A stretch of 64,000 nucleotides of DNA from an uncultured virus (IMG/VR IMGVR_UViG_3300020042_009962) (Duplodnaviria; Heunggongvirae; Uroviricota; Caudoviricetes): the IMG/VR virus record IMGVR_UViG_3300020042_009962; one strand, 5' to 3'. Below, one piece after another: positions 1-64,000 of this stretch. The notes beneath the pieces were generated by a model. The model was given only the letters and a program-made list of their open reading frames with translations. It searched no databases and was not told the origin of the DNA. The translations under genes were made by a program, and so were the position numbers. Numbering within the stretch: position 1 is the stretch's first letter; the number at the start of each line of letters is the position of its first letter.

Positions 1-132
1 ATTTTCAGCATGAATAATAAAAGGAGCATCTTTATAATAAGAATTCTTTCTTACAGATTCTACTGCTAGTTTAAGGTAAGGTAGGTTGTTATACGTTGAT
101 ATGCAGTGTGTTAAGGCACTAGAGTGTGTCAT
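1..132 (-). pseudogene. N-terminal part of a family-2 glycosyltransferase, on the minus strand, running off the window start
   Basis: Reverse complement of 132..1 reads MTHSSALTHCISTYNNLPYLKLAVESVRKNSYYKDAPFIIHAEN with no stop; matches the GT2 N-terminus of 9866..11041 (IIPSYNNLRHLK). Not in the ORF track. Confidence 0.8.
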
Positions 133-158
133 AAGATGTTTAATCATTACCTAATTTA

Positions 159-662
159 TTGAAAAAGTTATGGGTAAATTCTCATAGAGTGGAGCCGGAT
201 ATGTTTGGATCACCTCAAAGACCTGGAACTATTATAGTCGATAAGGATATGTTCGGAGCATACCATAGCAATTTTCAAGCACTACTATTCGAAACCTGGA
301 TTGAGGACTTAAAAGCAACAAACGAATACTTTGAAATTCCTAAAGGAGAAGGAGTGTCAGGATTAGTAAAAAAATCAGTATGGGATGAAGTAGGAGGTAA
401 TGATCCTAGATTTGCTCCTACATCTTGGGATGACATGGATCTATTTCTTAGAATGCTACAACATGGAGTTAGGTTTGTACTACCATTCAGTTCAATTGTA
501 TGGCATTTTGGAGCAAGAGGTTCACATAGATTGGAAGAAAATGCTGGGATGACTTCTCAAAGACAAAGAGATGCAGAGCAAAAAAATGCTGTTAAGTGGT
601 TGGATAAGTGGAAAAAAATGCCTATATTTGATCAATACGGAATGATAAAACAATTTACATAA
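159..662 (+). pseudogene. C-terminal part of a family-2 glycosyltransferase (N-terminus missing on this strand)
   Basis: RVEP...GGNDPRFAP..WDDMDLFLR...VWHFGARGS parallels RVEP...GGHDHLFAP..NEDSDIFQR...VYHLTCRGH in 9866..11041; only a TTG start. Confidence 0.75.
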
Positions 663-664
663 TA

Positions 665-1597
665 ATGAAAATAGCATTTCATAGTAATCAATTAGGACTT
701 AGAGGTACAGAAGTGGCTTTGTATGACTATGCTCTAGGTAATGTAGAAATACTACACAATGAGTCTATAATAATATCACATGCACATTCAAATTTACAAT
801 CTCTAGATAAATTTAAAGAGAAGTTTAGAGTATACTTATATACTGATTTTTCTGAAGTAGAGGGTATAGTTGAGAAAGAAAAAGTAGACTGCGTATACTA
901 TATTAAATCTGGAGAAAATGACGGTAAGTTAGTTACTAATGCCAAAAATTTAGTACATGCTGTGTTTAAAAGTAAAGAGCCACATGGTGATATATATGCG
1001 TATGTGTCTAAGTGGCTCTCTAACGAAATGTCTAATGGAGAACTTCCCTACATACCACACATGGTAAATTTACCAATCCATAATTTAGACTACAGAGAAA
1101 CTTTTAATTTAAAAGATAAGTTTGTAGTAGGATGGTATGGTGGAAATAACTTTGATATTCCATTTGCAAAACAAGCAGTAATCGATGTTGCAAAAAATAG
1201 AAGTGATATAGAATTTTTATTTATGAATCATGATCCATTTTGTGATTTACCAAATATAAAGTTTTTACAAGGTACTCACGATATGGATGAAAAAGTTGCA
1301 TTTCTAAATACATGTAATGTAATGATTCATGGAAGACACCGTGGAGAAACCTTTGGGCTAACAGTTGCTGAATCCTCTACTATGAACAAACCAGTTATTA
1401 CATTTGCAGACTCTTTTGAGAGAAACCATATAGACATACTAGGTGATAGAGGAATATACTACACAGACTATTCTAGCTTAGTTGACATACTTATCAACAT
1501 TTCTGTTACAGATATACAAAACAGAGATTGGAACTGCTACAAAGAATTTACTCCTGAAAAAGTCATGGAGCAATTTAATAATGTATTTTTAAAGTAA
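665..1597 (+). CDS. GT-B (GT4-like) glycosyltransferase
   Basis: N-terminal RGTEV motif and C-terminal GETFGLTVAE...KPVIT (ExFG..xxE) motif. Confidence 0.75.
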   Translation: MKIAFHSNQLGLRGTEVALYDYALGNVEILHNESIIISHAHSNLQSLDKFKEKFRVYLYTDFSEVEGIVEKEKVDCVYYIKSGENDGKLVTNAKNLVHAVFKSKEPHGDIYAYVSKWLSNEMSNGELPYIPHMVNLPIHNLDYRETFNLKDKFVVGWYGGNNFDIPFAKQAVIDVAKNRSDIEFLFMNHDPFCDLPNIKFLQGTHDMDEKVAFLNTCNVMIHGRHRGETFGLTVAESSTMNKPVITFADSFERNHIDILGDRGIYYTDYSSLVDILINISVTDIQNRDWNCYKEFTPEKVMEQFNNVFLK

Positions 1598-2472
1598 TGA
1601 AAGTTTTATTTATAGGCAAAGCTGATTTACCTGACTTCCAATGTGATATGGTATTTCATGGACTAAGATCTTTATTAGGTGCCGACTGTGTTGATGCTAA
1701 CCATATGTGGTATATGTATTCTAATACAATGGAGAAGTATTGGAATTCTAGAGTTCCAAATAATGGAAAAAGCTATGGTAATGGATTTACATTGTATGGA
1801 TTACTTGACGATATAAATATTGACAGAAGTGATATTACAAACAAAATTAAAAACAAATACTACGATAAGATAGTATACGGATCTATCACAAGATGTCAAG
1901 ACTACCTTCAGGACGTATTGAATAATTACGAACAAGCCAATATCATACTAATTGATGGAGAAGACAATATTAACATCAGTCCAAATTACTTCGGTAAAGG
2001 AATCTACTTTAAACGTGAACTGACACACGAACCTATACCAGGAGTACTTAAGCCAATAAATTTCTGCATTCCTGAGCAGTTAATCCTAGACAAAGTACCT
2101 ACAAAAGCAAAAGACTACGCCAGCATAATACCAGGTGACTTATCTACGTACATATACGATAACCAAATAGACTACTATATGGACTATCAAAATTCATACT
2201 ATGGTGTAACTACCAAAAAAGGAGGATGGGATTGTCTAAGACACTATGAAATTTTAATGAACGGATGTATACCATACTTTCCAAATATAGAAGATTGTCC
2301 AAAGAACACAATGACACTATTCCCAAAGGATCTAGTACAGCAAAGTAACGCAACTCTAACAGAAAAAGGATTACCAGTAGACTACGAACACCAAGCTACC
2401 ACACTACTTACTCACACTAGAAAATATTTAACTACCACATATACAGCTAATCATATACTACATGAAAAATAA
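1597..2472 (+). CDS. putative glycosyltransferase
   Basis: IDGED and GGWDCLRHYEILMNGCIPYF motifs; position in sugar island. Confidence 0.55.
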   Translation: MKVLFIGKADLPDFQCDMVFHGLRSLLGADCVDANHMWYMYSNTMEKYWNSRVPNNGKSYGNGFTLYGLLDDINIDRSDITNKIKNKYYDKIVYGSITRCQDYLQDVLNNYEQANIILIDGEDNINISPNYFGKGIYFKRELTHEPIPGVLKPINFCIPEQLILDKVPTKAKDYASIIPGDLSTYIYDNQIDYYMDYQNSYYGVTTKKGGWDCLRHYEILMNGCIPYFPNIEDCPKNTMTLFPKDLVQQSNATLTEKGLPVDYEHQATTLLTHTRKYLTTTYTANHILHEK

Positions 2473-3265
2473 AATAGCACTATACACAAAAAGCTACTCA
2501 GGCGATTTAGACAGGCTTAAAGTCTCAATAGATTCAATTAAGACACACAATAAAGATAATATTCCATATTACGTATCGGTACCAGCATCTGAGTTGATGT
2601 TGTTTAGAAACTCAATAGACTGCTCTTATGTAAATTTAGTATCGGATGAAGAAATATACGTCGTAACTAACCAGAGTTGGATTACACAGCAGATTGTTAA
2701 AAGTAGCTTTTGGAAGTTGGGAGTGTGTGAAAATTATGTAATGCTCGATTCTGATTCATATTTCATTAAAGATTTCTACACATCAGATTTTATGTATAAT
2801 GAAAACACTCCTTATACAGTAATGCATGAACAAAAAGATCTCTTCGAGTGGACATCAAAGAATAAAGACTTACTAGGGTTTGATCCATTTACAGGATACA
2901 TAGAGGCTAGGGAACATGTAATGAACATATTCGATCGCAAAGGTCGCATATACGATTTTGGCCCAGGCCCTATTATCTGGAGTAGCAAAGTATGGCAATC
3001 TTTAGAGGATAATTATTTATTGCCTAACAATATTAAGTTTGAAGATTTAATAGCATCAATGCCTAGTGAGTTTAGTTGGTATGGCGAATACCTGTTAGTG
3101 TCAAGAGAGATTGACATAGTGCCTATAGAACCAATGTTTAAATTCTTTCACTACGCCCAACAGTATACAGATTACAAAAACAGAGGATACTTAGAAAATC
3201 ATTTTAAGCAAAACTACTTAGGTATAGTAATGCAATCGAATTGGGGAGCACCTTTAAAATACTAA
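2462..3265 (+). CDS. GT-A-like protein (DUF6492-like)
   Basis: W.TQQIVK and YVMLDSDSYF (DxD) motifs. Confidence 0.5.
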   Translation: MKNKIALYTKSYSGDLDRLKVSIDSIKTHNKDNIPYYVSVPASELMLFRNSIDCSYVNLVSDEEIYVVTNQSWITQQIVKSSFWKLGVCENYVMLDSDSYFIKDFYTSDFMYNENTPYTVMHEQKDLFEWTSKNKDLLGFDPFTGYIEAREHVMNIFDRKGRIYDFGPGPIIWSSKVWQSLEDNYLLPNNIKFEDLIASMPSEFSWYGEYLLVSREIDIVPIEPMFKFFHYAQQYTDYKNRGYLENHFKQNYLGIVMQSNWGAPLKY

Positions 3266-3270
3266 ACAAC

Positions 3271-4266
3271 GTGAGCAAGACAGTACTGATTACCGGAGTA
3301 GCCGGCCTATTAGGAAGTAGATTAGCAGATTGGATAATTGAAAACAAACCACAATACAGAGTAGTGGGTGTAGATGACCTGAGTGGGGGTTATGCGGAAA
3401 ATATTAATCCGAAAGTTGAATTCTATAAAATAGATGTTAACGATAAAAAACTACATCAGATATTCAAATCAGAACAACCAGATTATGTATTTCACTTAGC
3501 TGCATACGCTGCTGAAGGACTGTCTCCATTTATCAGGAAATACAACTATCAGAACAATCTTCTAGCAACTGCTAATATAATAAATGAATGTATAATTCAT
3601 GATGTAAAGCGTTTGGTGTTTACATCAACGTTAGCCGTTTATGGACATGGATATGGTGGTATTTTTGATGAGATACAAGTTCCCAAACCTATTGATCCCT
3701 ATGGTGTAGCAAAGTATGGATGTGAGATGGATATTCAAATCGCAGGTGAGCAACATGGGCTAGATTGGTGTATTATTAGACCTCACAATGTATATGGAAT
3801 AAAGCAGAACATTTGGGACAAGTATCGAAATGTATTAGGAATATGGATGTTCCAACACATGAATGGAGAGCCTATGGCTATCTTTGGAGATGGAGAGCAA
3901 ACTAGAGCTTTTAGTTTTATTGATGACAGCTTAGAGCCTTTATGGAATGCAGCAGTGGAACCACTAGCATCAAAACAAATAATAAACCTAGGAGGAATAG
4001 AGGAGTGTTCTATCAACGAGGCAAATAGTATACTAAGAAATATTATAGGAGGAGAGGTTGTATATAAAGAAGCTAGACACGAAGTTAAACATTCAATACC
4101 TACCTGGCAAAAATCTGTTGACATTTTAAAGTTCCAGCACAAGACAGACTTACAAGAAGGGTTACAGCAGATGTGGAATTGGGCACAGCAACAGCCAATG
4201 CGTGAAAGATTTGTATGGCCTTCCTACGAACTTGATAAAGGAATTTATAAATTTTGGAAACTTTAA
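3271..4266 (+). CDS. NAD-dependent NDP-sugar epimerase/dehydratase (extended SDR)
   Basis: TGVAGLLG Rossmann motif, YGVAK (YxxxK), RPHNVYG, GDGEQTRAF; GTG at 3271 is the likelier start than TTG 3241. Confidence 0.9.
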   Translation: MSKTVLITGVAGLLGSRLADWIIENKPQYRVVGVDDLSGGYAENINPKVEFYKIDVNDKKLHQIFKSEQPDYVFHLAAYAAEGLSPFIRKYNYQNNLLATANIINECIIHDVKRLVFTSTLAVYGHGYGGIFDEIQVPKPIDPYGVAKYGCEMDIQIAGEQHGLDWCIIRPHNVYGIKQNIWDKYRNVLGIWMFQHMNGEPMAIFGDGEQTRAFSFIDDSLEPLWNAAVEPLASKQIINLGGIEECSINEANSILRNIIGGEVVYKEARHEVKHSIPTWQKSVDILKFQHKTDLQEGLQQMWNWAQQQPMRERFVWPSYELDKGIYKFWKL

Positions 4267-4287
4267 AAAACAATAAAAATAAATAAA

Positions 4288-4986
4288 ATGAACAATACTA
4301 CAGCTATTTGCATCGTAACATATTCTAAACGATTTGACATTTTTAAACAAACACTGCAACGTATACGAGAGCAAACTGACTTACAGATATATGTTGCTGT
4401 AAATGGCGATTATGGTAAAGAGTTTGACAGCAAATATAGAACTGCTATATTAAATGAATGCTTAAAGTATGATAATGTTTATTGTAATTTTTATTTAACA
4501 TTTCGAGGGCTGTCCAAAATATGGAATGACTGTATTGTCAATTGTGCAGCAGAGCATATAATTATCACCAACGACGATATAGTAATCAAAGATGATTTCG
4601 TTAACTCATTCATATCATTCATAGACACATCAGCTACAAAAACACTTATAAGAGTGAATAGTTCCTATAGTACTTTTTATGTTAATAAACAGTATATTGA
4701 TAAGTGCGGATATTTCAATGAAAATTATTTAGGTATAGGATGGGAGGACACAGAGTTTACTCGTAGAAATATTAGTGGTGAGTACCCTTCATACAACACC
4801 GACCTATACGATAACCTTAGTAGTGAGTATAACGATCTATCAGATCAAGGTGCTAGTTTAGCATGTGTTAAGTATCACAACTATAATCGTCATATTTTTG
4901 AAACTGACGGACCTGCTACTAATACTAATTTTAGGCCATATGAAAAAGTTTATATGGAACAATTTAATAATTTTTGGAACTTTTAA
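4288..4986 (+). CDS. family-2-like glycosyltransferase
   Basis: ITNDDI, GYFNENYLGIGWEDTEF motifs. Confidence 0.7.
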   Translation: MNNTTAICIVTYSKRFDIFKQTLQRIREQTDLQIYVAVNGDYGKEFDSKYRTAILNECLKYDNVYCNFYLTFRGLSKIWNDCIVNCAAEHIIITNDDIVIKDDFVNSFISFIDTSATKTLIRVNSSYSTFYVNKQYIDKCGYFNENYLGIGWEDTEFTRRNISGEYPSYNTDLYDNLSSEYNDLSDQGASLACVKYHNYNRHIFETDGPATNTNFRPYEKVYMEQFNNFWNF

Positions 4987-4996
4987 AATTTAAAGA

Positions 4997-5713
4997 ATGA
5001 AACAAACACATATTTTTATTTGTAGCTATAATCGCTTAATTCCGCTACAACAACTAGTATCATGCTTACTTGCAAAAGGATATAATAATATTGTAATTTT
5101 AGATAATCAATCTACATATCAACCACTACTAAACTGGTACAACACATTAGAGGGAACTAACGTAGTGGTATATCACTGTAAACATAACTACGGTCCAGGA
5201 GCATTAGATAGATGTAGATTTGAAGAAGATGAATTTAGATCTCGGTATTTACATATTATTGAAAACGAGCATCATATATATACTGACAGTGACGTAGTAC
5301 CCGTAGAAGAAATACCAGATTCATTTATAGATGATATGGTAGAAATGGCAAAGCGACATAATATACTGAAATTAGGTCTAAGTTTAAAAATTGATGACTT
5401 ACCTGACCATTTTGCATTCAAGCAGCAAGTTATTGCACATGAAGGAATTTTCTTCCTTAGAGGTCATATTGCTGACGAGAAGTGTGATATTTTCAATGCT
5501 CCTGTAGACACTACCTTTGCACTGAATGCACCTGGTCTTAATTGTGGTTTGCATTGGGAGAGAGCAGGACGTACTGGCGGATTATATTTTGCAAGACATG
5601 CACCGTGGTATTACGATACCGACAACTTACCTGAGGATGAAAAATACTATTATCAAAATATTACTCAAATCAGTCATTGGAGTAATTTAATTAAACAACA
5701 CACTAACTTATGA
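4997..5713 (+). CDS. family-2-like glycosyltransferase
   Basis: ICSYNR, ILDNQST, YTDSDV (DxD), APVDTTFAL. Confidence 0.75.
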   Translation: MKQTHIFICSYNRLIPLQQLVSCLLAKGYNNIVILDNQSTYQPLLNWYNTLEGTNVVVYHCKHNYGPGALDRCRFEEDEFRSRYLHIIENEHHIYTDSDVVPVEEIPDSFIDDMVEMAKRHNILKLGLSLKIDDLPDHFAFKQQVIAHEGIFFLRGHIADEKCDIFNAPVDTTFALNAPGLNCGLHWERAGRTGGLYFARHAPWYYDTDNLPEDEKYYYQNITQISHWSNLIKQHTNL

Positions 5714-6516
5714 AAACACTAAGCTATATTACTGTCAGCAAAAATGACAATTATGATCCTGATAATATTAACAAACTGGTATTGAGTATTACAAACAATG
5801 TAGTGCATTTGGTTAATAGAGGAGTTGAGGTTGAAACAATACTAGTTGATTGGGGTTCTGATAGCCCACTATACCTAGAAGAAAGAATTCAAGCTATTGA
5901 AACTCCTATAAAGCATATCGTAGTGTCGAAAGAGACTATATCTAAGGATGGTTTGAATCCTGATATATTCTACGAATACTTTGCAAAGAATGTAGGTATA
6001 CGTCAGGCAACAAAAGACTACGTCATGATCGTCAACTCAGACACATTAAACTCAGAAGAACTATGCGACTCAGTTGTAGACTTTTTATCATTTAATGTCA
6101 AAAATGTTTACGCTAGACCAACTATTAGATTGAATGGATTGTATCCTAATTTTAATGAGTACACTCATTACGATACAATTTGGGACAAGCCATACGGAGA
6201 TCTAAACCCAGGAGACTACGTAATGTTTAATAGAAGCGAATTAGTAAATATTATTCAAGGCTATGATGAATCGAATGCAGTACACCGAAATCAAAAAAGT
6301 GCACAGACGCATATGGATGTAGAAATTTTATTACAAGCCAATTATAAAAACATACGTATATTCTTTCTTAACGGATACATAACTCACATGCACCATGATA
6401 AATCAGATCGTACATATGATTCTGCTAGAAACTACCAAGGATATGTTAATAGACAAGACTGGGGATATAGCAACATAGAACCTATCAAAATCTCAAACAC
6501 CGTTTACAAATTATAA
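5710..6516 (+). CDS. GT-A fold glycosyltransferase
   Basis: ILVDWGS, AKNVGIRQA...IVNSD, GYDE motifs. Confidence 0.65.
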   Translation: MKTLSYITVSKNDNYDPDNINKLVLSITNNVVHLVNRGVEVETILVDWGSDSPLYLEERIQAIETPIKHIVVSKETISKDGLNPDIFYEYFAKNVGIRQATKDYVMIVNSDTLNSEELCDSVVDFLSFNVKNVYARPTIRLNGLYPNFNEYTHYDTIWDKPYGDLNPGDYVMFNRSELVNIIQGYDESNAVHRNQKSAQTHMDVEILLQANYKNIRIFFLNGYITHMHHDKSDRTYDSARNYQGYVNRQDWGYSNIEPIKISNTVYKL

Positions 6517-6517
6517 C

Positions 6518-7243
6518 ATGCTAATAGCAACACTTAACCACAACCTGCCTCAGTGGACAGATAGTCTAGTAAATCAGTTACAAAAAGATCCATTATTTAA
6601 ACAATGTGAATTGATTGTAGTAGACAATGGTTCAAAAATAGAACCTCTAGCTAAATCAACAACTCATCAATTAGAAGAAAATATATTCTTTGGAGGAGGA
6701 TTTAATGTAGTTTTAGATTATTTTCTTACTACTGATCACGACTACCTTTATTTTTTAAACAATGATTTAATATTTCATGGTCCTTCATTTCTAACTACTT
6801 CTCTGAGAGAGGCTAAGCAAGCAGACGCAGCAGTATACTCTCCCTCAGTTATAAATGCTTCAATGGAACAATGTCATTGGAAACAGATGTGGAACTGGGG
6901 TCAGGGACTACGAGAAGTGAAGTGGGTAGACTTTCAATGTCCTTTGATTCGCAGAGATGTGTTAGAAATAATTAAACAGTATCCAAATGAATTAATATAT
7001 GGATGGGGTCTAGATTTTTATACAGGCTGCATAACAGAGCAAAATAATCTGAAAACTATAGTATCGGACACAAATACTATTACACATATGAATTCACTAA
7101 CCTTTAAAGAAAATAAAATTAACATTGGAATAAGTGAATTTTGTGCAAATGCAGAGATAAATATGCACAACTACTTTAGGAATTCTGAAATGGAATCCTT
7201 ATATTTAAGTCTAAGACAGTACGGAGAAACTTATAAAATTTAA
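6518..7243 (+). CDS. family-2-like glycosyltransferase
   Basis: VVDNGS, FGGGFN, FLNNDL, YGWGLD. Confidence 0.75.
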   Translation: MLIATLNHNLPQWTDSLVNQLQKDPLFKQCELIVVDNGSKIEPLAKSTTHQLEENIFFGGGFNVVLDYFLTTDHDYLYFLNNDLIFHGPSFLTTSLREAKQADAAVYSPSVINASMEQCHWKQMWNWGQGLREVKWVDFQCPLIRRDVLEIIKQYPNELIYGWGLDFYTGCITEQNNLKTIVSDTNTITHMNSLTFKENKINIGISEFCANAEINMHNYFRNSEMESLYLSLRQYGETYKI

Positions 7244-7249
7244 AAAAGT

Positions 7250-8302
7250 ATGGGGAAGTTTTTAAAACAGAAGAAAGCATTAGTACTAGGAGGTGGTGGC
7301 TTTATAGGAGGTCATCTAGCAAAGCGATTAAAATCAGAAGGGTATTGGGTTAGGGTAGTGGACATAAAGCAGCACGAATACTTTACACAAGATGAAATCT
7401 GTGATGAATTTGTACTAGGAGATTTGAGAGATCCTATGTTAGTATCAAGAGTAATGTTTGCTCCTAATCAAAGTTACGAACAAAATAAAGAATTATCATT
7501 TGACGAAGTATACCAATTAGCTGCAGATATGGGAGGAGCAGGTTACATTTTTACAGGAGACAACGACGCAAACGTAATGCATAACTCAGCTCTTATAAAC
7601 TTAAATGTAGCTCACGAAGCAGTTAAGAAATCAGTTAAGAAAGTATTCTACTCTTCTTCAGCATGCATGTATCCTGAGCATAATCAGTTAGATCCAAACA
7701 ATCCAAACTGCGAAGAGTCATCAGCATACCCAGCTAATCCTGATTCAGAGTATGGATGGGAAAAACTATTTAGTGAAAGATTATTCTTAGCATTTAATCG
7801 TAACTATGGATTAGATGTTAGAGTAGCTCGTTTTCATAACATCTTTGGTCCTTACGGAACATGGAAAGGTGGCAAAGAGAAAGCACCTGCAGCAATGTGT
7901 CGTAAAGTAGCTGAGTCGTTAATGGACGATGAAATAGAAGTTTGGGGTGATGGTCAACAAACAAGATCATTTCTATACATTGACGATTGCTTAGAAGCAA
8001 TTTTGAGATTTATGAGACAAGATAAGTTTTTAGGACCTGTTAATATTGGTTCTGAAGAAATGGTTACTATTAATCAATTAGCTGAAATGGCTGTTGAAGT
8101 AGCAAACAAAAGAGCTTGTATTAACAATATTAGTGGAGATGAGTTTAAAACTAAATATGGTTTCAAATGTCCACAAGGTGTCAGAGGTAGAAACTCAGAT
8201 AACAAACTTTACAAAGAACATATGGAATGGGAACCTTCCCAGCCACTAAGAATTGGAATGGAGAAAACATATGAATGGATTAATAAACAAGTAAATAAAT
8301 GA
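7250..8302 (+). CDS. GDP-mannose 3,5-epimerase-like NAD-dependent epimerase
   Basis: GGGGFIG, QLAADMGGAGYI, YSSSACMYP, YGWEK, RFHNIFGPYGTWKGGKEKAPAAMCRK, GVRGRNSDN, all typical of the GME subfamily. Confidence 0.88.
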   Translation: MGKFLKQKKALVLGGGGFIGGHLAKRLKSEGYWVRVVDIKQHEYFTQDEICDEFVLGDLRDPMLVSRVMFAPNQSYEQNKELSFDEVYQLAADMGGAGYIFTGDNDANVMHNSALINLNVAHEAVKKSVKKVFYSSSACMYPEHNQLDPNNPNCEESSAYPANPDSEYGWEKLFSERLFLAFNRNYGLDVRVARFHNIFGPYGTWKGGKEKAPAAMCRKVAESLMDDEIEVWGDGQQTRSFLYIDDCLEAILRFMRQDKFLGPVNIGSEEMVTINQLAEMAVEVANKRACINNISGDEFKTKYGFKCPQGVRGRNSDNKLYKEHMEWEPSQPLRIGMEKTYEWINKQVNK

Positions 8303-9231
8303 AAAAATATATAGTAACTACAACAATCAATAAGCCAACAGAGGCTACATTAAAATTTGCACAAATAGCTGACAGTAAGGATTGGACTTTTGTTATAGTA
8401 GGTGATACAAAAACTCCACACGATGAGTATCATAAATTAGAACGTGATTATAAAAACGTCACATACCTAACTCCTGACCAACAGAACAAACTTTATCCAG
8501 AGCTAAGTGAGGTTATAGGATGGAAATCAATTCAACGTCGTAATATAGGATTTGTATATGTATATCACCAAGGAGCTGACATTGTAGCGACAGTTGACGA
8601 TGATAATATTCCTTATGATACTTGGGGGGATAGTGTATATGTTGGACAAGATGTTGAAGTTGATTTGTATGAAAATACATCATCAAAATACTTTGATCCA
8701 ATCTCCCCTACTAACCACAGTGATTTATGGCATCGAGGATATCCAATTGAGGATTTACCTTTCAAAAATAATATCGAATACAAAGGAAAGACAACTCGCA
8801 AAGTGTTAGTGCAAGCTGATTTTTGGGATGGTGATCCTGATATTGATGCTATTTGTCGTCTAAGTAAGAAACCTATAGTTAAGTTTGAAAAATTTGATCC
8901 ATTTTGCTCAAACCAATTAGCTCCATTCAATTCACAAAATACATTCCTAGCAAGAGAAGTACTGCCATTCTATTCTGTCCTACCACACACTGGAAGGATG
9001 GATGATATTTGGGGCAGTTACATACTCCAACACTACTTCCCAAATTCAGTTATATACAATCAAGCAACTGTATACCAGGATAGAAATGTTCAAGATTTGG
9101 TTACTAATTTAGAAAACGAAGTTATAGGATATAGAAATACTTATAAATTATTAGAAGATTTAAAAAACTATATTACATTCTTACCTGAAAAAGCAAAAGA
9201 ATTTTGGAACATTTATAAAAAACAATTTTAA
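8299..9231 (+). CDS. STELLO/DUF288-like (RGP-related) glycosyltransferase
   Basis: IVTTTINKPT, IVGDTKTP, RRNIGF, VDDDN, RGYP, DPDIDAI.R, PFNSQNT, RMDDIWG. Confidence 0.75.
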   Translation: MKKYIVTTTINKPTEATLKFAQIADSKDWTFVIVGDTKTPHDEYHKLERDYKNVTYLTPDQQNKLYPELSEVIGWKSIQRRNIGFVYVYHQGADIVATVDDDNIPYDTWGDSVYVGQDVEVDLYENTSSKYFDPISPTNHSDLWHRGYPIEDLPFKNNIEYKGKTTRKVLVQADFWDGDPDIDAICRLSKKPIVKFEKFDPFCSNQLAPFNSQNTFLAREVLPFYSVLPHTGRMDDIWGSYILQHYFPNSVIYNQATVYQDRNVQDLVTNLENEVIGYRNTYKLLEDLKNYITFLPEKAKEFWNIYKKQF

Positions 9232-9233
9232 CC

Positions 9234-9869
9234 ATGAGACCAGACATAAACCAACTAACAACTCTTTTACGAAACCAAAACTTTCAACCTACTAATTTTA
9301 TTGAAATAGGATCAAGGGATGGACATGATACTAGATACATACAATACTATTGGAATTTACAACCACAAAAATGCTACATCGTAGAAGCACATCCAGATTG
9401 CTATAGACATATACTAAGAGATTACCCTGAGTTTCAAACACTAAATATAGCAGCCAGTGATAAAACTGAAGTTACTTCTTTCAATGCTGGTATATTTGGC
9501 AAGGAAGGAAATGTAGGAATGTCATCAGTACTGCAAGGAGTATCAGAGGAGTTCATCTCAGAAAGAATAGAGATAGATGGATGGAGGATGGAGGAAGTAA
9601 TGGATCACTTACATATTGATAAGTTTGACTTTATGAAAGTAGATGTCGAGGGCTTTGCACTACAAGTGCTTAAAGGATTTGGAGACAAACTTAAACAGAC
9701 TCAGTATATTCAGGTAGAACTAGAAACCGTACAAATTTGGACAGAGCAATCTTATTACTCGGAAGTTGTAAAATATTTAGATGAGATGGGATTTAAGATA
9801 ATAGAAGATATTGATTTAGGTGGTAATGCACAAAAAGATGTTTTATTTAAAAATACTAATAATATATGA
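9234..9869 (+). CDS. FkbM-family SAM-dependent methyltransferase
   Basis: IEIGSRDG, VEAHP, MKVDVEGFALQVLKG. Confidence 0.85.
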   Translation: MRPDINQLTTLLRNQNFQPTNFIEIGSRDGHDTRYIQYYWNLQPQKCYIVEAHPDCYRHILRDYPEFQTLNIAASDKTEVTSFNAGIFGKEGNVGMSSVLQGVSEEFISERIEIDGWRMEEVMDHLHIDKFDFMKVDVEGFALQVLKGFGDKLKQTQYIQVELETVQIWTEQSYYSEVVKYLDEMGFKIIEDIDLGGNAQKDVLFKNTNNI

Positions 9870-11041
9870 TATCATTTATAATACCAAGTTATAATAACTT
9901 ACGACATTTAAAAAATGTATACGCTTCAATACAGAAGCATGAACCTCAAGCAGAGATAGTTCTTCTTGACGACGGATCAACAGATGGAACCTGGGAATGG
10001 ATGCAGGAACGAAAACAATCTGCAAAAGGTAAAGTAATATTACATAGAAGCCAAAATAGAGTAGGACATACAATACTCTATGATGTAGGAGTAGATTTAG
10101 CAACTAATGATGTAGTTAGTATTCTCCATGCAGATATGATAGTGGGTCCTAACTATGTTAAAAATGCTACTAAACATTTAAAACAAGGAACAGTTGTATG
10201 TGCTACTAGAGTTGAACCACCACTACACCCTGTTGCTAAAGAAAAAATACTCCGTGATTTTGGGCAAGATTTTGACACACTAAATATTGAGGCTTTTGAA
10301 GATTTTGTATCAGCAGAGCAAATCACAAATAAAGATGTAACAACAAGAGGAATGTTTGCTCCTTGGTTTATTTACAAGAAAGATTTCCAAGCTATAGGAG
10401 GCCATGATCACTTATTTGCGCCATTTCCTAATGAAGACTCTGATATATTCCAAAGATGGATGTTAGCAGGGTACGAGATAGTGCAGAGCTGGGATGCATT
10501 GGTGTATCATTTGACTTGCAGGGGACATAGATGGACTGAGGTAGTAGGTCAAGATGATACGTTTTTTAAACAAGCAGCACATAGAGCTGCTAGAAACTAT
10601 TTACGTAAATGGGGTAGTTGGATTGCTAACGATGAATACCAATGTCCAATCATAAAACCTAAGTACAATATAGCATATGTGATCAAAAACTGTAACTTAA
10701 ACATACTGGAAGCATTAGAGCCTTGGTGTGATAGATTGTATCTTGAAGACAGTATGCAAGGGATTACAGACTCGTACTTACAAAACGAACAATCCAATAC
10801 TAAATTTGATTTAACAAAACGAGTACTTACGTTAGAGTATAATGATCCAATAGGAGAGAATGGTATAGTATTGGAGTTTGACGCAAAACAATTCACCCAA
10901 CAATCCTTCAGCATCATACAACAGCTACCTGAGATTATAAAACAAAGTGGGGAGGTAGGGCAATTTAAACTTGATATATTTAAGATAACAATCAACTCTC
11001 TTATAGAATACCAGGACGATCTAATAGTATGTAAAAATTAA
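9866..11041 (+). CDS. family-2 glycosyltransferase
   Basis: IIPSYNN, LLDDGSTDGT, LHADM, GGHD..F...EDSD. Confidence 0.9.
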   Translation: MISFIIPSYNNLRHLKNVYASIQKHEPQAEIVLLDDGSTDGTWEWMQERKQSAKGKVILHRSQNRVGHTILYDVGVDLATNDVVSILHADMIVGPNYVKNATKHLKQGTVVCATRVEPPLHPVAKEKILRDFGQDFDTLNIEAFEDFVSAEQITNKDVTTRGMFAPWFIYKKDFQAIGGHDHLFAPFPNEDSDIFQRWMLAGYEIVQSWDALVYHLTCRGHRWTEVVGQDDTFFKQAAHRAARNYLRKWGSWIANDEYQCPIIKPKYNIAYVIKNCNLNILEALEPWCDRLYLEDSMQGITDSYLQNEQSNTKFDLTKRVLTLEYNDPIGENGIVLEFDAKQFTQQSFSIIQQLPEIIKQSGEVGQFKLDIFKITINSLIEYQDDLIVCKN

Positions 11042-11042
11042 C

Positions 11043-11049
11043 TATTTAT
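11043..11049 (+). promoter_or_regulatory. putative late-promoter motif TATTTAT
   Basis: Same 7-mer sits in intergenic gaps just upstream of starts at 24178, 28254, 30907, 40372, 45153, 55813, 60685 and 62563. Confidence 0.5.
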
Positions 11050-11060
11050 AGTAAAAACAT

Positions 11061-11417
11061 ATGAGGTTAATAAACGAAATAAAAGAAATGCTGTCTGAAG
11101 TTACAAAGGTAAACTTCAAAGGAAATAAGTTTGTTCTTAAGATAGATGTTAACGAAGATCCAAATAAGAAAGGAATCAAAGTACAATTCCTTCCAACATC
11201 CTTCTCAGGAATGTCAAAGCAACAACAAGACGATATTGCAATGGACTTAGGTGCTAAACTAAACCAAGGACTATCTCCTCTAGGATTGACAGTAGAAAGA
11301 GACAGAGAGTTAAAAGATAAAACAATATTAGGATTTTTTATCTATATTGAGTATCTTGATAAGATCATCATTAACGCTTTATCACAAGCATCAAAAGAAC
11401 CAGACACTAACAACTAA
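11061..11417 (+). CDS. hypothetical protein, possible virion-internal (MRLINEIKEMLSE leader)
   Basis: ORF behind TATTTAT motif. Confidence 0.6.
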   Translation: MRLINEIKEMLSEVTKVNFKGNKFVLKIDVNEDPNKKGIKVQFLPTSFSGMSKQQQDDIAMDLGAKLNQGLSPLGLTVERDRELKDKTILGFFIYIEYLDKIIINALSQASKEPDTNN

Positions 11418-11427
11418 TTACAATAAA

Positions 11428-11640
11428 ATGGCAAAGTTTTGTTTTTATTCAAAAAATAACCCTACACAAGAACCAGTAGGAGTAATATACGCAGCAAGTA
11501 GAGAAGAGGCAATTAAATTTTTCTCATTATCAAAACAGTTATCGGTACCTGATTTTCTAACAATTTTTGAAGTAAAAAGCTATACACATGGTACACAAGA
11601 AGGAATTGCGGAAAATACTAAACAACTACTTAAAGGGTAG
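11428..11640 (+). CDS. hypothetical protein
   Basis: ATG 11428 (MAKFCFY) follows the upstream stop; track start 11347 overlaps the previous gene. Confidence 0.55.
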   Translation: MAKFCFYSKNNPTQEPVGVIYAASREEAIKFFSLSKQLSVPDFLTIFEVKSYTHGTQEGIAENTKQLLKG

Positions 11641-11986
11641 TGTTAGTATAAGAGAAAAAGATATAGCTAGAGATATAATGGATAAGAAACTTTTTATCGA
11701 AAGCATAATTCTTCTGAGAGAAATAGAGGATCGAAGAGACTTTATGGAAGAGGAGATAGGAATGGATATGTCTATGTATGAGGAAAAGTTCTTACAGATA
11801 ATAGAAAATCTATTTAAACTTCACTTCAACAAAGAGCAATTTACTTTAATTCAGTACTACTTATACAAAGTTCCAACAATAGAGGATTGGGATGGAATGA
11901 TTGATCTCTCAGATGGAAAAGAAATGATCACAGTTAAATTTGAAACCCCTGAACAAGTTTGGACTGTAATTAATAGTTTAAAATAA
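11588..11986 (+). CDS. hypothetical protein
   Basis: ORF, operonic. Confidence 0.6.
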   Translation: MVHKKELRKILNNYLKGSVSIREKDIARDIMDKKLFIESIILLREIEDRRDFMEEEIGMDMSMYEEKFLQIIENLFKLHFNKEQFTLIQYYLYKVPTIEDWDGMIDLSDGKEMITVKFETPEQVWTVINSLK

Positions 11987-11997
11987 TTAAAAAAAAA

Positions 11998-12034
11998 GTT
12001 GCATACTACGAATGTTGTTTGTATCTTTACGTAT
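11998..12034 (+). promoter_or_regulatory. Bacteroidota-type promoter
   Basis: GTTG-N20-TATCTTTACGTAT. Confidence 0.7.
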
Positions 12035-12054
12035 AATTAATAAACAAAACGGTT

Positions 12055-12462
12055 ATGAGCTTAGAAAAAATTAAATGTTCAAGATGTCCTGGTGAAATGC
12101 CTAAATTAAGATTAGATCAATACGGATATGATTTCTGTGTAAATTGTTCTGATGTTAAACCAAAGGTAGGACGTATTAGAGTAATAGGAGAAGGAGATTA
12201 CACTGTCACAGAAATGGACATACTAGACCAAGACACTGCAAGAAGACTCCAGGAGTTGGAAAATACTTCAAGAGGAGTTAGAAATGTTCCTTTAGAGATC
12301 TTAAACTTTGATGAGGACGAATTAGCAGACGATAGTAGAGCAATCTCAGAAGCTACAGATAAGATATTGGAAGGAGAGTTGGAAGTCTTAGATGATGAAC
12401 AAGACTTAGAAGATCTAGAAGATGTTGAAGATGTAGAACTTGAAGACGAAGACGACGAATAG
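12055..12462 (+). CDS. C4 zinc-finger protein (DksA/TraR-like finger) with acidic tail
   Basis: CSRC-PGEMPKLRL-...-CVNC; D/E-rich C-terminus. Confidence 0.55.
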   Translation: MSLEKIKCSRCPGEMPKLRLDQYGYDFCVNCSDVKPKVGRIRVIGEGDYTVTEMDILDQDTARRLQELENTSRGVRNVPLEILNFDEDELADDSRAISEATDKILEGELEVLDDEQDLEDLEDVEDVELEDEDDE

Positions 12463-13125
12463 ATGCCACCAAGTAAATTTTTATCTAAAGAAGATATTTT
12501 AAGAGCCATGCAGAACACCAAGAGTAATCATGGTGCTGCAAGGTTTCTTAGATGTTCATTGAACCATTACAAAAAGTTTGCAAAAGTTTACATAGATGAG
12601 GCAACAGGACTGTCCCTAAATGACCTACACAAAAATCCTTCAGGCAAAGGTATTCCAAAGTTCCTATCCAATAAAGGAAAGAAAGCTCCACTAAAAGAAT
12701 TAATAGCAGGTACTCTTTCAATAGAGAGTTTCGAACCAGCTAAGATCAAACAGAGATTAGTATTTGAAGGATACCTAAAAGAGGAATGTAGTAGATGTGG
12801 CTTCCATGAAGCACGAGTAGCAGACCAAAAAATTCCATTGATATTACAATTCAAGGATCGAAACAAAAAAAACTATGAGCTAGAAAATATCGAGCTTATG
12901 TGTTACAATTGTTCATACCTATATGCAATCTCTCCAATATCAGAAAAGCAAGTAATCAAGATGGAAGATTATATAGAGAAGCAAGGATCTGAAATAGAAT
13001 GGGAAGTGGATGACTCAATGAAAGAACACTTGCAGTCATTAGGTTTGTGGAAAGAGGAGTTCGATCCTACAGATGGAAACAACTACATCTCAGAAAACTA
13101 CAAACGAAATGAAGAACAGGACTAA
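12463..13125 (+). CDS. HNH-like/zinc-binding protein
   Basis: ECSRCG...IPLIL...NKKNYELENIELMCYNC resembles a degenerate HNH motif. Confidence 0.55.
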   Translation: MPPSKFLSKEDILRAMQNTKSNHGAARFLRCSLNHYKKFAKVYIDEATGLSLNDLHKNPSGKGIPKFLSNKGKKAPLKELIAGTLSIESFEPAKIKQRLVFEGYLKEECSRCGFHEARVADQKIPLILQFKDRNKKNYELENIELMCYNCSYLYAISPISEKQVIKMEDYIEKQGSEIEWEVDDSMKEHLQSLGLWKEEFDPTDGNNYISENYKRNEEQD

Positions 13126-13237
13126 ACCTACAAGAGAAAGAAGAGTTGCCAATCAACTTGTCAAACAATCTGAGCAGAATGAAAAGCTCAGAGAGAAAAC
13201 AATCTCTAATAATTTCTGGAAATTTTTTAAAAAATAG
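13109..13237 (+). CDS. small basic hypothetical protein (42 aa)
   Basis: MKNRTKPTRERRVANQLVKQSEQNEKLREKTISNNFWKFFKK*, below the track cutoff. Confidence 0.45.
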   Translation: MKNRTKPTRERRVANQLVKQSEQNEKLREKTISNNFWKFFKK

Positions 13238-13273
13238 TTGCTAGACTGGATCTTTCTGAGTATCTTTAGGTAT
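13237..13273 (+). promoter_or_regulatory. Bacteroidota-type promoter
   Basis: GTTG-N20-TATCTTTAGGTAT. Confidence 0.75.
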
Positions 13274-13285
13274 ACAAAAAAAGTT

Positions 13286-13615
13286 ATGGCAGAGAAGACA
13301 GGCAATACAGCAAAACTCGTTTATGATTTCAATACAGCAGCAGTATGCGAAGTATGCATCAAAGGTAATTGGTATCGTACAACACCTAGAGAGTTTAGAT
13401 CTTTTGATGGTGAGAGGAGATTGACTGAACCAATCAAACAACCAGGACTAGGGGATGACTTTGCAGACATAGAGTTTCACACATATTCCTATAACGGTCC
13501 AGTATACATCGTACAGTCAAATGTACAAGTAATTAGAATGAATACAAATACAATCGTTACAAATCCCTACATTGAAGTAAATCAAAAATCATTAACAAAT
13601 AGCAATCGTACATGA
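13286..13615 (+). CDS. hypothetical protein
   Basis: ATG 13286 downstream of the promoter; track TTG start lies inside the promoter. Confidence 0.65.
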   Translation: MAEKTGNTAKLVYDFNTAAVCEVCIKGNWYRTTPREFRSFDGERRLTEPIKQPGLGDDFADIEFHTYSYNGPVYIVQSNVQVIRMNTNTIVTNPYIEVNQKSLTNSNRT

Positions 13616-13908
13616 GAAAATTACAAGTAGAATCTCTAGAACAATTAGAACGTATCTTTAGAGAAAAATCAGTCGATATGACTAATAATATCCGAGAAGG
13701 TATTGAAGAGGCTATGTCGAAAAACAAGAAGACAGCTAACCTATTCCAAATAGAGATGGATGGAATAGATACTTCTTTTGAAATCTCTCTCACATCTAAG
13801 GAATGGATAATAGCTCTAGAGAATTGTCTAAAACATTACGGAGAGTGGGAGATGGGGGATGAAGCAATTGATACTTATTTATTAATTAAACAATTAAAAC
13901 AAAAATAG
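13612..13908 (+). CDS. hypothetical protein
   Basis: ORF overlapping upstream stop (ATGA). Confidence 0.6.
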   Translation: MRKLQVESLEQLERIFREKSVDMTNNIREGIEEAMSKNKKTANLFQIEMDGIDTSFEISLTSKEWIIALENCLKHYGEWEMGDEAIDTYLLIKQLKQK

Positions 13909-13910
13909 TT

Positions 13911-14159
13911 ATGGAAAAATTAGTCAGTGTATTCAAATGTGACTCTACAGGAATTACAACAACATATACATATAGAGGCAAGAGTATCGTATCAGGTATT
14001 GAAAAAGCTGAGTTTGATTATCCTAAAGGATACTTAGAGCAGTTTGCTAAGGAACAAAAGAGAGCAGAGAACCTACCTAAGACTAGAAGATTGTACTTTA
14101 ATCCTGCAACAGGGAACGAGGTATCCTATGCTAGAGCAAAAGCTTTAAAAATAATTTAA
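13911..14159 (+). CDS. hypothetical protein
   Basis: ORF, operonic. Confidence 0.6.
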   Translation: MEKLVSVFKCDSTGITTTYTYRGKSIVSGIEKAEFDYPKGYLEQFAKEQKRAENLPKTRRLYFNPATGNEVSYARAKALKII

Positions 14160-14176
14160 AAATAATTGATAAAAAA

Positions 14177-14213
14177 GTTGCAACAATGGAACTTTATCAG
14201 TATCTTTAGGTAT
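14177..14213 (+). promoter_or_regulatory. Bacteroidota-type promoter
   Basis: GTTG-N20-TATCTTTAGGTAT. Confidence 0.75.
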
Positions 14214-14237
14214 ATAAATCAATAAAAACAATTAGTT

Positions 14238-15068
14238 ATGTTAAACACTTACAACACAGGTCTAGATTCTTACCTTTCAAAAGATCAAATCAGAGAGATC
14301 GCACCAGTAGTATTTGCTACGGAACCTACCAACAAGAATGTGAGCGATAAGTATCTTCATGTTAATACTGAAACAGTTATCGATGACTTAGAAAAGTTAG
14401 GATGGCTTCCAGTGAGTGCAGCTCAGAGAAGAACTAAACCAAGAAAGGATGGATCTCCTACTATCAGATCTAAACACATAGTATCATTTCAGAATCCTGA
14501 TCTTATGATTAAAGGTAAGAATGGTGATGATGCTTTCCCTAGAATCATTGTAACAAACTCTCACGATGGATTAAGTTCATTCCAGTTTAGAGTTGGAATC
14601 TACAGATTAGTTTGCTCTAATGGATTAGTAGTTGCTGATGAAGAATTCTCAGCATTCAGTATCAAACATAAAGGATATACTTTTGAGGAATTACAAACAG
14701 TAGTAGCTTCTGCAGTTGCGGATCTTCCAAATAAGGTTGAGGTTCTAAACAAAATGCAAGTTAGAATGCTTACTCCAGCTGAACAAAGACAATTAGCAAT
14801 CGATGCTATGGCTTTGAGAAGTTCAAATCCTGATGCTAAGTTTGATGAAGCTTCAATCGAAGAAATACTAACTGCTACTAGAAAAGAGGATGAAGGAGAC
14901 AGCTTATGGTTAGTATTCAATAGAGTGCAAGAAGCTATTATTAACGGAGGATACTCAGCAGCCTTGAGAGGATCTAAAGTAAGAAAGGTTAAGAAGATCA
15001 AATCATTCGAGAAGGATCTAGAAGTCAATCAGAAGCTTTTTAAATTAGCAACAGCATTTGTTAACTAA
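14238..15068 (+). CDS. DUF932/DUF945-family protein
   Basis: SDKY..V.TE.VI..L...GW, NSHDGLSSFQF..GIYRLVCSNGLV, R.ED...LW.VFNRVQE. Confidence 0.85.
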   Translation: MLNTYNTGLDSYLSKDQIREIAPVVFATEPTNKNVSDKYLHVNTETVIDDLEKLGWLPVSAAQRRTKPRKDGSPTIRSKHIVSFQNPDLMIKGKNGDDAFPRIIVTNSHDGLSSFQFRVGIYRLVCSNGLVVADEEFSAFSIKHKGYTFEELQTVVASAVADLPNKVEVLNKMQVRMLTPAEQRQLAIDAMALRSSNPDAKFDEASIEEILTATRKEDEGDSLWLVFNRVQEAIINGGYSAALRGSKVRKVKKIKSFEKDLEVNQKLFKLATAFVN

Positions 15069-15307
15069 TGGATAGAGAAAGATATCTACAAATGAGAAGG
15101 ACCGGCCAATATGATCTTGGCTGGTTCTATCAATACTTCTTAGAGAATAAGGATAAGAATAGAATGACTCCTCCCTTTGAAGCTTTTCACCAAGCCTTCA
15201 ATATGTACTTCCAAATGAACGGAGGAGTAATATTAGAGACTTTGGACAAGAAAATGGAAGTAACAAAAATAGAGAACGCAGAAGGAAATTTAATTTATAT
15301 AAACTAA
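15068..15307 (+). CDS. hypothetical protein
   Basis: ORF, TAATG coupling. Confidence 0.6.
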   Translation: MDRERYLQMRRTGQYDLGWFYQYFLENKDKNRMTPPFEAFHQAFNMYFQMNGGVILETLDKKMEVTKIENAEGNLIYIN

Positions 15308-15309
15308 AC

Positions 15310-15549
15310 ATGGACGGAAAAGTAAAAACACCAAAAGAATTGATGGCAGACTTGAATGGAAATTATATCCAAGTAATCAAGAAGAACGGAAAGACTCACG
15401 ATAAACTATATAAAGATCCTCAGAGAGCAATCAGAGGAGTAGGAGGAGTAGAGTATGTAAAGTACTTGCGAGAGGTTCTTAAGGAGCAGGTAAATGCCAA
15501 GTACGTAGAAGAAGATTCATTAACAGGAACACCAGAGAACGAATTATAG
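15310..15549 (+). CDS. hypothetical protein
   Basis: ORF, operonic. Confidence 0.55.
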   Translation: MDGKVKTPKELMADLNGNYIQVIKKNGKTHDKLYKDPQRAIRGVGGVEYVKYLREVLKEQVNAKYVEEDSLTGTPENEL

Positions 15550-15550
15550 T

Positions 15551-15751
15551 ATGGAAAAATTAGGAGCACTTTTATTAGCAATAGGAATAGTACTAGTAAC
15601 AGCAGTAGTACTAGCATGGCCAACACAATGGCTTTGGAACAATGCTCTAGTAGGAGCAATAGATGGAGTAAAGGAAATAGGCTTTTGGCAAGCATTAGGA
15701 ATAAACATTTTATGCAATCTTTTATTTAAAGGACATTCAGCAAGTAAATAA
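15551..15751 (+). CDS. small membrane protein
   Basis: Two hydrophobic segments; WLWN...IGFWQALG motif. Confidence 0.65.
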   Translation: MEKLGALLLAIGIVLVTAVVLAWPTQWLWNNALVGAIDGVKEIGFWQALGINILCNLLFKGHSASK

Positions 15752-15756
15752 TTACC

Positions 15757-15799
15757 AAAAGAGTTGCTTCGGTAACTCTTTTTCAGTATCTTTAGGTAT
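15757..15799 (+). promoter_or_regulatory. promoter with embedded TTCG hairpin
   Basis: GTTG(15763)-N20-TATCTTTAGGTAT; AAAAGAGTTGC-TTCG-GTAACTCTTTT hairpin. Confidence 0.75.
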
Positions 15800-15818
15800 A
15801 GAAATTAAAACAAAGGCT

Positions 15819-15917
15819 ATGACAGAAGAACAATTACAATTATTACTTGACGAGGAGGACACTTACACTAATGAGTGGAGAGAAAGTTTAACACAAGAAC
15901 AAATAGATTCAATATGA
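15819..15917 (+). CDS. small acidic protein (32 aa)
   Basis: MTEEQLQLLLDEEDTYTNEWRESLTQEQIDSI*, directly behind promoter. Confidence 0.45.
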   Translation: MTEEQLQLLLDEEDTYTNEWRESLTQEQIDSI

Positions 15918-16024
15918 TACACGCAATAGTAGGAACAATAGCAGGAGGATTAGTCTTCGGAGGATTAGTAGTAGGTTTCATGTTAATTGTTGAGACCGTA
16001 ACAAAAACAAGGCGAGGGCGCTAA
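15914..16024 (+). CDS. small single-TM protein (36 aa)
   Basis: MIHAIVGTIAGGLVFGGLVVGFMLIVETVTKTRRGR*. Confidence 0.45.
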   Translation: MIHAIVGTIAGGLVFGGLVVGFMLIVETVTKTRRGR

Positions 16025-16068
16025 CTCAAGCTGTGACGCGCAAATTTTAACAATCTAACAAACATTAC

Positions 16069-16629
16069 ATGGATAATTCAAACTTTAAACCCAACTTAAC
16101 TCCAAGTCAAATGCTAAAAAAAGGCATCTTTGGAGGATCTTATTTCGGAATACAAAAGCTACAAGGTGATATGTACTATGATGAATTGTTTGAATCCTTT
16201 GTAGATGTCGACAAAAGTTTGTACATGGGAGACAAGTACCAGCCAAAAAGTAATAAGTTTAAAATAAGAAGTGGTAAGGATTACCAATTTTGGAAGGATA
16301 TGAATTGGATGCATGAGGATGATCCGTACGGATGGTTTGAATGGTATTGTAAATACTACATGGGTAGAAGACACTCAGATGATCAAAGACAGATACAAAG
16401 ATGGTTAGACTTTTGCGGACCTAAAGGAAGATGGAGACAAAGGATCTACGGAATGATTGATAGTACAGGTAATTGGGATGTAAGTCCTAGAATTCAACAA
16501 AGCCTTCTTCATTGGGGATATGAGGTCAATGAAAATGATTACTATGCTTGGACGGAACGAAAACAATACTCAGAGGATCAGTGGTGTCATTATGGAGGTC
16601 TTCCTTCACCTAAGGCATACCAATATTAA
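16069..16629 (+). CDS. conserved viral hypothetical protein
   Basis: FKPNLTP.QML..GIFGG.Y...DPYGWFEWYC.YY.GRR..DD.RQI.RW...RQ.LLHW pattern. Confidence 0.7.
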   Translation: MDNSNFKPNLTPSQMLKKGIFGGSYFGIQKLQGDMYYDELFESFVDVDKSLYMGDKYQPKSNKFKIRSGKDYQFWKDMNWMHEDDPYGWFEWYCKYYMGRRHSDDQRQIQRWLDFCGPKGRWRQRIYGMIDSTGNWDVSPRIQQSLLHWGYEVNENDYYAWTERKQYSEDQWCHYGGLPSPKAYQY

Positions 16630-16640
16630 ACCAAACATAT

Positions 16641-16826
16641 ATGAAGATAGTATTGTACAGTAAGAGGTATAAGGGAATGAAACAAACATTCAACTCTAGA
16701 AAAGGAAGTGGAACTACAATTGAGGGAATAGCCGTACAGGAAGTACCGCAACTAAATGTAGTAATTCTCAGAGATAGGGAGAACTTCTCCCATGCAGTAA
16801 GCATCAATTCAATTAAAGAAATATGA
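16641..16826 (+). CDS. hypothetical protein
   Basis: ORF, operonic. Confidence 0.5.
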   Translation: MKIVLYSKRYKGMKQTFNSRKGSGTTIEGIAVQEVPQLNVVILRDRENFSHAVSINSIKEI

Positions 16827-17200
16827 AAATAGCAGTTATAGCACACGATGGTAAGAAAGCAGATATGGTAGCTTTCATAATGAAAAGACTAGAGTTCTTT
16901 AGTAGGGTTGAAATAATTGCTACAGGTACTACAGGAAAGCATATTGAACATGCAGGACTAAAGGTACAGTGTTTGAAGTCAGGACCATTGGGAGGTGATG
17001 CTCAAATTGCTTCTTTGATAGCAGATGGACAGGTTGATGGAGTTATATTCTTTATTGATCCTTTAGATGTTCTACCACACCAGGTAGATGTAAACATGTT
17101 ACTTAGAATTTGTAATGTATATAACATTCCATTAGCAACCAATTACAAGACAGCAATCTATGTTATAAATGGATTAGAAACAAAATTAAATAAGAGATGA
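16823..17200 (+). CDS. mgsA: methylglyoxal synthase
   Basis: IAHDGKK, ATGTTG, SGPLGGDAQI, FFIDPL..PH.VDV..LLR.C.V.NIPLATN. Confidence 0.93.
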   Translation: MKIAVIAHDGKKADMVAFIMKRLEFFSRVEIIATGTTGKHIEHAGLKVQCLKSGPLGGDAQIASLIADGQVDGVIFFIDPLDVLPHQVDVNMLLRICNVYNIPLATNYKTAIYVINGLETKLNKR

Positions 17201-17430
17201 CCGTAAAACAACTAATTGAAAGCCTAAGTAAGGTAGAAGACCAAGACATAAGAGTAATGGTAAGAGGATATGAAAGAGGAGTAAAAGATATAGATAATAA
17301 TACTCCAGCAATCATACACGTAGCGTTAGATGTAAATGAAGAATGGTACTATGGAAGACATGAAAGAGTAGATGATATAGATCCAAGTACTAATAAACAA
17401 TACCAAATAGTAAAGGCAATTATCCTATAG
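17197..17430 (+). CDS. hypothetical phage protein (MTVKQLIE.L type)
   Basis: ORF, ATGA overlap. Confidence 0.6.
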   Translation: MTVKQLIESLSKVEDQDIRVMVRGYERGVKDIDNNTPAIIHVALDVNEEWYYGRHERVDDIDPSTNKQYQIVKAIIL

Positions 17431-17432
17431 GG

Positions 17433-17528
17433 AAAACCACTTGGCTAACCGTTTGGAAAACCGTCTACAAAACCGTTTCGCTAACCGTTTACATAACCGA
17501 TTAGTCAACCGATCCGATAACAGATAAT
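17433..17528. repeat. 12-bp tandem array, 8 units, core AACCG(T/A)
   Basis: aaaaccacttgg ctaaccgtttgg aaaaccgtctac aaaaccgtttcg ctaaccgtttac ataaccgattag tcaaccgatccg ataacagataat. Confidence 0.9.
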
Positions 17529-17774
17529 AACGGAGTAGATACGCGGATAATTGCTGAGAAACATATGTGAATACGTGAGGAGATCTGACAATGGAACGTT
17601 TGTCAAACCGATTGCAAGTATATAAAGTACATAGTACTAGGTAATACATAATACTATATGACATAAGGTAATGCGTATAAAACATAGGAAGATGGGTAAA
17701 ATAAAATTAGTAATTAATTGTCCTGTGTCTTCCTCTCAAAACAAATTTGTATATAGAACCTGTTTTCCTCCCTT

Positions 17775-17923
17775 AGAACCGTTTAAAAACACCTAGAAAA
17801 CCGATTGGCAAACCGATCACAGAACCGATTGGGTAACCGTTTGGCAAACCGACTAGCAAACCGTTTGGGGAACCGATCCGTAAACCGATTTGGCTAACCG
17901 ATTCGCAATAGAAAACCGTTTTG
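17775..17923. repeat. 12-bp tandem array, about 11 units, core AACCG(T/A)
   Basis: aaaaccgattgg caaaccgatcac agaaccgattgg gtaaccgtttgg caaaccgactag caaaccgtttgg ggaaccgatccg taaaccgatttgg ctaaccgattcg plus flanking copies. Confidence 0.9.
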
Positions 17924-17988
17924 GTTACGAATCTGATAATGCACCCCTATAGCAAAACTCAAAAGTATTGCGAATAATGTAAAAAACT

Positions 17989-18022
17989 GTTGCCTCGTAT
18001 ATAAAAAAGGTGTATCTTTAGG
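17989..18022 (+). promoter_or_regulatory. Bacteroidota-type promoter
   Basis: GTTG-N20-TATCTTTAGG. Confidence 0.7.
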
Positions 18023-18038
18023 GACTAAAGACAAACAT

Positions 18039-18254
18039 ATGACACGTACCCAGGATCTAAACACAGTAATAGGAAAAGATTGTTCATGTAATCAGTCTCC
18101 TACCCTTAGGGCTAAATTAATCTCAGTAGGCAAACACAAAAGCCTTCTGGAGGTAACCGCAACTATGTATAGTAGAGCGCAATGGAATAATATCTACGTA
18201 GGGAAAAAGTTTACCCTGGACACCTCTACCGTTCACAACATGTATTTTTTCTAG
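18039..18254 (+). CDS. hypothetical protein
   Basis: ORF behind promoter. Confidence 0.55.
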   Translation: MTRTQDLNTVIGKDCSCNQSPTLRAKLISVGKHKSLLEVTATMYSRAQWNNIYVGKKFTLDTSTVHNMYFF

Positions 18255-18258
18255 CCCT

Positions 18259-18381
18259 ATGAAAACAATTACCGTAACAATTCAAGAGAGGTGGGCTGCT
18301 TCCCAGCACAAAATCCACAAAAGCAAAAAAACCTACGATAGGAAAAATTTACCTAAAGTAAAGCTTTCAGTTAAATCATAG
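18259..18381 (+). CDS. small basic protein (40 aa)
   Basis: MKTITVTIQERWAASQHKIHKSKKTYDRKNLPKVKLSVKS*. Confidence 0.45.
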   Translation: MKTITVTIQERWAASQHKIHKSKKTYDRKNLPKVKLSVKS

Positions 18382-18444
18382 CTTTCAGTTAAAGTGTTGA
18401 TGGAAGTGAAAGTAAAGCTTTAAGTGAAAGTATTGCTTTAAGTG
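18355..18444. repeat. 18-bp tandem array, 5 units
   Basis: aaagtaaagctttcagtt aaatcatagctttcagtt aaagtgttgatggaagtg aaagtaaagctttaagtg aaagtattgctttaagtg. Confidence 0.85.
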
Positions 18445-18525
18445 CTATAGGAGAATGTAAGGCGCTCTCCGGTCTACTCTTCCGGATTGTCAGATCCAGG
18501 CCCCTGTCGCATCTCTGCTTTTTCA

Positions 18526-18562
18526 ATACCTAAAGATACGGTGAAAGATCTTGATATGCAAC
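18526..18562 (-). promoter_or_regulatory. leftward Bacteroidota-type promoter with no ORF downstream
   Basis: Reverse complement reads GTTG-catatcaagatctttcaccg(20 nt)-TATCTTTAGGTAT, a perfect match to the + strand consensus. Confidence 0.8.
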
Positions 18563-18613
18563 TTTTTTTTCATTTATTTTGTTATTTATATTCATTCTAA
18601 ATTACCCCTACCT

Positions 18614-18650
18614 GTTGACCCGTACGTATTATTATAGTATCTTTAGGTAT
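18614..18650 (+). promoter_or_regulatory. Bacteroidota-type promoter (divergent partner of 18526..18562)
   Basis: GTTG-N20-TATCTTTAGGTAT. Confidence 0.75.
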
Positions 18651-18673
18651 TATTAATTAAAACAACAACAAAC

Positions 18674-18832
18674 ATGATTGTAAACGAAAGTATGAGGACA
18701 GTAATCTTAAGTATTATGAAGTCCAAGATCCAAAGTGATTCAGTAAGTCCTAATCAAGTAGCTCAGGTTGCTTGGGATTGTGGAGTGGAATTGACAAGTG
18801 CTCAAATAGTATACATTAGTAATAACTTCTAA
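18674..18832 (+). CDS. hypothetical protein (52 aa)
   Basis: MIVNESMRTVILSIMKSKIQSDSVSPNQVAQVAWDCGVELTSAQIVYISNNF*, behind promoter. Confidence 0.55.
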   Translation: MIVNESMRTVILSIMKSKIQSDSVSPNQVAQVAWDCGVELTSAQIVYISNNF

Positions 18833-18842
18833 AACAAACATC

Positions 18843-19217
18843 ATGATCAGTACAATTAAAGATTTAACAGTAGTAAATTGGATAGGAGATAGAGAAGGTA
18901 TCTTCCAGGCCATAGTAAAAGTACCAGCAGGCTTTATGTCAGCATGTGAATTAGGATCTAAACTACCTTCCCTTAATAGATGGAAGAAAGGAACACTTCA
19001 ATCTATCCAGTTTAAAGCTGAAGGAACTAATCACTGGATGACAGTATTTGCTAAGAAAGGTACAAAGATTATCTTATTAGATCAGAAGATAGCTGAGACA
19101 GTAGAGGTAGGAACAATCAATCAATTGTTCTATAATACAAATCTAATGGATCACAATCAATATAAAGCTGTCAATGCTAAGACTTGGGCAGATAAGGCTT
19201 TTCTATTGAATGAATAA
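18843..19217 (+). CDS. hypothetical protein
   Basis: ORF. Confidence 0.65.
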   Translation: MISTIKDLTVVNWIGDREGIFQAIVKVPAGFMSACELGSKLPSLNRWKKGTLQSIQFKAEGTNHWMTVFAKKGTKIILLDQKIAETVEVGTINQLFYNTNLMDHNQYKAVNAKTWADKAFLLNE

Positions 19218-19301
19218 TTTTTGAAAATAAATGGGGAAAGAGTTGCTAGTTCGATTCTTTCTCCTTATATTTAGGTATCAATAATTAAAACAATAATAGT
19301 T

Positions 19302-19499
19302 ATGCAAGTTACAATTAACATTCCTCAGTCTATCTTAGACATTATTTTAGAAGCAGGTTATGATGAAGACCAAGCTCCTAAGCTTTTTAAAGGTTATATA
19401 GATTCTATTGTTCATCATCCTTATGGCCAATTTCACACTGATTTTGAGAATTGGTTTGATTCAGAAGAAGAAGAAATTATTCAAGAACTATTAAACTAA
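19302..19499 (+). CDS. small acidic protein
   Basis: ORF behind cassette promoter. Confidence 0.65.
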   Translation: MQVTINIPQSILDIILEAGYDEDQAPKLFKGYIDSIVHHPYGQFHTDFENWFDSEEEEIIQELLN

Positions 19500-19504
19500 G
19501 AGAT

Positions 19505-19630
19505 ATGAAAAAAGTAGTACTACCAGGAATTATCTACTATGAAGTAGAATTAAAAGGAGTTTCTTATATGTCTTTTAATCCTCAGGAATTAGTTGTTAGA
19601 ATGGCCCAAGCAAATCTTTCTTTAAATTAA
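19505..19630 (+). CDS. small hypothetical protein (41 aa)
   Basis: MKKVVLPGIIYYEVELKGVSYMSFNPQELVVRMAQANLSLN*. Confidence 0.45.
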   Translation: MKKVVLPGIIYYEVELKGVSYMSFNPQELVVRMAQANLSLN

Positions 19631-19711
19631 TTAAAAAAAGTTGTATAAAAAGTTGCTCGTTTAAATTATAGTTCGTATATTTAGGTATCAATAATTAAAA
19701 CAATATAAACT

Positions 19712-20020
19712 ATGGGTTATTCAACTATGTTAATGGGAAAAGGTTTTGACCAACCAAGAAATTCAGTTAATCAAATTGTTCAGTATTTAATCGAAAATCC
19801 TTTTCAGACTGAAACTGAAATTCAAGAAAATGTTTTTGACTATTTTCGATATGGTTATAGACAAATTGAATCAAATAAAAAATATGCCGACCTTTTAAGA
19901 CGTGGACTTCAAAAAGGTTTGTATAAAAGATTTCTATGGAAAAAGAAAAACGATAGTAGAAATCTATATCGTTATTATGTTCCAACTTCTGTTAAAGAAA
20001 ACTTTTTAAAAAATAACTAG
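19712..20020 (+). CDS. basic protein, possibly winged-helix-like
   Basis: IVQYL.ENP..TETEI...LLRR....GL...wing-like YRYYV end. Confidence 0.6.
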   Translation: MGYSTMLMGKGFDQPRNSVNQIVQYLIENPFQTETEIQENVFDYFRYGYRQIESNKKYADLLRRGLQKGLYKRFLWKKKNDSRNLYRYYVPTSVKENFLKNN

Positions 20021-20087
20021 TAAAATAGTTGCCCCTTCGGGGGCTATTTCTTATCTTTAGATATCAATAATTAAAACAGATAAAATT

Positions 20088-20357
20088 ATGAAAACATTAT
20101 TAGAAAGTGCAAAAGCGTTATTAATTAACGGAGCAAATGAGTTGTATGATATGAGAAAAGACGAATTAGATTTCGATGCTTTATCGTATAGAAATCATTT
20201 TTCGAATCTCGGAGAATTAATATTTCAAATTGATGCTTATGAATCATTCGGAGATATCATTAAAGATATTGAAAATGATAATCTTCAGGAATTGGGATAT
20301 TTTGGAGCAGATGAAGATTTACTTGAAGCATTTTTAAAGCAAGCATTACAAAAATAA
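20088..20357 (+). CDS. small acidic protein
   Basis: ORF behind cassette promoter. Confidence 0.65.
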   Translation: MKTLLESAKALLINGANELYDMRKDELDFDALSYRNHFSNLGELIFQIDAYESFGDIIKDIENDNLQELGYFGADEDLLEAFLKQALQK

Positions 20358-20428
20358 TTGTAAAAAAAGTTGCTCCTTCGGGAGCAATTTCTTATCTTTA
20401 GATATCAATAATTAAAACATATAAAATC

Positions 20429-20722
20429 ATGGCAAAAAAAACTTATCAGGACACTGACGGAACATCATTTCACGGAGTAACAATTCGAGCGACTGTTGAT
20501 CAATTAACGAAAGCTTTTGGAGAACCTTACGATAATAATTCGGGGGATGACAAAGTAAATTTCGAATGGGATATGGAAAATAACGAAGGGGAAGTATTTA
20601 CAATTTACGATTGGAAGGAATATCGAGTATTGAAATCTGATGAAATGATTACATGGCATATCGGGGCGAAAAGTAAATCAGATTCAAACGTTGCTGAAAG
20701 AGAAATATTAAAAGCCCTGTAA
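20429..20722 (+). CDS. conserved phage hypothetical protein
   Basis: GTSFHG.I.AT...L...FGEP...DKVNFEW...FTIYDWK...WHIG pattern. Confidence 0.7.
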   Translation: MAKKTYQDTDGTSFHGVTIRATVDQLTKAFGEPYDNNSGDDKVNFEWDMENNEGEVFTIYDWKEYRVLKSDEMITWHIGAKSKSDSNVAEREILKAL

Positions 20723-20731
20723 AAAGGGCTT
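20712..20731 (+). terminator. hairpin after cassette gene
   Basis: AAGCCCT-gtaaaa-AGGGCTT. Confidence 0.5.
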
Positions 20732-20824
20732 AAAAATAAATTGAAAATAATTGTTAAAATAGTTGCTAGTTTAAATTAATGTTCGTATATTTAGGTATCA
20801 TTAATAATTAAAACATATAACATT

Positions 20825-21612
20825 ATGACAAGATTAGGTTTATTAGAGGATCAAAAAGCAATCCTTACAGCTAAGAAAGATTTATTATCAGAGAAAAGAG
20901 GAGACGTCTATGTAAGAGAGCAAAAAGCTTTAGGAGAGGCTTTAGCAGGCTTTTACGGAGTATTTCCAGAGGATGTAGAAGTTGTAGTAACTAGAGGTTC
21001 TGTTTACTTTAAAATGGATCATCCGAATGTAAATTACAAGAAAGAATTATTCAATCTTTATTTAAGAGAGGATTATGATTTCGAAGAAGGTAAAGATAAA
21101 GATCTTATACAGGGATTGATTTATCTTACTACACTACTTCTACAAGAGGAATTGATCTTTGGGAGTTAAAAAGATTACAAATGCTAGGAAAGATTGCTGA
21201 AGTGGTTTATGAGAAGCATGATGAAATAGTTGATGCTGCAAATGCTGCTGTACTTTCTTTCAAAGAAGAATATGCTGAGGTGTTTAAGGAAATGCAAGAT
21301 GTAGGGAGTGAGATTAGAGGAGTTGAGAATTTGATTACTTACTTAGAGAAGGAAAAGATTGAAAAGGATTTGAAAGGAGAGGGAGTTGATTTTGGAAGAG
21401 GAAAAAATATTCAATTGAAGTTTAATTACTCTCCGAATGTAGTAAGTATTAAACTAATTGATCTTTCTAAATCAGGAAAGAAAGGTACTGCGGTCTTTAA
21501 ATGGAACCATGCAGGAAATGCTTCTCAAGAAGAAAATGTAAACGTTAGTTCTATAATTAATCAAGTTTATGGACTACGAGAAAATATTATTCAGCCTACT
21601 TTAGCTGAATAA
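20825..21612 (+). pseudogene. single coiled-coil-rich gene broken by a 1-nt frameshift near 21100 (track ORFs 20825..21169 and 21181..21612)
   Basis: The -1 frame from 21100 reads RSYTGIDLSYYTTSTRGIDLWELKRLQ straight into MLGKIAE of the second ORF. Confidence 0.7.
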
Positions 21613-21632
21613 TTTTTAATTATTGATCGAAG

Positions 21633-21658
21633 AAAGGGCTCCTATTAGGGGCCTTTTT
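21633..21658 (+). terminator. intrinsic terminator
   Basis: AAGGGCTCCT-att-AGGGGCCTT followed by T run. Confidence 0.7.
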
Positions 21659-21739
21659 GGGTTAAAATAGTTTGTGAAATAGTTGCCTCACTAAACTAAA
21701 GTTCATATATTTAGGTATCAATAATTAAAAAGATATATT

Positions 21740-21922
21740 ATGAAAGAAGTTAGAGAGTACTTTGATTTGAATTATGGTTATGTTGATCTAGGAGGAATAG
21801 ATGATCATGTATTAGAGAGTTTTTTATCTCGATCTTATTTGATTGACTTAAGTTTTGTAAGAAAGATGGATTGTTTATATGACTATATTCTTTCTCAGGA
21901 TTTATGTAATGTTCAAGAGTAA
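21740..21922 (+). CDS. small hypothetical protein
   Basis: ORF behind cassette promoter. Confidence 0.6.
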   Translation: MKEVREYFDLNYGYVDLGGIDDHVLESFLSRSYLIDLSFVRKMDCLYDYILSQDLCNVQE

Positions 21923-21948
21923 TTAATATTAATTTAAAAAATAAGACT

Positions 21949-22161
21949 ATGACACAGTTAATGCAATCACATCCGGGAATGGTAGAAGAAGTAATCTCTA
22001 TGTTAAGACATATGGAGATAGATGGAGAAACAATGCAACATATAATACAGAGTGTTGGATTAGAAGATCAAATGACTAGGCAATTAATGTTTCTAGCTGA
22101 TAGAGGCTATGTAGAAGACCTTTGGGAAGAGATAGTAGAGTTGGAAAAAAGTCATGATTAA
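21949..22161 (+). CDS. small acidic protein
   Basis: ORF. Confidence 0.6.
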   Translation: MTQLMQSHPGMVEEVISMLRHMEIDGETMQHIIQSVGLEDQMTRQLMFLADRGYVEDLWEEIVELEKSHD

Positions 22162-22222
22162 AGTTGCTAGTTACAAAGTTAGTTCATATATTTAGGTATC
22201 AATAATTAAAACATATAAAATC

Positions 22223-22411
22223 ATGGCAAAAGCATTTAAAGAATTAAAGTTAATTAAAGAAAGATTCATTGAGGAGATTGATGAATTAATTGCTCAATAC
22301 AAAGAAGACAAAACATCTATTGATGATGTTGACTTTGATGAAGAGTTAGGACAATTACTTTCGGACATTATTGATGATGTTAAAGAGAGAGATTGGGAAA
22401 GATCTTTTTAA
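22223..22411 (+). CDS. small acidic protein
   Basis: ORF behind cassette promoter. Confidence 0.65.
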   Translation: MAKAFKELKLIKERFIEEIDELIAQYKEDKTSIDDVDFDEELGQLLSDIIDDVKERDWERSF

Positions 22412-22490
22412 AATAAAGTTGCTAGTTACAATTAAAGTTCTTATATTTAGGTATCAAAATTAATCAATCAATAATTAAAAACAAATCATT

Positions 22491-22886
22491 ATGAAAAAAG
22501 AATTAGTATTACAGTCAGTTCAGAATTCAGTATCTTCAATCTTTTCAAAAGAAGATGTTATTAATCTTATCAATTCAGTAGAAGCAGGATCAAGTAGAAA
22601 GATTACTGTAGATGATATTGAAAGAGCAATCGATCAAACTATTAGTTGGATTGAAGATAATGAAAGAGATGTATTAGATTTAGATTCTGCTGAGTTTGAA
22701 ATCTCTTACAACAATCAATTGGAATGTACAAATGTTCCAATCAATGTTGATAACATTAGAGAAGCTCTAGAGAATAACTTTATGGACTTCGGAGAAGCAG
22801 AAGAAGATGAGGTTGTAGGTTCAGAGTTTGAAGATGGTGTATCAAGTTCAGAATTTGTTCCAGTAGATGAAGAAATAGATGATTAA
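22491..22886 (+). CDS. highly acidic protein
   Basis: ORF behind cassette promoter; D/E-rich throughout. Confidence 0.7.
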   Translation: MKKELVLQSVQNSVSSIFSKEDVINLINSVEAGSSRKITVDDIERAIDQTISWIEDNERDVLDLDSAEFEISYNNQLECTNVPINVDNIREALENNFMDFGEAEEDEVVGSEFEDGVSSSEFVPVDEEIDD

Positions 22887-22953
22887 ATAAAGTTGCCCCT
22901 TCGGGGGCTTCTTCTTATCTTTAGGTATCATTAATAATTAAAACTATATCATC

Positions 22954-23184
22954 ATGAAAGAATTTTTAGAAAGAGAGTTGTTTAGTATGAACAGAGGATT
23001 AGTAGCAACGCCTAATACAAGAGAGGACTTAGAAGCCTTTGCTAAAGCTAATGGAGGTTCAATGGATATTATTCTAATGCAGATGGCTATTAACTTTGGC
23101 TATAAGATAGCTCTAGAGAATGTTCAAGAAGAACTAGAGAAGACTTCTACTAAAACTAAAGTAAGAGGGACTATCGAGATCTAA
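22954..23184 (+). CDS. hypothetical protein
   Basis: ORF behind cassette promoter. Confidence 0.65.
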   Translation: MKEFLERELFSMNRGLVATPNTREDLEAFAKANGGSMDIILMQMAINFGYKIALENVQEELEKTSTKTKVRGTIEI

Positions 23185-23185
23185 T

Positions 23186-23425
23186 ATGGCAGATCAATAT
23201 GTAAAGGGTATGTGGAAGTTAAGAGCTCCAACAAAGCTTCCTAAGTCTACTTACCCTATGGTGGGGATGGTCTATGAAGGAGTTGATAAGTTCTTTGGTA
23301 AGAGAACGATAGGAGTCTTAGTAGAGATGTTTGATCAGAACGATGAAGCTATACTAAAGACCATAGCAAATAAATTAGTCTCAGTAGATAAAACTTCTTT
23401 AAAAATAGTTGTAGGTAAAGAATAA
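23186..23425 (+). CDS. hypothetical protein
   Basis: ORF, operonic. Confidence 0.6.
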   Translation: MADQYVKGMWKLRAPTKLPKSTYPMVGMVYEGVDKFFGKRTIGVLVEMFDQNDEAILKTIANKLVSVDKTSLKIVVGKE

Positions 23426-23467
23426 AGTTCTTATATTTAGGTATCAATAATTAAAAAGATAAACACT

Positions 23468-23740
23468 ATGACAAAAGAACAATTCTTAAACGGAACAATT
23501 TTTACAATCGGAGGACCAACTTACAAAGGAGCTTGTACTTATTCTTACAACGAGAGTGCTGGATGTATGATGAGACAAACTAGATCTTCTTTAGATGGAA
23601 GAATAGTAATGAGTGAGTACGAATGTAACTTACCTAAGATTACTAGAACAGGGTTTGAGGGTTTTGCTTTCATAATGAAAAAGAAAGTAGTAGTCAAGTA
23701 TAAGTTTTCGGACTTGGTAGAATTTAAAGAGGAGGCTTAG
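23468..23740 (+). CDS. hypothetical protein
   Basis: ORF behind cassette promoter. Confidence 0.65.
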   Translation: MTKEQFLNGTIFTIGGPTYKGACTYSYNESAGCMMRQTRSSLDGRIVMSEYECNLPKITRTGFEGFAFIMKKKVVVKYKFSDLVEFKEEA

Positions 23741-23754
23741 GCCTCTTTTTTTTT
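23732..23754 (+). terminator. intrinsic terminator closing the cassette array
   Basis: GAGGC-TTAG-GCCTC followed by 9 T. Confidence 0.8.
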
Positions 23755-23827
23755 CCTGTAGGTCAAGGTGACGTCACGGTGAGGTCAAGTTGAGAGAAGT
23801 TTGATAGTTAAGTTCCCTCAACGGGTT

Positions 23828-24090
23828 GGCACTCGGGTATCCCGAGCCACATAGAGTTGCATATTTCTGATGAAAATTGAGGTATGGGGGTATATATTTA
23901 TATATACTATGTAGCTTTAAGAGAGATGTTGTTATGGACCCAACCAATCCAATCCTAGTCCTTCCAAAGAAGAATTACTGTCCAAGGTGTCCTCCCTCTC
24001 AAGTTTAATCTATATAGCTGCTAAACCCTAGCACGGTTACCACCTATACCCCTAACCTACCTCTTATGTTGTATTCCTAAAGAATTGTTT
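23828..24090 (-). ncRNA. candidate structured non-coding RNA
   Basis: Nested complementary segments 23879..24063; G-U wobbles mostly favour the minus strand; minus-strand promoter at 24098..24129; no ORF. Confidence 0.45.
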
Positions 24091-24097
24091 CTTATAT

Positions 24098-24129
24098 TTA
24101 ATATAGAACCTTTTGGTCAATTTTCCAAC
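24098..24129 (-). promoter_or_regulatory. leftward promoter candidate
   Basis: Reverse complement GTTG-gaaaattgaccaaaaggttc(20 nt)-TATATTAA. Confidence 0.55.
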
Positions 24130-24189
24130 TAACCCCAGTTTTTTTTCCGGAAAATTTTTCGTTATAGGTTAAGTATATATTTATATAAG

Positions 24190-24603
24190 ATGAAAAAGCT
24201 TGATAGTAATGATCTTTTCAATATATTTTCGGTAGGAGATGAAGAGATTTTTAAAGAACATAAAATAGAGAATGCGGTAGATAACACCTTCGTACTTTTT
24301 GGCATGGCCATTCGTGGTGTAGAAAACTATTTTATCATAGATAAGATGTATTCCAGTAGATACCAAGAACATTATGTCTCCGTAAGAGATTCTATAAAAC
24401 TAAAGTACTTTAACGGCCTTGTAAATTACCTTGAGAGGGTTAAGGATATACAGTCAGATACGGTAGAATACCTTGAAGATGAATTCGGACCCCAGGCCAT
24501 TCATTATGCATTAGAAGAATTATTAGAGTTCTATAAGGAATTGGAGATGTACGAGAAATGTGCAATTATTTTTAAGTTTTACCAGCTTTTCTTTAAGAAA
24601 TAG
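24190..24603 (+). CDS. hypothetical protein
   Basis: ORF behind TATTTAT; C-terminal LEFY.ELEMYEKCA.I motif. Confidence 0.7.
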   Translation: MKKLDSNDLFNIFSVGDEEIFKEHKIENAVDNTFVLFGMAIRGVENYFIIDKMYSSRYQEHYVSVRDSIKLKYFNGLVNYLERVKDIQSDTVEYLEDEFGPQAIHYALEELLEFYKELEMYEKCAIIFKFYQLFFKK

Positions 24604-24639
24604 TTGCCAGATACAATCTTTATTCTTATATTTAGGTAT
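24603..24639 (+). promoter_or_regulatory. Bacteroidota-type promoter
   Basis: GTTG-N20-TATATTTAGGTAT. Confidence 0.75.
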
Positions 24640-24663
24640 ATAAATCAATTAAAAATAAAAGTT

Positions 24664-24870
24664 ATGTTAATAAGTATTTTAAATACCGTTTTTTCGGTAC
24701 CGTATTTAGTAATAGGTGTGCTTATAGCAGCCTTGCTTGATATAGCAATTCACTACACAAAAGCCACTACCCGGTTTACTTTACTTGAGATATGGGGATG
24801 TGTGATGTGTTGGCCTGCAGTTCTTTTAATACTTGCTGCAGCATTTGTAGCAGGAAAAACAAATCAATAA
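24664..24870 (+). CDS. small two-TM membrane protein
   Basis: ATG 24664 after promoter; YLVIG...CWP hydrophobic pattern. Confidence 0.6.
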   Translation: MLISILNTVFSVPYLVIGVLIAALLDIAIHYTKATTRFTLLEIWGCVMCWPAVLLILAAAFVAGKTNQ

Positions 24871-24873
24871 GTT

Positions 24874-25506
24874 ATGTATAGAGATAAAATTAGTATGGCA
24901 GAGGCTATGTCCCTTGAATTAATAGGAGAAATTACTATTGTTGATTCTTCACCAGAGTCTGCCTTGGCCTACCCCAAGGTAGGGAAGAAGTGGAAAGAAG
25001 CATTTATAACACTACAATCCAAACACAGACATATATCTCCAGGTAAACTCCTTGATTTTCTTTCGGCACGGTATCTTATAGAGGTATCTGAAGGACAGGT
25101 AGATGAGGATACAAATACTTATTCCTGGAGATATTTCCACGGTATAGAGAATAAGAAGATAAAGGAGAGGTCTGCCGATGATATCGAGTATGTTTATGTT
25201 CTTGTGAATCCCGCTTATACCTCTCTGGTTAAGATAGGAATGACCATTCACGACGTTCCTAGGAGAGTTACGGCGATAAACGCTACAGCCACGGTTGAGG
25301 AATGGGTTCCAAAATTTGCTTTACCTCTCAAGAAAGGTTCTGCCTTGAAAGTGGAGAAGGCCGTTCACAAGCATTTTTCTTCCGTTAGGATTACTTCCGA
25401 TAGAGGAGGTTCTAGAGAGTTTTTTAAAGTTACCCCTTTTGAGGCTTTTGATAAGATAAGAGAGGTAGGAGCATTGTTTACTGTAGGGGAATGCATAATT
25501 TATTAG
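24874..25506 (+). CDS. GIY-YIG superfamily protein (T5orf172-like)
   Basis: YVYVLVNP....VKIGMT....RR...N...E..VH..F...R......REFF. Confidence 0.85.
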   Translation: MYRDKISMAEAMSLELIGEITIVDSSPESALAYPKVGKKWKEAFITLQSKHRHISPGKLLDFLSARYLIEVSEGQVDEDTNTYSWRYFHGIENKKIKERSADDIEYVYVLVNPAYTSLVKIGMTIHDVPRRVTAINATATVEEWVPKFALPLKKGSALKVEKAVHKHFSSVRITSDRGGSREFFKVTPFEAFDKIREVGALFTVGECIIY

Positions 25507-25558
25507 GGATATATAAAAATAATTGCGCGGCGATTCTTCGAAAATAACTTATAAAACA

Positions 25559-25593
25559 GTTGCTACCTACCCTTTTTCTTCCTATATTTAGGT
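25559..25593 (+). promoter_or_regulatory. Bacteroidota-type promoter
   Basis: GTTG-N20-TATATTTAGGT. Confidence 0.7.
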
Positions 25594-25612
25594 GTAATCA
25601 AAAAGATATAAT

Positions 25613-26266
25613 ATGAAACAGATTAAATTTTTACTTTTACTAGTACTTTCCTTATTCGTTTTTAGTTGTTCTACTCCTGAAATTGAGTCGGATGTATGTT
25701 TAAACGGTAATTGCGGGGCTGAATTCCGTATTGATACCCAAGGTCATCCTGGAACTTATCAAGATGTTCAAGGTGTTTGGCATATTAAACATGCTGGATT
25801 GAATTATTTTACTGTAAAAGGTGATGTAAATGAATTGGATCCTCACTATGTTATTAACGGAATTCCCTTAGTAAGCGTAGGTTTTGACTCTAATTTCTTT
25901 TATACCCCAGGAAATGTTATATGGACTTACCCTGTCTATTCTTACTTAGGACTATGGTCAAGCAATCAAATGAACACCCCTATTGCTATAGGAACTCAGA
26001 CTTATACTTTCCCGCAGCTTATAGGGCAGACAAACATAATGAACCTAACAGGGTATACTATTCAGAGAAATCCTAACGTAAATGTGAATCACCCTGCATA
26101 CAAGACTTATTTCGCTACATATAGTAAATATACATACAGACCTCAGCAGTCTATGACGTTTTTTACAGATTTTATAGGTAGATCTGCTACGATTTATATA
26201 GAGGTTACTCTAGGGGAGAATAAGAAAACTATTTTAAAAGAGTTAAAAGTAGTGTTTGAACCATAA
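25613..26266 (+). CDS. lipoprotein
   Basis: MKQIK + hydrophobic core + FSC lipobox. Confidence 0.75.
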   Translation: MKQIKFLLLLVLSLFVFSCSTPEIESDVCLNGNCGAEFRIDTQGHPGTYQDVQGVWHIKHAGLNYFTVKGDVNELDPHYVINGIPLVSVGFDSNFFYTPGNVIWTYPVYSYLGLWSSNQMNTPIAIGTQTYTFPQLIGQTNIMNLTGYTIQRNPNVNVNHPAYKTYFATYSKYTYRPQQSMTFFTDFIGRSATIYIEVTLGENKKTILKELKVVFEP

Positions 26267-26354
26267 GAGTTGTTTCCCAAAAAAAAAGTTCATACCTTAC
26301 CCCTATATGGATTTATAAAGTATAAAGAAGTATTAATAAATTAAAAATAAAAAA

Positions 26355-26528
26355 ATGAGAAACAAAGACTTGTTTACACAGAAATTAGAGAGATTTGAAT
26401 CCGAAGTAAAAAAAATCGGGTACCATGTTCATCGTAATGAACAAGCAGAAGCATATGCTAAGGTAGAGGAGTTATTGGAAAAGGTAGGGGATCTTAGAAC
26501 TCTATTAAATACAGAATCTCAAGACTAA
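26355..26528 (+). CDS. small helical protein (57 aa)
   Basis: MRNKDLFTQKLERFESEVKKIG...NTESQD*, TAATG-coupled to the HD gene. Confidence 0.55.
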   Translation: MRNKDLFTQKLERFESEVKKIGYHVHRNEQAEAYAKVEELLEKVGDLRTLLNTESQD

Positions 26529-27265
26529 TGAATCTTTCGGCAGAACAAATAGAAAAGAATTGGGAGAAGCATCTTAAAATAGTAGATACTTTTATAACAG
26601 GTGATCGTAAGGAGAGGTTAAAAGCTCTTTATCTCGACCTGTCCGATGAAATGATTATGGCTCCTGCCTCCGGAAAGACTTTTTACCATAATGCTTTCCC
26701 GGGAGGGTATATTGACCATGTTAATCGTGTTGTTCATTGTGCTTTAAAAACGAAAGCATTGTGGGAGGAAATGGGGACTTCTATAGATTTTACCGATGAA
26801 GAGTTAGTTTTTGCAGCTCTTAACCATGACTTAGGCAAAATAGGATCTAAAGGAAAACCTAATTACATTCAACAAACAGATAAATGGAGACAGGATAAAT
26901 TAAATGAAATGTATACCCCTAATAAGGAATTAACATTCATGCTTATCCAAGACCGTTCCCTATTTACCTTACAGCAATACAGTATAGCTCTTACTGAAAG
27001 AGAGTTCTTAGCTATTAAACTACATGACGGACTGTACGACGAAGTAAACAAACCTTACTACATATCCTTCAGTCCTGATGCTAAATTTAAAACTAATTTA
27101 GTATATATTCTTCATAATGCTGATTTCTTAGCCTCTAAAATAGAGTATGATAATTGGAAAAATGAAGGAGGATCTACAGTTAATAAAGCTGAGAAAACAA
27201 AAGCAAGTACAGGTAAAACAGTTAACGCTTCAGAGGGATTAATGAATTTAGTAAAAAATATATAA
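26528..27265 (+). CDS. HD-domain phosphohydrolase (YhaM-like)
   Basis: APAS...HNAFPGGYIDHV, ALNHDLGKIG, AIKLHDG, LHNAD. Confidence 0.85.
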   Translation: MNLSAEQIEKNWEKHLKIVDTFITGDRKERLKALYLDLSDEMIMAPASGKTFYHNAFPGGYIDHVNRVVHCALKTKALWEEMGTSIDFTDEELVFAALNHDLGKIGSKGKPNYIQQTDKWRQDKLNEMYTPNKELTFMLIQDRSLFTLQQYSIALTEREFLAIKLHDGLYDEVNKPYYISFSPDAKFKTNLVYILHNADFLASKIEYDNWKNEGGSTVNKAEKTKASTGKTVNASEGLMNLVKNI

Positions 27266-27268
27266 AGA

Positions 27269-27562
27269 ATGGAAATCTTATTAATAGTATCAGTTGTTCT
27301 TATTTTAGTTTTAAGTTATGTGATTTACAACTTAAACCGGAAAGTAATTAAGCAAGAAGATATCCTAGAATACCAAGTAGGTTACCTTAGAAATGTTTCG
27401 TATCTTATTAGTGAATCAAAAATTTATGTTGAACAATTAGATGAGAAAGGTACATTTAGGTCAGACGACGAAGTTGGAGTCTTCTTTAATTTTATGAAAG
27501 AAATACAAGAAACGATAAATGCCTACCGCCTCCCAGAAGACTATGGCAAAACCACCAAATAA
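27269..27562 (+). CDS. N-terminally anchored membrane protein
   Basis: Hydrophobic N-terminus; FRSDDEVGVFF. Confidence 0.65.
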   Translation: MEILLIVSVVLILVLSYVIYNLNRKVIKQEDILEYQVGYLRNVSYLISESKIYVEQLDEKGTFRSDDEVGVFFNFMKEIQETINAYRLPEDYGKTTK

Positions 27563-28241
27563 AGACAATTATTACTTTACACAAGAGACAGAGGACGCAA
27601 TCGTAAGATATAACGCATCCTCTGATCCTGTTTACAGAGATACAGTATTTAAGAAAGAAATATACCACCCGCTATATAAGTTAGCAGAGAATATTATACA
27701 TACCTTTAAGTTCTACTACCTAGATGTAGATAGTATAGAAGATTTAAAATTGGATGTAGTTAGTATGCTTGTAGAGGAGAAGCTTCATAGATTTGACGCT
27801 ACCAATGGAGCAAAAGCTTTTTCTTACTTTCAAACAATAGTAAAGAGATGGCTTATAAATTACAATAACCGTAACTATAAAAAACTAAAACAGGTAGGTT
27901 CTTTTGAAGAAATGGAAGACTCTTACGAAGTAGAGGGATCTCCAGACTCAGAAAGAAGAGTAACTTTAGCAGTGATAGTAAATATTTTTATTGAAAATAG
28001 TTACGATAGTATAGAAGAGCTTTTCCCTAAAGAACAAGATCAAAGAGTAGCAGATGCTATACTTACCCTATTTAGAACTCGTCATGATTTAGAAATTTTT
28101 AGAAAGAAAGCTCTGTACATCTACATAAGGGAGATGACCGACTGCGAAACTCCTACACTTACCAAGGTGATTTCAAAACTAAAAGAAGAATTCTATAAAA
28201 TATATAAATCTTACCAAGATGCAGGTTTCTCCATTCAATAA
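27543..28241 (+). CDS. phage RNA polymerase sigma factor (T4 gp55-like, late transcription)
   Basis: NYYFT, KLAENII..F, FDAT.GAKAFSYFQTIVKRWLI resembles the gp55 FD..K...FAYFT.I motif. Confidence 0.7.
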   Translation: MAKPPNKDNYYFTQETEDAIVRYNASSDPVYRDTVFKKEIYHPLYKLAENIIHTFKFYYLDVDSIEDLKLDVVSMLVEEKLHRFDATNGAKAFSYFQTIVKRWLINYNNRNYKKLKQVGSFEEMEDSYEVEGSPDSERRVTLAVIVNIFIENSYDSIEELFPKEQDQRVADAILTLFRTRHDLEIFRKKALYIYIREMTDCETPTLTKVISKLKEEFYKIYKSYQDAGFSIQ

Positions 28242-28274
28242 CATATCTACAGATATTTATATAATAAATAGACT

Positions 28275-28625
28275 ATGGGATTAGAGACAACAATATTTGG
28301 AAAAAAGACCGTTTCTGATGTTTTAAAGGAAATTTACGACAATTCTAAGAATAAAGAGAAACAAATCAACGCTCTTATAGGAGAGTTAAAACCTCTTGTT
28401 GAGAACATAGGAGATGCAACTTTAGTTGTTCCTATGATAAAAGAGTATTTAGAGGTTGGAGTAAAGAATGATGAGCATCTTATTAAAATGGTAGCACTTG
28501 TTCAAAGACTTGAAGGAGGAGCAAAAGGGTCGGAGTCAGACTTCTTTAACCCTGAAGAGCTTGCAAAGCTAATGGAACAGAGTGAAGAACTAGGAAAACA
28601 GTTAGATAAAAAAGACGGAGAATAA
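28275..28625 (+). CDS. hypothetical protein
   Basis: ORF behind TATTTAT at the start of the structural block. Confidence 0.65.
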   Translation: MGLETTIFGKKTVSDVLKEIYDNSKNKEKQINALIGELKPLVENIGDATLVVPMIKEYLEVGVKNDEHLIKMVALVQRLEGGAKGSESDFFNPEELAKLMEQSEELGKQLDKKDGE

Positions 28626-29764
28626 TGGCGAGTAAATCACATTTTACACCCAGTAAAGGCTCTTCAGGAAGCTCTACAGGAGGATCATCATCAGGAGGAC
28701 AGTTTGGAAGAGTGGTAAGTACTATTCTATCCATAAACGATCCTAACTGTAAAGACCCTTCTATGTTAAATGGAGTATTTTACAAATTCCCTAAAATACC
28801 AGGAGACGAAAGTCAAATAGATACTTTACAATTTGCATATCAAGGAAGCTCTACAATGAGGGTTATTCCTATGGAAGGTGAGATGGTTCAAATAGAATCA
28901 GCACCAGGAGCTAATAGTATAGGAACTCCAGGAGCAACAGTAAAATACTGGACTAAAATAGTAAATATTTGGAACTCCCCTCACCATAATGCAGCTCCAG
29001 ATACAAAGCAAGATGGATGGCAAGACAGGTTAATTGGAGGAGCTAAGGAAGTAGGTAATATAAACCCCTTACAAGCAGCACCAGGAGATACTCTAATAGA
29101 AGGTAGATTAGGGCAGTCTATAAGATTTGGAGGTAATAAAGGAATAGACTCTACCTTAATAGGAGATTCTAACAACGGAAGCCCTTTAATTATTATAAGT
29201 AATGGACAAATTGTTACAGATAATGGAATAGATCCTATAGAAGAAAATATAAATGATGATTTTAACTCTTTATATTTTACATCAAAACACGTAATTCCTC
29301 TTAAAGCTATTAACATAAAAAGAGATTCTTATGATGTACAGCCTATAACTTCAGATAAGTATCTAGGAAACCAAGTACTACTAAACGGAGGAAGACTTTT
29401 CTTCAATGCAAAAGAAGATAGTGCTTTTATCTCAGCTAAAGAATCTATAGGGTTAAACGCAAAAACATTAAATCTAGATGCAGAAACCTATTTCTGTGTT
29501 GATGCAAAAAAAATATATTTAGGAGTAAAAGCAAGAACTGCAGGAACGAAAGAACCGGTAATTTTAGGTAGACAATTAGAGAATTGGATGAATTCTTTAT
29601 TAGATGCACTAAGTAGTGTAGCTTCAGCTCTATCATCTGCAGCAGCAGTAAGTGGAGGACCGGTAACACAGTTAAACGCTGTAGGTCCTGAATTACAAGC
29701 AGTAGTAAAGAACTTACGTACTCAGATAAGAAAATTTCAATCAAATAAAGTATTCACTGAGTAA
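28625..29764 (+). CDS. baseplate hub/central spike-like protein
   Basis: IPMEGEMV OB-like N-terminus, GDTLIEGRLGQSIRFG, C-terminal EPVILG; upstream of gp25/gp6 homologues. Confidence 0.55.
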   Translation: MASKSHFTPSKGSSGSSTGGSSSGGQFGRVVSTILSINDPNCKDPSMLNGVFYKFPKIPGDESQIDTLQFAYQGSSTMRVIPMEGEMVQIESAPGANSIGTPGATVKYWTKIVNIWNSPHHNAAPDTKQDGWQDRLIGGAKEVGNINPLQAAPGDTLIEGRLGQSIRFGGNKGIDSTLIGDSNNGSPLIIISNGQIVTDNGIDPIEENINDDFNSLYFTSKHVIPLKAINIKRDSYDVQPITSDKYLGNQVLLNGGRLFFNAKEDSAFISAKESIGLNAKTLNLDAETYFCVDAKKIYLGVKARTAGTKEPVILGRQLENWMNSLLDALSSVASALSSAAAVSGGPVTQLNAVGPELQAVVKNLRTQIRKFQSNKVFTE

Positions 29765-30900
29765 TGGCAGAAACAGGTAATACCCCGGAAGAAAGGTTAG
29801 CTAGAGCAAATGTAGCAATAGTTACCGCTCTTGCTAAAAAAGAGCAGGCATATGAGAAACTCGCTAAAGCACAAGATGCTATAGAAAGAGGTAAGAAGTT
29901 TGCAGCTTCTCAAGGTAGACTCTCAAACGTAACAGCAGCATTAGAAAAAGCAGAAGCTGCTAAAGCACAGTTTCAAGAAACAGTAGCTAAATTTGAAGCT
30001 GCAAAAGCCAAAGCAGAAGCAGCTGCAGCAAAAGCTAAGGAGCTTAGAAGAAGGTTAGAAGAAACTAGAGCAGCATTAAAAGCAGCAGGACCTTCCGTAA
30101 AGGGAATAGCAGGAGTGATAGCAACTCAAATAGGGGGAATGCGTGGTAAACTCATCGCACAAATTCAGCAAAGAGTTTTAGAGATGTTAACTAAGTTTTT
30201 AAATGAATGCCCTAATGCTAAGGAAGTTCAAAAGATTATAAAAACTAAAAATAACTTAACAAAAAATATAACTGCTTTTCAAAAAAGAGCCCAACAATTT
30301 AAAAGTACAGCAAGTAGTCTAATAGGAGTAGCTAGGACAGTTAAAACAGCTATAACTATCATAAAGAACATACCGACCCCAACCGCTATTATACCAGGAC
30401 AGATAGGAGGACTAGGGGTTCCTATGAACATCCTTAACAGGTATGCAGATAAATTAATACAGTTAGATAAGCTTGTAGACAGGTATACTAATGAAGGAAA
30501 CGCAATATTATCAACAGTAGACGGTATATTGCCTGCAATTGAAAATGTTAAAAATAGGTTGAATTCTATAGATATAGCAATACAGCAATGTAGTAGTGAT
30601 TCTGCATCAGCAGCAGACCTATCTTCAATATTATTAACAGCTCAACCAGTAGGTAACACAGGAGTAAATGGAACCCCTATAGACCCCTTATCTGGAGAAC
30701 CAGATCCGAAATACACTTATAAAGGGTATACATTAGCAATTTTACAAGACCCAAATTCCCCAAAAATTGCACCAAGAAGGTATGCTGTAGCGAAAGACGG
30801 AAGAGGAGTAATTGTGTTAAAAGGACAGCCATCTTTTAGTTCTTCTACAGATGTGTTACTGGATGAAGTTAAATTTAGAATAGATAATCAATTACCATAA
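29764..30900 (+). CDS. putative structural protein with Ala/Lys coiled coil
   Basis: ORF in baseplate cluster. Confidence 0.55.
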   Translation: MAETGNTPEERLARANVAIVTALAKKEQAYEKLAKAQDAIERGKKFAASQGRLSNVTAALEKAEAAKAQFQETVAKFEAAKAKAEAAAAKAKELRRRLEETRAALKAAGPSVKGIAGVIATQIGGMRGKLIAQIQQRVLEMLTKFLNECPNAKEVQKIIKTKNNLTKNITAFQKRAQQFKSTASSLIGVARTVKTAITIIKNIPTPTAIIPGQIGGLGVPMNILNRYADKLIQLDKLVDRYTNEGNAILSTVDGILPAIENVKNRLNSIDIAIQQCSSDSASAADLSSILLTAQPVGNTGVNGTPIDPLSGEPDPKYTYKGYTLAILQDPNSPKIAPRRYAVAKDGRGVIVLKGQPSFSSSTDVLLDEVKFRIDNQLP

Positions 30901-30917
30901 CATAACTATTTATTAAT

Positions 30918-31334
30918 ATGAAGTTAGACTTATTAAAAAAACTAATCAAAGAAGCTGTGAGTGAAGCAGTTCGAGAGGAATTAGCTAAAATTCTTTCTGA
31001 AGATGTAAAACCTATTTCAAGTGCACCGGTAGTGCAACAAATAACGAAGTATGCAGAGCATAGACCAGTTGTTGCTAGACCAGCTCCTACAGGTAATCCA
31101 ATTATGGATTTAATGAATGAAACAAAACATTCAATGACCCAAGGAGAGTACCAGAACTTAGTAAGTGCAACATCTGATATGGTATCAGCACAGGGATTAG
31201 GTATGAACCCTATAGAGAATTTCAGACAAGGTCCAGAACCAGGGTTAGATATCACACAGTTTGATTTTATGATGAGAGCAGGAGATGTATATAAAGCATC
31301 AGTACAAAAAGATAAAGAAAAATTCGGAGCATAA
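30918..31334 (+). CDS. hypothetical virion-associated protein
   Basis: MKLDLLKKLIKEAVSEAVREE leader; TATTTAT upstream. Confidence 0.6.
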   Translation: MKLDLLKKLIKEAVSEAVREELAKILSEDVKPISSAPVVQQITKYAEHRPVVARPAPTGNPIMDLMNETKHSMTQGEYQNLVSATSDMVSAQGLGMNPIENFRQGPEPGLDITQFDFMMRAGDVYKASVQKDKEKFGA

Positions 31335-31744
31335 TGGCATTTAACGTACAGAAGATATATCCAATAGATCTACAACCTAGAAAAGCAGTTGGCGTTAGCC
31401 TTCCATTCTCTTCTAAAGCTGTATTCAATTCTACGTACACAACTCAAGATGCTTTAAAATCTAATTTAATCAACTTCTTCCTAACAGGTAGACAAGAAAG
31501 GTTTTTAAACCCAAATTTTGGAACAAACCTAAGAGCATTACTGTTCAATCAAATGACACCAGATACTCGAGAGGAGATTCAAATAGAGGTTAGGAGGGGA
31601 ATAGCAGACTGGTTTCCAAACATTACAATAGAACAACTATTAGTAGAGGAAGCACCAGACACACATACAGTTACTATCTACATAAAATATAGTGTAGATC
31701 AGACAAATATACAAGACGAATTGTTAATTAATTTCGAACAATAA
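31334..31744 (+). CDS. baseplate wedge/sheath initiator (gp25-like)
   Basis: LINFFLT..QERFLNPNFGTNLRALLF...WFPNI. Confidence 0.85.
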   Translation: MAFNVQKIYPIDLQPRKAVGVSLPFSSKAVFNSTYTTQDALKSNLINFFLTGRQERFLNPNFGTNLRALLFNQMTPDTREEIQIEVRRGIADWFPNITIEQLLVEEAPDTHTVTIYIKYSVDQTNIQDELLINFEQ

Positions 31745-33564
31745 TGGCTCAAGATAGAGATATAAAATATGTAAATAGGGATTTTACTGATTTTAAAACC
31801 CAGTTAACTGAATACGCAAAGAATTATTTCCCAGACGCTTATAACGACTTCTCTCCAACATCACCAGGTATGATGTTTATAGAGATGGCTGCATATGTAG
31901 GTGATATTTTATCTTTCTACCAAGATACACAGCTTCAAGAAACATATTTACAATACGCTAAAAACCCTGCAAATCTATATAACCTAGCTTATATGATGGG
32001 GTATCGACCAAAAGTTACCTCAGTATCAGAAGTTGAAGTACAAGTATCATGCACAGTCCTCCCTGCTACTAATGGAGAACCAAACTGGACTACAGCCCCT
32101 CAATTAGGTGCTGGAACACAACTAGCATCAACAACAGGAGGTAATAGTAGATTTATTATAGATCAACCGGTTGATTTTGCATTCTCTAGTTCATATAACC
32201 CAACAGCAGTAGCAATTTCACAATTAGACCCTATTACATTTAATCCTAGTGAATTTATACTAACAAAAACAGCAAAAGCATATTCAGGAGAAGAAAAACA
32301 AGTAACAGAAACTATCGGTGCAGTCGAGAAGTTTAAAACAATAACCATAGCAGATACAGACATTATAGGGATATCCTCTATTGTAGACAGCAGTAATAAC
32401 ACATGGTATGAAGTTCCTTTTCTAGGTCAAGATACAATATTTAAAGACACTCCTAATGCAGGTACCGACAGTAATATATCACCTTATTTATTAAGTCTAG
32501 AAAAAGTACCAAGAAGATTTGTGACTAGGTTTAACTCTACAGGCCAATTACAGATACAGTTTGGATCAGGAGTAACAGGAGGGGATGACTCTGTCATTAC
32601 ACCAGACCCTACAAACATAGGACTAGGACTTACACCTTCTAATATTAATATCGATTACGCATATGACCCGTCTAACTTCCTAGTAACACAGACATACGGT
32701 TTAGCTCCCTCTAATACTACACTTACAATTAAATACCTTGTAGGAGGAGGAGTAACTGCTAATGTACCTGCAAATACAATTACAACCGTAATAACTAAGT
32801 ACCCATTAGGAAATACAACTAGACAATCAACAGTAGCTTTTACTAACCCTAGAGCAGCATCTGGAGGAAGAGACGGAGATACAGTAGAAGAGTTAAGAGA
32901 AAATGCTTTAAAATCATTTAACGAACAAGGAAGAACAGTTACTTTACAGGATTATATAGTAAGGTCTCTATCACTCCCTGCCAAGTACGGATCAATTGCA
33001 AAAGTATATGTAGCACAAGATCAACTATCAAACCCTAACTCTAAAACAGATACAATAATAGACAGTAATCCACTCTCTCTTTCTATCTATACGTTAGCAT
33101 ATGATAATAACGGAAATTTCATACAAACAACACCAAGCCTACGTAATAACTTAAAAACGTATTTATCACAATATATAATGTTAACAGACGCTATCAATAT
33201 TAAAGATGCATTTGTAGTAAATATTGGTGTAAATTTTGATATAATAGTAAGACCAAACTACTCAGGTAGAGACGTACTACTTGCTTGTACAAATGTACTG
33301 AAAGATTATTTTAGTAATAAAAAATGGAATATAAACCAACCTATTAACCTCTCTAGCATATACACACTTCTTGATCAAGAGAAAGGAGTACAAACAGTAC
33401 AGAAAGTAGAAATAGTTAATAATGCAGGTGGGAATTACTCCGAATATGCATACGATGTAAAAGGAGCAACTAGAAATAATATAGTATACCCTTCTTATGA
33501 TCCTATGATTTTTGAAGTAAAGTACTTAGATACAGATATTAAAGGAAGAATAACAACATTATAA
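31744..33564 (+). CDS. baseplate wedge protein (T4 gp6-like)
   Basis: RDFTDFK..L..Y...F...YNDF...SPG.MFIEM.AYVGD.LSFY.D, QFGSG, GGRDGDT.EELR, QGRTVTLQDY. Confidence 0.88.
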   Translation: MAQDRDIKYVNRDFTDFKTQLTEYAKNYFPDAYNDFSPTSPGMMFIEMAAYVGDILSFYQDTQLQETYLQYAKNPANLYNLAYMMGYRPKVTSVSEVEVQVSCTVLPATNGEPNWTTAPQLGAGTQLASTTGGNSRFIIDQPVDFAFSSSYNPTAVAISQLDPITFNPSEFILTKTAKAYSGEEKQVTETIGAVEKFKTITIADTDIIGISSIVDSSNNTWYEVPFLGQDTIFKDTPNAGTDSNISPYLLSLEKVPRRFVTRFNSTGQLQIQFGSGVTGGDDSVITPDPTNIGLGLTPSNINIDYAYDPSNFLVTQTYGLAPSNTTLTIKYLVGGGVTANVPANTITTVITKYPLGNTTRQSTVAFTNPRAASGGRDGDTVEELRENALKSFNEQGRTVTLQDYIVRSLSLPAKYGSIAKVYVAQDQLSNPNSKTDTIIDSNPLSLSIYTLAYDNNGNFIQTTPSLRNNLKTYLSQYIMLTDAINIKDAFVVNIGVNFDIIVRPNYSGRDVLLACTNVLKDYFSNKKWNINQPINLSSIYTLLDQEKGVQTVQKVEIVNNAGGNYSEYAYDVKGATRNNIVYPSYDPMIFEVKYLDTDIKGRITTL

Positions 33565-33565
33565 T

Positions 33566-34675
33566 ATGGCAGTATACAGAATATTCCCGGAAAAAGATAC
33601 ATTTATATCAACCGAAAACGTCTTAGGAAATGCAGGTAAGGACGAAGTAATAGAACTAGGAGGATACCCAGATATCTCAGGTACCGGTCATACAAATAGA
33701 ATACTGATACAGTACAGTACTGTAGACATTAAGGATACTATAGCAAATAAAATAGGAACAGGTTCCTATAGTGCTAGTATTAATTTATACCTAGCAGATG
33801 CTTACGAATTACCAATAGAATATAATGTATATGCTTACCCGGTTTACGGAGCATGGGATAGTGGAGTTGGTAAGTTTGGAGATATTCCGACAAATAAATC
33901 TGGAGCATCTTGGCAATATAGACAATCTACAGAAACTAACGCATGGTTACTAAACTCGTACCCGCAATATGTTACAGGTTCTTACGATACCCCACTAAAT
34001 GGAGGAGGAAACTGGTATACAGCTTCTGCAGGATTTAATATGGAGTTCACACAATCGCATGCTATAAATTCCACTAACGATGTAAACGTAAATATTACAA
34101 GAGCAGTACAGCTAATAAACAGTAATACACTAACGAACAATGGGTTTATACTAAAACTCTCCGATGATATAGAGTATAATATGTCTTCCTCTATTAGACT
34201 TAAATACTATAGTGCAGACACCAATACTATCTACCCACCATTCTTAGAATTCAAATGGGATGATACTACCTACAGTACAGGATCTCTAACAGTTCTTTCA
34301 AATAGCATAGCAACGATAGGGGTAACTAATAATAAAGGAAAATACCCAGATATAGGAAAACAAAGATTTAGAATATCTGCAAAACCTAAATACCCGGTTA
34401 GAGCTTTTACAACCTCTTCAGTATATCTAAAAAATTACGCTCTTCCAACAGCTTCATACTGGGGATTAAGAGATGAAAATACAGAAGAAATGGTTGTTGA
34501 TTTTGATACTAAATTTACAAAGGTTAGCTGTGATTCAACAGGACCATTTTTCGATGTGTATATGGATGGCTTGCAACCTGAGAGATATTATCGTATATTA
34601 GTAAAAACGACTTTAGATGGAAGCACTACAGTAGTAGATAACCAAAATATATTTAAAGTAGTAAGAAATGGCTAA
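33566..34675 (+). CDS. virion structural protein
   Basis: Position after gp6; beta-rich; NNGFILK..YYSADTNTIYPPFLEFKWDD. Confidence 0.6.
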   Translation: MAVYRIFPEKDTFISTENVLGNAGKDEVIELGGYPDISGTGHTNRILIQYSTVDIKDTIANKIGTGSYSASINLYLADAYELPIEYNVYAYPVYGAWDSGVGKFGDIPTNKSGASWQYRQSTETNAWLLNSYPQYVTGSYDTPLNGGGNWYTASAGFNMEFTQSHAINSTNDVNVNITRAVQLINSNTLTNNGFILKLSDDIEYNMSSSIRLKYYSADTNTIYPPFLEFKWDDTTYSTGSLTVLSNSIATIGVTNNKGKYPDIGKQRFRISAKPKYPVRAFTTSSVYLKNYALPTASYWGLRDENTEEMVVDFDTKFTKVSCDSTGPFFDVYMDGLQPERYYRILVKTTLDGSTTVVDNQNIFKVVRNG

Positions 34676-35006
34676 TGATATTCAAATAAAGAAAACAGTC
34701 TATAATAAGACTGAATTTTCTAGGATAATTGATAAAAGTTTTAAGACTTACACTCAACCTATACCAGAAGAAGATACAGATACTCCTGAAGAGCTATTCA
34801 GATTATATGAAAAACTGTACTTTGTGATTGATATAGAAGGAGAAGAAGATTCACATGAATATTTAATAAAAAAGAGTTCAGAATTAATATCTTATGAAAG
34901 AAATACAGAAGATATACAGCCGCTATTAGATGAAATAGCACAATTAAGAGTTCAATTATTACAAGCAAACCAGCAAATTCTTGACCTGGAAACAAAAGTA
35001 AACTAG
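34668..35006 (+). CDS. hypothetical structural-region protein
   Basis: ORF with C-terminal coiled coil. Confidence 0.6.
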   Translation: MANDIQIKKTVYNKTEFSRIIDKSFKTYTQPIPEEDTDTPEELFRLYEKLYFVIDIEGEEDSHEYLIKKSSELISYERNTEDIQPLLDEIAQLRVQLLQANQQILDLETKVN

Positions 35007-38000
35007 ATGGCACAAATAAAGTACACAGCTAATAGAGATATACCGGGAAATATAGCAGGTGTTGAGAAATATTCAACAGAAGATACTCAGTTAATTTCTT
35101 CTTTTGAAGTAAATAGCTCTTTTGATACTTCTAGACATTTTGTAGAGTTACACCTTTTATCCTTAAGTGATGATATTCTCTTTAGTGAATATGACTACAC
35201 AGGATTTAAGCAGTTAGGAAATGCTCAATCTGCAGGACAGGATGGAGCATCAGTACTTACTATAGATCCAATTCAAGATAGTCTATCGTATGATTTTAAT
35301 AACGGAGGTGTAAAGCTACTCTACCACTTCCTAAACGACTTATTTACAGACACTTCAGACTCCACAGAGTTATATATTCAAGATATCTCACCTGATAGAA
35401 CTGAGTTAAAACTTGCTTCACTAACAATATCTCCAGAAAACTTAACAAGATTTGCCTCTAACGTAAAAACTAAGTTAGAGAGTGAAGCTTTCTTTAATGA
35501 ATTTAGATTAAATTTTGGAGATAACGATCTATTAATAGGTATCAATATAGATACCCTAGATAGTGGAATAGAGAAAGTAGTTACAGTTAGATTATACGAA
35601 CCATTACCTGCTACCTACGGAATAAAGAGTAAACTAAGAGTAGTAGAGTTAGTAGCAGATTCTGTTGCATACGAAGTAGATTCTGAAACAAAACAAGAAG
35701 AAGTATCACTCCCTACCTTAAAACCTGCCAATTTTAATCTAGAAATACAGGATAATAATATAATACCTACCCAGTATTTAAACTATGATGAATTATTTAG
35801 CTACCCTATAAGTAATGCAAATAGCGAACTATTCTCTTTATTTAACGAAAAAGGAGTAGAGGTAAGTATAGATCATACACTTTATAGTGACTTTGTTCAT
35901 TTCTCATCAGCTCAAGAAAGGTTGATGAATTTTAAATATAAATTAGATTTAGTAAACTCTTACTCTGCTAGCTTGGCTGCAATAAGTACTCAAACAGTAG
36001 GTCTTCAGGGAATATCTGGAAGTAGTACTTATTATAAGAATCTAATGGAAGGAGTTGTAAGTAACTTTGATCATTATGAGAGATTTCTTTATTATGAATC
36101 TGGAAGTACTAGCTGGCCAAAATATAACAATACAAAACCTTACCGCAACCAAGTAAGTACTACAAACGAATCTGTTCTTTGGTATTCAAATCAAGTAGCA
36201 GAAGCTATTTCTTATGACAACACCAACTACAGTTCATTAGTATATTCAATACCTACTTACTTAAGAGAGGATGAAAATAATGAGAATTACTTGACCTTCA
36301 TTCATATGATCGGTCAGCATTTCGATAACTTATGGTTATATGCAGATGCAGTGACAGATAAGTATGATGCTGATAATAGGTTAAATAAAGGTATTTCAAA
36401 AGATTTAGTTGGAGAAGCGTTAAAGAATTTTGGAGTTAAATTATATACCTCAAACAAGTCTATTGAAGATTTATTCTCAAGCTTTGTAGGACAGGGTTAT
36501 GTTTCTGGAAGTGAAATTATTAACAACTACATAACAGGTTCTTTAATAGGATCTAATACTCCTATTGAACCATCTTCTTTTGACAATTATCAAAAAGAGA
36601 TACAAAAGAGAATCTACCATAACCTTTCTTACCTACTAAAAACAAAAGGTACAGAGAGAGGATTGAGAGCACTTATTAACTGTTTTGGTATTCCTTCAAA
36701 TATTTTAGAAATAAAACAATACGGAGGAAGAAATACAGATGAAAGACCTTTTTATGGAGATTACCAATACTACACAAGTTCTTTAAGTAAAGTTAGAACC
36801 GACCATACAGGTAGCATTATATCAGGAAGTACCTTATCAAGCCATACATCAATAATAAAAAGGGATAATAAGTATACAGATGACTTGCATGTTGTTGAAG
36901 TAGGATTTTCTCCTACTGATAATGTAGATAAGTATATAATAAGTAAACAAACCTGTAACGTACACAGTATATCCAATACAAGTCTATCTACAGCACTTTT
37001 TAGTTATATAAACTGTACAACTTTTTCTACAATAGTTTCAACAATTAATGCAGGAACTACCACACTAATAACTGCAATATCAGGGTCATTAATTTTTAAT
37101 ACTCCAAGCCAAGTAACCGTAACAGTACAAGGACCTTCCCCTACCAGCTTTAATATAGACAACTATATAGGAGATCCAAGTAACCTGACACTTCCGAACT
37201 ACCAAGGGCTTTACCAAGTAGCAGAAGATATATTAGGGAATTTAGATCAATACGATGTAAGAGCATATGTTAGGTTAATTAAATTTTTTGATAACGTAAT
37301 CTTTAAAATGGTTAAAGACTTTGTACCTGCTAGAGTAGTAGCAGATACAGGAATTATTATTAAACCAAATTTACTTAATAGATCAAAAGCTAAATCAATA
37401 ACACCCTCAGTTGCCCCAATTACATCTGCATCAATAGATAATGCATTTAACTATACATCATCTATAGATACAGCTTTTATAGAAGGAAAAAACGGAGGAT
37501 CATTTAGATCAGGTTCATCAGAATATAGTACTAATCATAGAAAATACGTGAAAGGGCTTACGTCAACACGCTTAGAAAGATCAGTTCGTGATGAATCTCC
37601 TAAGTTTACAGGAGAGCTTACAGGAAGTCAAATCACTTTATCAACAGGAGAATTAAATGTAGCAAATTTATTTAAACAAACAGATAATAGTAAAACCTAC
37701 TACCATGTTCAGTTATACGAAGGAATACCTAATACAGTGTGTTTACTTACCAATACAAACCAAACTGTAGGTATCGTAAATGGAGGAGTTACAGTTAACT
37801 TTTCAACAATATTTCCTCTAGCAAATGCAGGAACACAGTATACTGTAAACGGAACTGCAGTACAGGGAGGTTCTTATACCTTCCCTAATCAACCTCAATA
37901 CGACCCCTACACTATAGTAGCAACTACCCCAAACCTATATACCAACCCACCAACCAATACCATACCGTGCTCTGCAACAAAAATCGTAAGAGTAGTAAAC

Positions 38001-39131
38001 TGTACAATAATCCCTGCTGTAGGTGCAGCTACCGCACCAACATCAGTAGATGCTACAACTACTTATGACATAACATCATGGTTTAACACAGGAACTAACA
38101 CACAAGTAGACTACTTTATAAACGGTCAAATAATTTCCAATCCAAATGCTTATATATTTACAGGAGTAGCAGCAAACCAAACACTAGTAGTTACAGCAGT
38201 AGATAGAGTTAGAACTAGTTGTGTGGCAGAGGTTAGAGTAAGCACAAACCCATGTCAATTGAAAAAACAATCTGCAAGAATAGGACAACCGGTACCAAAT
38301 CACCCTGGCGATATTGTAGGGTATAACATCGTACAAGATTATTTTACAGGAGATGATGGTAATACAGCTTATGAATTTAGATTACTGTATACAAACACAT
38401 CTGGTGTAGAAGTGAAACTAACTAAACGTGGCGATAATGCTAACCCAGACGGATACATTCCTGTAGCAGGAACACATTTAGCAGGTCCAAACTACTTCCC
38501 AATGGAAGATTGCTTAATCAGCAACGCCAACGCTATCTTCATCAACGGCCTTTGGCCTTCTTTAGACCTTTTAGCAACACCTACTGGATTAGCAACCGTA
38601 AATGCACAAGGAGAGTATGTCTTTCCAGATTATGTACTATATAGATCAGAAGTAGGAGACTACCCTGATAAATTAAAAGTACAGTTTAGAGCTAATGCAA
38701 GCACAATCGCCGTACCGAATTGTATTGCAGAATCTTCAGTAAGACCTTATAGTAAGTCTTACGGTAATTATGCATCCTACCCAGTAACTCTTAGCCACAC
38801 AACATCAGGTGAACATGGTAACTTCTTTTACCTATGTAATTTTTATATAGAAAACACATTCTATATAAGTGAGCTACTACCGACAAATAATATTGGAAGT
38901 CAAGCTGGCTCTTCTTTCTTAGACAATTTTGCAAGTGCTGGAGTTACACTGTTTTCAGACGTAAATAGGATAGTCCCTACAACTGCTAGATGGGTTTCTG
39001 ATGGTATAAAAGTATATAAATACCACGGTGGAGGAGAATGGAGTACTTCATTAGCTCCGTACAACTTATGCAGCGCACACCCGAATCCTCCTGCTAGTGA
39101 TGATTTTTCAAATAGTGATTATAACCCTTAA
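35007..39131 (+). CDS. large baseplate protein with Ig-like/beta-rich insertions
   Basis: LSYLLKTKGTERGLRALINCFG (wedge/P2 gpI-like motif), FIHMIGQHFD, VKDFVPAR. Confidence 0.65.
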   Translation: MAQIKYTANRDIPGNIAGVEKYSTEDTQLISSFEVNSSFDTSRHFVELHLLSLSDDILFSEYDYTGFKQLGNAQSAGQDGASVLTIDPIQDSLSYDFNNGGVKLLYHFLNDLFTDTSDSTELYIQDISPDRTELKLASLTISPENLTRFASNVKTKLESEAFFNEFRLNFGDNDLLIGINIDTLDSGIEKVVTVRLYEPLPATYGIKSKLRVVELVADSVAYEVDSETKQEEVSLPTLKPANFNLEIQDNNIIPTQYLNYDELFSYPISNANSELFSLFNEKGVEVSIDHTLYSDFVHFSSAQERLMNFKYKLDLVNSYSASLAAISTQTVGLQGISGSSTYYKNLMEGVVSNFDHYERFLYYESGSTSWPKYNNTKPYRNQVSTTNESVLWYSNQVAEAISYDNTNYSSLVYSIPTYLREDENNENYLTFIHMIGQHFDNLWLYADAVTDKYDADNRLNKGISKDLVGEALKNFGVKLYTSNKSIEDLFSSFVGQGYVSGSEIINNYITGSLIGSNTPIEPSSFDNYQKEIQKRIYHNLSYLLKTKGTERGLRALINCFGIPSNILEIKQYGGRNTDERPFYGDYQYYTSSLSKVRTDHTGSIISGSTLSSHTSIIKRDNKYTDDLHVVEVGFSPTDNVDKYIISKQTCNVHSISNTSLSTALFSYINCTTFSTIVSTINAGTTTLITAISGSLIFNTPSQVTVTVQGPSPTSFNIDNYIGDPSNLTLPNYQGLYQVAEDILGNLDQYDVRAYVRLIKFFDNVIFKMVKDFVPARVVADTGIIIKPNLLNRSKAKSITPSVAPITSASIDNAFNYTSSIDTAFIEGKNGGSFRSGSSEYSTNHRKYVKGLTSTRLERSVRDESPKFTGELTGSQITLSTGELNVANLFKQTDNSKTYYHVQLYEGIPNTVCLLTNTNQTVGIVNGGVTVNFSTIFPLANAGTQYTVNGTAVQGGSYTFPNQPQYDPYTIVATTPNLYTNPPTNTIPCSATKIVRVVNCTIIPAVGAATAPTSVDATTTYDITSWFNTGTNTQVDYFINGQIISNPNAYIFTGVAANQTLVVTAVDRVRTSCVAEVRVSTNPCQLKKQSARIGQPVPNHPGDIVGYNIVQDYFTGDDGNTAYEFRLLYTNTSGVEVKLTKRGDNANPDGYIPVAGTHLAGPNYFPMEDCLISNANAIFINGLWPSLDLLATPTGLATVNAQGEYVFPDYVLYRSEVGDYPDKLKVQFRANASTIAVPNCIAESSVRPYSKSYGNYASYPVTLSHTTSGEHGNFFYLCNFYIENTFYISELLPTNNIGSQAGSSFLDNFASAGVTLFSDVNRIVPTTARWVSDGIKVYKYHGGGEWSTSLAPYNLCSAHPNPPASDDFSNSDYNP

Positions 39132-39163
39132 TTAGTAATTTACAAAATAATAACTAAAGTAAA

Positions 39164-40345
39164 ATGACAGAACAAGCATTTATAACCTTACATAGCAGTA
39201 ATATTGTAGGAAATATTAATTACCCAAACAGGATTAATATTAACTACGACGCTACAGGACCAGGTACAGGAAAAATAACAGGGGTTAGTATTACAAATAG
39301 AGCACTACCCCTTAGCACTACACCAGAACTTGGAAGTACTCTTGCAAAAGCAACCTCTATACGATTTAAAATAGATAATATACCTTTTATATTAAGTATA
39401 AGAAGTAGAAGTAGAATACAAAGCCCACCAGGTTCAAACGCATACGATTTCTACTACTACAGAGTAACACCAGTAGATTTTACAATAACAGATGCAGATG
39501 GTTATATATCAGATGTACAGGTACTTATTGCACCGTATACTGCAGATATTTTATTTGAAAACAGTGAGTATAATCCGTTTATAGGAGATACACAAGAAAA
39601 CAGGCAATCTAAAACAGTATTTAAAGCTGATAGAGGGGAGTCTGCCGTTATACCTACTAACTTTCAGAGTATACTAAACGGAACAGCTACATATGCTGAT
39701 ATACAGGATAGTAACTACAGTGCTACAGGATGGAGTAATGCAAGGTATAGCGGTACAAAAACATCAGTAGCTAACTACGGGGTAGCACCAGTACTTCTTG
39801 GTAGAACAGTACAAGGAGAGATAAACACAACCGGTTCTGCACAATCTATTATCTGCTCAAGATCAATTGCAGATAGAGTAATAGAACCTATCTTTCACAC
39901 AGGAACTGCAGAATTGCCAGAATATAGAGAGGTAAGAAGTAGGTATAAATTAGCGGCAGATATAACAGCTTTTAATACTGAAATAACGTACACTTACGGA
40001 TATAATGCAGCATCAGCGTCAATAGAGGTGGGTAATATAATCCGAATACAAAATACTTCAAACGCTGCTGGACAAAATGATGAGTATATGAGGGTTAAAA
40101 AAATATTCCCTAATACACTTAAGATGGAAGTAGAAAGAGAGTATGTAGGAGCAGGTGCTGCAAGTGGACACACCGCTAATGATAGGATATTAGTAATACT
40201 ACCTGTTAGCCTGTATCAATTCGATGAAACAGGTGTAAACTTTCTTACTGTAGCCAATTCGCAGGTATGGGTAAAAGATTCTCAAGATATATTAAAAACA
40301 GATATTTACGGAGCAGTATACACAAGTTCTAGTTGTCAAAACTAA
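39164..40345 (+). CDS. putative virion structural protein
   Basis: ADIQDSNYS..GW.NARYSGTK motif; structural block. Confidence 0.55.
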   Translation: MTEQAFITLHSSNIVGNINYPNRININYDATGPGTGKITGVSITNRALPLSTTPELGSTLAKATSIRFKIDNIPFILSIRSRSRIQSPPGSNAYDFYYYRVTPVDFTITDADGYISDVQVLIAPYTADILFENSEYNPFIGDTQENRQSKTVFKADRGESAVIPTNFQSILNGTATYADIQDSNYSATGWSNARYSGTKTSVANYGVAPVLLGRTVQGEINTTGSAQSIICSRSIADRVIEPIFHTGTAELPEYREVRSRYKLAADITAFNTEITYTYGYNAASASIEVGNIIRIQNTSNAAGQNDEYMRVKKIFPNTLKMEVEREYVGAGAASGHTANDRILVILPVSLYQFDETGVNFLTVANSQVWVKDSQDILKTDIYGAVYTSSSCQN

Positions 40346-40398
40346 GTTTGATATAATTAATAAAAAACATATATTTATAATAAGATAAAAACAATAAA

Positions 40399-41058
40399 AT
40401 GGGATACTTAAATAATTCAGTAGTAACAGTAGATGCAATTCTTACTAAAAAAGGAAGAGAACTATTAGCAAGAGGAGATGGTTCTTTCAAAATTACACAA
40501 TTTGCTTTAGCAGATGATGAAATAGATTATACACTGTATAATCCGACACATCCTCTAGGATCAGCTTTTTACGGAGAAGCAATCGAAAGTCTTCCTCTAT
40601 TAGAAGCATTTCCAGACGAAACTCAAATCATGAAGTATAAACTTACAACTCTTCCAAGAGGAACTGCTAAGTTACCAATTCTAGATTTAGGATTCTCTGC
40701 TATCAGATTAAAACAAGGAGCATCACTTGCTATTACCCCTCAAACATTAAACTATTTAGGATCTTCTCAAACTTTTGAAGCAGGAGGATATGTAGCAACT
40801 ATTGCAGATGCTAGGGTCTTAAATACATTTAACGGAGTAGGACTAAATACAGTAGAAGCTGAAAGATTAAACTCAACTACAACTCTAGGTACCAATGTAT
40901 CTAAAACTGTATTAGGTACATCAATAAACTTATCTGCTACAACAATTAATACGTTATTCGGAACTAACGACTCTTTACAGACTACAATCACAGTAATAGG
41001 TAGAGATTCAGGAGCTAGACTAACCATACCAGTAACCATTATTAAAGTAAATCAATAA
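40399..41058 (+). CDS. virion structural protein
   Basis: MGYLNN..VTVDAILTKKGRELLA....FKITQFALADDEIDY; TATTTAT upstream. Confidence 0.7.
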   Translation: MGYLNNSVVTVDAILTKKGRELLARGDGSFKITQFALADDEIDYTLYNPTHPLGSAFYGEAIESLPLLEAFPDETQIMKYKLTTLPRGTAKLPILDLGFSAIRLKQGASLAITPQTLNYLGSSQTFEAGGYVATIADARVLNTFNGVGLNTVEAERLNSTTTLGTNVSKTVLGTSINLSATTINTLFGTNDSLQTTITVIGRDSGARLTIPVTIIKVNQ

Positions 41059-41061
41059 GAT

Positions 41062-42078
41062 ATGTCATTTAAAAGATTAGACGCAGAGGATATCTCTATT
41101 AGTGCAGAGGCAGTAGTAACTCCTCTTTGGTCAACAGGTCTTCCATACCTAACAACATTCTTTACCTCTTCTCAGCAAGTATCAGGACCTTCGGGACCTT
41201 ACTACTACGAAGTATATCAAACAGATCCACTTATAGCAGCAAACGCAACAGTACAGTTTGCAATTGCATATGGAGATCAACAAGGATCTGGATCAGCTCC
41301 ATATAATTCAGCAGTAGTAGGTAAATCCCCTTCTTCTACAATTTATGGGCAGTATAGAAATTTAGTATTTGGTAATGAAGATACAGATTTTACTTTTGGA
41401 ACTGTTACCTCTCCTTACATCTATGCAATATCGGTAGATAGATCAAGATATAGAGAAAAACTATTTCCAGGCACATTTAATTTGAAACTAACGATTGCAG
41501 GAGCTACCCTACTACTTACAGATAATAGTGTAGATACAACAACACTTTCTTATGTAGATGCAGGAAGAGTTTACGATATTGTAAGTGGATCAAATGGATC
41601 AGCATACAACTCAGGTACAGGTGGTACAGGATTCCATCCAACACTAGGATCTTATGGTAAATTCTTACCAGATGTAGGAATTGTAATACTTAACGGAAAA
41701 GCTTTAGATTCAGCATCTCCAAACGGACTAGCATTGAGTACAGGACGTACTTCTGCTAATGATTTAAACTTAAATAAATTTTACAACGCAATAAATTTAG
41801 GAGCAAGTAGTTCATTACAGTCAGAGGAAACAGTATCTTCAAACTATGTATTTGTTAGGGTAAGAAACAGCGAGTTTAACTACTCAACTAATCCTTCTAA
41901 CACAACTGGTTCTGGAGAGTTAAGACATGACGTAATGATTAATACTCCTCAAGCATATATGACAACAGTTGGCCTTTATAATGATAGTAATGATTTATTA
42001 GCAGTAGCTAAATTATCAAAACCATTATTAAAAGATTTTACAAAAGAGGCGTTAGTAAGAATCAAGCTTGATTATTAA
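41062..42078 (+). CDS. tail/baseplate structural protein
   Basis: C-terminal EFNYSTNPS...YMTTVGLYNDSNDLLAVAKLSKPLLK. Confidence 0.7.
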   Translation: MSFKRLDAEDISISAEAVVTPLWSTGLPYLTTFFTSSQQVSGPSGPYYYEVYQTDPLIAANATVQFAIAYGDQQGSGSAPYNSAVVGKSPSSTIYGQYRNLVFGNEDTDFTFGTVTSPYIYAISVDRSRYREKLFPGTFNLKLTIAGATLLLTDNSVDTTTLSYVDAGRVYDIVSGSNGSAYNSGTGGTGFHPTLGSYGKFLPDVGIVILNGKALDSASPNGLALSTGRTSANDLNLNKFYNAINLGASSSLQSEETVSSNYVFVRVRNSEFNYSTNPSNTTGSGELRHDVMINTPQAYMTTVGLYNDSNDLLAVAKLSKPLLKDFTKEALVRIKLDY

Positions 42079-42081
42079 TGA

Positions 42082-43155
42082 ATGAGTGCTTACAAAAAAC
42101 TAAACAAACAAGATGCATACATTACTACCTATACAGCTCGAAAAAACTGGGCTATATCAGGTAGTGGTTACGTTTCTACTGGTGTTAAGAGACTTGTAGG
42201 AGAGTCAGGTTCTGGAGCATATTACTTAAATCAAAATGATATAGAAGGTATATCTTATACAAGATTAATCTTCAACAGTATAAACCATTTATACTACAGC
42301 TTATTTTCAAGCGGAAGTGTTATGACTACTGGTTCTTACGAGAACTATTTACAATCTTCTTTTACAAGTGGTTCTAGAAATATCCATGAAAAAATAGGGG
42401 TATACAGCCTACCTCAAGCAGTAATAGGTACACACATAGAGCCTTTATCTCTTAATATTATCCCAGAAGGTCCAGCAGCAACTAGCAACTACGTGGTAGG
42501 AAATTATGCTAGAGAGCTCAATCAAGATGATTATATGGAAGATTTTAATCACATATATGGATCAATACCATACTCATCAGATATATTTATAGATTACATT
42601 GAAACAGAGGGGAATTATGTAGATGAAACTATACCAGCAGGAGGAGAGTATCTAGACATACCACGTAAATATACATCAACAGTAGTAGATGATGGAGAGG
42701 GGAATTTATACCTAAAGTATTCAAATCCTAAAAAATATGTAGGTAATGTAATCTACCCACACGGACAGGTTATCCTGACAGATGAAAACGTAGCAACATA
42801 CCTTACATCTTTCATCTCAGGTACACTAGTATATAAATCAAATCACCCAATATACACACACAACTACCACTGTAGAGTAAGAGAGTCAGAATTTAACTTC
42901 ACATATAATCCTTCAGCATTAACAAGTTCTTTGAAGACTGCTTACTATAATGATGGAGAAATTTATATAAGCTCTTCTGCTTATGCAAATGGTGCTTTAA
43001 ACGATAATTTAACCGGAAGTTATTTCCAACCATACATAACAACAGTAGGCCTGTATAACGATGCAAATGAGTTAATTGCAGTAGGAAAATTAGGACAACC
43101 AATACCAAAATCTGCAAATACAGATATGACTTTTATTGTTAAAATAGATATATAA
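42082..43155 (+). CDS. tail/baseplate structural protein, paralogue of 41062..42078
   Basis: C-terminal EFNFTYNPS...YITTVGLYNDANELIAVGKLGQPIPK. Confidence 0.7.
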   Translation: MSAYKKLNKQDAYITTYTARKNWAISGSGYVSTGVKRLVGESGSGAYYLNQNDIEGISYTRLIFNSINHLYYSLFSSGSVMTTGSYENYLQSSFTSGSRNIHEKIGVYSLPQAVIGTHIEPLSLNIIPEGPAATSNYVVGNYARELNQDDYMEDFNHIYGSIPYSSDIFIDYIETEGNYVDETIPAGGEYLDIPRKYTSTVVDDGEGNLYLKYSNPKKYVGNVIYPHGQVILTDENVATYLTSFISGTLVYKSNHPIYTHNYHCRVRESEFNFTYNPSALTSSLKTAYYNDGEIYISSSAYANGALNDNLTGSYFQPYITTVGLYNDANELIAVGKLGQPIPKSANTDMTFIVKIDI

Positions 43156-43165
43156 AACAAGCACT

Positions 43166-45130
43166 ATGGCAATTACATTAAGAACAAACAAAGGATCGGC
43201 ACTTACCTATGATGAGATGGACAAAAACTTCTCACAGTATTTCTATTCAGCATCTAGATCAGGTAATATAATGACACTGTACTATACAGGAAGTACAAAC
43301 CTTACAGGGTATGACCCAAGTAGGGTAATTACTGTAGACTTAAATCCTGCAGAAGGAGTAGTCCCAAATCTTGTAGCAGGAGGAAGCGAAAGAAGTATAC
43401 AATATAAGGCAGGTTCTCAATTAGCTGGACAACCTACTTTTGTTTATAGTGCTAATAACTACCTAGGGATAGGTACAGCAAATCCAGGTGTATTAGTAGA
43501 AGCAGTAGGTACTACGGTATCACCAGCAATACTCGCACTTACCTCACACCCAACAGTCAGTACACAAGCTTACGTAGTCTTTAATAAAGGGTCGGTAGAA
43601 GTAGGAGCTATAGGGAAGATAGACGGGGCTACAGATAATATAGCTATACTGTCGTCACAGGTAAATAGTAACTTATATCTACGAGCAGGTACTAACCCTA
43701 ATGCAATAATAACAATTGAAGGATCATCAGCAAATATAGGAGTAGGTACACCATATCCAGGTGCTAAACTAGAAACAGCTATTAACGGACTATCGGGTAA
43801 GACACTTATCTTCGGTAGAGGTGCAGATGGAAATTTTAACTTAACTGGTAAACAAAGTCATGCTTCAAATGCAGATGGTGCTGTTATAGGGAGTATAGGA
43901 TTAGATTATATAAATCAAGAGAATACAGCAATTAGATTTCATAGAGGAGGTTCTCAAACAGGAGGGTATATGTCATTTGCCGTTAAAGACGGTAGTACAA
44001 GAATGCAGTTAGGTAATACTGGAACATTAACAATAATACCAGAAGTAGGTAACGCTACAGCATTTAACGCACAAGGAAATGCACCAGGTGTAAACATGTA
44101 CGCTACTGTACAAAACGACGGAAATACTCCAGACACTCAAGCAATATTAGGACTTAAAGCAGGTAGCGGAGCTACCCCAGAGATGTTTCAACTTGGACAA
44201 AACGTACAAGGGTATGCATTTATATATCAACCAAACAACCAACCTATATTCTTTATGACTAGTACAATTATTAGACTAGGTATATCAGGTACAGGAAAAA
44301 TAGGAATAGGAATAGGTAATAGTGCTCCACAAGGTCAAATACATATAGCTCAAACAACAGCACTACCAGCAGCAGCAAACTCTAATATAGTATTAAAAAC
44401 TTTCGAACACCGAGGAGGGAGTAATTACGGAGGAAGTGCAACGTATATAAAAGACTATGCCCGTAGAAGCGGTACTTCTACTGATGACTGGCTTACATGG
44501 AGTCACCACAACGGTATAGATATTGACGGAACACATAGTGTACCGGGTAATAACTCTACTAATTCTCCTCAGGGTACATTATCATGGTGGGAAAGACATC
44601 CATATAGCGGTTCACATGCTTTTGGATCTCAAAACATTACCAACCTTAAAACAATGGCGGGTTTTAATAGAAATACAGTACTTGTAGGACACGCTGATGT
44701 AGATAAACATCCAAATGCAACACTATCAGTACTTAATCCAAGTAGTCCAAGTATAGTAAACGTAGGACATACAACTGTTACAGGACCACATAAAGTAGTA
44801 ATATCTGGAGGAGGTAGTAACGTAGATTACGGATATCATTTATCAGGAAGTACTACCACAGATGTATTCTTTAAAACAAATACAGGAACACCTTCCATAG
44901 GGGAATTAGGATCTAACGGAACAACTGTAGCAAAAGTAGATGGACCTAATAACGTATTTACTATTACAGGAAAATTAGCAGCAACACCAGCAGCAAAACC
45001 TGCTAACATGACTGCAACTGGAGTAGCTGGAGAAATTAGAATAGACCCAACAGCAATAAGCAGTGTATACTATATGTATGTATGTATTGCATCAGGAAAC
45101 TGGAAGAGAGTTGCACTATCTAATTTCTAA
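43166..45130 (+). CDS. tail fibre protein
   Basis: MAITLRTNKGSALTYDEMDKNF N-terminus; GIGTANP/GVGTPYP repeats; YMYVCIASGNWKRVALS end. Confidence 0.8.
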   Translation: MAITLRTNKGSALTYDEMDKNFSQYFYSASRSGNIMTLYYTGSTNLTGYDPSRVITVDLNPAEGVVPNLVAGGSERSIQYKAGSQLAGQPTFVYSANNYLGIGTANPGVLVEAVGTTVSPAILALTSHPTVSTQAYVVFNKGSVEVGAIGKIDGATDNIAILSSQVNSNLYLRAGTNPNAIITIEGSSANIGVGTPYPGAKLETAINGLSGKTLIFGRGADGNFNLTGKQSHASNADGAVIGSIGLDYINQENTAIRFHRGGSQTGGYMSFAVKDGSTRMQLGNTGTLTIIPEVGNATAFNAQGNAPGVNMYATVQNDGNTPDTQAILGLKAGSGATPEMFQLGQNVQGYAFIYQPNNQPIFFMTSTIIRLGISGTGKIGIGIGNSAPQGQIHIAQTTALPAAANSNIVLKTFEHRGGSNYGGSATYIKDYARRSGTSTDDWLTWSHHNGIDIDGTHSVPGNNSTNSPQGTLSWWERHPYSGSHAFGSQNITNLKTMAGFNRNTVLVGHADVDKHPNATLSVLNPSSPSIVNVGHTTVTGPHKVVISGGGSNVDYGYHLSGSTTTDVFFKTNTGTPSIGELGSNGTTVAKVDGPNNVFTITGKLAATPAAKPANMTATGVAGEIRIDPTAISSVYYMYVCIASGNWKRVALSNF

Positions 45131-45170
45131 AAATAGAATAAACATAATAAGATATTTATATTAAAATAGT

Positions 45171-47618
45171 ATGGCAATTACATTTAGAACAGGACTAGGA
45201 AGAGCACTTTATCATTCAGAAATGGATGCCAACTTTTCATCTCTATTTTATTCAAGTTCCCTTCACAATAGTGGTGCAACCTTAAGACTTTGGTTTGATA
45301 ACGGAACAGCAGCAGATACCTACCAAGAAATAAACCTATCAGGAGCAGGTACATCAATTTCTATTGCCGGAAACACCAATAATAATATACTAACAGCAAC
45401 GGGATTAACCTCTGGTATAAATGGAGAGTCTAATTTTACTTACGACTCTATTAGTAAGATCTTAGGGTTAACAGGTAGGCTTGTTATGACAACAGGAGCT
45501 TCCGAGTTTAATGTCTTTATAGGATCTGCAGGACCAGATGCACCATATAATGTTGGAGTAACAAATAACGTATTAATAGGAGCAGGAGTAGGTATAAGTT
45601 TAACAGGAGGTTCAAATACAGCGTTAGGAGCAGGAGCAATACCAGCAGCAGTAGGAAGTAGCAATACAGTAGCAGTTGGTAGAAATACACTTGCAAATCT
45701 AGGAAGCGGTAATAGTAATACAGCAATAGGTCACGCGGCAGGTTATAATAATACAGCAGGTAGCGGTAACGTTTATATAGGTAAAGATGCAGGTAAGGGC
45801 TCAACAGGAGGAGAAGATAATCAACTATATATTGCAAATGCAGCTGGAACACCTTTAATCTCTGGTAATTTCTCTACAGGTCAGATAATGATTCAAGGAG
45901 GAACAGGGGGAATAACGGCATCTTTTAAAGGAGACGGTTCAGGACTAACAGGTGTAGGAGCATTTCCATATACAGGTTCAGCTATTATAAAAGGTACTTT
46001 ACTTATAACAGGTTCAAATAGTGTACCTCAAACATTACTAGTATCGGGCGGTATATTTACATCAGGAAGTACATCTAAAATATCAGGATCATTCTCAGGA
46101 TCATTCTATGGTGACGGGTCAAACCTAACAGGAGTACCAGCTTCAACTTGGAATGGTATAAGAAATCCAGATGCACAGATAACAGGATCTATTAGATTTA
46201 CAGGTTCATTAGACCTTTCAGGGTCAATGACAATATCTGGATCATTTTTAAGAATGACAGGTTCTTTACTTATATCTTCAGGATCACATAGAATATCGGG
46301 ATCAATTACTGCAGCTTCAAATATTACAATACATAATCCATCACAAACCTCTATAGGGATAGGTAGTGGATCATTAGGATTTGGAACAGCAACTCCTAAT
46401 GTACAACTAAACAATACCGTAATAGGGTATACTGCAGGACTAAATTCTGCAGGAGCACAGAGTACAATAGTAGGAAGTGAAGCAGGACGGGTTGCAGGAA
46501 ATTCAACAGTATATGTAGGGTATTATGCAGGAAGAACACAAACAGGATTTAGTAATACAGCAGTAGGGCAAAATGCTCTACAACAGGGTACTTCAACCAA
46601 CACTGTAGCTATTGGAGCATTTGCATTACAAAACAGCCAACAAGGAGGCAGTGATGTAGCTATTGGATCATATGCACTAGGTGGAAACATATACGGAGGA
46701 TCTAATACAGCAGTAGGGTTTGAGGCAGGAAAGAATTTTAACTACGGAAGTAGTAATGTCTTTATAGGTTACCGTGCAGGACCAGCTAGCTTTACAAATA
46801 TGAGTAATCAGCTATATATTGCTAATAACTCAGGAACACCTTTAATCTCTGGTAATTTCTCTACAGGTCAAATAATGATACAAGGAGGAACAGGAGGTAT
46901 AACAGCTTCTTTTAATGGTAATGGATCAGGATTAACAAATGTAAACCCTTTCCCTTTTACAGGTTCAGCTATTATAAAAGGTACGCTAACCATAACAGGT
47001 TCAAATAGCGTACCACAAACCCTTCTAGTGTCAGGGGGAATATTTACATCAGGAAGTACTTCAAGCATATCAGGTTCATTTTCAGGTTCATTTTACGGTG
47101 ATGGATCAAATTTAACAGGAATACCGGGTTCAACTTGGAACGGTGTAAGAAACGGTAACGCTCAAATAACAGGATCGTTAAGAGTATCAGGAAGTATAAG
47201 AGCACTCGGTACAGTATCAATAAGCTCAGGAAGTTTACTTAATAGACCAGGGGTAGAGTTTATACATATTTATGAAAGTACTGATCAAGATACAGTACTA
47301 TACAGATTTCCTTACGGAGCAGGAAAGTATACAGGCCTTAAAATGGACTATGCAGCATCATCGGTTAACGGGTCAGGAAATCCTAGTAGAGTAGGTACTT
47401 TTATGACAACATGGGATGAAGGTGGAGATTATTCCGAAGGCGGAGTTGATACTAGTGCAGGTTTAGTAGCATTCGCACCTGCTGGAAACCACGACCCAGT
47501 ATACCCAGCGTTCTTTGCAACACGCAACGGTACTGAAGTAGAGCTACGTGTGAAACGATCTGGAAATGATATAGAGATTAACGCAGTGATAACAGCATTT
47601 AAGCGATCAATAGTATAA
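45171..47618 (+). CDS. tail fibre protein with internal duplication
   Basis: MAITFRTGLGRALYHSEMDANF; NTAIG-type repeats; GSFSGSFYGDGSNLTG repeats. Confidence 0.8.
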   Translation: MAITFRTGLGRALYHSEMDANFSSLFYSSSLHNSGATLRLWFDNGTAADTYQEINLSGAGTSISIAGNTNNNILTATGLTSGINGESNFTYDSISKILGLTGRLVMTTGASEFNVFIGSAGPDAPYNVGVTNNVLIGAGVGISLTGGSNTALGAGAIPAAVGSSNTVAVGRNTLANLGSGNSNTAIGHAAGYNNTAGSGNVYIGKDAGKGSTGGEDNQLYIANAAGTPLISGNFSTGQIMIQGGTGGITASFKGDGSGLTGVGAFPYTGSAIIKGTLLITGSNSVPQTLLVSGGIFTSGSTSKISGSFSGSFYGDGSNLTGVPASTWNGIRNPDAQITGSIRFTGSLDLSGSMTISGSFLRMTGSLLISSGSHRISGSITAASNITIHNPSQTSIGIGSGSLGFGTATPNVQLNNTVIGYTAGLNSAGAQSTIVGSEAGRVAGNSTVYVGYYAGRTQTGFSNTAVGQNALQQGTSTNTVAIGAFALQNSQQGGSDVAIGSYALGGNIYGGSNTAVGFEAGKNFNYGSSNVFIGYRAGPASFTNMSNQLYIANNSGTPLISGNFSTGQIMIQGGTGGITASFNGNGSGLTNVNPFPFTGSAIIKGTLTITGSNSVPQTLLVSGGIFTSGSTSSISGSFSGSFYGDGSNLTGIPGSTWNGVRNGNAQITGSLRVSGSIRALGTVSISSGSLLNRPGVEFIHIYESTDQDTVLYRFPYGAGKYTGLKMDYAASSVNGSGNPSRVGTFMTTWDEGGDYSEGGVDTSAGLVAFAPAGNHDPVYPAFFATRNGTEVELRVKRSGNDIEINAVITAFKRSIV

Positions 47619-47637
47619 AAGAAAATAAAGTAATAAT

Positions 47638-50600
47638 ATGGACAGCAAATACAAAATAAGTAGTGATTTAGCCATAAGTGGGTCTTTGACAATATCCCAA
47701 TCACTTATAGTAAGTCAATCTATTACAGCAATATCCTTTATCGGAGACGGTTCAGGATTAACATATGTTACTGCTTCCATAGCATGGGATGGTAATAGAA
47801 ACGGAAATGCAGCAATAACAGGATCACTAACTGTTAGTAGCAGTATTACTGCTTCTATCATTTCAGGATCATTTACAGGAAACGGTGCAAACCTGACAAA
47901 CCTTAACCTAAACGGTATGCAAGCTTCTGGAAGTACCCTTACTGGTTCATTCTCAGGATCATTTACAGGAAACGGTTCAGGATTAACAGGTGTTGCTTCA
48001 ACAGGTTCTTTCAATACCTTTACAGGATCGTTTAACACAGGTTCTTTTACTGGATCATTTACAGGTGTTTTTACAGGAAACGGTTCAGGATTAACAAACG
48101 TATCTTCATGGAATGGTACATTAACCGGTTCAGCACAAATAACAGGATCACTTACAGTATCAGGTTCTTCACCAATTATAAGACTACAAGGAGATACATT
48201 TATAGATGAATCTATTTTAATCTCTAACAGAGGTGATGTTTCTTCTATATTAATAGGATCTAGAAGTTTAGGAGAATCAACTCAAACAAGAAGAAGTATA
48301 GTAATTGGATCAGGATCAGGAGAAGCTTTAGTATCTGGATCTCAAAACATCTTTATTGGTAATAATGCAGGAGCTGTAGCACAAAAAGTACAGAATACAA
48401 TTGCAATAGGTAATAGAGCTCTTACAAGTTTCTTAGGAAGTGATACAGGAAATCCAACTACAGTATCTGATAACATAGCAATTGGAACAGATGCATTAAG
48501 ACTAAACGTATTAGGTGCAAACAATATATCAATCGGTACACAAGCATTAAACAATCTTACATCAGGAAATAGTAATACAGCAATAGGGCACCAAGCAGGT
48601 AGATATTCAGATGCAGCTTCAACAGGAAACGTATATATTGGATACCAAGCAGGACCAACAGCAAGCTTACAGGAAAGTAATACACTATACATTGGCAATA
48701 CAGGAGGTATTCCTTTAATAAAAGGGAACTTTTTATACAATCAAGTAGAGATAGCAGGAGGAGTAACATCTTCATTTTCTGGATCATTCTACGGAGATGG
48801 TTCAAATATAACTGGAATTGTTTCACCAACAGCAATATCTGCTTCTTATGGACTTACATCTTCATATGCAGAGTATGCTCAAACAGCTTCATATGTAGAG
48901 AATGCAGTATCTGCTTCTTATATTAGCGGCAGTGTAGCAACATCTACATCTGCTTCTTACTCTAACACAGCAACATCAGCATCACTTGCTAATACAGCAT
49001 CTTACGCAATAAACGCCGGAACAGCATCAATAGCTACTACAGCAGCAACAGCATCATACGTAGTAACTGCTTTAACAGCATCATATGTAGTAAACGCAAT
49101 TTCTGCTTCCTATATAGCAACTGCTTCTCATGCATTAACTGCACTATCTGCCTCTTACGTAGCAACAGCAAATTCAGCTTCATCAGCCGGATTAGCAACT
49201 TCTGCATCATTTATAAAAGTAACAGATCGTACAACAGGAACAGGACCTTACTATCCATTATTTGCAAACGGAACAGACTATAGATCAGCAGAAATAGATA
49301 GTGCATTGTTCTCTTATAATGCAGATACAAATACACTATCTGTAACAGCTTCAAGAGCAGTAACAGCTTCACTTGCTTTATCAGCATCTTTAGCAACAAA
49401 TGCTACTAATGCTACAAATGTAACTATAACAGATATAACAACTTCAGGAGGAGGTCCATGGTATCCAACATTTGTCGTTAGTAACACAGGCAACACAGGT
49501 ATTTCAGTTGACAGTAATGCATTTTATTATACTCCAACTACAAATACATTAACAGTAACAGCTTCTTACGCTACTCAAGCACTATCTGCTTCATATGCAC
49601 CAGGAGGAGGTTCTGCTTTCCCTTATACAGGAAGTGCTATAATTACAGGATCATTAGGAGTAACAGGATCAGTAAATGTAAATATACCAGCAATATCTGG
49701 AAGAGAAACACTATTTACAGGGATGGTGAGCGATAATGCAGTAGATAAATTCCAGATTGCAAATTCAACAAATGTTGCTTTAAGATTTGGACCAACTTTT
49801 ATTGGATACACAGGAGGAGCTTACACAGGATTAGCTTTTAGAGGACTAGGGGATAGTACTAACGATATAAGCACAACCTCTGCCTATGTTGCTTTCTTAG
49901 CAGCAAATACAGATAATTCGACTGATCCTAACAACGGAACACTAACAGCACCAGTAGGTAGGGATTTATTCTCTTTTGGTACAACAGGTACTACTCATTT
50001 AACAATGAAAGCTGGAGGTAGAGTACTTATAGGTACAACAGTTGATAACGGTACCGGTAGATTACAAATAACAGGAACAACACAACTAAACGGTGATACT
50101 ACTATAACAGGATCATTAAATGTAACACAAGGAATAACAGCTTCATACTTCTCAGGAGATGGTTCTGCTTTAACAGGGGTAACAAGTACTCCTATTGCTT
50201 GGTTAGAATCTTACAGCCCTTTTAAAAATGTTTGGAATAACGGATTTGGTAATATAGCAACAAATACATCATTTGGTGATACTGCTCTATCTAAGACAAC
50301 CGGTGCTGGTGGAAATACAGCAATTGGGTACAGTGCTATGTACCTTGCCTCAATTGGATATGGAAATACTGCATTAGGTGAAAGTGCTCTTTATCAGCAC
50401 AGTGGAAGTAACAATGTTGGAATAGGACAAAACGCACTAAAGCTTGCCACAGAAGGGTTCGGCAATACTGGAATTGGTAATTCTGTTCTTTATAAAATAT
50501 CAGGTTCATACAACACTGCTTTAGGTCATAGTGCCGGAGCTTATGCTTCAGGAAGCGGTAATCTATACCTAGGTGCTAGTGCAGGTTCTGCAACAGATGT

Positions 50601-50820
50601 TATTGAAAATTCTAAACTATACATAGCATCAGGATCAGGTACACCCTTAATTGGAGGTGATTTTGCTTCAGGCTCAGTAACAATTAACAATATACTAACA
50701 CTTGCACCTAGAGCAACAACACCAGCTTCTCCAATAGAAGGAATGATAATAGCATCAGGCTCAGCAGGATCTAGTAAAGTATACTACTACAACGGAACAA
50801 CTTGGAATGCATTATTCTAA
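47638..50820 (+). CDS. long repetitive tail fibre protein
   Basis: GSFTGNGSGLT, TASY/SASY and NTA(I/L)G repeats; YYYNGTTWNALF end. Confidence 0.8.
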   Translation: MDSKYKISSDLAISGSLTISQSLIVSQSITAISFIGDGSGLTYVTASIAWDGNRNGNAAITGSLTVSSSITASIISGSFTGNGANLTNLNLNGMQASGSTLTGSFSGSFTGNGSGLTGVASTGSFNTFTGSFNTGSFTGSFTGVFTGNGSGLTNVSSWNGTLTGSAQITGSLTVSGSSPIIRLQGDTFIDESILISNRGDVSSILIGSRSLGESTQTRRSIVIGSGSGEALVSGSQNIFIGNNAGAVAQKVQNTIAIGNRALTSFLGSDTGNPTTVSDNIAIGTDALRLNVLGANNISIGTQALNNLTSGNSNTAIGHQAGRYSDAASTGNVYIGYQAGPTASLQESNTLYIGNTGGIPLIKGNFLYNQVEIAGGVTSSFSGSFYGDGSNITGIVSPTAISASYGLTSSYAEYAQTASYVENAVSASYISGSVATSTSASYSNTATSASLANTASYAINAGTASIATTAATASYVVTALTASYVVNAISASYIATASHALTALSASYVATANSASSAGLATSASFIKVTDRTTGTGPYYPLFANGTDYRSAEIDSALFSYNADTNTLSVTASRAVTASLALSASLATNATNATNVTITDITTSGGGPWYPTFVVSNTGNTGISVDSNAFYYTPTTNTLTVTASYATQALSASYAPGGGSAFPYTGSAIITGSLGVTGSVNVNIPAISGRETLFTGMVSDNAVDKFQIANSTNVALRFGPTFIGYTGGAYTGLAFRGLGDSTNDISTTSAYVAFLAANTDNSTDPNNGTLTAPVGRDLFSFGTTGTTHLTMKAGGRVLIGTTVDNGTGRLQITGTTQLNGDTTITGSLNVTQGITASYFSGDGSALTGVTSTPIAWLESYSPFKNVWNNGFGNIATNTSFGDTALSKTTGAGGNTAIGYSAMYLASIGYGNTALGESALYQHSGSNNVGIGQNALKLATEGFGNTGIGNSVLYKISGSYNTALGHSAGAYASGSGNLYLGASAGSATDVIENSKLYIASGSGTPLIGGDFASGSVTINNILTLAPRATTPASPIEGMIIASGSAGSSKVYYYNGTTWNALF

Positions 50821-50835
50821 TAAAACAAAATAAAA

Positions 50836-51273
50836 ATGTGGTTATATCAAAACAAAGAAATTAAAGAACTATCAGATATGCCCGGAGACAACTTCGGGTT
50901 TATCTATGAAGTAACACATCTACCAACCGGTAGAAAATACTTAGGAAAGAAACAACTTATTTCTGTTACAAAAAAAGCTTTAGGTAAAAAAGAATTAGCT
51001 TTAATAACAGATAAAAGAGCTAGTAAATCTAAAATAGTTAGAAAAGAATCTGATTGGAAAACCTATTACGGTTCACACTTAGAAATAAAAGGCTTAATAA
51101 AAGAGGGTAAACAGTCGGAATTCTCAAGAGAAATTCTTATCTTTACTCCAAATAAAAAGCTACATACATACTATGAAAACAAATTCCTATTTATAAAAGG
51201 AGTAATAGAGCCAGATTCCAACTATATAAACGATAATATAGAAGGAAGATATTTTAGAAAAGATTTCTTATGA
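50836..51273 (+). CDS. GIY-YIG endonuclease-like protein
   Basis: FGFIYEVT...TGRKYLGKK...ESDWKTYYGS...FSREIL...YINDNI. Confidence 0.8.
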   Translation: MWLYQNKEIKELSDMPGDNFGFIYEVTHLPTGRKYLGKKQLISVTKKALGKKELALITDKRASKSKIVRKESDWKTYYGSHLEIKGLIKEGKQSEFSREILIFTPNKKLHTYYENKFLFIKGVIEPDSNYINDNIEGRYFRKDFL

Positions 51274-51971
51274 TAAGATTACAAGAAATAGTTGGATTAC
51301 CAAACCTTCAGTACCACTTAGATAATGATCTAACACTATCTGAATGTGTCTACAGGTACTCCTCTAACTCGTTTATACAATTGTTTGCTGAAGCAAGACA
51401 AGCCTTTAGAGACGGTAAAATTGTGTTAAGTGAACAAGATATTCTACTACTAGAAACAACCGATATTGGAGAATACGGAATGTATGAAGGACAAAAAGTA
51501 CCTTTAGACCTTCCAATGGTTGATGAAGAAGTAGGTCAAGAGATTATCTGTAAAAAATGTAAACACGATTGGGAGACAACACCTGAAGATGATAACCCAG
51601 CCCTTTGTCATAAATGCGGGTATGATAATCAAAAAAATGTATACGATATAGAAGCATTTGAAGCCTGGAAAAGTCTTCAAGAGGCAGAATATAGAGGAAA
51701 AGATGTACCCTTAAACAAACCAAAAAGAGGAGGATCTAAAAAATTCTACGTTTATACTAAAAATAAAAAAGGAAATGTAGTAAAAGTATCTTTTGGAGGT
51801 ACAACAGGGTTGAATGTTAAGATAGATGAACCAGGAGCCAGAAGTTCTTTTGCTGCTCGTCATCAATGTGACACTAAAAAAGATAAAACAAAACCAGGAT
51901 ACTGGGCATGTAATATCGGAAGGTATTGGAAATCTTTAGGAGGTAGTAGAAATTTTAGCGGGTACTGGTAA
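51270..51971 (+). CDS. modular virion-type protein (zinc ribbon plus DUF6321-like C-terminus)
   Basis: CKKC...CHKCG; KGNVVKVSFG...RSSFAARHQC..KKDKTKPGYWAC. Confidence 0.65.
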   Translation: MIRLQEIVGLPNLQYHLDNDLTLSECVYRYSSNSFIQLFAEARQAFRDGKIVLSEQDILLLETTDIGEYGMYEGQKVPLDLPMVDEEVGQEIICKKCKHDWETTPEDDNPALCHKCGYDNQKNVYDIEAFEAWKSLQEAEYRGKDVPLNKPKRGGSKKFYVYTKNKKGNVVKVSFGGTTGLNVKIDEPGARSSFAARHQCDTKKDKTKPGYWACNIGRYWKSLGGSRNFSGYW

Positions 51972-51972
51972 T

Positions 51973-52230
51973 ATGAGACCTTACTTTGAACTAGAGACCT
52001 CAGAGTATCTTTATAGAAAATTTACAGAGGATACACCAGAAGAAGAATTTGTGTGGCATAGAGATGAAAACGACAGAGAGATAGAGATATTAGAAACTAC
52101 CGATTGGATGTTTCAATTCGATAATCAATTACCGCAGGTATTAAAAGGTAAAATACATATACCAAAAGAAGTCTACCATAGACTTGTAAAAGGAACAGGA
52201 GCGTTAAATGTAAGAATAAAAGAATACTAA
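51973..52230 (+). CDS. cupin-like small protein
   Basis: WHRD.NDR...IPKEVYHRLVKG. Confidence 0.55.
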   Translation: MRPYFELETSEYLYRKFTEDTPEEEFVWHRDENDREIEILETTDWMFQFDNQLPQVLKGKIHIPKEVYHRLVKGTGALNVRIKEY

Positions 52231-52437
52231 TGATACAGGATATAATAGCAGGCATAATCGTATTAGGTGCTTTTACAATTCTATTAAATACTTTACTATT
52301 TATAATTAAACCTAAAAAGAAGTAATACTAATTATAAAATTCTAATGGACGGAGGAAACGTAGCGTATTATTGGATAGCAGCGGTTGTTACCTTAGCATT
52401 GTATTTAATTGTAGATGAATATAAAAGAAAATAAATA

Positions 52438-52872
52438 ATGAAAAAATCAGAATTAAAAAGAATCATCCAAGAGGAGATGAAAGGATACTCAAAGTATGCT
52501 CCAAATGGAGAAACTAAAGGAGGTACTACAGATGATTTTAGAAACATCTTAACAACGATCGCTAAAAGTGTTCCTAAGGAAGATTCAGAAGAGAAAACTG
52601 TTTCTGAAAATTCAACAAACTTTAATGAAGAAGAGATTAAAGCGCAATTTCCTGATCTAAGCCTTAGTTACGGTTCGAAAGGAGAAAACATGCATCAAAT
52701 TAGATCAATAAGAAGACGAGATCTAACAAAAGAGGAGTTTGAAGGTATAATTTCATTTTTAGAAGATAGAGGGTACATTGTTTTGCGTGATAAATCTACT
52801 ATGGACCTTGATGATGATGGTGAAAGGTATTACTACCCTTCTATCATGTTTACAGCACCTACTGAAGCTTAA
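52438..52872 (+). CDS. probable capsid-internal protein
   Basis: MKKSELKRIIQEE leader. Confidence 0.6.
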   Translation: MKKSELKRIIQEEMKGYSKYAPNGETKGGTTDDFRNILTTIAKSVPKEDSEEKTVSENSTNFNEEEIKAQFPDLSLSYGSKGENMHQIRSIRRRDLTKEEFEGIISFLEDRGYIVLRDKSTMDLDDDGERYYYPSIMFTAPTEA

Positions 52873-52877
52873 AAACA

Positions 52878-53318
52878 GTGATTAGCATCTATAAAATATT
52901 AAAAGAAGTAATTTCACCAACCCAAGAATACCAAGAACTTGTTAACGATATAGTTGACCAAGGAGGAGAGTATTTAGGAGAAGGAGATTATGGAGCAGTA
53001 TTTTTAGTAGGAGATAAAGTAAAAAAAGTAACTACTGATTCAGAAGAATTAGAAGATGCACAACAAATAAAAGGGCAAAAGACTAAATACTTTGTACATA
53101 TATACGATGTAGAGGTTAGAAATCCAAAACTAGGAATCATTACAATGGATAATCTAGAACCTTTTACAGGGTCTGAAAAAGACGTTCCAATTGACGATAT
53201 AATGGAAGAAGCAGATATGTTAGGGATATATCCAGACTTAGAAGGGCCAGGAGGTTCAATTAAAATGGATAACCTAATGCAGGATAAAGCAGGTAGAATA
53301 AAAGTAATAGACGTATAA
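52878..53318 (+). CDS. minimal protein-kinase-like protein
   Basis: LGEGDYGAVF (GxGxxG), VKK, E, PDL.......DNLM, IKVID. Confidence 0.65.
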   Translation: MISIYKILKEVISPTQEYQELVNDIVDQGGEYLGEGDYGAVFLVGDKVKKVTTDSEELEDAQQIKGQKTKYFVHIYDVEVRNPKLGIITMDNLEPFTGSEKDVPIDDIMEEADMLGIYPDLEGPGGSIKMDNLMQDKAGRIKVIDV

Positions 53319-53443
53319 TGGCTAGAGGTAACCATAGTTCTCCACAAAGAACAAAGTTTAATAAAAGAAAGAAATCAATAGTAAAAACTGCTAAGATAAT
53401 AAAGCAGAATGAACTAATATTAAAAAAATTACAGAATGGATAA
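53318..53443 (+). CDS. small basic protein (41 aa)
   Basis: MARGNHSSPQRTKFNKRKKSIVKTAKIIKQNELILKKLQNG*, TAATG coupling. Confidence 0.4.
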   Translation: MARGNHSSPQRTKFNKRKKSIVKTAKIIKQNELILKKLQNG

Positions 53444-54020
53444 TTTTGATTTAAAAAAATTCTTAGTAGAGAATAAATTAACTAATAACTCTAGAATAGT
53501 AGAAGTTGATAACGAAGAAGCAGCTTTTGATGCGGAATTTGCACAAGCAGCTAACGGTATTGCTAACGCAATTGGAGCAGAATTAAAAAACAAAGATCCA
53601 AAACAATTAGATGAAGCAATAATAACCGCTACAATTGCAGCTGTATTAACTGCAAACGCAGTAGTAGGATTTATATCAAAATACTCTGCAAAATTATTTA
53701 AACTTTTAAATTATAAAAAAGGGGAAGATATTGCAGAAAAAATACACCACTGGGCTCATGACAATGAAAAGAACTTTCAAGCTCCTATTAAAAGAGTTTT
53801 AGGTTTCTTTGTAAAAGATCCAAAAACATTAGACATACTAACAAAGAGTGTATACGCTATAGTAGTAGGTAGTATGGCAGCTGGATACGGTGCAGCAGCA
53901 CTTGACAAGTTATCACATGCAGACTGGTTTCAAGGAGCATTATCCTCACTAAAAACAGTAGCAAAATCAGAAGAAGCAATAGTAAATGCTTACCCAGCAA
54001 TTAGAAAACTATTTGTATAA
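53436..54020 (+). CDS. probable capsid-internal protein with hydrophobic helices
   Basis: MDNFDLKKFLVENKL leader; two Ala-rich hydrophobic segments. Confidence 0.6.
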   Translation: MDNFDLKKFLVENKLTNNSRIVEVDNEEAAFDAEFAQAANGIANAIGAELKNKDPKQLDEAIITATIAAVLTANAVVGFISKYSAKLFKLLNYKKGEDIAEKIHHWAHDNEKNFQAPIKRVLGFFVKDPKTLDILTKSVYAIVVGSMAAGYGAAALDKLSHADWFQGALSSLKTVAKSEEAIVNAYPAIRKLFV

Positions 54021-54038
54021 AATATTATTAAAAATAAT

Positions 54039-54083
54039 AAAAGAAAGGCTTGTTTGTTCAAGTCTTTTTTCGTATCTTAAGAT
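54039..54083 (+). promoter_or_regulatory. promoter overlapping a terminator-like hairpin
   Basis: CTTG(54049)-N20-TATCTTAAGAT; AAAGGCTTG-tttgtt-CAAGTCTTT plus T run. Confidence 0.6.
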
Positions 54084-54104
54084 GTCAATCGGTTATGTAC
54101 ATAT

Positions 54105-55025
54105 ATGAGTAGTAATATATTATTAGGGTTTATAGAGAATGTCTTAGGTAAATCTCATAAGAGAGCAAGAGAGAACTACGCTTTTACTTGCCCTAAATGC
54201 AATCACCATAAGCCAAAACTAGAAGTAAACATGCATACCAATGAAAAAGGAGAGAATCCTTTCGAATGCTGGGTATGTGGCTTTAAAGGACGTACAATTA
54301 AGTCTTTACTTAAACAGTTACAAGTACCTGCCGAACAAGCGTATGAAATACTTAAATACGTAAGAAAAGGTGATGAAATAGGGTATGCACCTATATCTAC
54401 CGTAGAACTACCCAAAGAGTTCCAAGCTCTTTACACAGCATCAACCACATCTATTATAGCAAATAAAGTAAGGAAATACCTCTATAGAAGAGGTTTTACT
54501 GATAGAGACTTCCTAAAATACAACATAGGCTATTGTACTTCAGGGGAATACACAGGAAGAGTGATTGTTCCGTCATATAACGAGAATAACCAATTAAACT
54601 TCTTTGTAGGTAGGACATTCGAAGATGCTTACCATAAATACAGAAATCCAGAGTGTTCTAAGGATATTATAGGGTTTGAGAATTTAATCAATTGGTCACA
54701 GCCCATAATCCTGGTGGAAGGGGTATTTGATGCAATAGCAGTAAAAAGAAACGCAGTACCAATACTTGGTAAGTCTTTATCAAAATCTTTGATAAAAAAG
54801 ATAGTATCAAGTACTGTTGAAGATATATACGTAGCCCTAGACAGGGATGCATTTAAAAAAGCACTCTCATATACAGAACAGTTTCTGAATATGGGAAAGA
54901 AAGTATATCTAGTAGATATGCAAGATAAGGATCCAAGCGAGATGGGCTTTGCAAGCTTCACTCGTTATGTACAACAGGCAGAGGAAATGGACTTCGGAAA
55001 GTTACTCCGCTACAAACTATCATAA
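54105..55025 (+). CDS. DNA primase (zinc finger plus TOPRIM)
   Basis: CPKC...CWVC, RGF...YNIGY, FFVGR, KYRNP, LVEGVFDAI, VALDRDA, KDPSE. Confidence 0.9.
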   Translation: MSSNILLGFIENVLGKSHKRARENYAFTCPKCNHHKPKLEVNMHTNEKGENPFECWVCGFKGRTIKSLLKQLQVPAEQAYEILKYVRKGDEIGYAPISTVELPKEFQALYTASTTSIIANKVRKYLYRRGFTDRDFLKYNIGYCTSGEYTGRVIVPSYNENNQLNFFVGRTFEDAYHKYRNPECSKDIIGFENLINWSQPIILVEGVFDAIAVKRNAVPILGKSLSKSLIKKIVSSTVEDIYVALDRDAFKKALSYTEQFLNMGKKVYLVDMQDKDPSEMGFASFTRYVQQAEEMDFGKLLRYKLS

Positions 55026-55026
55026 T

Positions 55027-55809
55027 ATGATACAAAAAGGACAGAATGTTTTGTCAGAACATGCTAAGAAGAGGTTAGATTTTAAACCTGAACTTAAACA
55101 AATTAACTTCCTTGACAGGAGGGTTTATCAACGATCGGAAGGAGTATTCTATCCTTCAGTTACTTCGATCTTACAGTACATGCCAAAGAATAAGTTCTTT
55201 GAGTCTTGGTTGAAAGATGTAGGACACAATTCAGATATCATAATGAGAAGAGCCGGAGATGAAGGTACTCAAACTCATAATGCAATAGAAGAGTTATTAG
55301 AAGGCAAGGAAATCCAGTGGATGGATGATTACGGTAATGCTAGGTATAATGAACTGGTATGGGGAATGATTATAAAGTTTAAAGAGTTCTGGGATGTAGC
55401 AAAACCTGAACTTATATTTACAGAAGAATTTACCTACTCAGATGAACATAAGTATGCAGGAACAGCCGATATCGTTGTAAAGATGAACGATGAAAACTGG
55501 TTAATTGACTTTAAGACATCAAATCATTTACATAAATCATATGACCTGCAATTAGCTGCTTATGCTAAATCAATTGAAGAAACAAAAGGTATTAAGATAG
55601 ATAGAACAGCTATTCTTTGGTTAAAAGCATCAACTCGAGGAGCTGATAAAGCAGGTAAGAAGTTACAAGGTAAAGGATGGGAGTTAAAAGTGATTGACGA
55701 TATAGAAAAGAACTTTGAATTATTCAAGTTGATCTATAAATTATATGAGCTTGAGCATCCAACAACAGAGCCGAAGTTTACATCATATCCAACCACTATC
55801 AAACTTTAG
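55027..55809 (+). CDS. PD-(D/E)XK exonuclease
   Basis: YPSVTSIL, GTQTH..IE, YAGTAD, LIDFKTS, QLAAYA; ATG 55027 is the likely start. Confidence 0.85.
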   Translation: MIQKGQNVLSEHAKKRLDFKPELKQINFLDRRVYQRSEGVFYPSVTSILQYMPKNKFFESWLKDVGHNSDIIMRRAGDEGTQTHNAIEELLEGKEIQWMDDYGNARYNELVWGMIIKFKEFWDVAKPELIFTEEFTYSDEHKYAGTADIVVKMNDENWLIDFKTSNHLHKSYDLQLAAYAKSIEETKGIKIDRTAILWLKASTRGADKAGKKLQGKGWELKVIDDIEKNFELFKLIYKLYELEHPTTEPKFTSYPTTIKL

Positions 55810-55830
55810 TACTATTTATTTAATATAATC

Positions 55831-55865
55831 GTTGGATAATCGAAAGAATATTCGTATATTTAGGT
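55831..55865 (+). promoter_or_regulatory. Bacteroidota-type promoter (TATTTAT motif also at 55813)
   Basis: GTTG-N20-TATATTTAGGT. Confidence 0.7.
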
Positions 55866-55879
55866 AAATAAAAAGTATA

Positions 55880-56788
55880 ATGGGAGGAAACGTATTTGAT
55901 AGTACAGCACCAATAAAAAAAGAGCATATTAAACCAACTCTATTAGAGTTTTTTAAACAGTTCAAAACTATATTTCCAAAAGCAGAACCATTCTTTAGAG
56001 AGATGAAAACCTTAGGATCTGTAGGGAAAAAAGATTACTCAGGGGATATTGACCTAGCACTTGCCGGGTCATCCTTTGATAATGTAGAGGATTGGGGACT
56101 AGATGAAAAACACGTTCAAGACCTATTTGTAGGGTTTAAGAAAAGAGCTAGAACATCTTCTGATGATCAGCTAATGAAAAGAGCTGTAATTGTAGCAATA
56201 GCACAAAAGATAGCAGAAGCAGATACAGAGATCATAGCAGATGTAAAAGGATCTTCTGCAGGAGCTTTATTCCTTCTATTTCCTCAATACGATGAGAATA
56301 ATGAAGTAGTAGGGCAAAACGTTCAAATAGATGTAAATGTAGGAGATGTAGACTGGTTGCAGTTTGCATATCACTCAGCTACATATTCAGGAAACGTAAA
56401 AGGGTTACATAGAACACAATTACTTGTATCTTTATTCTCTCAGAAAGGATATACATTCTCTCATAACTATGGAGTAAAAGATAAAGAATCACAAGAGGTT
56501 GTAGCAAACACACCGCAACAAGCAATAGACCTTTTAAATAAGGCATATGGCTTAAATTTAGATAGAGATACAATAGGAGATTATTTTAAATTGATAGAAG
56601 TACTAGAAGCAGGACTATCCCCACAGGATTTAAACGCTGTATACGATACTTATCTTAAGATATTAGATAGCACTAGAGCAGATATACCAGAAGATTTACA
56701 AGCTTATTGGATAGAAAATCAAGAGAGATTAGCATTAAAAGGTAAATTCTTACCGGATAATTCAAATTTAACACAATATAAAGTATAA
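55880..56788 (+). CDS. Pol-beta-superfamily nucleotidyltransferase
   Basis: LGSVGKKDYSGDIDLAL (GS..DxD) and VQIDV third Asp. Confidence 0.75.
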   Translation: MGGNVFDSTAPIKKEHIKPTLLEFFKQFKTIFPKAEPFFREMKTLGSVGKKDYSGDIDLALAGSSFDNVEDWGLDEKHVQDLFVGFKKRARTSSDDQLMKRAVIVAIAQKIAEADTEIIADVKGSSAGALFLLFPQYDENNEVVGQNVQIDVNVGDVDWLQFAYHSATYSGNVKGLHRTQLLVSLFSQKGYTFSHNYGVKDKESQEVVANTPQQAIDLLNKAYGLNLDRDTIGDYFKLIEVLEAGLSPQDLNAVYDTYLKILDSTRADIPEDLQAYWIENQERLALKGKFLPDNSNLTQYKV

Positions 56789-56789
56789 T

Positions 56790-59510
56790 ATGTCAGGAGT
56801 AGCAGGAGGAAATAGAATAGAAAGAGGGGATGTACAAGCTACATTCAACAAATACGTAGAAGAAGTTCTAAGTAAAGTACCAGGCTATAAGAAAGCCTCT
56901 CTATCTGGGTCTGTTAAAGCAGGAACAAAAGCTGACTTTGGAGACTTAGATATTATTGTTTGGTTTGAAGGAGATGATAAGAGAGAAGTTAAACAAAGAC
57001 TTATCGATGCAGCTTTAGCTCTACCGCAGAACATAATTGTACCTTTTAAATCAGAGAAATATACCGGAAGAAGATACTATAACTCAGGAGAACTAATCTC
57101 TGTACTTTATCCAATTGTAGGAAAGGAAGATCAATACATTCAGGTCGATAATATCATATCTCTTACAGAAGAAGAACATGCATTCAAAGGATCATTCCTA
57201 GACTTACCAGCTGAAAAGCAAGGGTTATTAATAGGACTAGCAAAAGTAATACTACTTGAACAAGACCCACAAGATGTATTTAGAAGAATGGGTATTTCAA
57301 ATATACCTAATCTAGAAAAAGGTGAAGAGTTTGAATTTAACTTATCATCAGTAAAGCTGTCTTTAAGAAAAGTAAAACTAGAAAACTTTAGAGAAATAGC
57401 AAGAGAAGAAGTATGGTCAACAACAGCTTGGGGGACTATTAAGATACTATTTAAAGGATTTAACATAGACGGTTCTTTTGAAGACCTATTAGATGATATT
57501 GCTAAAAAACTTACAAATGCTAGATCTAAAAATAGAATAGCAGGTATTTTTAAATCAATGGTATCTGTTAAATCAGGAGAAGTTGGAACAGCTAAAGGAA
57601 AAGGGAAAGAAGATGCACTAGAAAAAGTAGCACAAACACTTGCAGAAGCATTGGATGATGGATCTGAAGTAGTAGCGCTTTATGCTGGAGGATTTAAACC
57701 ACCGCATTTAGCTCACTTTGAGAATGCTAAATTTTTATCCACTCAAGCAGATAAGATTATAGTCTTTATCGGACCAAAAATTAGAGAAGGAGTAAAAATT
57801 ACAGCAGAACAATCAAAAGCAATTTGGGAAATCTATGCAAAATACATAAATGTACCAGTAGAGATTCAAATTAGTAGAGTAACACCAGTATTAGACATCT
57901 ACGAATGGATTGATGCAAATCAAGATAAAGTAACTAAGATTATTACTGGAGCTATGGCTGATGAAATGGGTAAGTTTACAGGTATAGAAAAAAGAAAAAC
58001 AAAAGGTACTTATAAGAACGTAGAAATAAAAGAACTTCCTGTCATTGTAGACAAAGAAGATAGTAAATTCTCAGCAACTGATATTAGAAAATCAGAACAG
58101 TTCTTATTATCTGGCAAATGGATGCCAAAAGTAGTATCAAAAGAAGATAAGCAAGCAATTCTAGATATCATAACTCCTCAACAAGAAGATTCAGTAGAAG
58201 ATAAAATGTTAACCGCAGTAGATAACGTATTTGAAAGCTTCTTCCCAAAGAAAATTAAGAAAGAAGTAATAGAAGAAGGGTCAAGAGGAACACCTATTCA
58301 ACCATCAGGAGCTATTCCATCAAAGGATAGAGAAGATTTAATGCACCTCTTTAATCAACTAAGATCAACCATTAATTCAGACAAATATATAGTAGTATTT
58401 GAGCAAGATAGAATAGGAGTATACATAAAAACGTATGCAGATGTAAGCTTTGACCAAACACCTCAACAAAAGAGGTTACCAGAAGGAGTAGAGCAAGAAA
58501 AATTCGACTATACACCGTACATAGGATCTCTTTTAGAGTATATGTTAGATCAGAAGATGAATATTACACCGTTACCGGAAGTAAAAATCAGATATGACGA
58601 AGAACAAGCAAACGATTTCTTCGGTAAAACAGCCTACTATGATCCAAATAAGCAAGAAGTAGTATTATATGTAATGAATAGACATCCAAAAGATGTCTGT
58701 AGGTCATTCTCTCATGAGATGATTCATCATATGCAAAATATAGAAGGAAGACTTCAGGGATTAGCAGCTACTACCAATACAAATGAAGACGATTACTTAC
58801 AGGAAATAGAAAAAGAAGCTTACCTAAAGGGTAATATTACATTTAGAAACTGGGAAGACGGATTAAAAAATAATAAAGAGGTTATGGCAGAAGGAAGATA
58901 CGATAAAATTAGTAATCAAGCATCATCAGACTTGTTTAGAGGCTGGAAAGAAGCATTTGATGCAGGAGAAAAGAGTATAGGATTTGAAGAAACTTATTCA
59001 AATGGAGATGTAGAATTTGATGTAGAAGGTACTTTAGTGCTAACACCAGGTACAGGTAAGATGGAAGTCTTAGAAAGTACAGGAGCAGGATTTGACGATG
59101 ATGGAGATTTTATTATAGTAGATATTGCTATTGATCCAGAACTATTACCAAGCTTTTGGGAAGAGATTTCAATGACTTTAAAAGATCTTTTCAGACATGA
59201 AATTGAACACCTAACACACAATAAAGGAGGAGTATCTACAAATCCTTCTAAAGTAATGAGAGGTGATTTAGCTAAAAGAGATAAGATAAGAGCAGGAGAA
59301 AAACCAATAGGAGATTATTTCAAGCTTAAAAAAGAAATAGACGCAAACCTACAAGGAATGTACTTTAGAGCTAAGAAAGAAAAAAGACCATTTGCAGATG
59401 TTGTAAATAGTTACTTAGATGCTCAAAACATTACACCTCAAGAAAGAGAGGAAATACTTATACTATGGCGTAACAGACTTCCTGCACTAGGATTAAAACA
59501 AACATTCTAA
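56790..59510 (+). CDS. multidomain protein: Pol-beta-like NTase, HIGH-type cytidylyl/adenylyltransferase and two HExxH modules
   Basis: SGSVKAGTKADFGDLDII, IQVD; YAGGFKPPHLAH...FSATDIR; SFSHEMIHHMQ...EKEAY; LFRHEIEHLTH...EIDA. Confidence 0.75.
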   Translation: MSGVAGGNRIERGDVQATFNKYVEEVLSKVPGYKKASLSGSVKAGTKADFGDLDIIVWFEGDDKREVKQRLIDAALALPQNIIVPFKSEKYTGRRYYNSGELISVLYPIVGKEDQYIQVDNIISLTEEEHAFKGSFLDLPAEKQGLLIGLAKVILLEQDPQDVFRRMGISNIPNLEKGEEFEFNLSSVKLSLRKVKLENFREIAREEVWSTTAWGTIKILFKGFNIDGSFEDLLDDIAKKLTNARSKNRIAGIFKSMVSVKSGEVGTAKGKGKEDALEKVAQTLAEALDDGSEVVALYAGGFKPPHLAHFENAKFLSTQADKIIVFIGPKIREGVKITAEQSKAIWEIYAKYINVPVEIQISRVTPVLDIYEWIDANQDKVTKIITGAMADEMGKFTGIEKRKTKGTYKNVEIKELPVIVDKEDSKFSATDIRKSEQFLLSGKWMPKVVSKEDKQAILDIITPQQEDSVEDKMLTAVDNVFESFFPKKIKKEVIEEGSRGTPIQPSGAIPSKDREDLMHLFNQLRSTINSDKYIVVFEQDRIGVYIKTYADVSFDQTPQQKRLPEGVEQEKFDYTPYIGSLLEYMLDQKMNITPLPEVKIRYDEEQANDFFGKTAYYDPNKQEVVLYVMNRHPKDVCRSFSHEMIHHMQNIEGRLQGLAATTNTNEDDYLQEIEKEAYLKGNITFRNWEDGLKNNKEVMAEGRYDKISNQASSDLFRGWKEAFDAGEKSIGFEETYSNGDVEFDVEGTLVLTPGTGKMEVLESTGAGFDDDGDFIIVDIAIDPELLPSFWEEISMTLKDLFRHEIEHLTHNKGGVSTNPSKVMRGDLAKRDKIRAGEKPIGDYFKLKKEIDANLQGMYFRAKKEKRPFADVVNSYLDAQNITPQEREEILILWRNRLPALGLKQTF

Positions 59511-59523
59511 AAATAAAAAGGTT

Positions 59524-60111
59524 ATGGGAAATTTAATAGACTTATTACTAGAAGAATCAGACTTCATACCAAAATATCAGATATACTGTGATATGGATGG
59601 AGTATTAACAGACTTTGAAAAGAGATTTGTTACACTACTACAGCAAGAGGGTCCAAAATACTACTCAAAAGCAACAATTGCTCAAGTAACAAGACCTAAA
59701 CACTTTGATAAACTAGAAGGAACAGAAGAGTTTTGGAAGTTTATAGATCAGTACATAGGATTAGAGTTTTGGTCAGAAATGGAATGGATGCCAAATGGTA
59801 GAGGGTTATGGAACTTCATACAACCATACGGACCAAAGCTACTTACTTCACCGTCTGAAGACAACACCTCAAGACTTGGTAAAAGATTATGGGTAAAAGA
59901 AAACCTAGTACCTGCCCCTGAAGTCTTATTTAGGTTTGGAGATGCTAAGTCGGATTTTGCAAATGAAAATGCTATATTAATAGACGATAAGCCTTCCAAC
60001 CTCGCTGCATTTTCTGCTAAAGGAGGAATAGCAATAGAGGTAAAAGACGGAGAAATACAATCGGTTATTAATAAATTAAAACAACTTGGTTATGGGCGAG
60101 AGCTTACTTAA
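59524..60111 (+). CDS. HAD-family 5'(3')-nucleotidase-like protein
   Basis: IYCDMDGVLTDF, LLTSP, K..WV, ILIDDKPSN. Confidence 0.85.
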   Translation: MGNLIDLLLEESDFIPKYQIYCDMDGVLTDFEKRFVTLLQQEGPKYYSKATIAQVTRPKHFDKLEGTEEFWKFIDQYIGLEFWSEMEWMPNGRGLWNFIQPYGPKLLTSPSEDNTSRLGKRLWVKENLVPAPEVLFRFGDAKSDFANENAILIDDKPSNLAAFSAKGGIAIEVKDGEIQSVINKLKQLGYGRELT

Positions 60112-60670
60112 AAAAGAATTCAAATCAAAAGACGTAAATAGAGCTAGAAATTTAGTTAATAAAGACTTTAGTGCAAAAACTGTAGACGGGATAGGATACT
60201 CTAAAGCACAAGCTGCTTATAAAGAAGGAGATATCTGGGAAGAAAGTGGAAGAACTTGGACTATTAAAGATGGATTAAGACAAAATATTACAAAATTAGA
60301 CTCAGCAAAAAAAGCTTTACAAATACCTTTAGCATGTCCAAAATGTAAAGGCACTATGAACTATTATCTTAGTCAAAAAATGTATAAGATACATAAAATG
60401 TGCTTTGATTGTGTGATTGATTATGAAGCAGAATTAAGAAAAGCAGGCCTGTATGAATCATATGAAAAGAATATGATGCAAGGAAGTCTTAAAGCCTTTG
60501 CAAGAGATGTTGAACAGTGGGTACTGGATACATTAGAGACAACTAATAGCTTTGTAACTGAACAAGGAGACTTAGAAGACTGGAATAGTAATGATTCAAA
60601 ATTTAAAGAACAATTAAACAGTAATCTTCAAGAATACTTAAAGCATATAAAAAGTCATATAGAAGAGTAA
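60092..60670 (+). CDS. zinc-finger hypothetical protein
   Basis: KEGDIWEE.GRTWTIKDG; CPKC...CFDC. Confidence 0.7.
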   Translation: MGESLLKKEFKSKDVNRARNLVNKDFSAKTVDGIGYSKAQAAYKEGDIWEESGRTWTIKDGLRQNITKLDSAKKALQIPLACPKCKGTMNYYLSQKMYKIHKMCFDCVIDYEAELRKAGLYESYEKNMMQGSLKAFARDVEQWVLDTLETTNSFVTEQGDLEDWNSNDSKFKEQLNSNLQEYLKHIKSHIEE

Positions 60671-60718
60671 TAAGTTTTTGTTACTATTTATTTTTAAACA
60701 GTAAATAGTATTTGACTT

Positions 60719-60856
60719 ATGGCAAAAGCAGCACAATCCTCAGTTAAAGTAGAGAGACCTAAAGTATCTAGACCTGGAGTTCATGCAAAATCTAAAACTT
60801 CAAAATTGAAGAGTTCTAAGAACTATAAAAAACTTTATAATGGACAAGGGAAGTAG
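60719..60856 (+). CDS. small basic protein (45 aa)
   Basis: MAKAAQSSVKVERPKVSRPGVHAKSKTSKLKSSKNYKKLYNGQGK*, behind TATTTAT. Confidence 0.6.
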   Translation: MAKAAQSSVKVERPKVSRPGVHAKSKTSKLKSSKNYKKLYNGQGK

Positions 60857-61079
60857 TAAAAAATTAAAACAATTACTACAAGAAGCAGATAACCCTCAAG
60901 CAGGTAAAGCAGCACCTTATGGTTCAGGATATGCAAAGGTAAAACAAGCAATTCATGAACTTGTAAAAGAAGTTCTTTCAGAAAAAGTAAAAGGCGTTGA
61001 CGGTAAAGCTTGTTGGAAGGGATACAGATATGCTGGTACTAAAGATGGAAAAGACATCTGTGTAAAAATTACAAAATAA
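60840..61079 (+). CDS. small probable virion-internal protein
   Basis: LKQLLQE, LVKEVLSE, ACWKGY...CVK modules. Confidence 0.55.
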   Translation: MDKGSSKKLKQLLQEADNPQAGKAAPYGSGYAKVKQAIHELVKEVLSEKVKGVDGKACWKGYRYAGTKDGKDICVKITK

Positions 61080-61080
61080 T

Positions 61081-61434
61081 ATGAAGCTACTACAACTATT
61101 AAAAGAAGCAAAAGAGGTATTAGAAGACTTCGCTAAAACCAGAGGAGAAGGTGCAGCTAAAATAGCATCAAATGCTCAAGAAAAAGGAGGACTTGCTTTA
61201 CTAACCTGGCATCATTTTAAAGTAAAAGCTCCGTATTATAAAAAAGCTTCTGAAGGAAAGCTTGACATGGAACAAGCAAAGAAAGAGTTTGAAGAGACCT
61301 ATAAAAAGATCTCTCTAGATATGTCTCAAATTGAATTTCAAAGAGAGGTAGGAAGACTGGAAGTATTAGGAGAATTGTTAATAAAGAAGAATAATGTCAA
61401 CACTAAATACATCCATACCCCATTTCTATGCTAA
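61081..61434 (+). CDS. probable virion-internal protein
   Basis: MKLLQLLKE leader. Confidence 0.6.
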   Translation: MKLLQLLKEAKEVLEDFAKTRGEGAAKIASNAQEKGGLALLTWHHFKVKAPYYKKASEGKLDMEQAKKEFEETYKKISLDMSQIEFQREVGRLEVLGELLIKKNNVNTKYIHTPFLC

Positions 61435-62038
61435 GATGAGAATAGAACATCTCTACCAGCATGACGGGAGAGAAGGTATGCAAGATGTAATAGTATTTGG
61501 AGCACAATCTGTAGGAGGAAGAGCTCTTACCTTCCATATAATGACTGATGAAGGAGCTGTTAGATCAAGAGTTCCAATTCATATGCTTGCTTGGAAAGAT
61601 GATGCACCAAAAATGGCTTTAGACCATTTACAATTATGGGATTGTTTTGGACATGAAGTATCATGCACAGTTTACGATTATTTACTCCAATCAAGAGTAA
61701 AAGCAATATTTAAAGACGGAAGTAAAGAGTGGGGTAACTATATCATGACCTTTGATTGGTATAATAATCCATATTCTAACGAACCAACACAATATAAAGC
61801 AGCACATCTAATTAAATTAGATAACGGAAACTTTACTCTTCAACCTAATAATAGATTAATGTGGAGAGATATGTCTTTTGTAACTCAACCATTCCCTGAA
61901 AAACCGGATTGGATGATTGATAATAAAGAATGGTTCTGCGAATCAGTTTCCGATAAATGGACAATGGAAAAAGGTAATGAAAATATTTACTACTACACTT
62001 TAGAAAATGAAAAAAAGTCAGATAAGAGAAATAGTTAA
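61394..62038 (+). CDS. conserved phage hypothetical protein
   Basis: LNTSIP, LQLWDCF, YIMTFDW, LDNGNF.LQPNNR. Confidence 0.7.
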   Translation: MSTLNTSIPHFYAKMRIEHLYQHDGREGMQDVIVFGAQSVGGRALTFHIMTDEGAVRSRVPIHMLAWKDDAPKMALDHLQLWDCFGHEVSCTVYDYLLQSRVKAIFKDGSKEWGNYIMTFDWYNNPYSNEPTQYKAAHLIKLDNGNFTLQPNNRLMWRDMSFVTQPFPEKPDWMIDNKEWFCESVSDKWTMEKGNENIYYYTLENEKKSDKRNS

Positions 62039-62552
62039 AGAAGCTATAGAAGAAAGTCTTTGGGATAACATAAATGCTAAGCGAAAAAGTGGTAGAAAAC
62101 CTGCAAGAAAAGGAAGTAAAGCTTATAAAGCAGCAGTAGCAGCAGGAAAGAAGTTAATGGAATTAGATGCTTCAACACCTGCTCCTAATGAAATACCAGG
62201 AGGACTAGCTCAGCTTTCTACTATCGGAGATCTAGCTACAATGCATAATCTTCCTCTAGATCAAATTATAAAGCAGATAATAAAAGGAGTTAAAGCAGAG
62301 TCAGAACATACAACAGATTTAGATATTGCTATGGAAATAGCTTTTGATCATGTGTATGAAGATCCTAAATATTACGATAAATTAGCTAATATAGAGGAAG
62401 GTAAACACGATCCAGTAGAACCAGGTATTTTAAAAAAAAGGTTAGGTAAACTTACATGTTCGAAAGTAAGAGCAGCAAAAGCAGGACTAGAGGATAAAGG
62501 TACTCACTATGCAAAAGCATTGCAGAGATACTTAAATTACCACTGTCAGTAA
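62007..62552 (+). CDS. modular virion-type protein with DUF5661-like segment
   Basis: MKKSQIREIVKEAIEE; LWDNINAKR; GVKAESEHTTD..IAMEIAFDHVYEDPKYYDKL. Confidence 0.7.
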   Translation: MKKSQIREIVKEAIEESLWDNINAKRKSGRKPARKGSKAYKAAVAAGKKLMELDASTPAPNEIPGGLAQLSTIGDLATMHNLPLDQIIKQIIKGVKAESEHTTDLDIAMEIAFDHVYEDPKYYDKLANIEEGKHDPVEPGILKKRLGKLTCSKVRAAKAGLEDKGTHYAKALQRYLNYHCQ

Positions 62553-62562
62553 GAAAATTACC

Positions 62563-62603
62563 TATTTATTTGTATGTACGAGTAAAAATAACTATCTTTA
62601 GAT
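62563..62603 (+). promoter_or_regulatory. overlapping TATTTAT motif and TTTG-N20-TATCTTTAG promoter
   Basis: TATTTAT 62563; TTTG 62569; TATCTTTAGAT 62593. Confidence 0.6.
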
Positions 62604-62611
62604 AATATAAT

Positions 62612-64000
62612 ATGAAGAAATTAGTAAGAATAGTAGAAGCAGGAGAAAAGACAGCATTTATCCAGACTTCAAAAGGTGAGAAGAAAACGATCGAATATAA
62701 AAAAGACGATGAACTTACAGGTTTGAAAGATAATCAAGATATTGCAAAAATTGATACTGCAGATGGTAAGAGAATAAAAGAAGAAGTAAGAAAATATACT
62801 ACTCAAGAATCAGCAGCCGTAGGAAAAGTAGTAGCTAAATCTCTTGTAAAAGTTCTTAGAGCTCAAGGAGATGAAATCTCAAAGTTAAGACTTACAGGAA
62901 TAGGGGTTGATAAATTTAATATCCACGTTGAATATGGAAATGAAAAAGGAGTAGATACTTTTAAATTTGATCTTAACCCAGAAGGAACTACTATTGTATT
63001 AGATTTAGGAAACGAGCCAGTAGAACTAGTAGACTTCGTAATAACACAAGGAAATACTGTTTCTATGCCGACTCCTGAACTAGAAGATAAACTAAGTGAT
63101 GCAATGAAAAAGTATGTAGGAGAACCTACAGACATCGAGTATGACAATATGGCAGCAATGCAAACACCAAGAGATCCTTCACAGTTAAGTAAGAATATTG
63201 CAGAAGACGATCACTTAGAGTCAGACGATGAATCTTCAATGGCAAAAGCACAATTAAGATCTATTCAATCAAACGCAAGTAAGATGATGGACTTATTAGG
63301 AGATGATGATCAATTAGATGCATGGGTTCAATCTAAACTAACAAAAGCAGAAGATTACCTAGACGCAGTAGCAGGGTATACAGAATCAGAAAAGCACCAA
63401 GATCAAGAGACTAGGATAGTTGCATTAGCATTAAATGAAAAAAAAGCAACGTATTGCGGAAGATGTGGACATACCCATGTTAAAGGAACACCTTGTCCAA
63501 GACCTTTTAAAGAAGGCGTAGTAGATGAAAAATTAGATGCAGTTGGAAAAGAGGATGACGATATTAATAATGATGGAAAGGTCGATAAGACAGATAAGTA
63601 CTTAAAAAATAGAAGAAATACTATTTCTAAAAAAATAACTAAAGAGGAAATAAGAGAGTTAATGCTAGAGGCATACATAGAGGTTCTTAGAGAAGAAGAA
63701 GGAGCAGTATTAGAAACATCTACAGATCAAATACTAGGGAAATTTCCTACAGTAAAGAAAGCAATAACATCTCTATTCACAAGAGAATATCCAGAATTTG
63801 TAACAGATGTAAGATGGGTAGCACCAAAACCTTCCACATTTGCAGTTGATCTTAAAAACGGTCAATCATTTAATTTAAAATGGATGGGTAAAGGATTTGA
63901 AGCACAAATAGAAGGTAAAAAATACTATCTAGATACTCTACAAGACTATCAACAAGCTTTAGATAAAATAAACGATATTCTTAAAAACGGGCCAATCTCC
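62612..64000 (+). CDS. large modular virion-type protein, truncated by the window end (absent from ORF track)
   Basis: [13 protein letters not shown]...SSMAKAQL...[16 protein letters not shown]...CGRCGHTH...[28 protein letters not shown] (EF-hand-like); open to 64000. Confidence 0.8.

Follow-up and report, generated by a model that had tools for sequence, protein, structure and literature searches.

A previously unannotated structured RNA of Immutovirus-like phages, seen in metatranscriptomes and probably circular

The phage and the locus

The DNA analysed here (the window) is a stretch of 64,000 nucleotides that forms the initial 64 kb of a virus contig 78 kb long and belongs to a phage related to Immutovirus. 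Between 23400 and 24650 it is 85% identical to four Flavobacterium phage immuto records, which are the sole full-length matches among 50,697 phage records, and the group includes a cultured member with a known host, phage immuto 2-6A of Flavobacterium sp. LMO8. The element studied here is located between the last gene of a small-gene cluster and a gene at 24190 coding for a protein of 137 amino acids (aa). Small genes or gene pairs on the plus strand of 11999-25600 are headed by about 19 matches to a single promoter pattern of early type, in which 20-21 nt separate a -33 element from a -7-like box; this is typical of host take-over regions. A second, late-type box occurs in the 78-kb contig 16 times on the plus strand, ten of them 4-19 nt ahead of a start codon, and three times on the minus strand; the labels early and late derive from gene context. 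The main features are the following:

23726..23751, plus strand: intrinsic terminator at the end of the early gene cluster
23761..23815, plus strand: five 11-bp phased repeats (TRF period 11), outside the RNA
23875..24066, putative minus strand: mature structured RNA of 191-192 nt, seen as head-to-tail contigs
24067..24093, minus strand: 27-nt leader missing from the RNA contigs, holding an opposite plus-strand promoter (24068-24100)
24098..24129, minus strand: promoter of early type serving the RNA, with a -33 element and, after a 20-nt spacer, a -7 box at 24105-24098
24190..24603, plus strand: gene for the 137-aa all-helical protein used as synteny marker, with a late-type box at 24178
27519..28241, plus strand: gene for a probable sigma-70-type factor of the phage, presumably its late sigma

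The 137-aa protein is conserved and found in phages only (120 representatives), with a weak UVR-domain lead (score 0.83) and no match at E up to 0.001 in a fold search. The late-type box lies 4 nt ahead of its start codon, which suggests a leaderless mRNA. The product of the 27519 gene is probably a phage sigma factor, on weak evidence: its Atlas neighbour (0.98) belongs to a cluster with Sigma70_r2 in 21% of the members, and four weak NCBIfam sigma matches (E 0.002-0.009) are far under their cut-offs; Pfam, PHROG and PDB searches gave no match. Many IMG/VR contigs (e.g., L208, L210, L227, L231, L234, L235, L239 and L256) stop less than about 1.5 kb from the RNA on its early-gene side. These stops are at varied positions and may mark a hypervariable region or a genome end.

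Homologues, fold and covariation

Homologues were collected through the neighbouring protein (18 and 17 loci) and with three DNA patterns (25, 75 and 60 matches). This produced 53 distinct complete versions of 98-310 nt, defined by two anchor motifs; matches lacking either anchor or cut by contig ends were excluded, and the invariance of the anchors within this set is thus partly a product of selection. The observed range of the RNA is the Immutovirus-like group. With model R1, none of 61 Flavobacterium genomes gave a match at E up to 0.01 (a search without positive control), the best of the 80 bacterial or archaeal pattern matches scored (of 85) reached 19.5 bits with its pairing broken, and the best score among distant phages sharing the sigma-like gene, 22.7 bits, was not recovered when the locus was searched again. 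Two kinds of candidates were rejected, namely an exact 18-mer in a GC-rich contig from which the remainder of the element is missing (L052) and four loci that have the box alone in common and contain no closing stem like P1 (L150, L175, L185 and L192). These four represent a different phage group with an analogous early/late boundary which, after position 700, carries many 7-nt repeats and a long hairpin.

The element had been predicted to be transcribed from a minus-strand promoter of its own, and the match at 24129-24098 is indeed kept in 51 of the 53 versions. Among the four minus-strand matches of early type in the 78-kb contig, it is the only intergenic one. Placing the -7 box at -12 to -5, as described in PMC9723704, predicts a transcription start at about 24093. 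The overlapping plus-strand promoter-like match starting at 24068, which had been raised as a caveat, is also present, its pattern occurring in 29/53 versions. The leader is missing in nine of the 53, where the predicted start coincides with the closing stem. In L047, L123, L147, L163 and L169 it is longer, and a common quasi-palindromic motif of about 25 nt replaces the plus-strand promoter.

All nested pairings originally proposed for the element are found in the sequence and in the minimum free energy (MFE) fold of the minus strand, which contains the following parts (all on the minus strand):

24063-24058 / 23884-23879: closing stem P1a
24052-24045 / 23894-23887: closing stem P1b
23879..24063: P1 overall (P1a and P1b)
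24044-24035: junction hairpin P2, weak, 3 bp
24033-24019: junction hairpin P3, 5 bp, with a variable loop
23906..24018: variable P4-P5 arm, whose 8x8 internal loop (23992-23985 / 23934-23927) is conserved
24018-24010 / 23914-23906: helix with one A-C mismatch
24002-23993 / 23926-23917: helix of the MFE fold
23984-23980 / 23939-23935: helix of the MFE fold
23895..23905: single-stranded junction strand, complement of a plus-strand late-type box (23895-23902)

The element is not the simple rod of the original prediction: the core shared by the versions is a four-way junction formed by P1, P2, P3 and the variable arm P4, and the 9-11 nt that separate P4 from P1 are unpaired. This junction strand is the unpaired stretch that had been recognized as complementary to a putative late motif. 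One of the two proposed side hairpins corresponds to P3, whereas the other (23974-23959) is an apical hairpin of the variable arm that is deleted in several relatives (L008, L037). A further hairpin proposed downstream (23846-23832) has to be dropped, since among the 49 versions whose flank is long enough the window alone has it intact, and it lies outside the RNA contigs. The claim that the region contains no open reading frame does not hold literally, as frames of 43 and 57 aa with TTG starts overlap the element, and in phage immuto 2-6A RefSeq places a hypothetical CDS, gp127, across the RNA in antisense orientation (NC_055915.1 74265-74420; L019:6954-7109). However, relatives differ by indels of 1 and 2 nt, which argues that these short frames, gp127 included, are not coding; gp127 is probably a false gene call.

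Folding energy does not by itself establish an RNA, because in the window it only marginally exceeds that of shuffled sequence on either strand (minus strand, z -2.03, with 6/200 shuffles as good; plus strand, z -1.93, 7/200) and does not favour one strand. Over the 53 versions the mean z-scores are -2.81 (minus) and -2.30 (plus), with the minus strand lower in 31/53 (20 shuffles each). The z-score was discarded as proof or strand marker because it is too weak. What raises the element above chance is its covariation, together with the RNA-seq contigs described below. In an alignment of 26 versions picked from the 53 for similar length, 93.6% of 1134 cells are paired, as against 33-53% in slid controls. 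Covariation in related phages, one of the checks suggested for the prediction, consists of changes on both sides in 16 of 45 pairs (55 cells), values that average 8.3 and 13.8 in shuffles and that none of 500 shuffles equalled; relatedness inflates covariation scores, and these pair counts are the robust measures. With RNAalifold on a first MAFFT alignment, most of the arm disappeared because it was misaligned.

The individual helices differ in how they vary. P1a consists of different letters in divergent versions and yet its stem is rebuilt, with 5-11 pairs in the MFE fold in 53/53. The columns of P1b are paired in 52-53 of the 53, and its column 4 is G-C in 38 and A-U in 14 versions (about two changes on the flank tree). 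The last pair of P3 is A-U in 33 versions, U-A in 17, C-G in two and unpaired in one, and the stem letters of P3 are wholly different in L164 and L182; its change count on the flank tree (11) was discarded because recombination or a poor tree is likely. Changes in P2 are G-U wobbles only. In the arm, which spans 23-233 nt, helices 7 and 8 show both-side changes in 5/6 and 5/5 pairs, respectively. Both internal-loop motifs are present in 42/53 versions, and the module is doubled in the long versions L119, L133 and L139. In contrast, the minimal 98-nt version (L107 / L177) is made of P1, P2, P3 and the single strand, without the internal loop and with at most a short arm, and is thereby a naturally occurring core construct. 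The junction strand has an unpaired probability above 0.7 in 48/53 versions and is directly abutted by P1b, which is paired in 53/53; its letters are invariant in 28/28 sequences not selected on them, and a one-letter variant occurs in 6/53. Among the one-sided changes in the anchored helices, G-U predominates when the minus strand is read (50 variant cells, as against 9 A-C cells), and this bias and the conserved promoter are the grounds for assigning the RNA to the minus strand.

Transcripts and their ends

Parts of the stretch, mostly in small shares, are contained in 20 metatranscriptome runs, of which four from four studies were examined as assembled contigs, a type of evidence that shows neither strand nor reads. 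A discrete transcript, as predicted, appears in three of the four. In the freshwater runs X2, X4 and X9 (three studies), the element alone forms one record of 221-222 nt with a terminal overlap of 30 nt, which corresponds to a loop of 191-192 nt. The joints are 24066>23877 (with two additional letters), 24065>23875 and 24063>23874 (with two additional letters), thus differing by 1-2 nt and sharing 0-1 letters. The extra letters of the joint 24063>23874 match an allele found in L021 and L034, and one joint has two letters absent from known alleles. The three loop contigs are three different alleles with a mean depth of 11-18, which is not a measure of expression rank, and with no listed loose ends. 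These runs hold no contig over 23791-23871 or 24115-24681 and some on early genes; in run X3, linear contigs extend across the whole region and no loop is listed. The contig 5' ends at 24063-24066 and the 3' end at about 23875 coincide with the closing stem, and the joints cap this stem with a loop of 6-7 nt and skip the 27-nt leader.

That these sequences reflect no functional RNA, and that the spacer is simply promoter-dense DNA with inverted repeats acting as such and with incidental transcription, is a reading that the data largely refute and that we regard as very improbable. It would account for the marginal folding z-scores on both strands of the window and for the three overlapping promoter-like boxes, and RNA libraries can contain DNA. 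It does not explain the compensatory and G-U-biased changes or the match between contig ends and closing stem; moreover, no genomic version contains tandem copies of the element, so there is no DNA source for a head-to-tail joint. Covariation, promoter conservation and stand-alone contigs with matching ends thus bear out the original view of an unannotated phage noncoding RNA, and a discrete RNA with these ends can be assumed with high confidence.

Whether the ends are covalently joined is a separate matter, for which the balance tips slightly towards a true circle. Head-to-tail repeats are the usual signature by which assemblies reveal circular RNA (bioRxiv 10.1101/2022.07.19.500677), and a close parallel is offered by DucS and the circular SRP RNA of Bacillus altitudinis, noncoding RNAs some 200 nt long that possess a terminal stem and slightly variable permuted junctions, and whose ligase is described as unknown (PMC10504365). 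The phage RNA shares the features of DucS-type RNAs that sequence data can show, with a permuted junction in 3/4 runs and the terminal stem P1a in 53/53 versions, and differs in that DucS and the circular SRP RNA are chromosomal and were validated by Northern analysis with RNase R, according to the same report (PMC10504365), whereas the phage RNA is known from assembled contigs. A linear RNA, whatever its function, is nevertheless quite conceivable if reverse transcriptase jumped between the adjacent ends of the closing stem. Such a jump would be favoured by RNA ends lying side by side and fits junctions that vary by 1-2 nt and are seen in contigs only, and many permuted-read candidates fail validation, with confirmation reported in two Bacillus species and for 0/8 candidates in E. 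coli and 0/5 in B. subtilis (PMC10504365). No RNA ligase gene belongs to the core of these phages either: an Rnl2-type ligase (PF09414) is encoded in two of five genomes (G001:C1:102307-102900 and G003:C1:41866-42456), while searches of immuto 2-6A, G002 and the partial G000 gave none, RtcB was found in 0/5, and T4 Rnl1 in 0/5, its control being likewise silent. Against a linear form stand the full closure of contigs without listed loose ends at depth 11-18 in three independent studies and three alleles, and the mere 0-1 letters shared at the joints; variable 5' junctions are also reported for DucS, a validated circle (PMC10504365).

Neighbouring DNA element, known RNAs and candidate functions

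Next to the RNA, and overlapping its last 30 nt, lies a single-copy DNA element on the plus strand (23761-23905) composed of the phased repeats, two short spaced repeats and the AT-rich box. G000 and immuto 2-6A each hold one cluster of the phased repeats, and the element suggests a replication origin or a packaging (pac) site. Of 67 loci examined (L201-L267), 35 carry the neighbouring 137-aa gene; 47 were scored with model R1, including all 35. Strong matches were obtained in 31/35 syntenic loci (58-237 bits; two cut by contig ends), and the RNA is absent from the other four. In three of these its place is taken by an ORF of about 72 aa on the minus strand (L250:3320-3535(-), L251 and L254:3990-4208(-)), and L261 has two short ORFs (626-1046, minus strand) of 50 aa and 88 aa, the latter a probable membrane protein, behind an early-type promoter. 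The 71-72-aa protein, with a beta-sheet and two helices, corresponds to a domain found in PHROGs 17428 and 24656 and gave no Pfam match and no fold match at E up to 0.001; a KTSC-like appearance is unsupported. The four RNA-less loci all retain the AT-rich box region (three with the exact box, one with a single change), the sequence after the box and the phased repeats, whose 11-bp spacing is maintained across relatives with or without the RNA; the G-run that pairs in P1b is found only in versions with the RNA.

The conservation of the box region in RNA-less relatives means that the letters of the junction strand are constrained as DNA and provide no evidence for a role in RNA. That this strand is left unpaired (48/53), with P1b ending right there, may be such evidence. 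The RNA itself, lacking in 4/35 relatives, is dispensable or replaceable. A role tied to the adjacent element, in which transcription into a replication or packaging site matters, the fold or processing of the RNA controls an R-loop or primer and the circle is a by-product, appears improbable. The RNA does overlap the AT-rich box of an element kept in 35/35 syntenic loci, and the minus-strand transcription unit is aimed at this element even where the RNA is lacking. However, a closed circle offers no 3' end for priming, the DNA element persists in relatives without the RNA, GC skew does not switch here, and a long co-varying arm would be superfluous.

No Rfam match reaches its gathering score in the window, and none is credible at E up to 10 in 23700-24250; the best four fall far under their gathering scores, and the family is absent from Rfam 15. 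ARAGORN and Rfam revealed no tRNA, tmRNA, SRP RNA or RNase P RNA, and Rfam no self-cleaving ribozyme, in window or region. Viroid-like circular RNAs that are covalently closed were likewise found by head-to-tail repeats in RNA assemblies and are largely paired (bioRxiv 10.1101/2022.07.19.500677). The phage RNA differs from them in having a DNA gene with its own promoter, imprecise junctions and no known ribozyme. Viroid-like RNAs have no DNA phase, whereas this RNA is encoded once in phage DNA behind a promoter; on present evidence it is not a replicon. The element has some resemblance to a T-box antiterminator, whose tRNA-end-binding bulge consists of four invariant bases and has a fixed length; here the four bases change in L182, the following spacer varies in length and letters (12 forms) and Rfam gave no T-box match. 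Rolling translation of a circle was also rejected, the longest open stretch being 33 codons. As regards antisense targets, no 13-nt complement was found in G000 or immuto apart from late-box sites.

The likeness to 6S RNA that had been proposed on the basis of size and a bulged hairpin stands only in part. Like 6S RNA, described as an RNA of about 200 nt with a closing stem formed by its 5' and 3' ends and helices flanking an unpaired AU-rich centre (PMC8876501), the phage RNA is about 200 nt long and has an unpaired centre between closing stem and apical arm, one 98-nt version being short-armed. It matches neither the 6S nor the 6S-Flavo covariance model, although the latter (RF01685) does find the host genes in 2/2 genomes, and host 6S-Flavo RNA is unlike it, with about 108 nt, two long unpaired bubble strands and other letters. 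Polarity differs as well. 6S RNA is reported to mimic an open promoter with the template in the 5' strand of the bubble and the apical arm upstream (PMC8876501); in the phage RNA the 5' side forms the hairpins P2 and P3, the 3' side is unpaired, and the promoter register fits only in reverse. Its gene, moreover, resides in a phage and its ends are seemingly joined. By model and bubble polarity the RNA is thus outside the 6S families; it may still work like 6S RNA.

Action as a 6S-like decoy of RNA polymerase is, by analogy, our lead reading, held tentatively. It leads because the register of the junction fits an open promoter with the template strand single-stranded. The RNA would be transcribed early on the minus strand from about 24093, its leader and trailer would be removed and the adjacent ends ligated into a circle, by which the closing stem would become a capped upstream arm; it would then present a pre-opened promoter, and bind and hold RNA polymerase during infection. 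If the plus-strand box 23893-23900 is read as -12 to -5, the closing stem would be the upstream duplex, with P1b ending at -12/-11 of the Bacteroidota -7 box, the single strand would correspond to -10 to +1 of the template, the strand opposite would start with the TAnnT part of the box followed by the two hairpins, and the variable arm (P4) would be the downstream duplex, the overall layout being that of a circularly permuted 6S RNA. The opposite-strand letters fit the TAnnT part in 53/53 versions, partly by selection. The likelier target would be the host sigma-A holoenzyme and not the phage sigma, since a T4-type late sigma reads the non-template strand, as described for region 2 of T4 gp55 (PMC7892883), whereas what the RNA leaves exposed is the late box's template strand. 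Its role would be that of an accessory modulator of host take-over, not of an essential switch. The early-to-late switch originally suggested through the late box is weakened, as the box region is kept without the RNA, its template strand is the one exposed and 4/35 relatives lack the RNA.

Several observations bear on such a decoy. The size of about 200 nt and the helix-flanked bubble, as in 6S RNA, would support it, as would the phage's own probable sigma factor and second promoter class, and truncated 6S-1 RNA with short arms is reported to work still in vitro (PMC8876501). The decoy reading is weakened by the DNA-level constraint on the AT-rich box, kept without the RNA in 4/35 relatives, and by the dispensability of the RNA in these same loci. 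By analogy, two bubble hairpins and an upstream arm of 14 bp, unlike canonical 6S RNA, would also speak against it, a second bubble hairpin being reported to hamper 6S-1 release (PMC8876501). Taking everything together, the best explanation is, provisionally, an RNA of about 191 nt that would be trimmed and end-joined and would bind RNA polymerase as an open-promoter mimic. The more specific proposition of a covalently closed, circularly permuted and independently evolved 6S analogue by which a lytic dsDNA phage redirects transcription in infection is speculative, and we consider it unlikely.

The RNA could instead be a stable decoy for another host protein (e.g., a defence sensor, a nuclease or an RNA-binding regulator) held through the four-way junction and the repeated internal loop, which is possible though doubtful. 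This would suit an accessory cargo that is swapped for small ORFs in 4/35 relatives and sits at the edge of an early small-gene cluster with promoters of its own, as well as an internal loop that is conserved and duplicated in long versions. End-joined RNA is protected against exonucleases, and joining would shield this RNA accordingly. On the other hand, a search of Rfam up to E 10 matched neither CRISPR repeats nor antitoxin families, the 98-nt version lacks the internal loop, and this reading gives no account of the constant register that P1b keeps relative to the promoter box.

What the analysis adds is a phage RNA family that had not been annotated before, is seen as RNA in metatranscriptomes and is probably circular; for its function a polymerase decoy is the best single guess. 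A search of openly accessible papers retrieved no description of a phage-encoded circular RNA or phage 6S-like RNA, and to our knowledge validated circular regulatory RNAs are rare in bacteria. If the RNA binds polymerase, it would represent an RNA-based phage route to transcription take-over; if it binds a defence protein, it would be an addition to the few known RNA anti-defence factors. The prohead RNA of phi29 is likewise a structured RNA encoded by a phage, comparable in size and built around a multi-way junction. The present RNA differs in that it has no Rfam match and that its phage, by the annotation of immuto 2-6A, has a T4-like portal, capsid and large terminase; nothing points to a packaging function for it.
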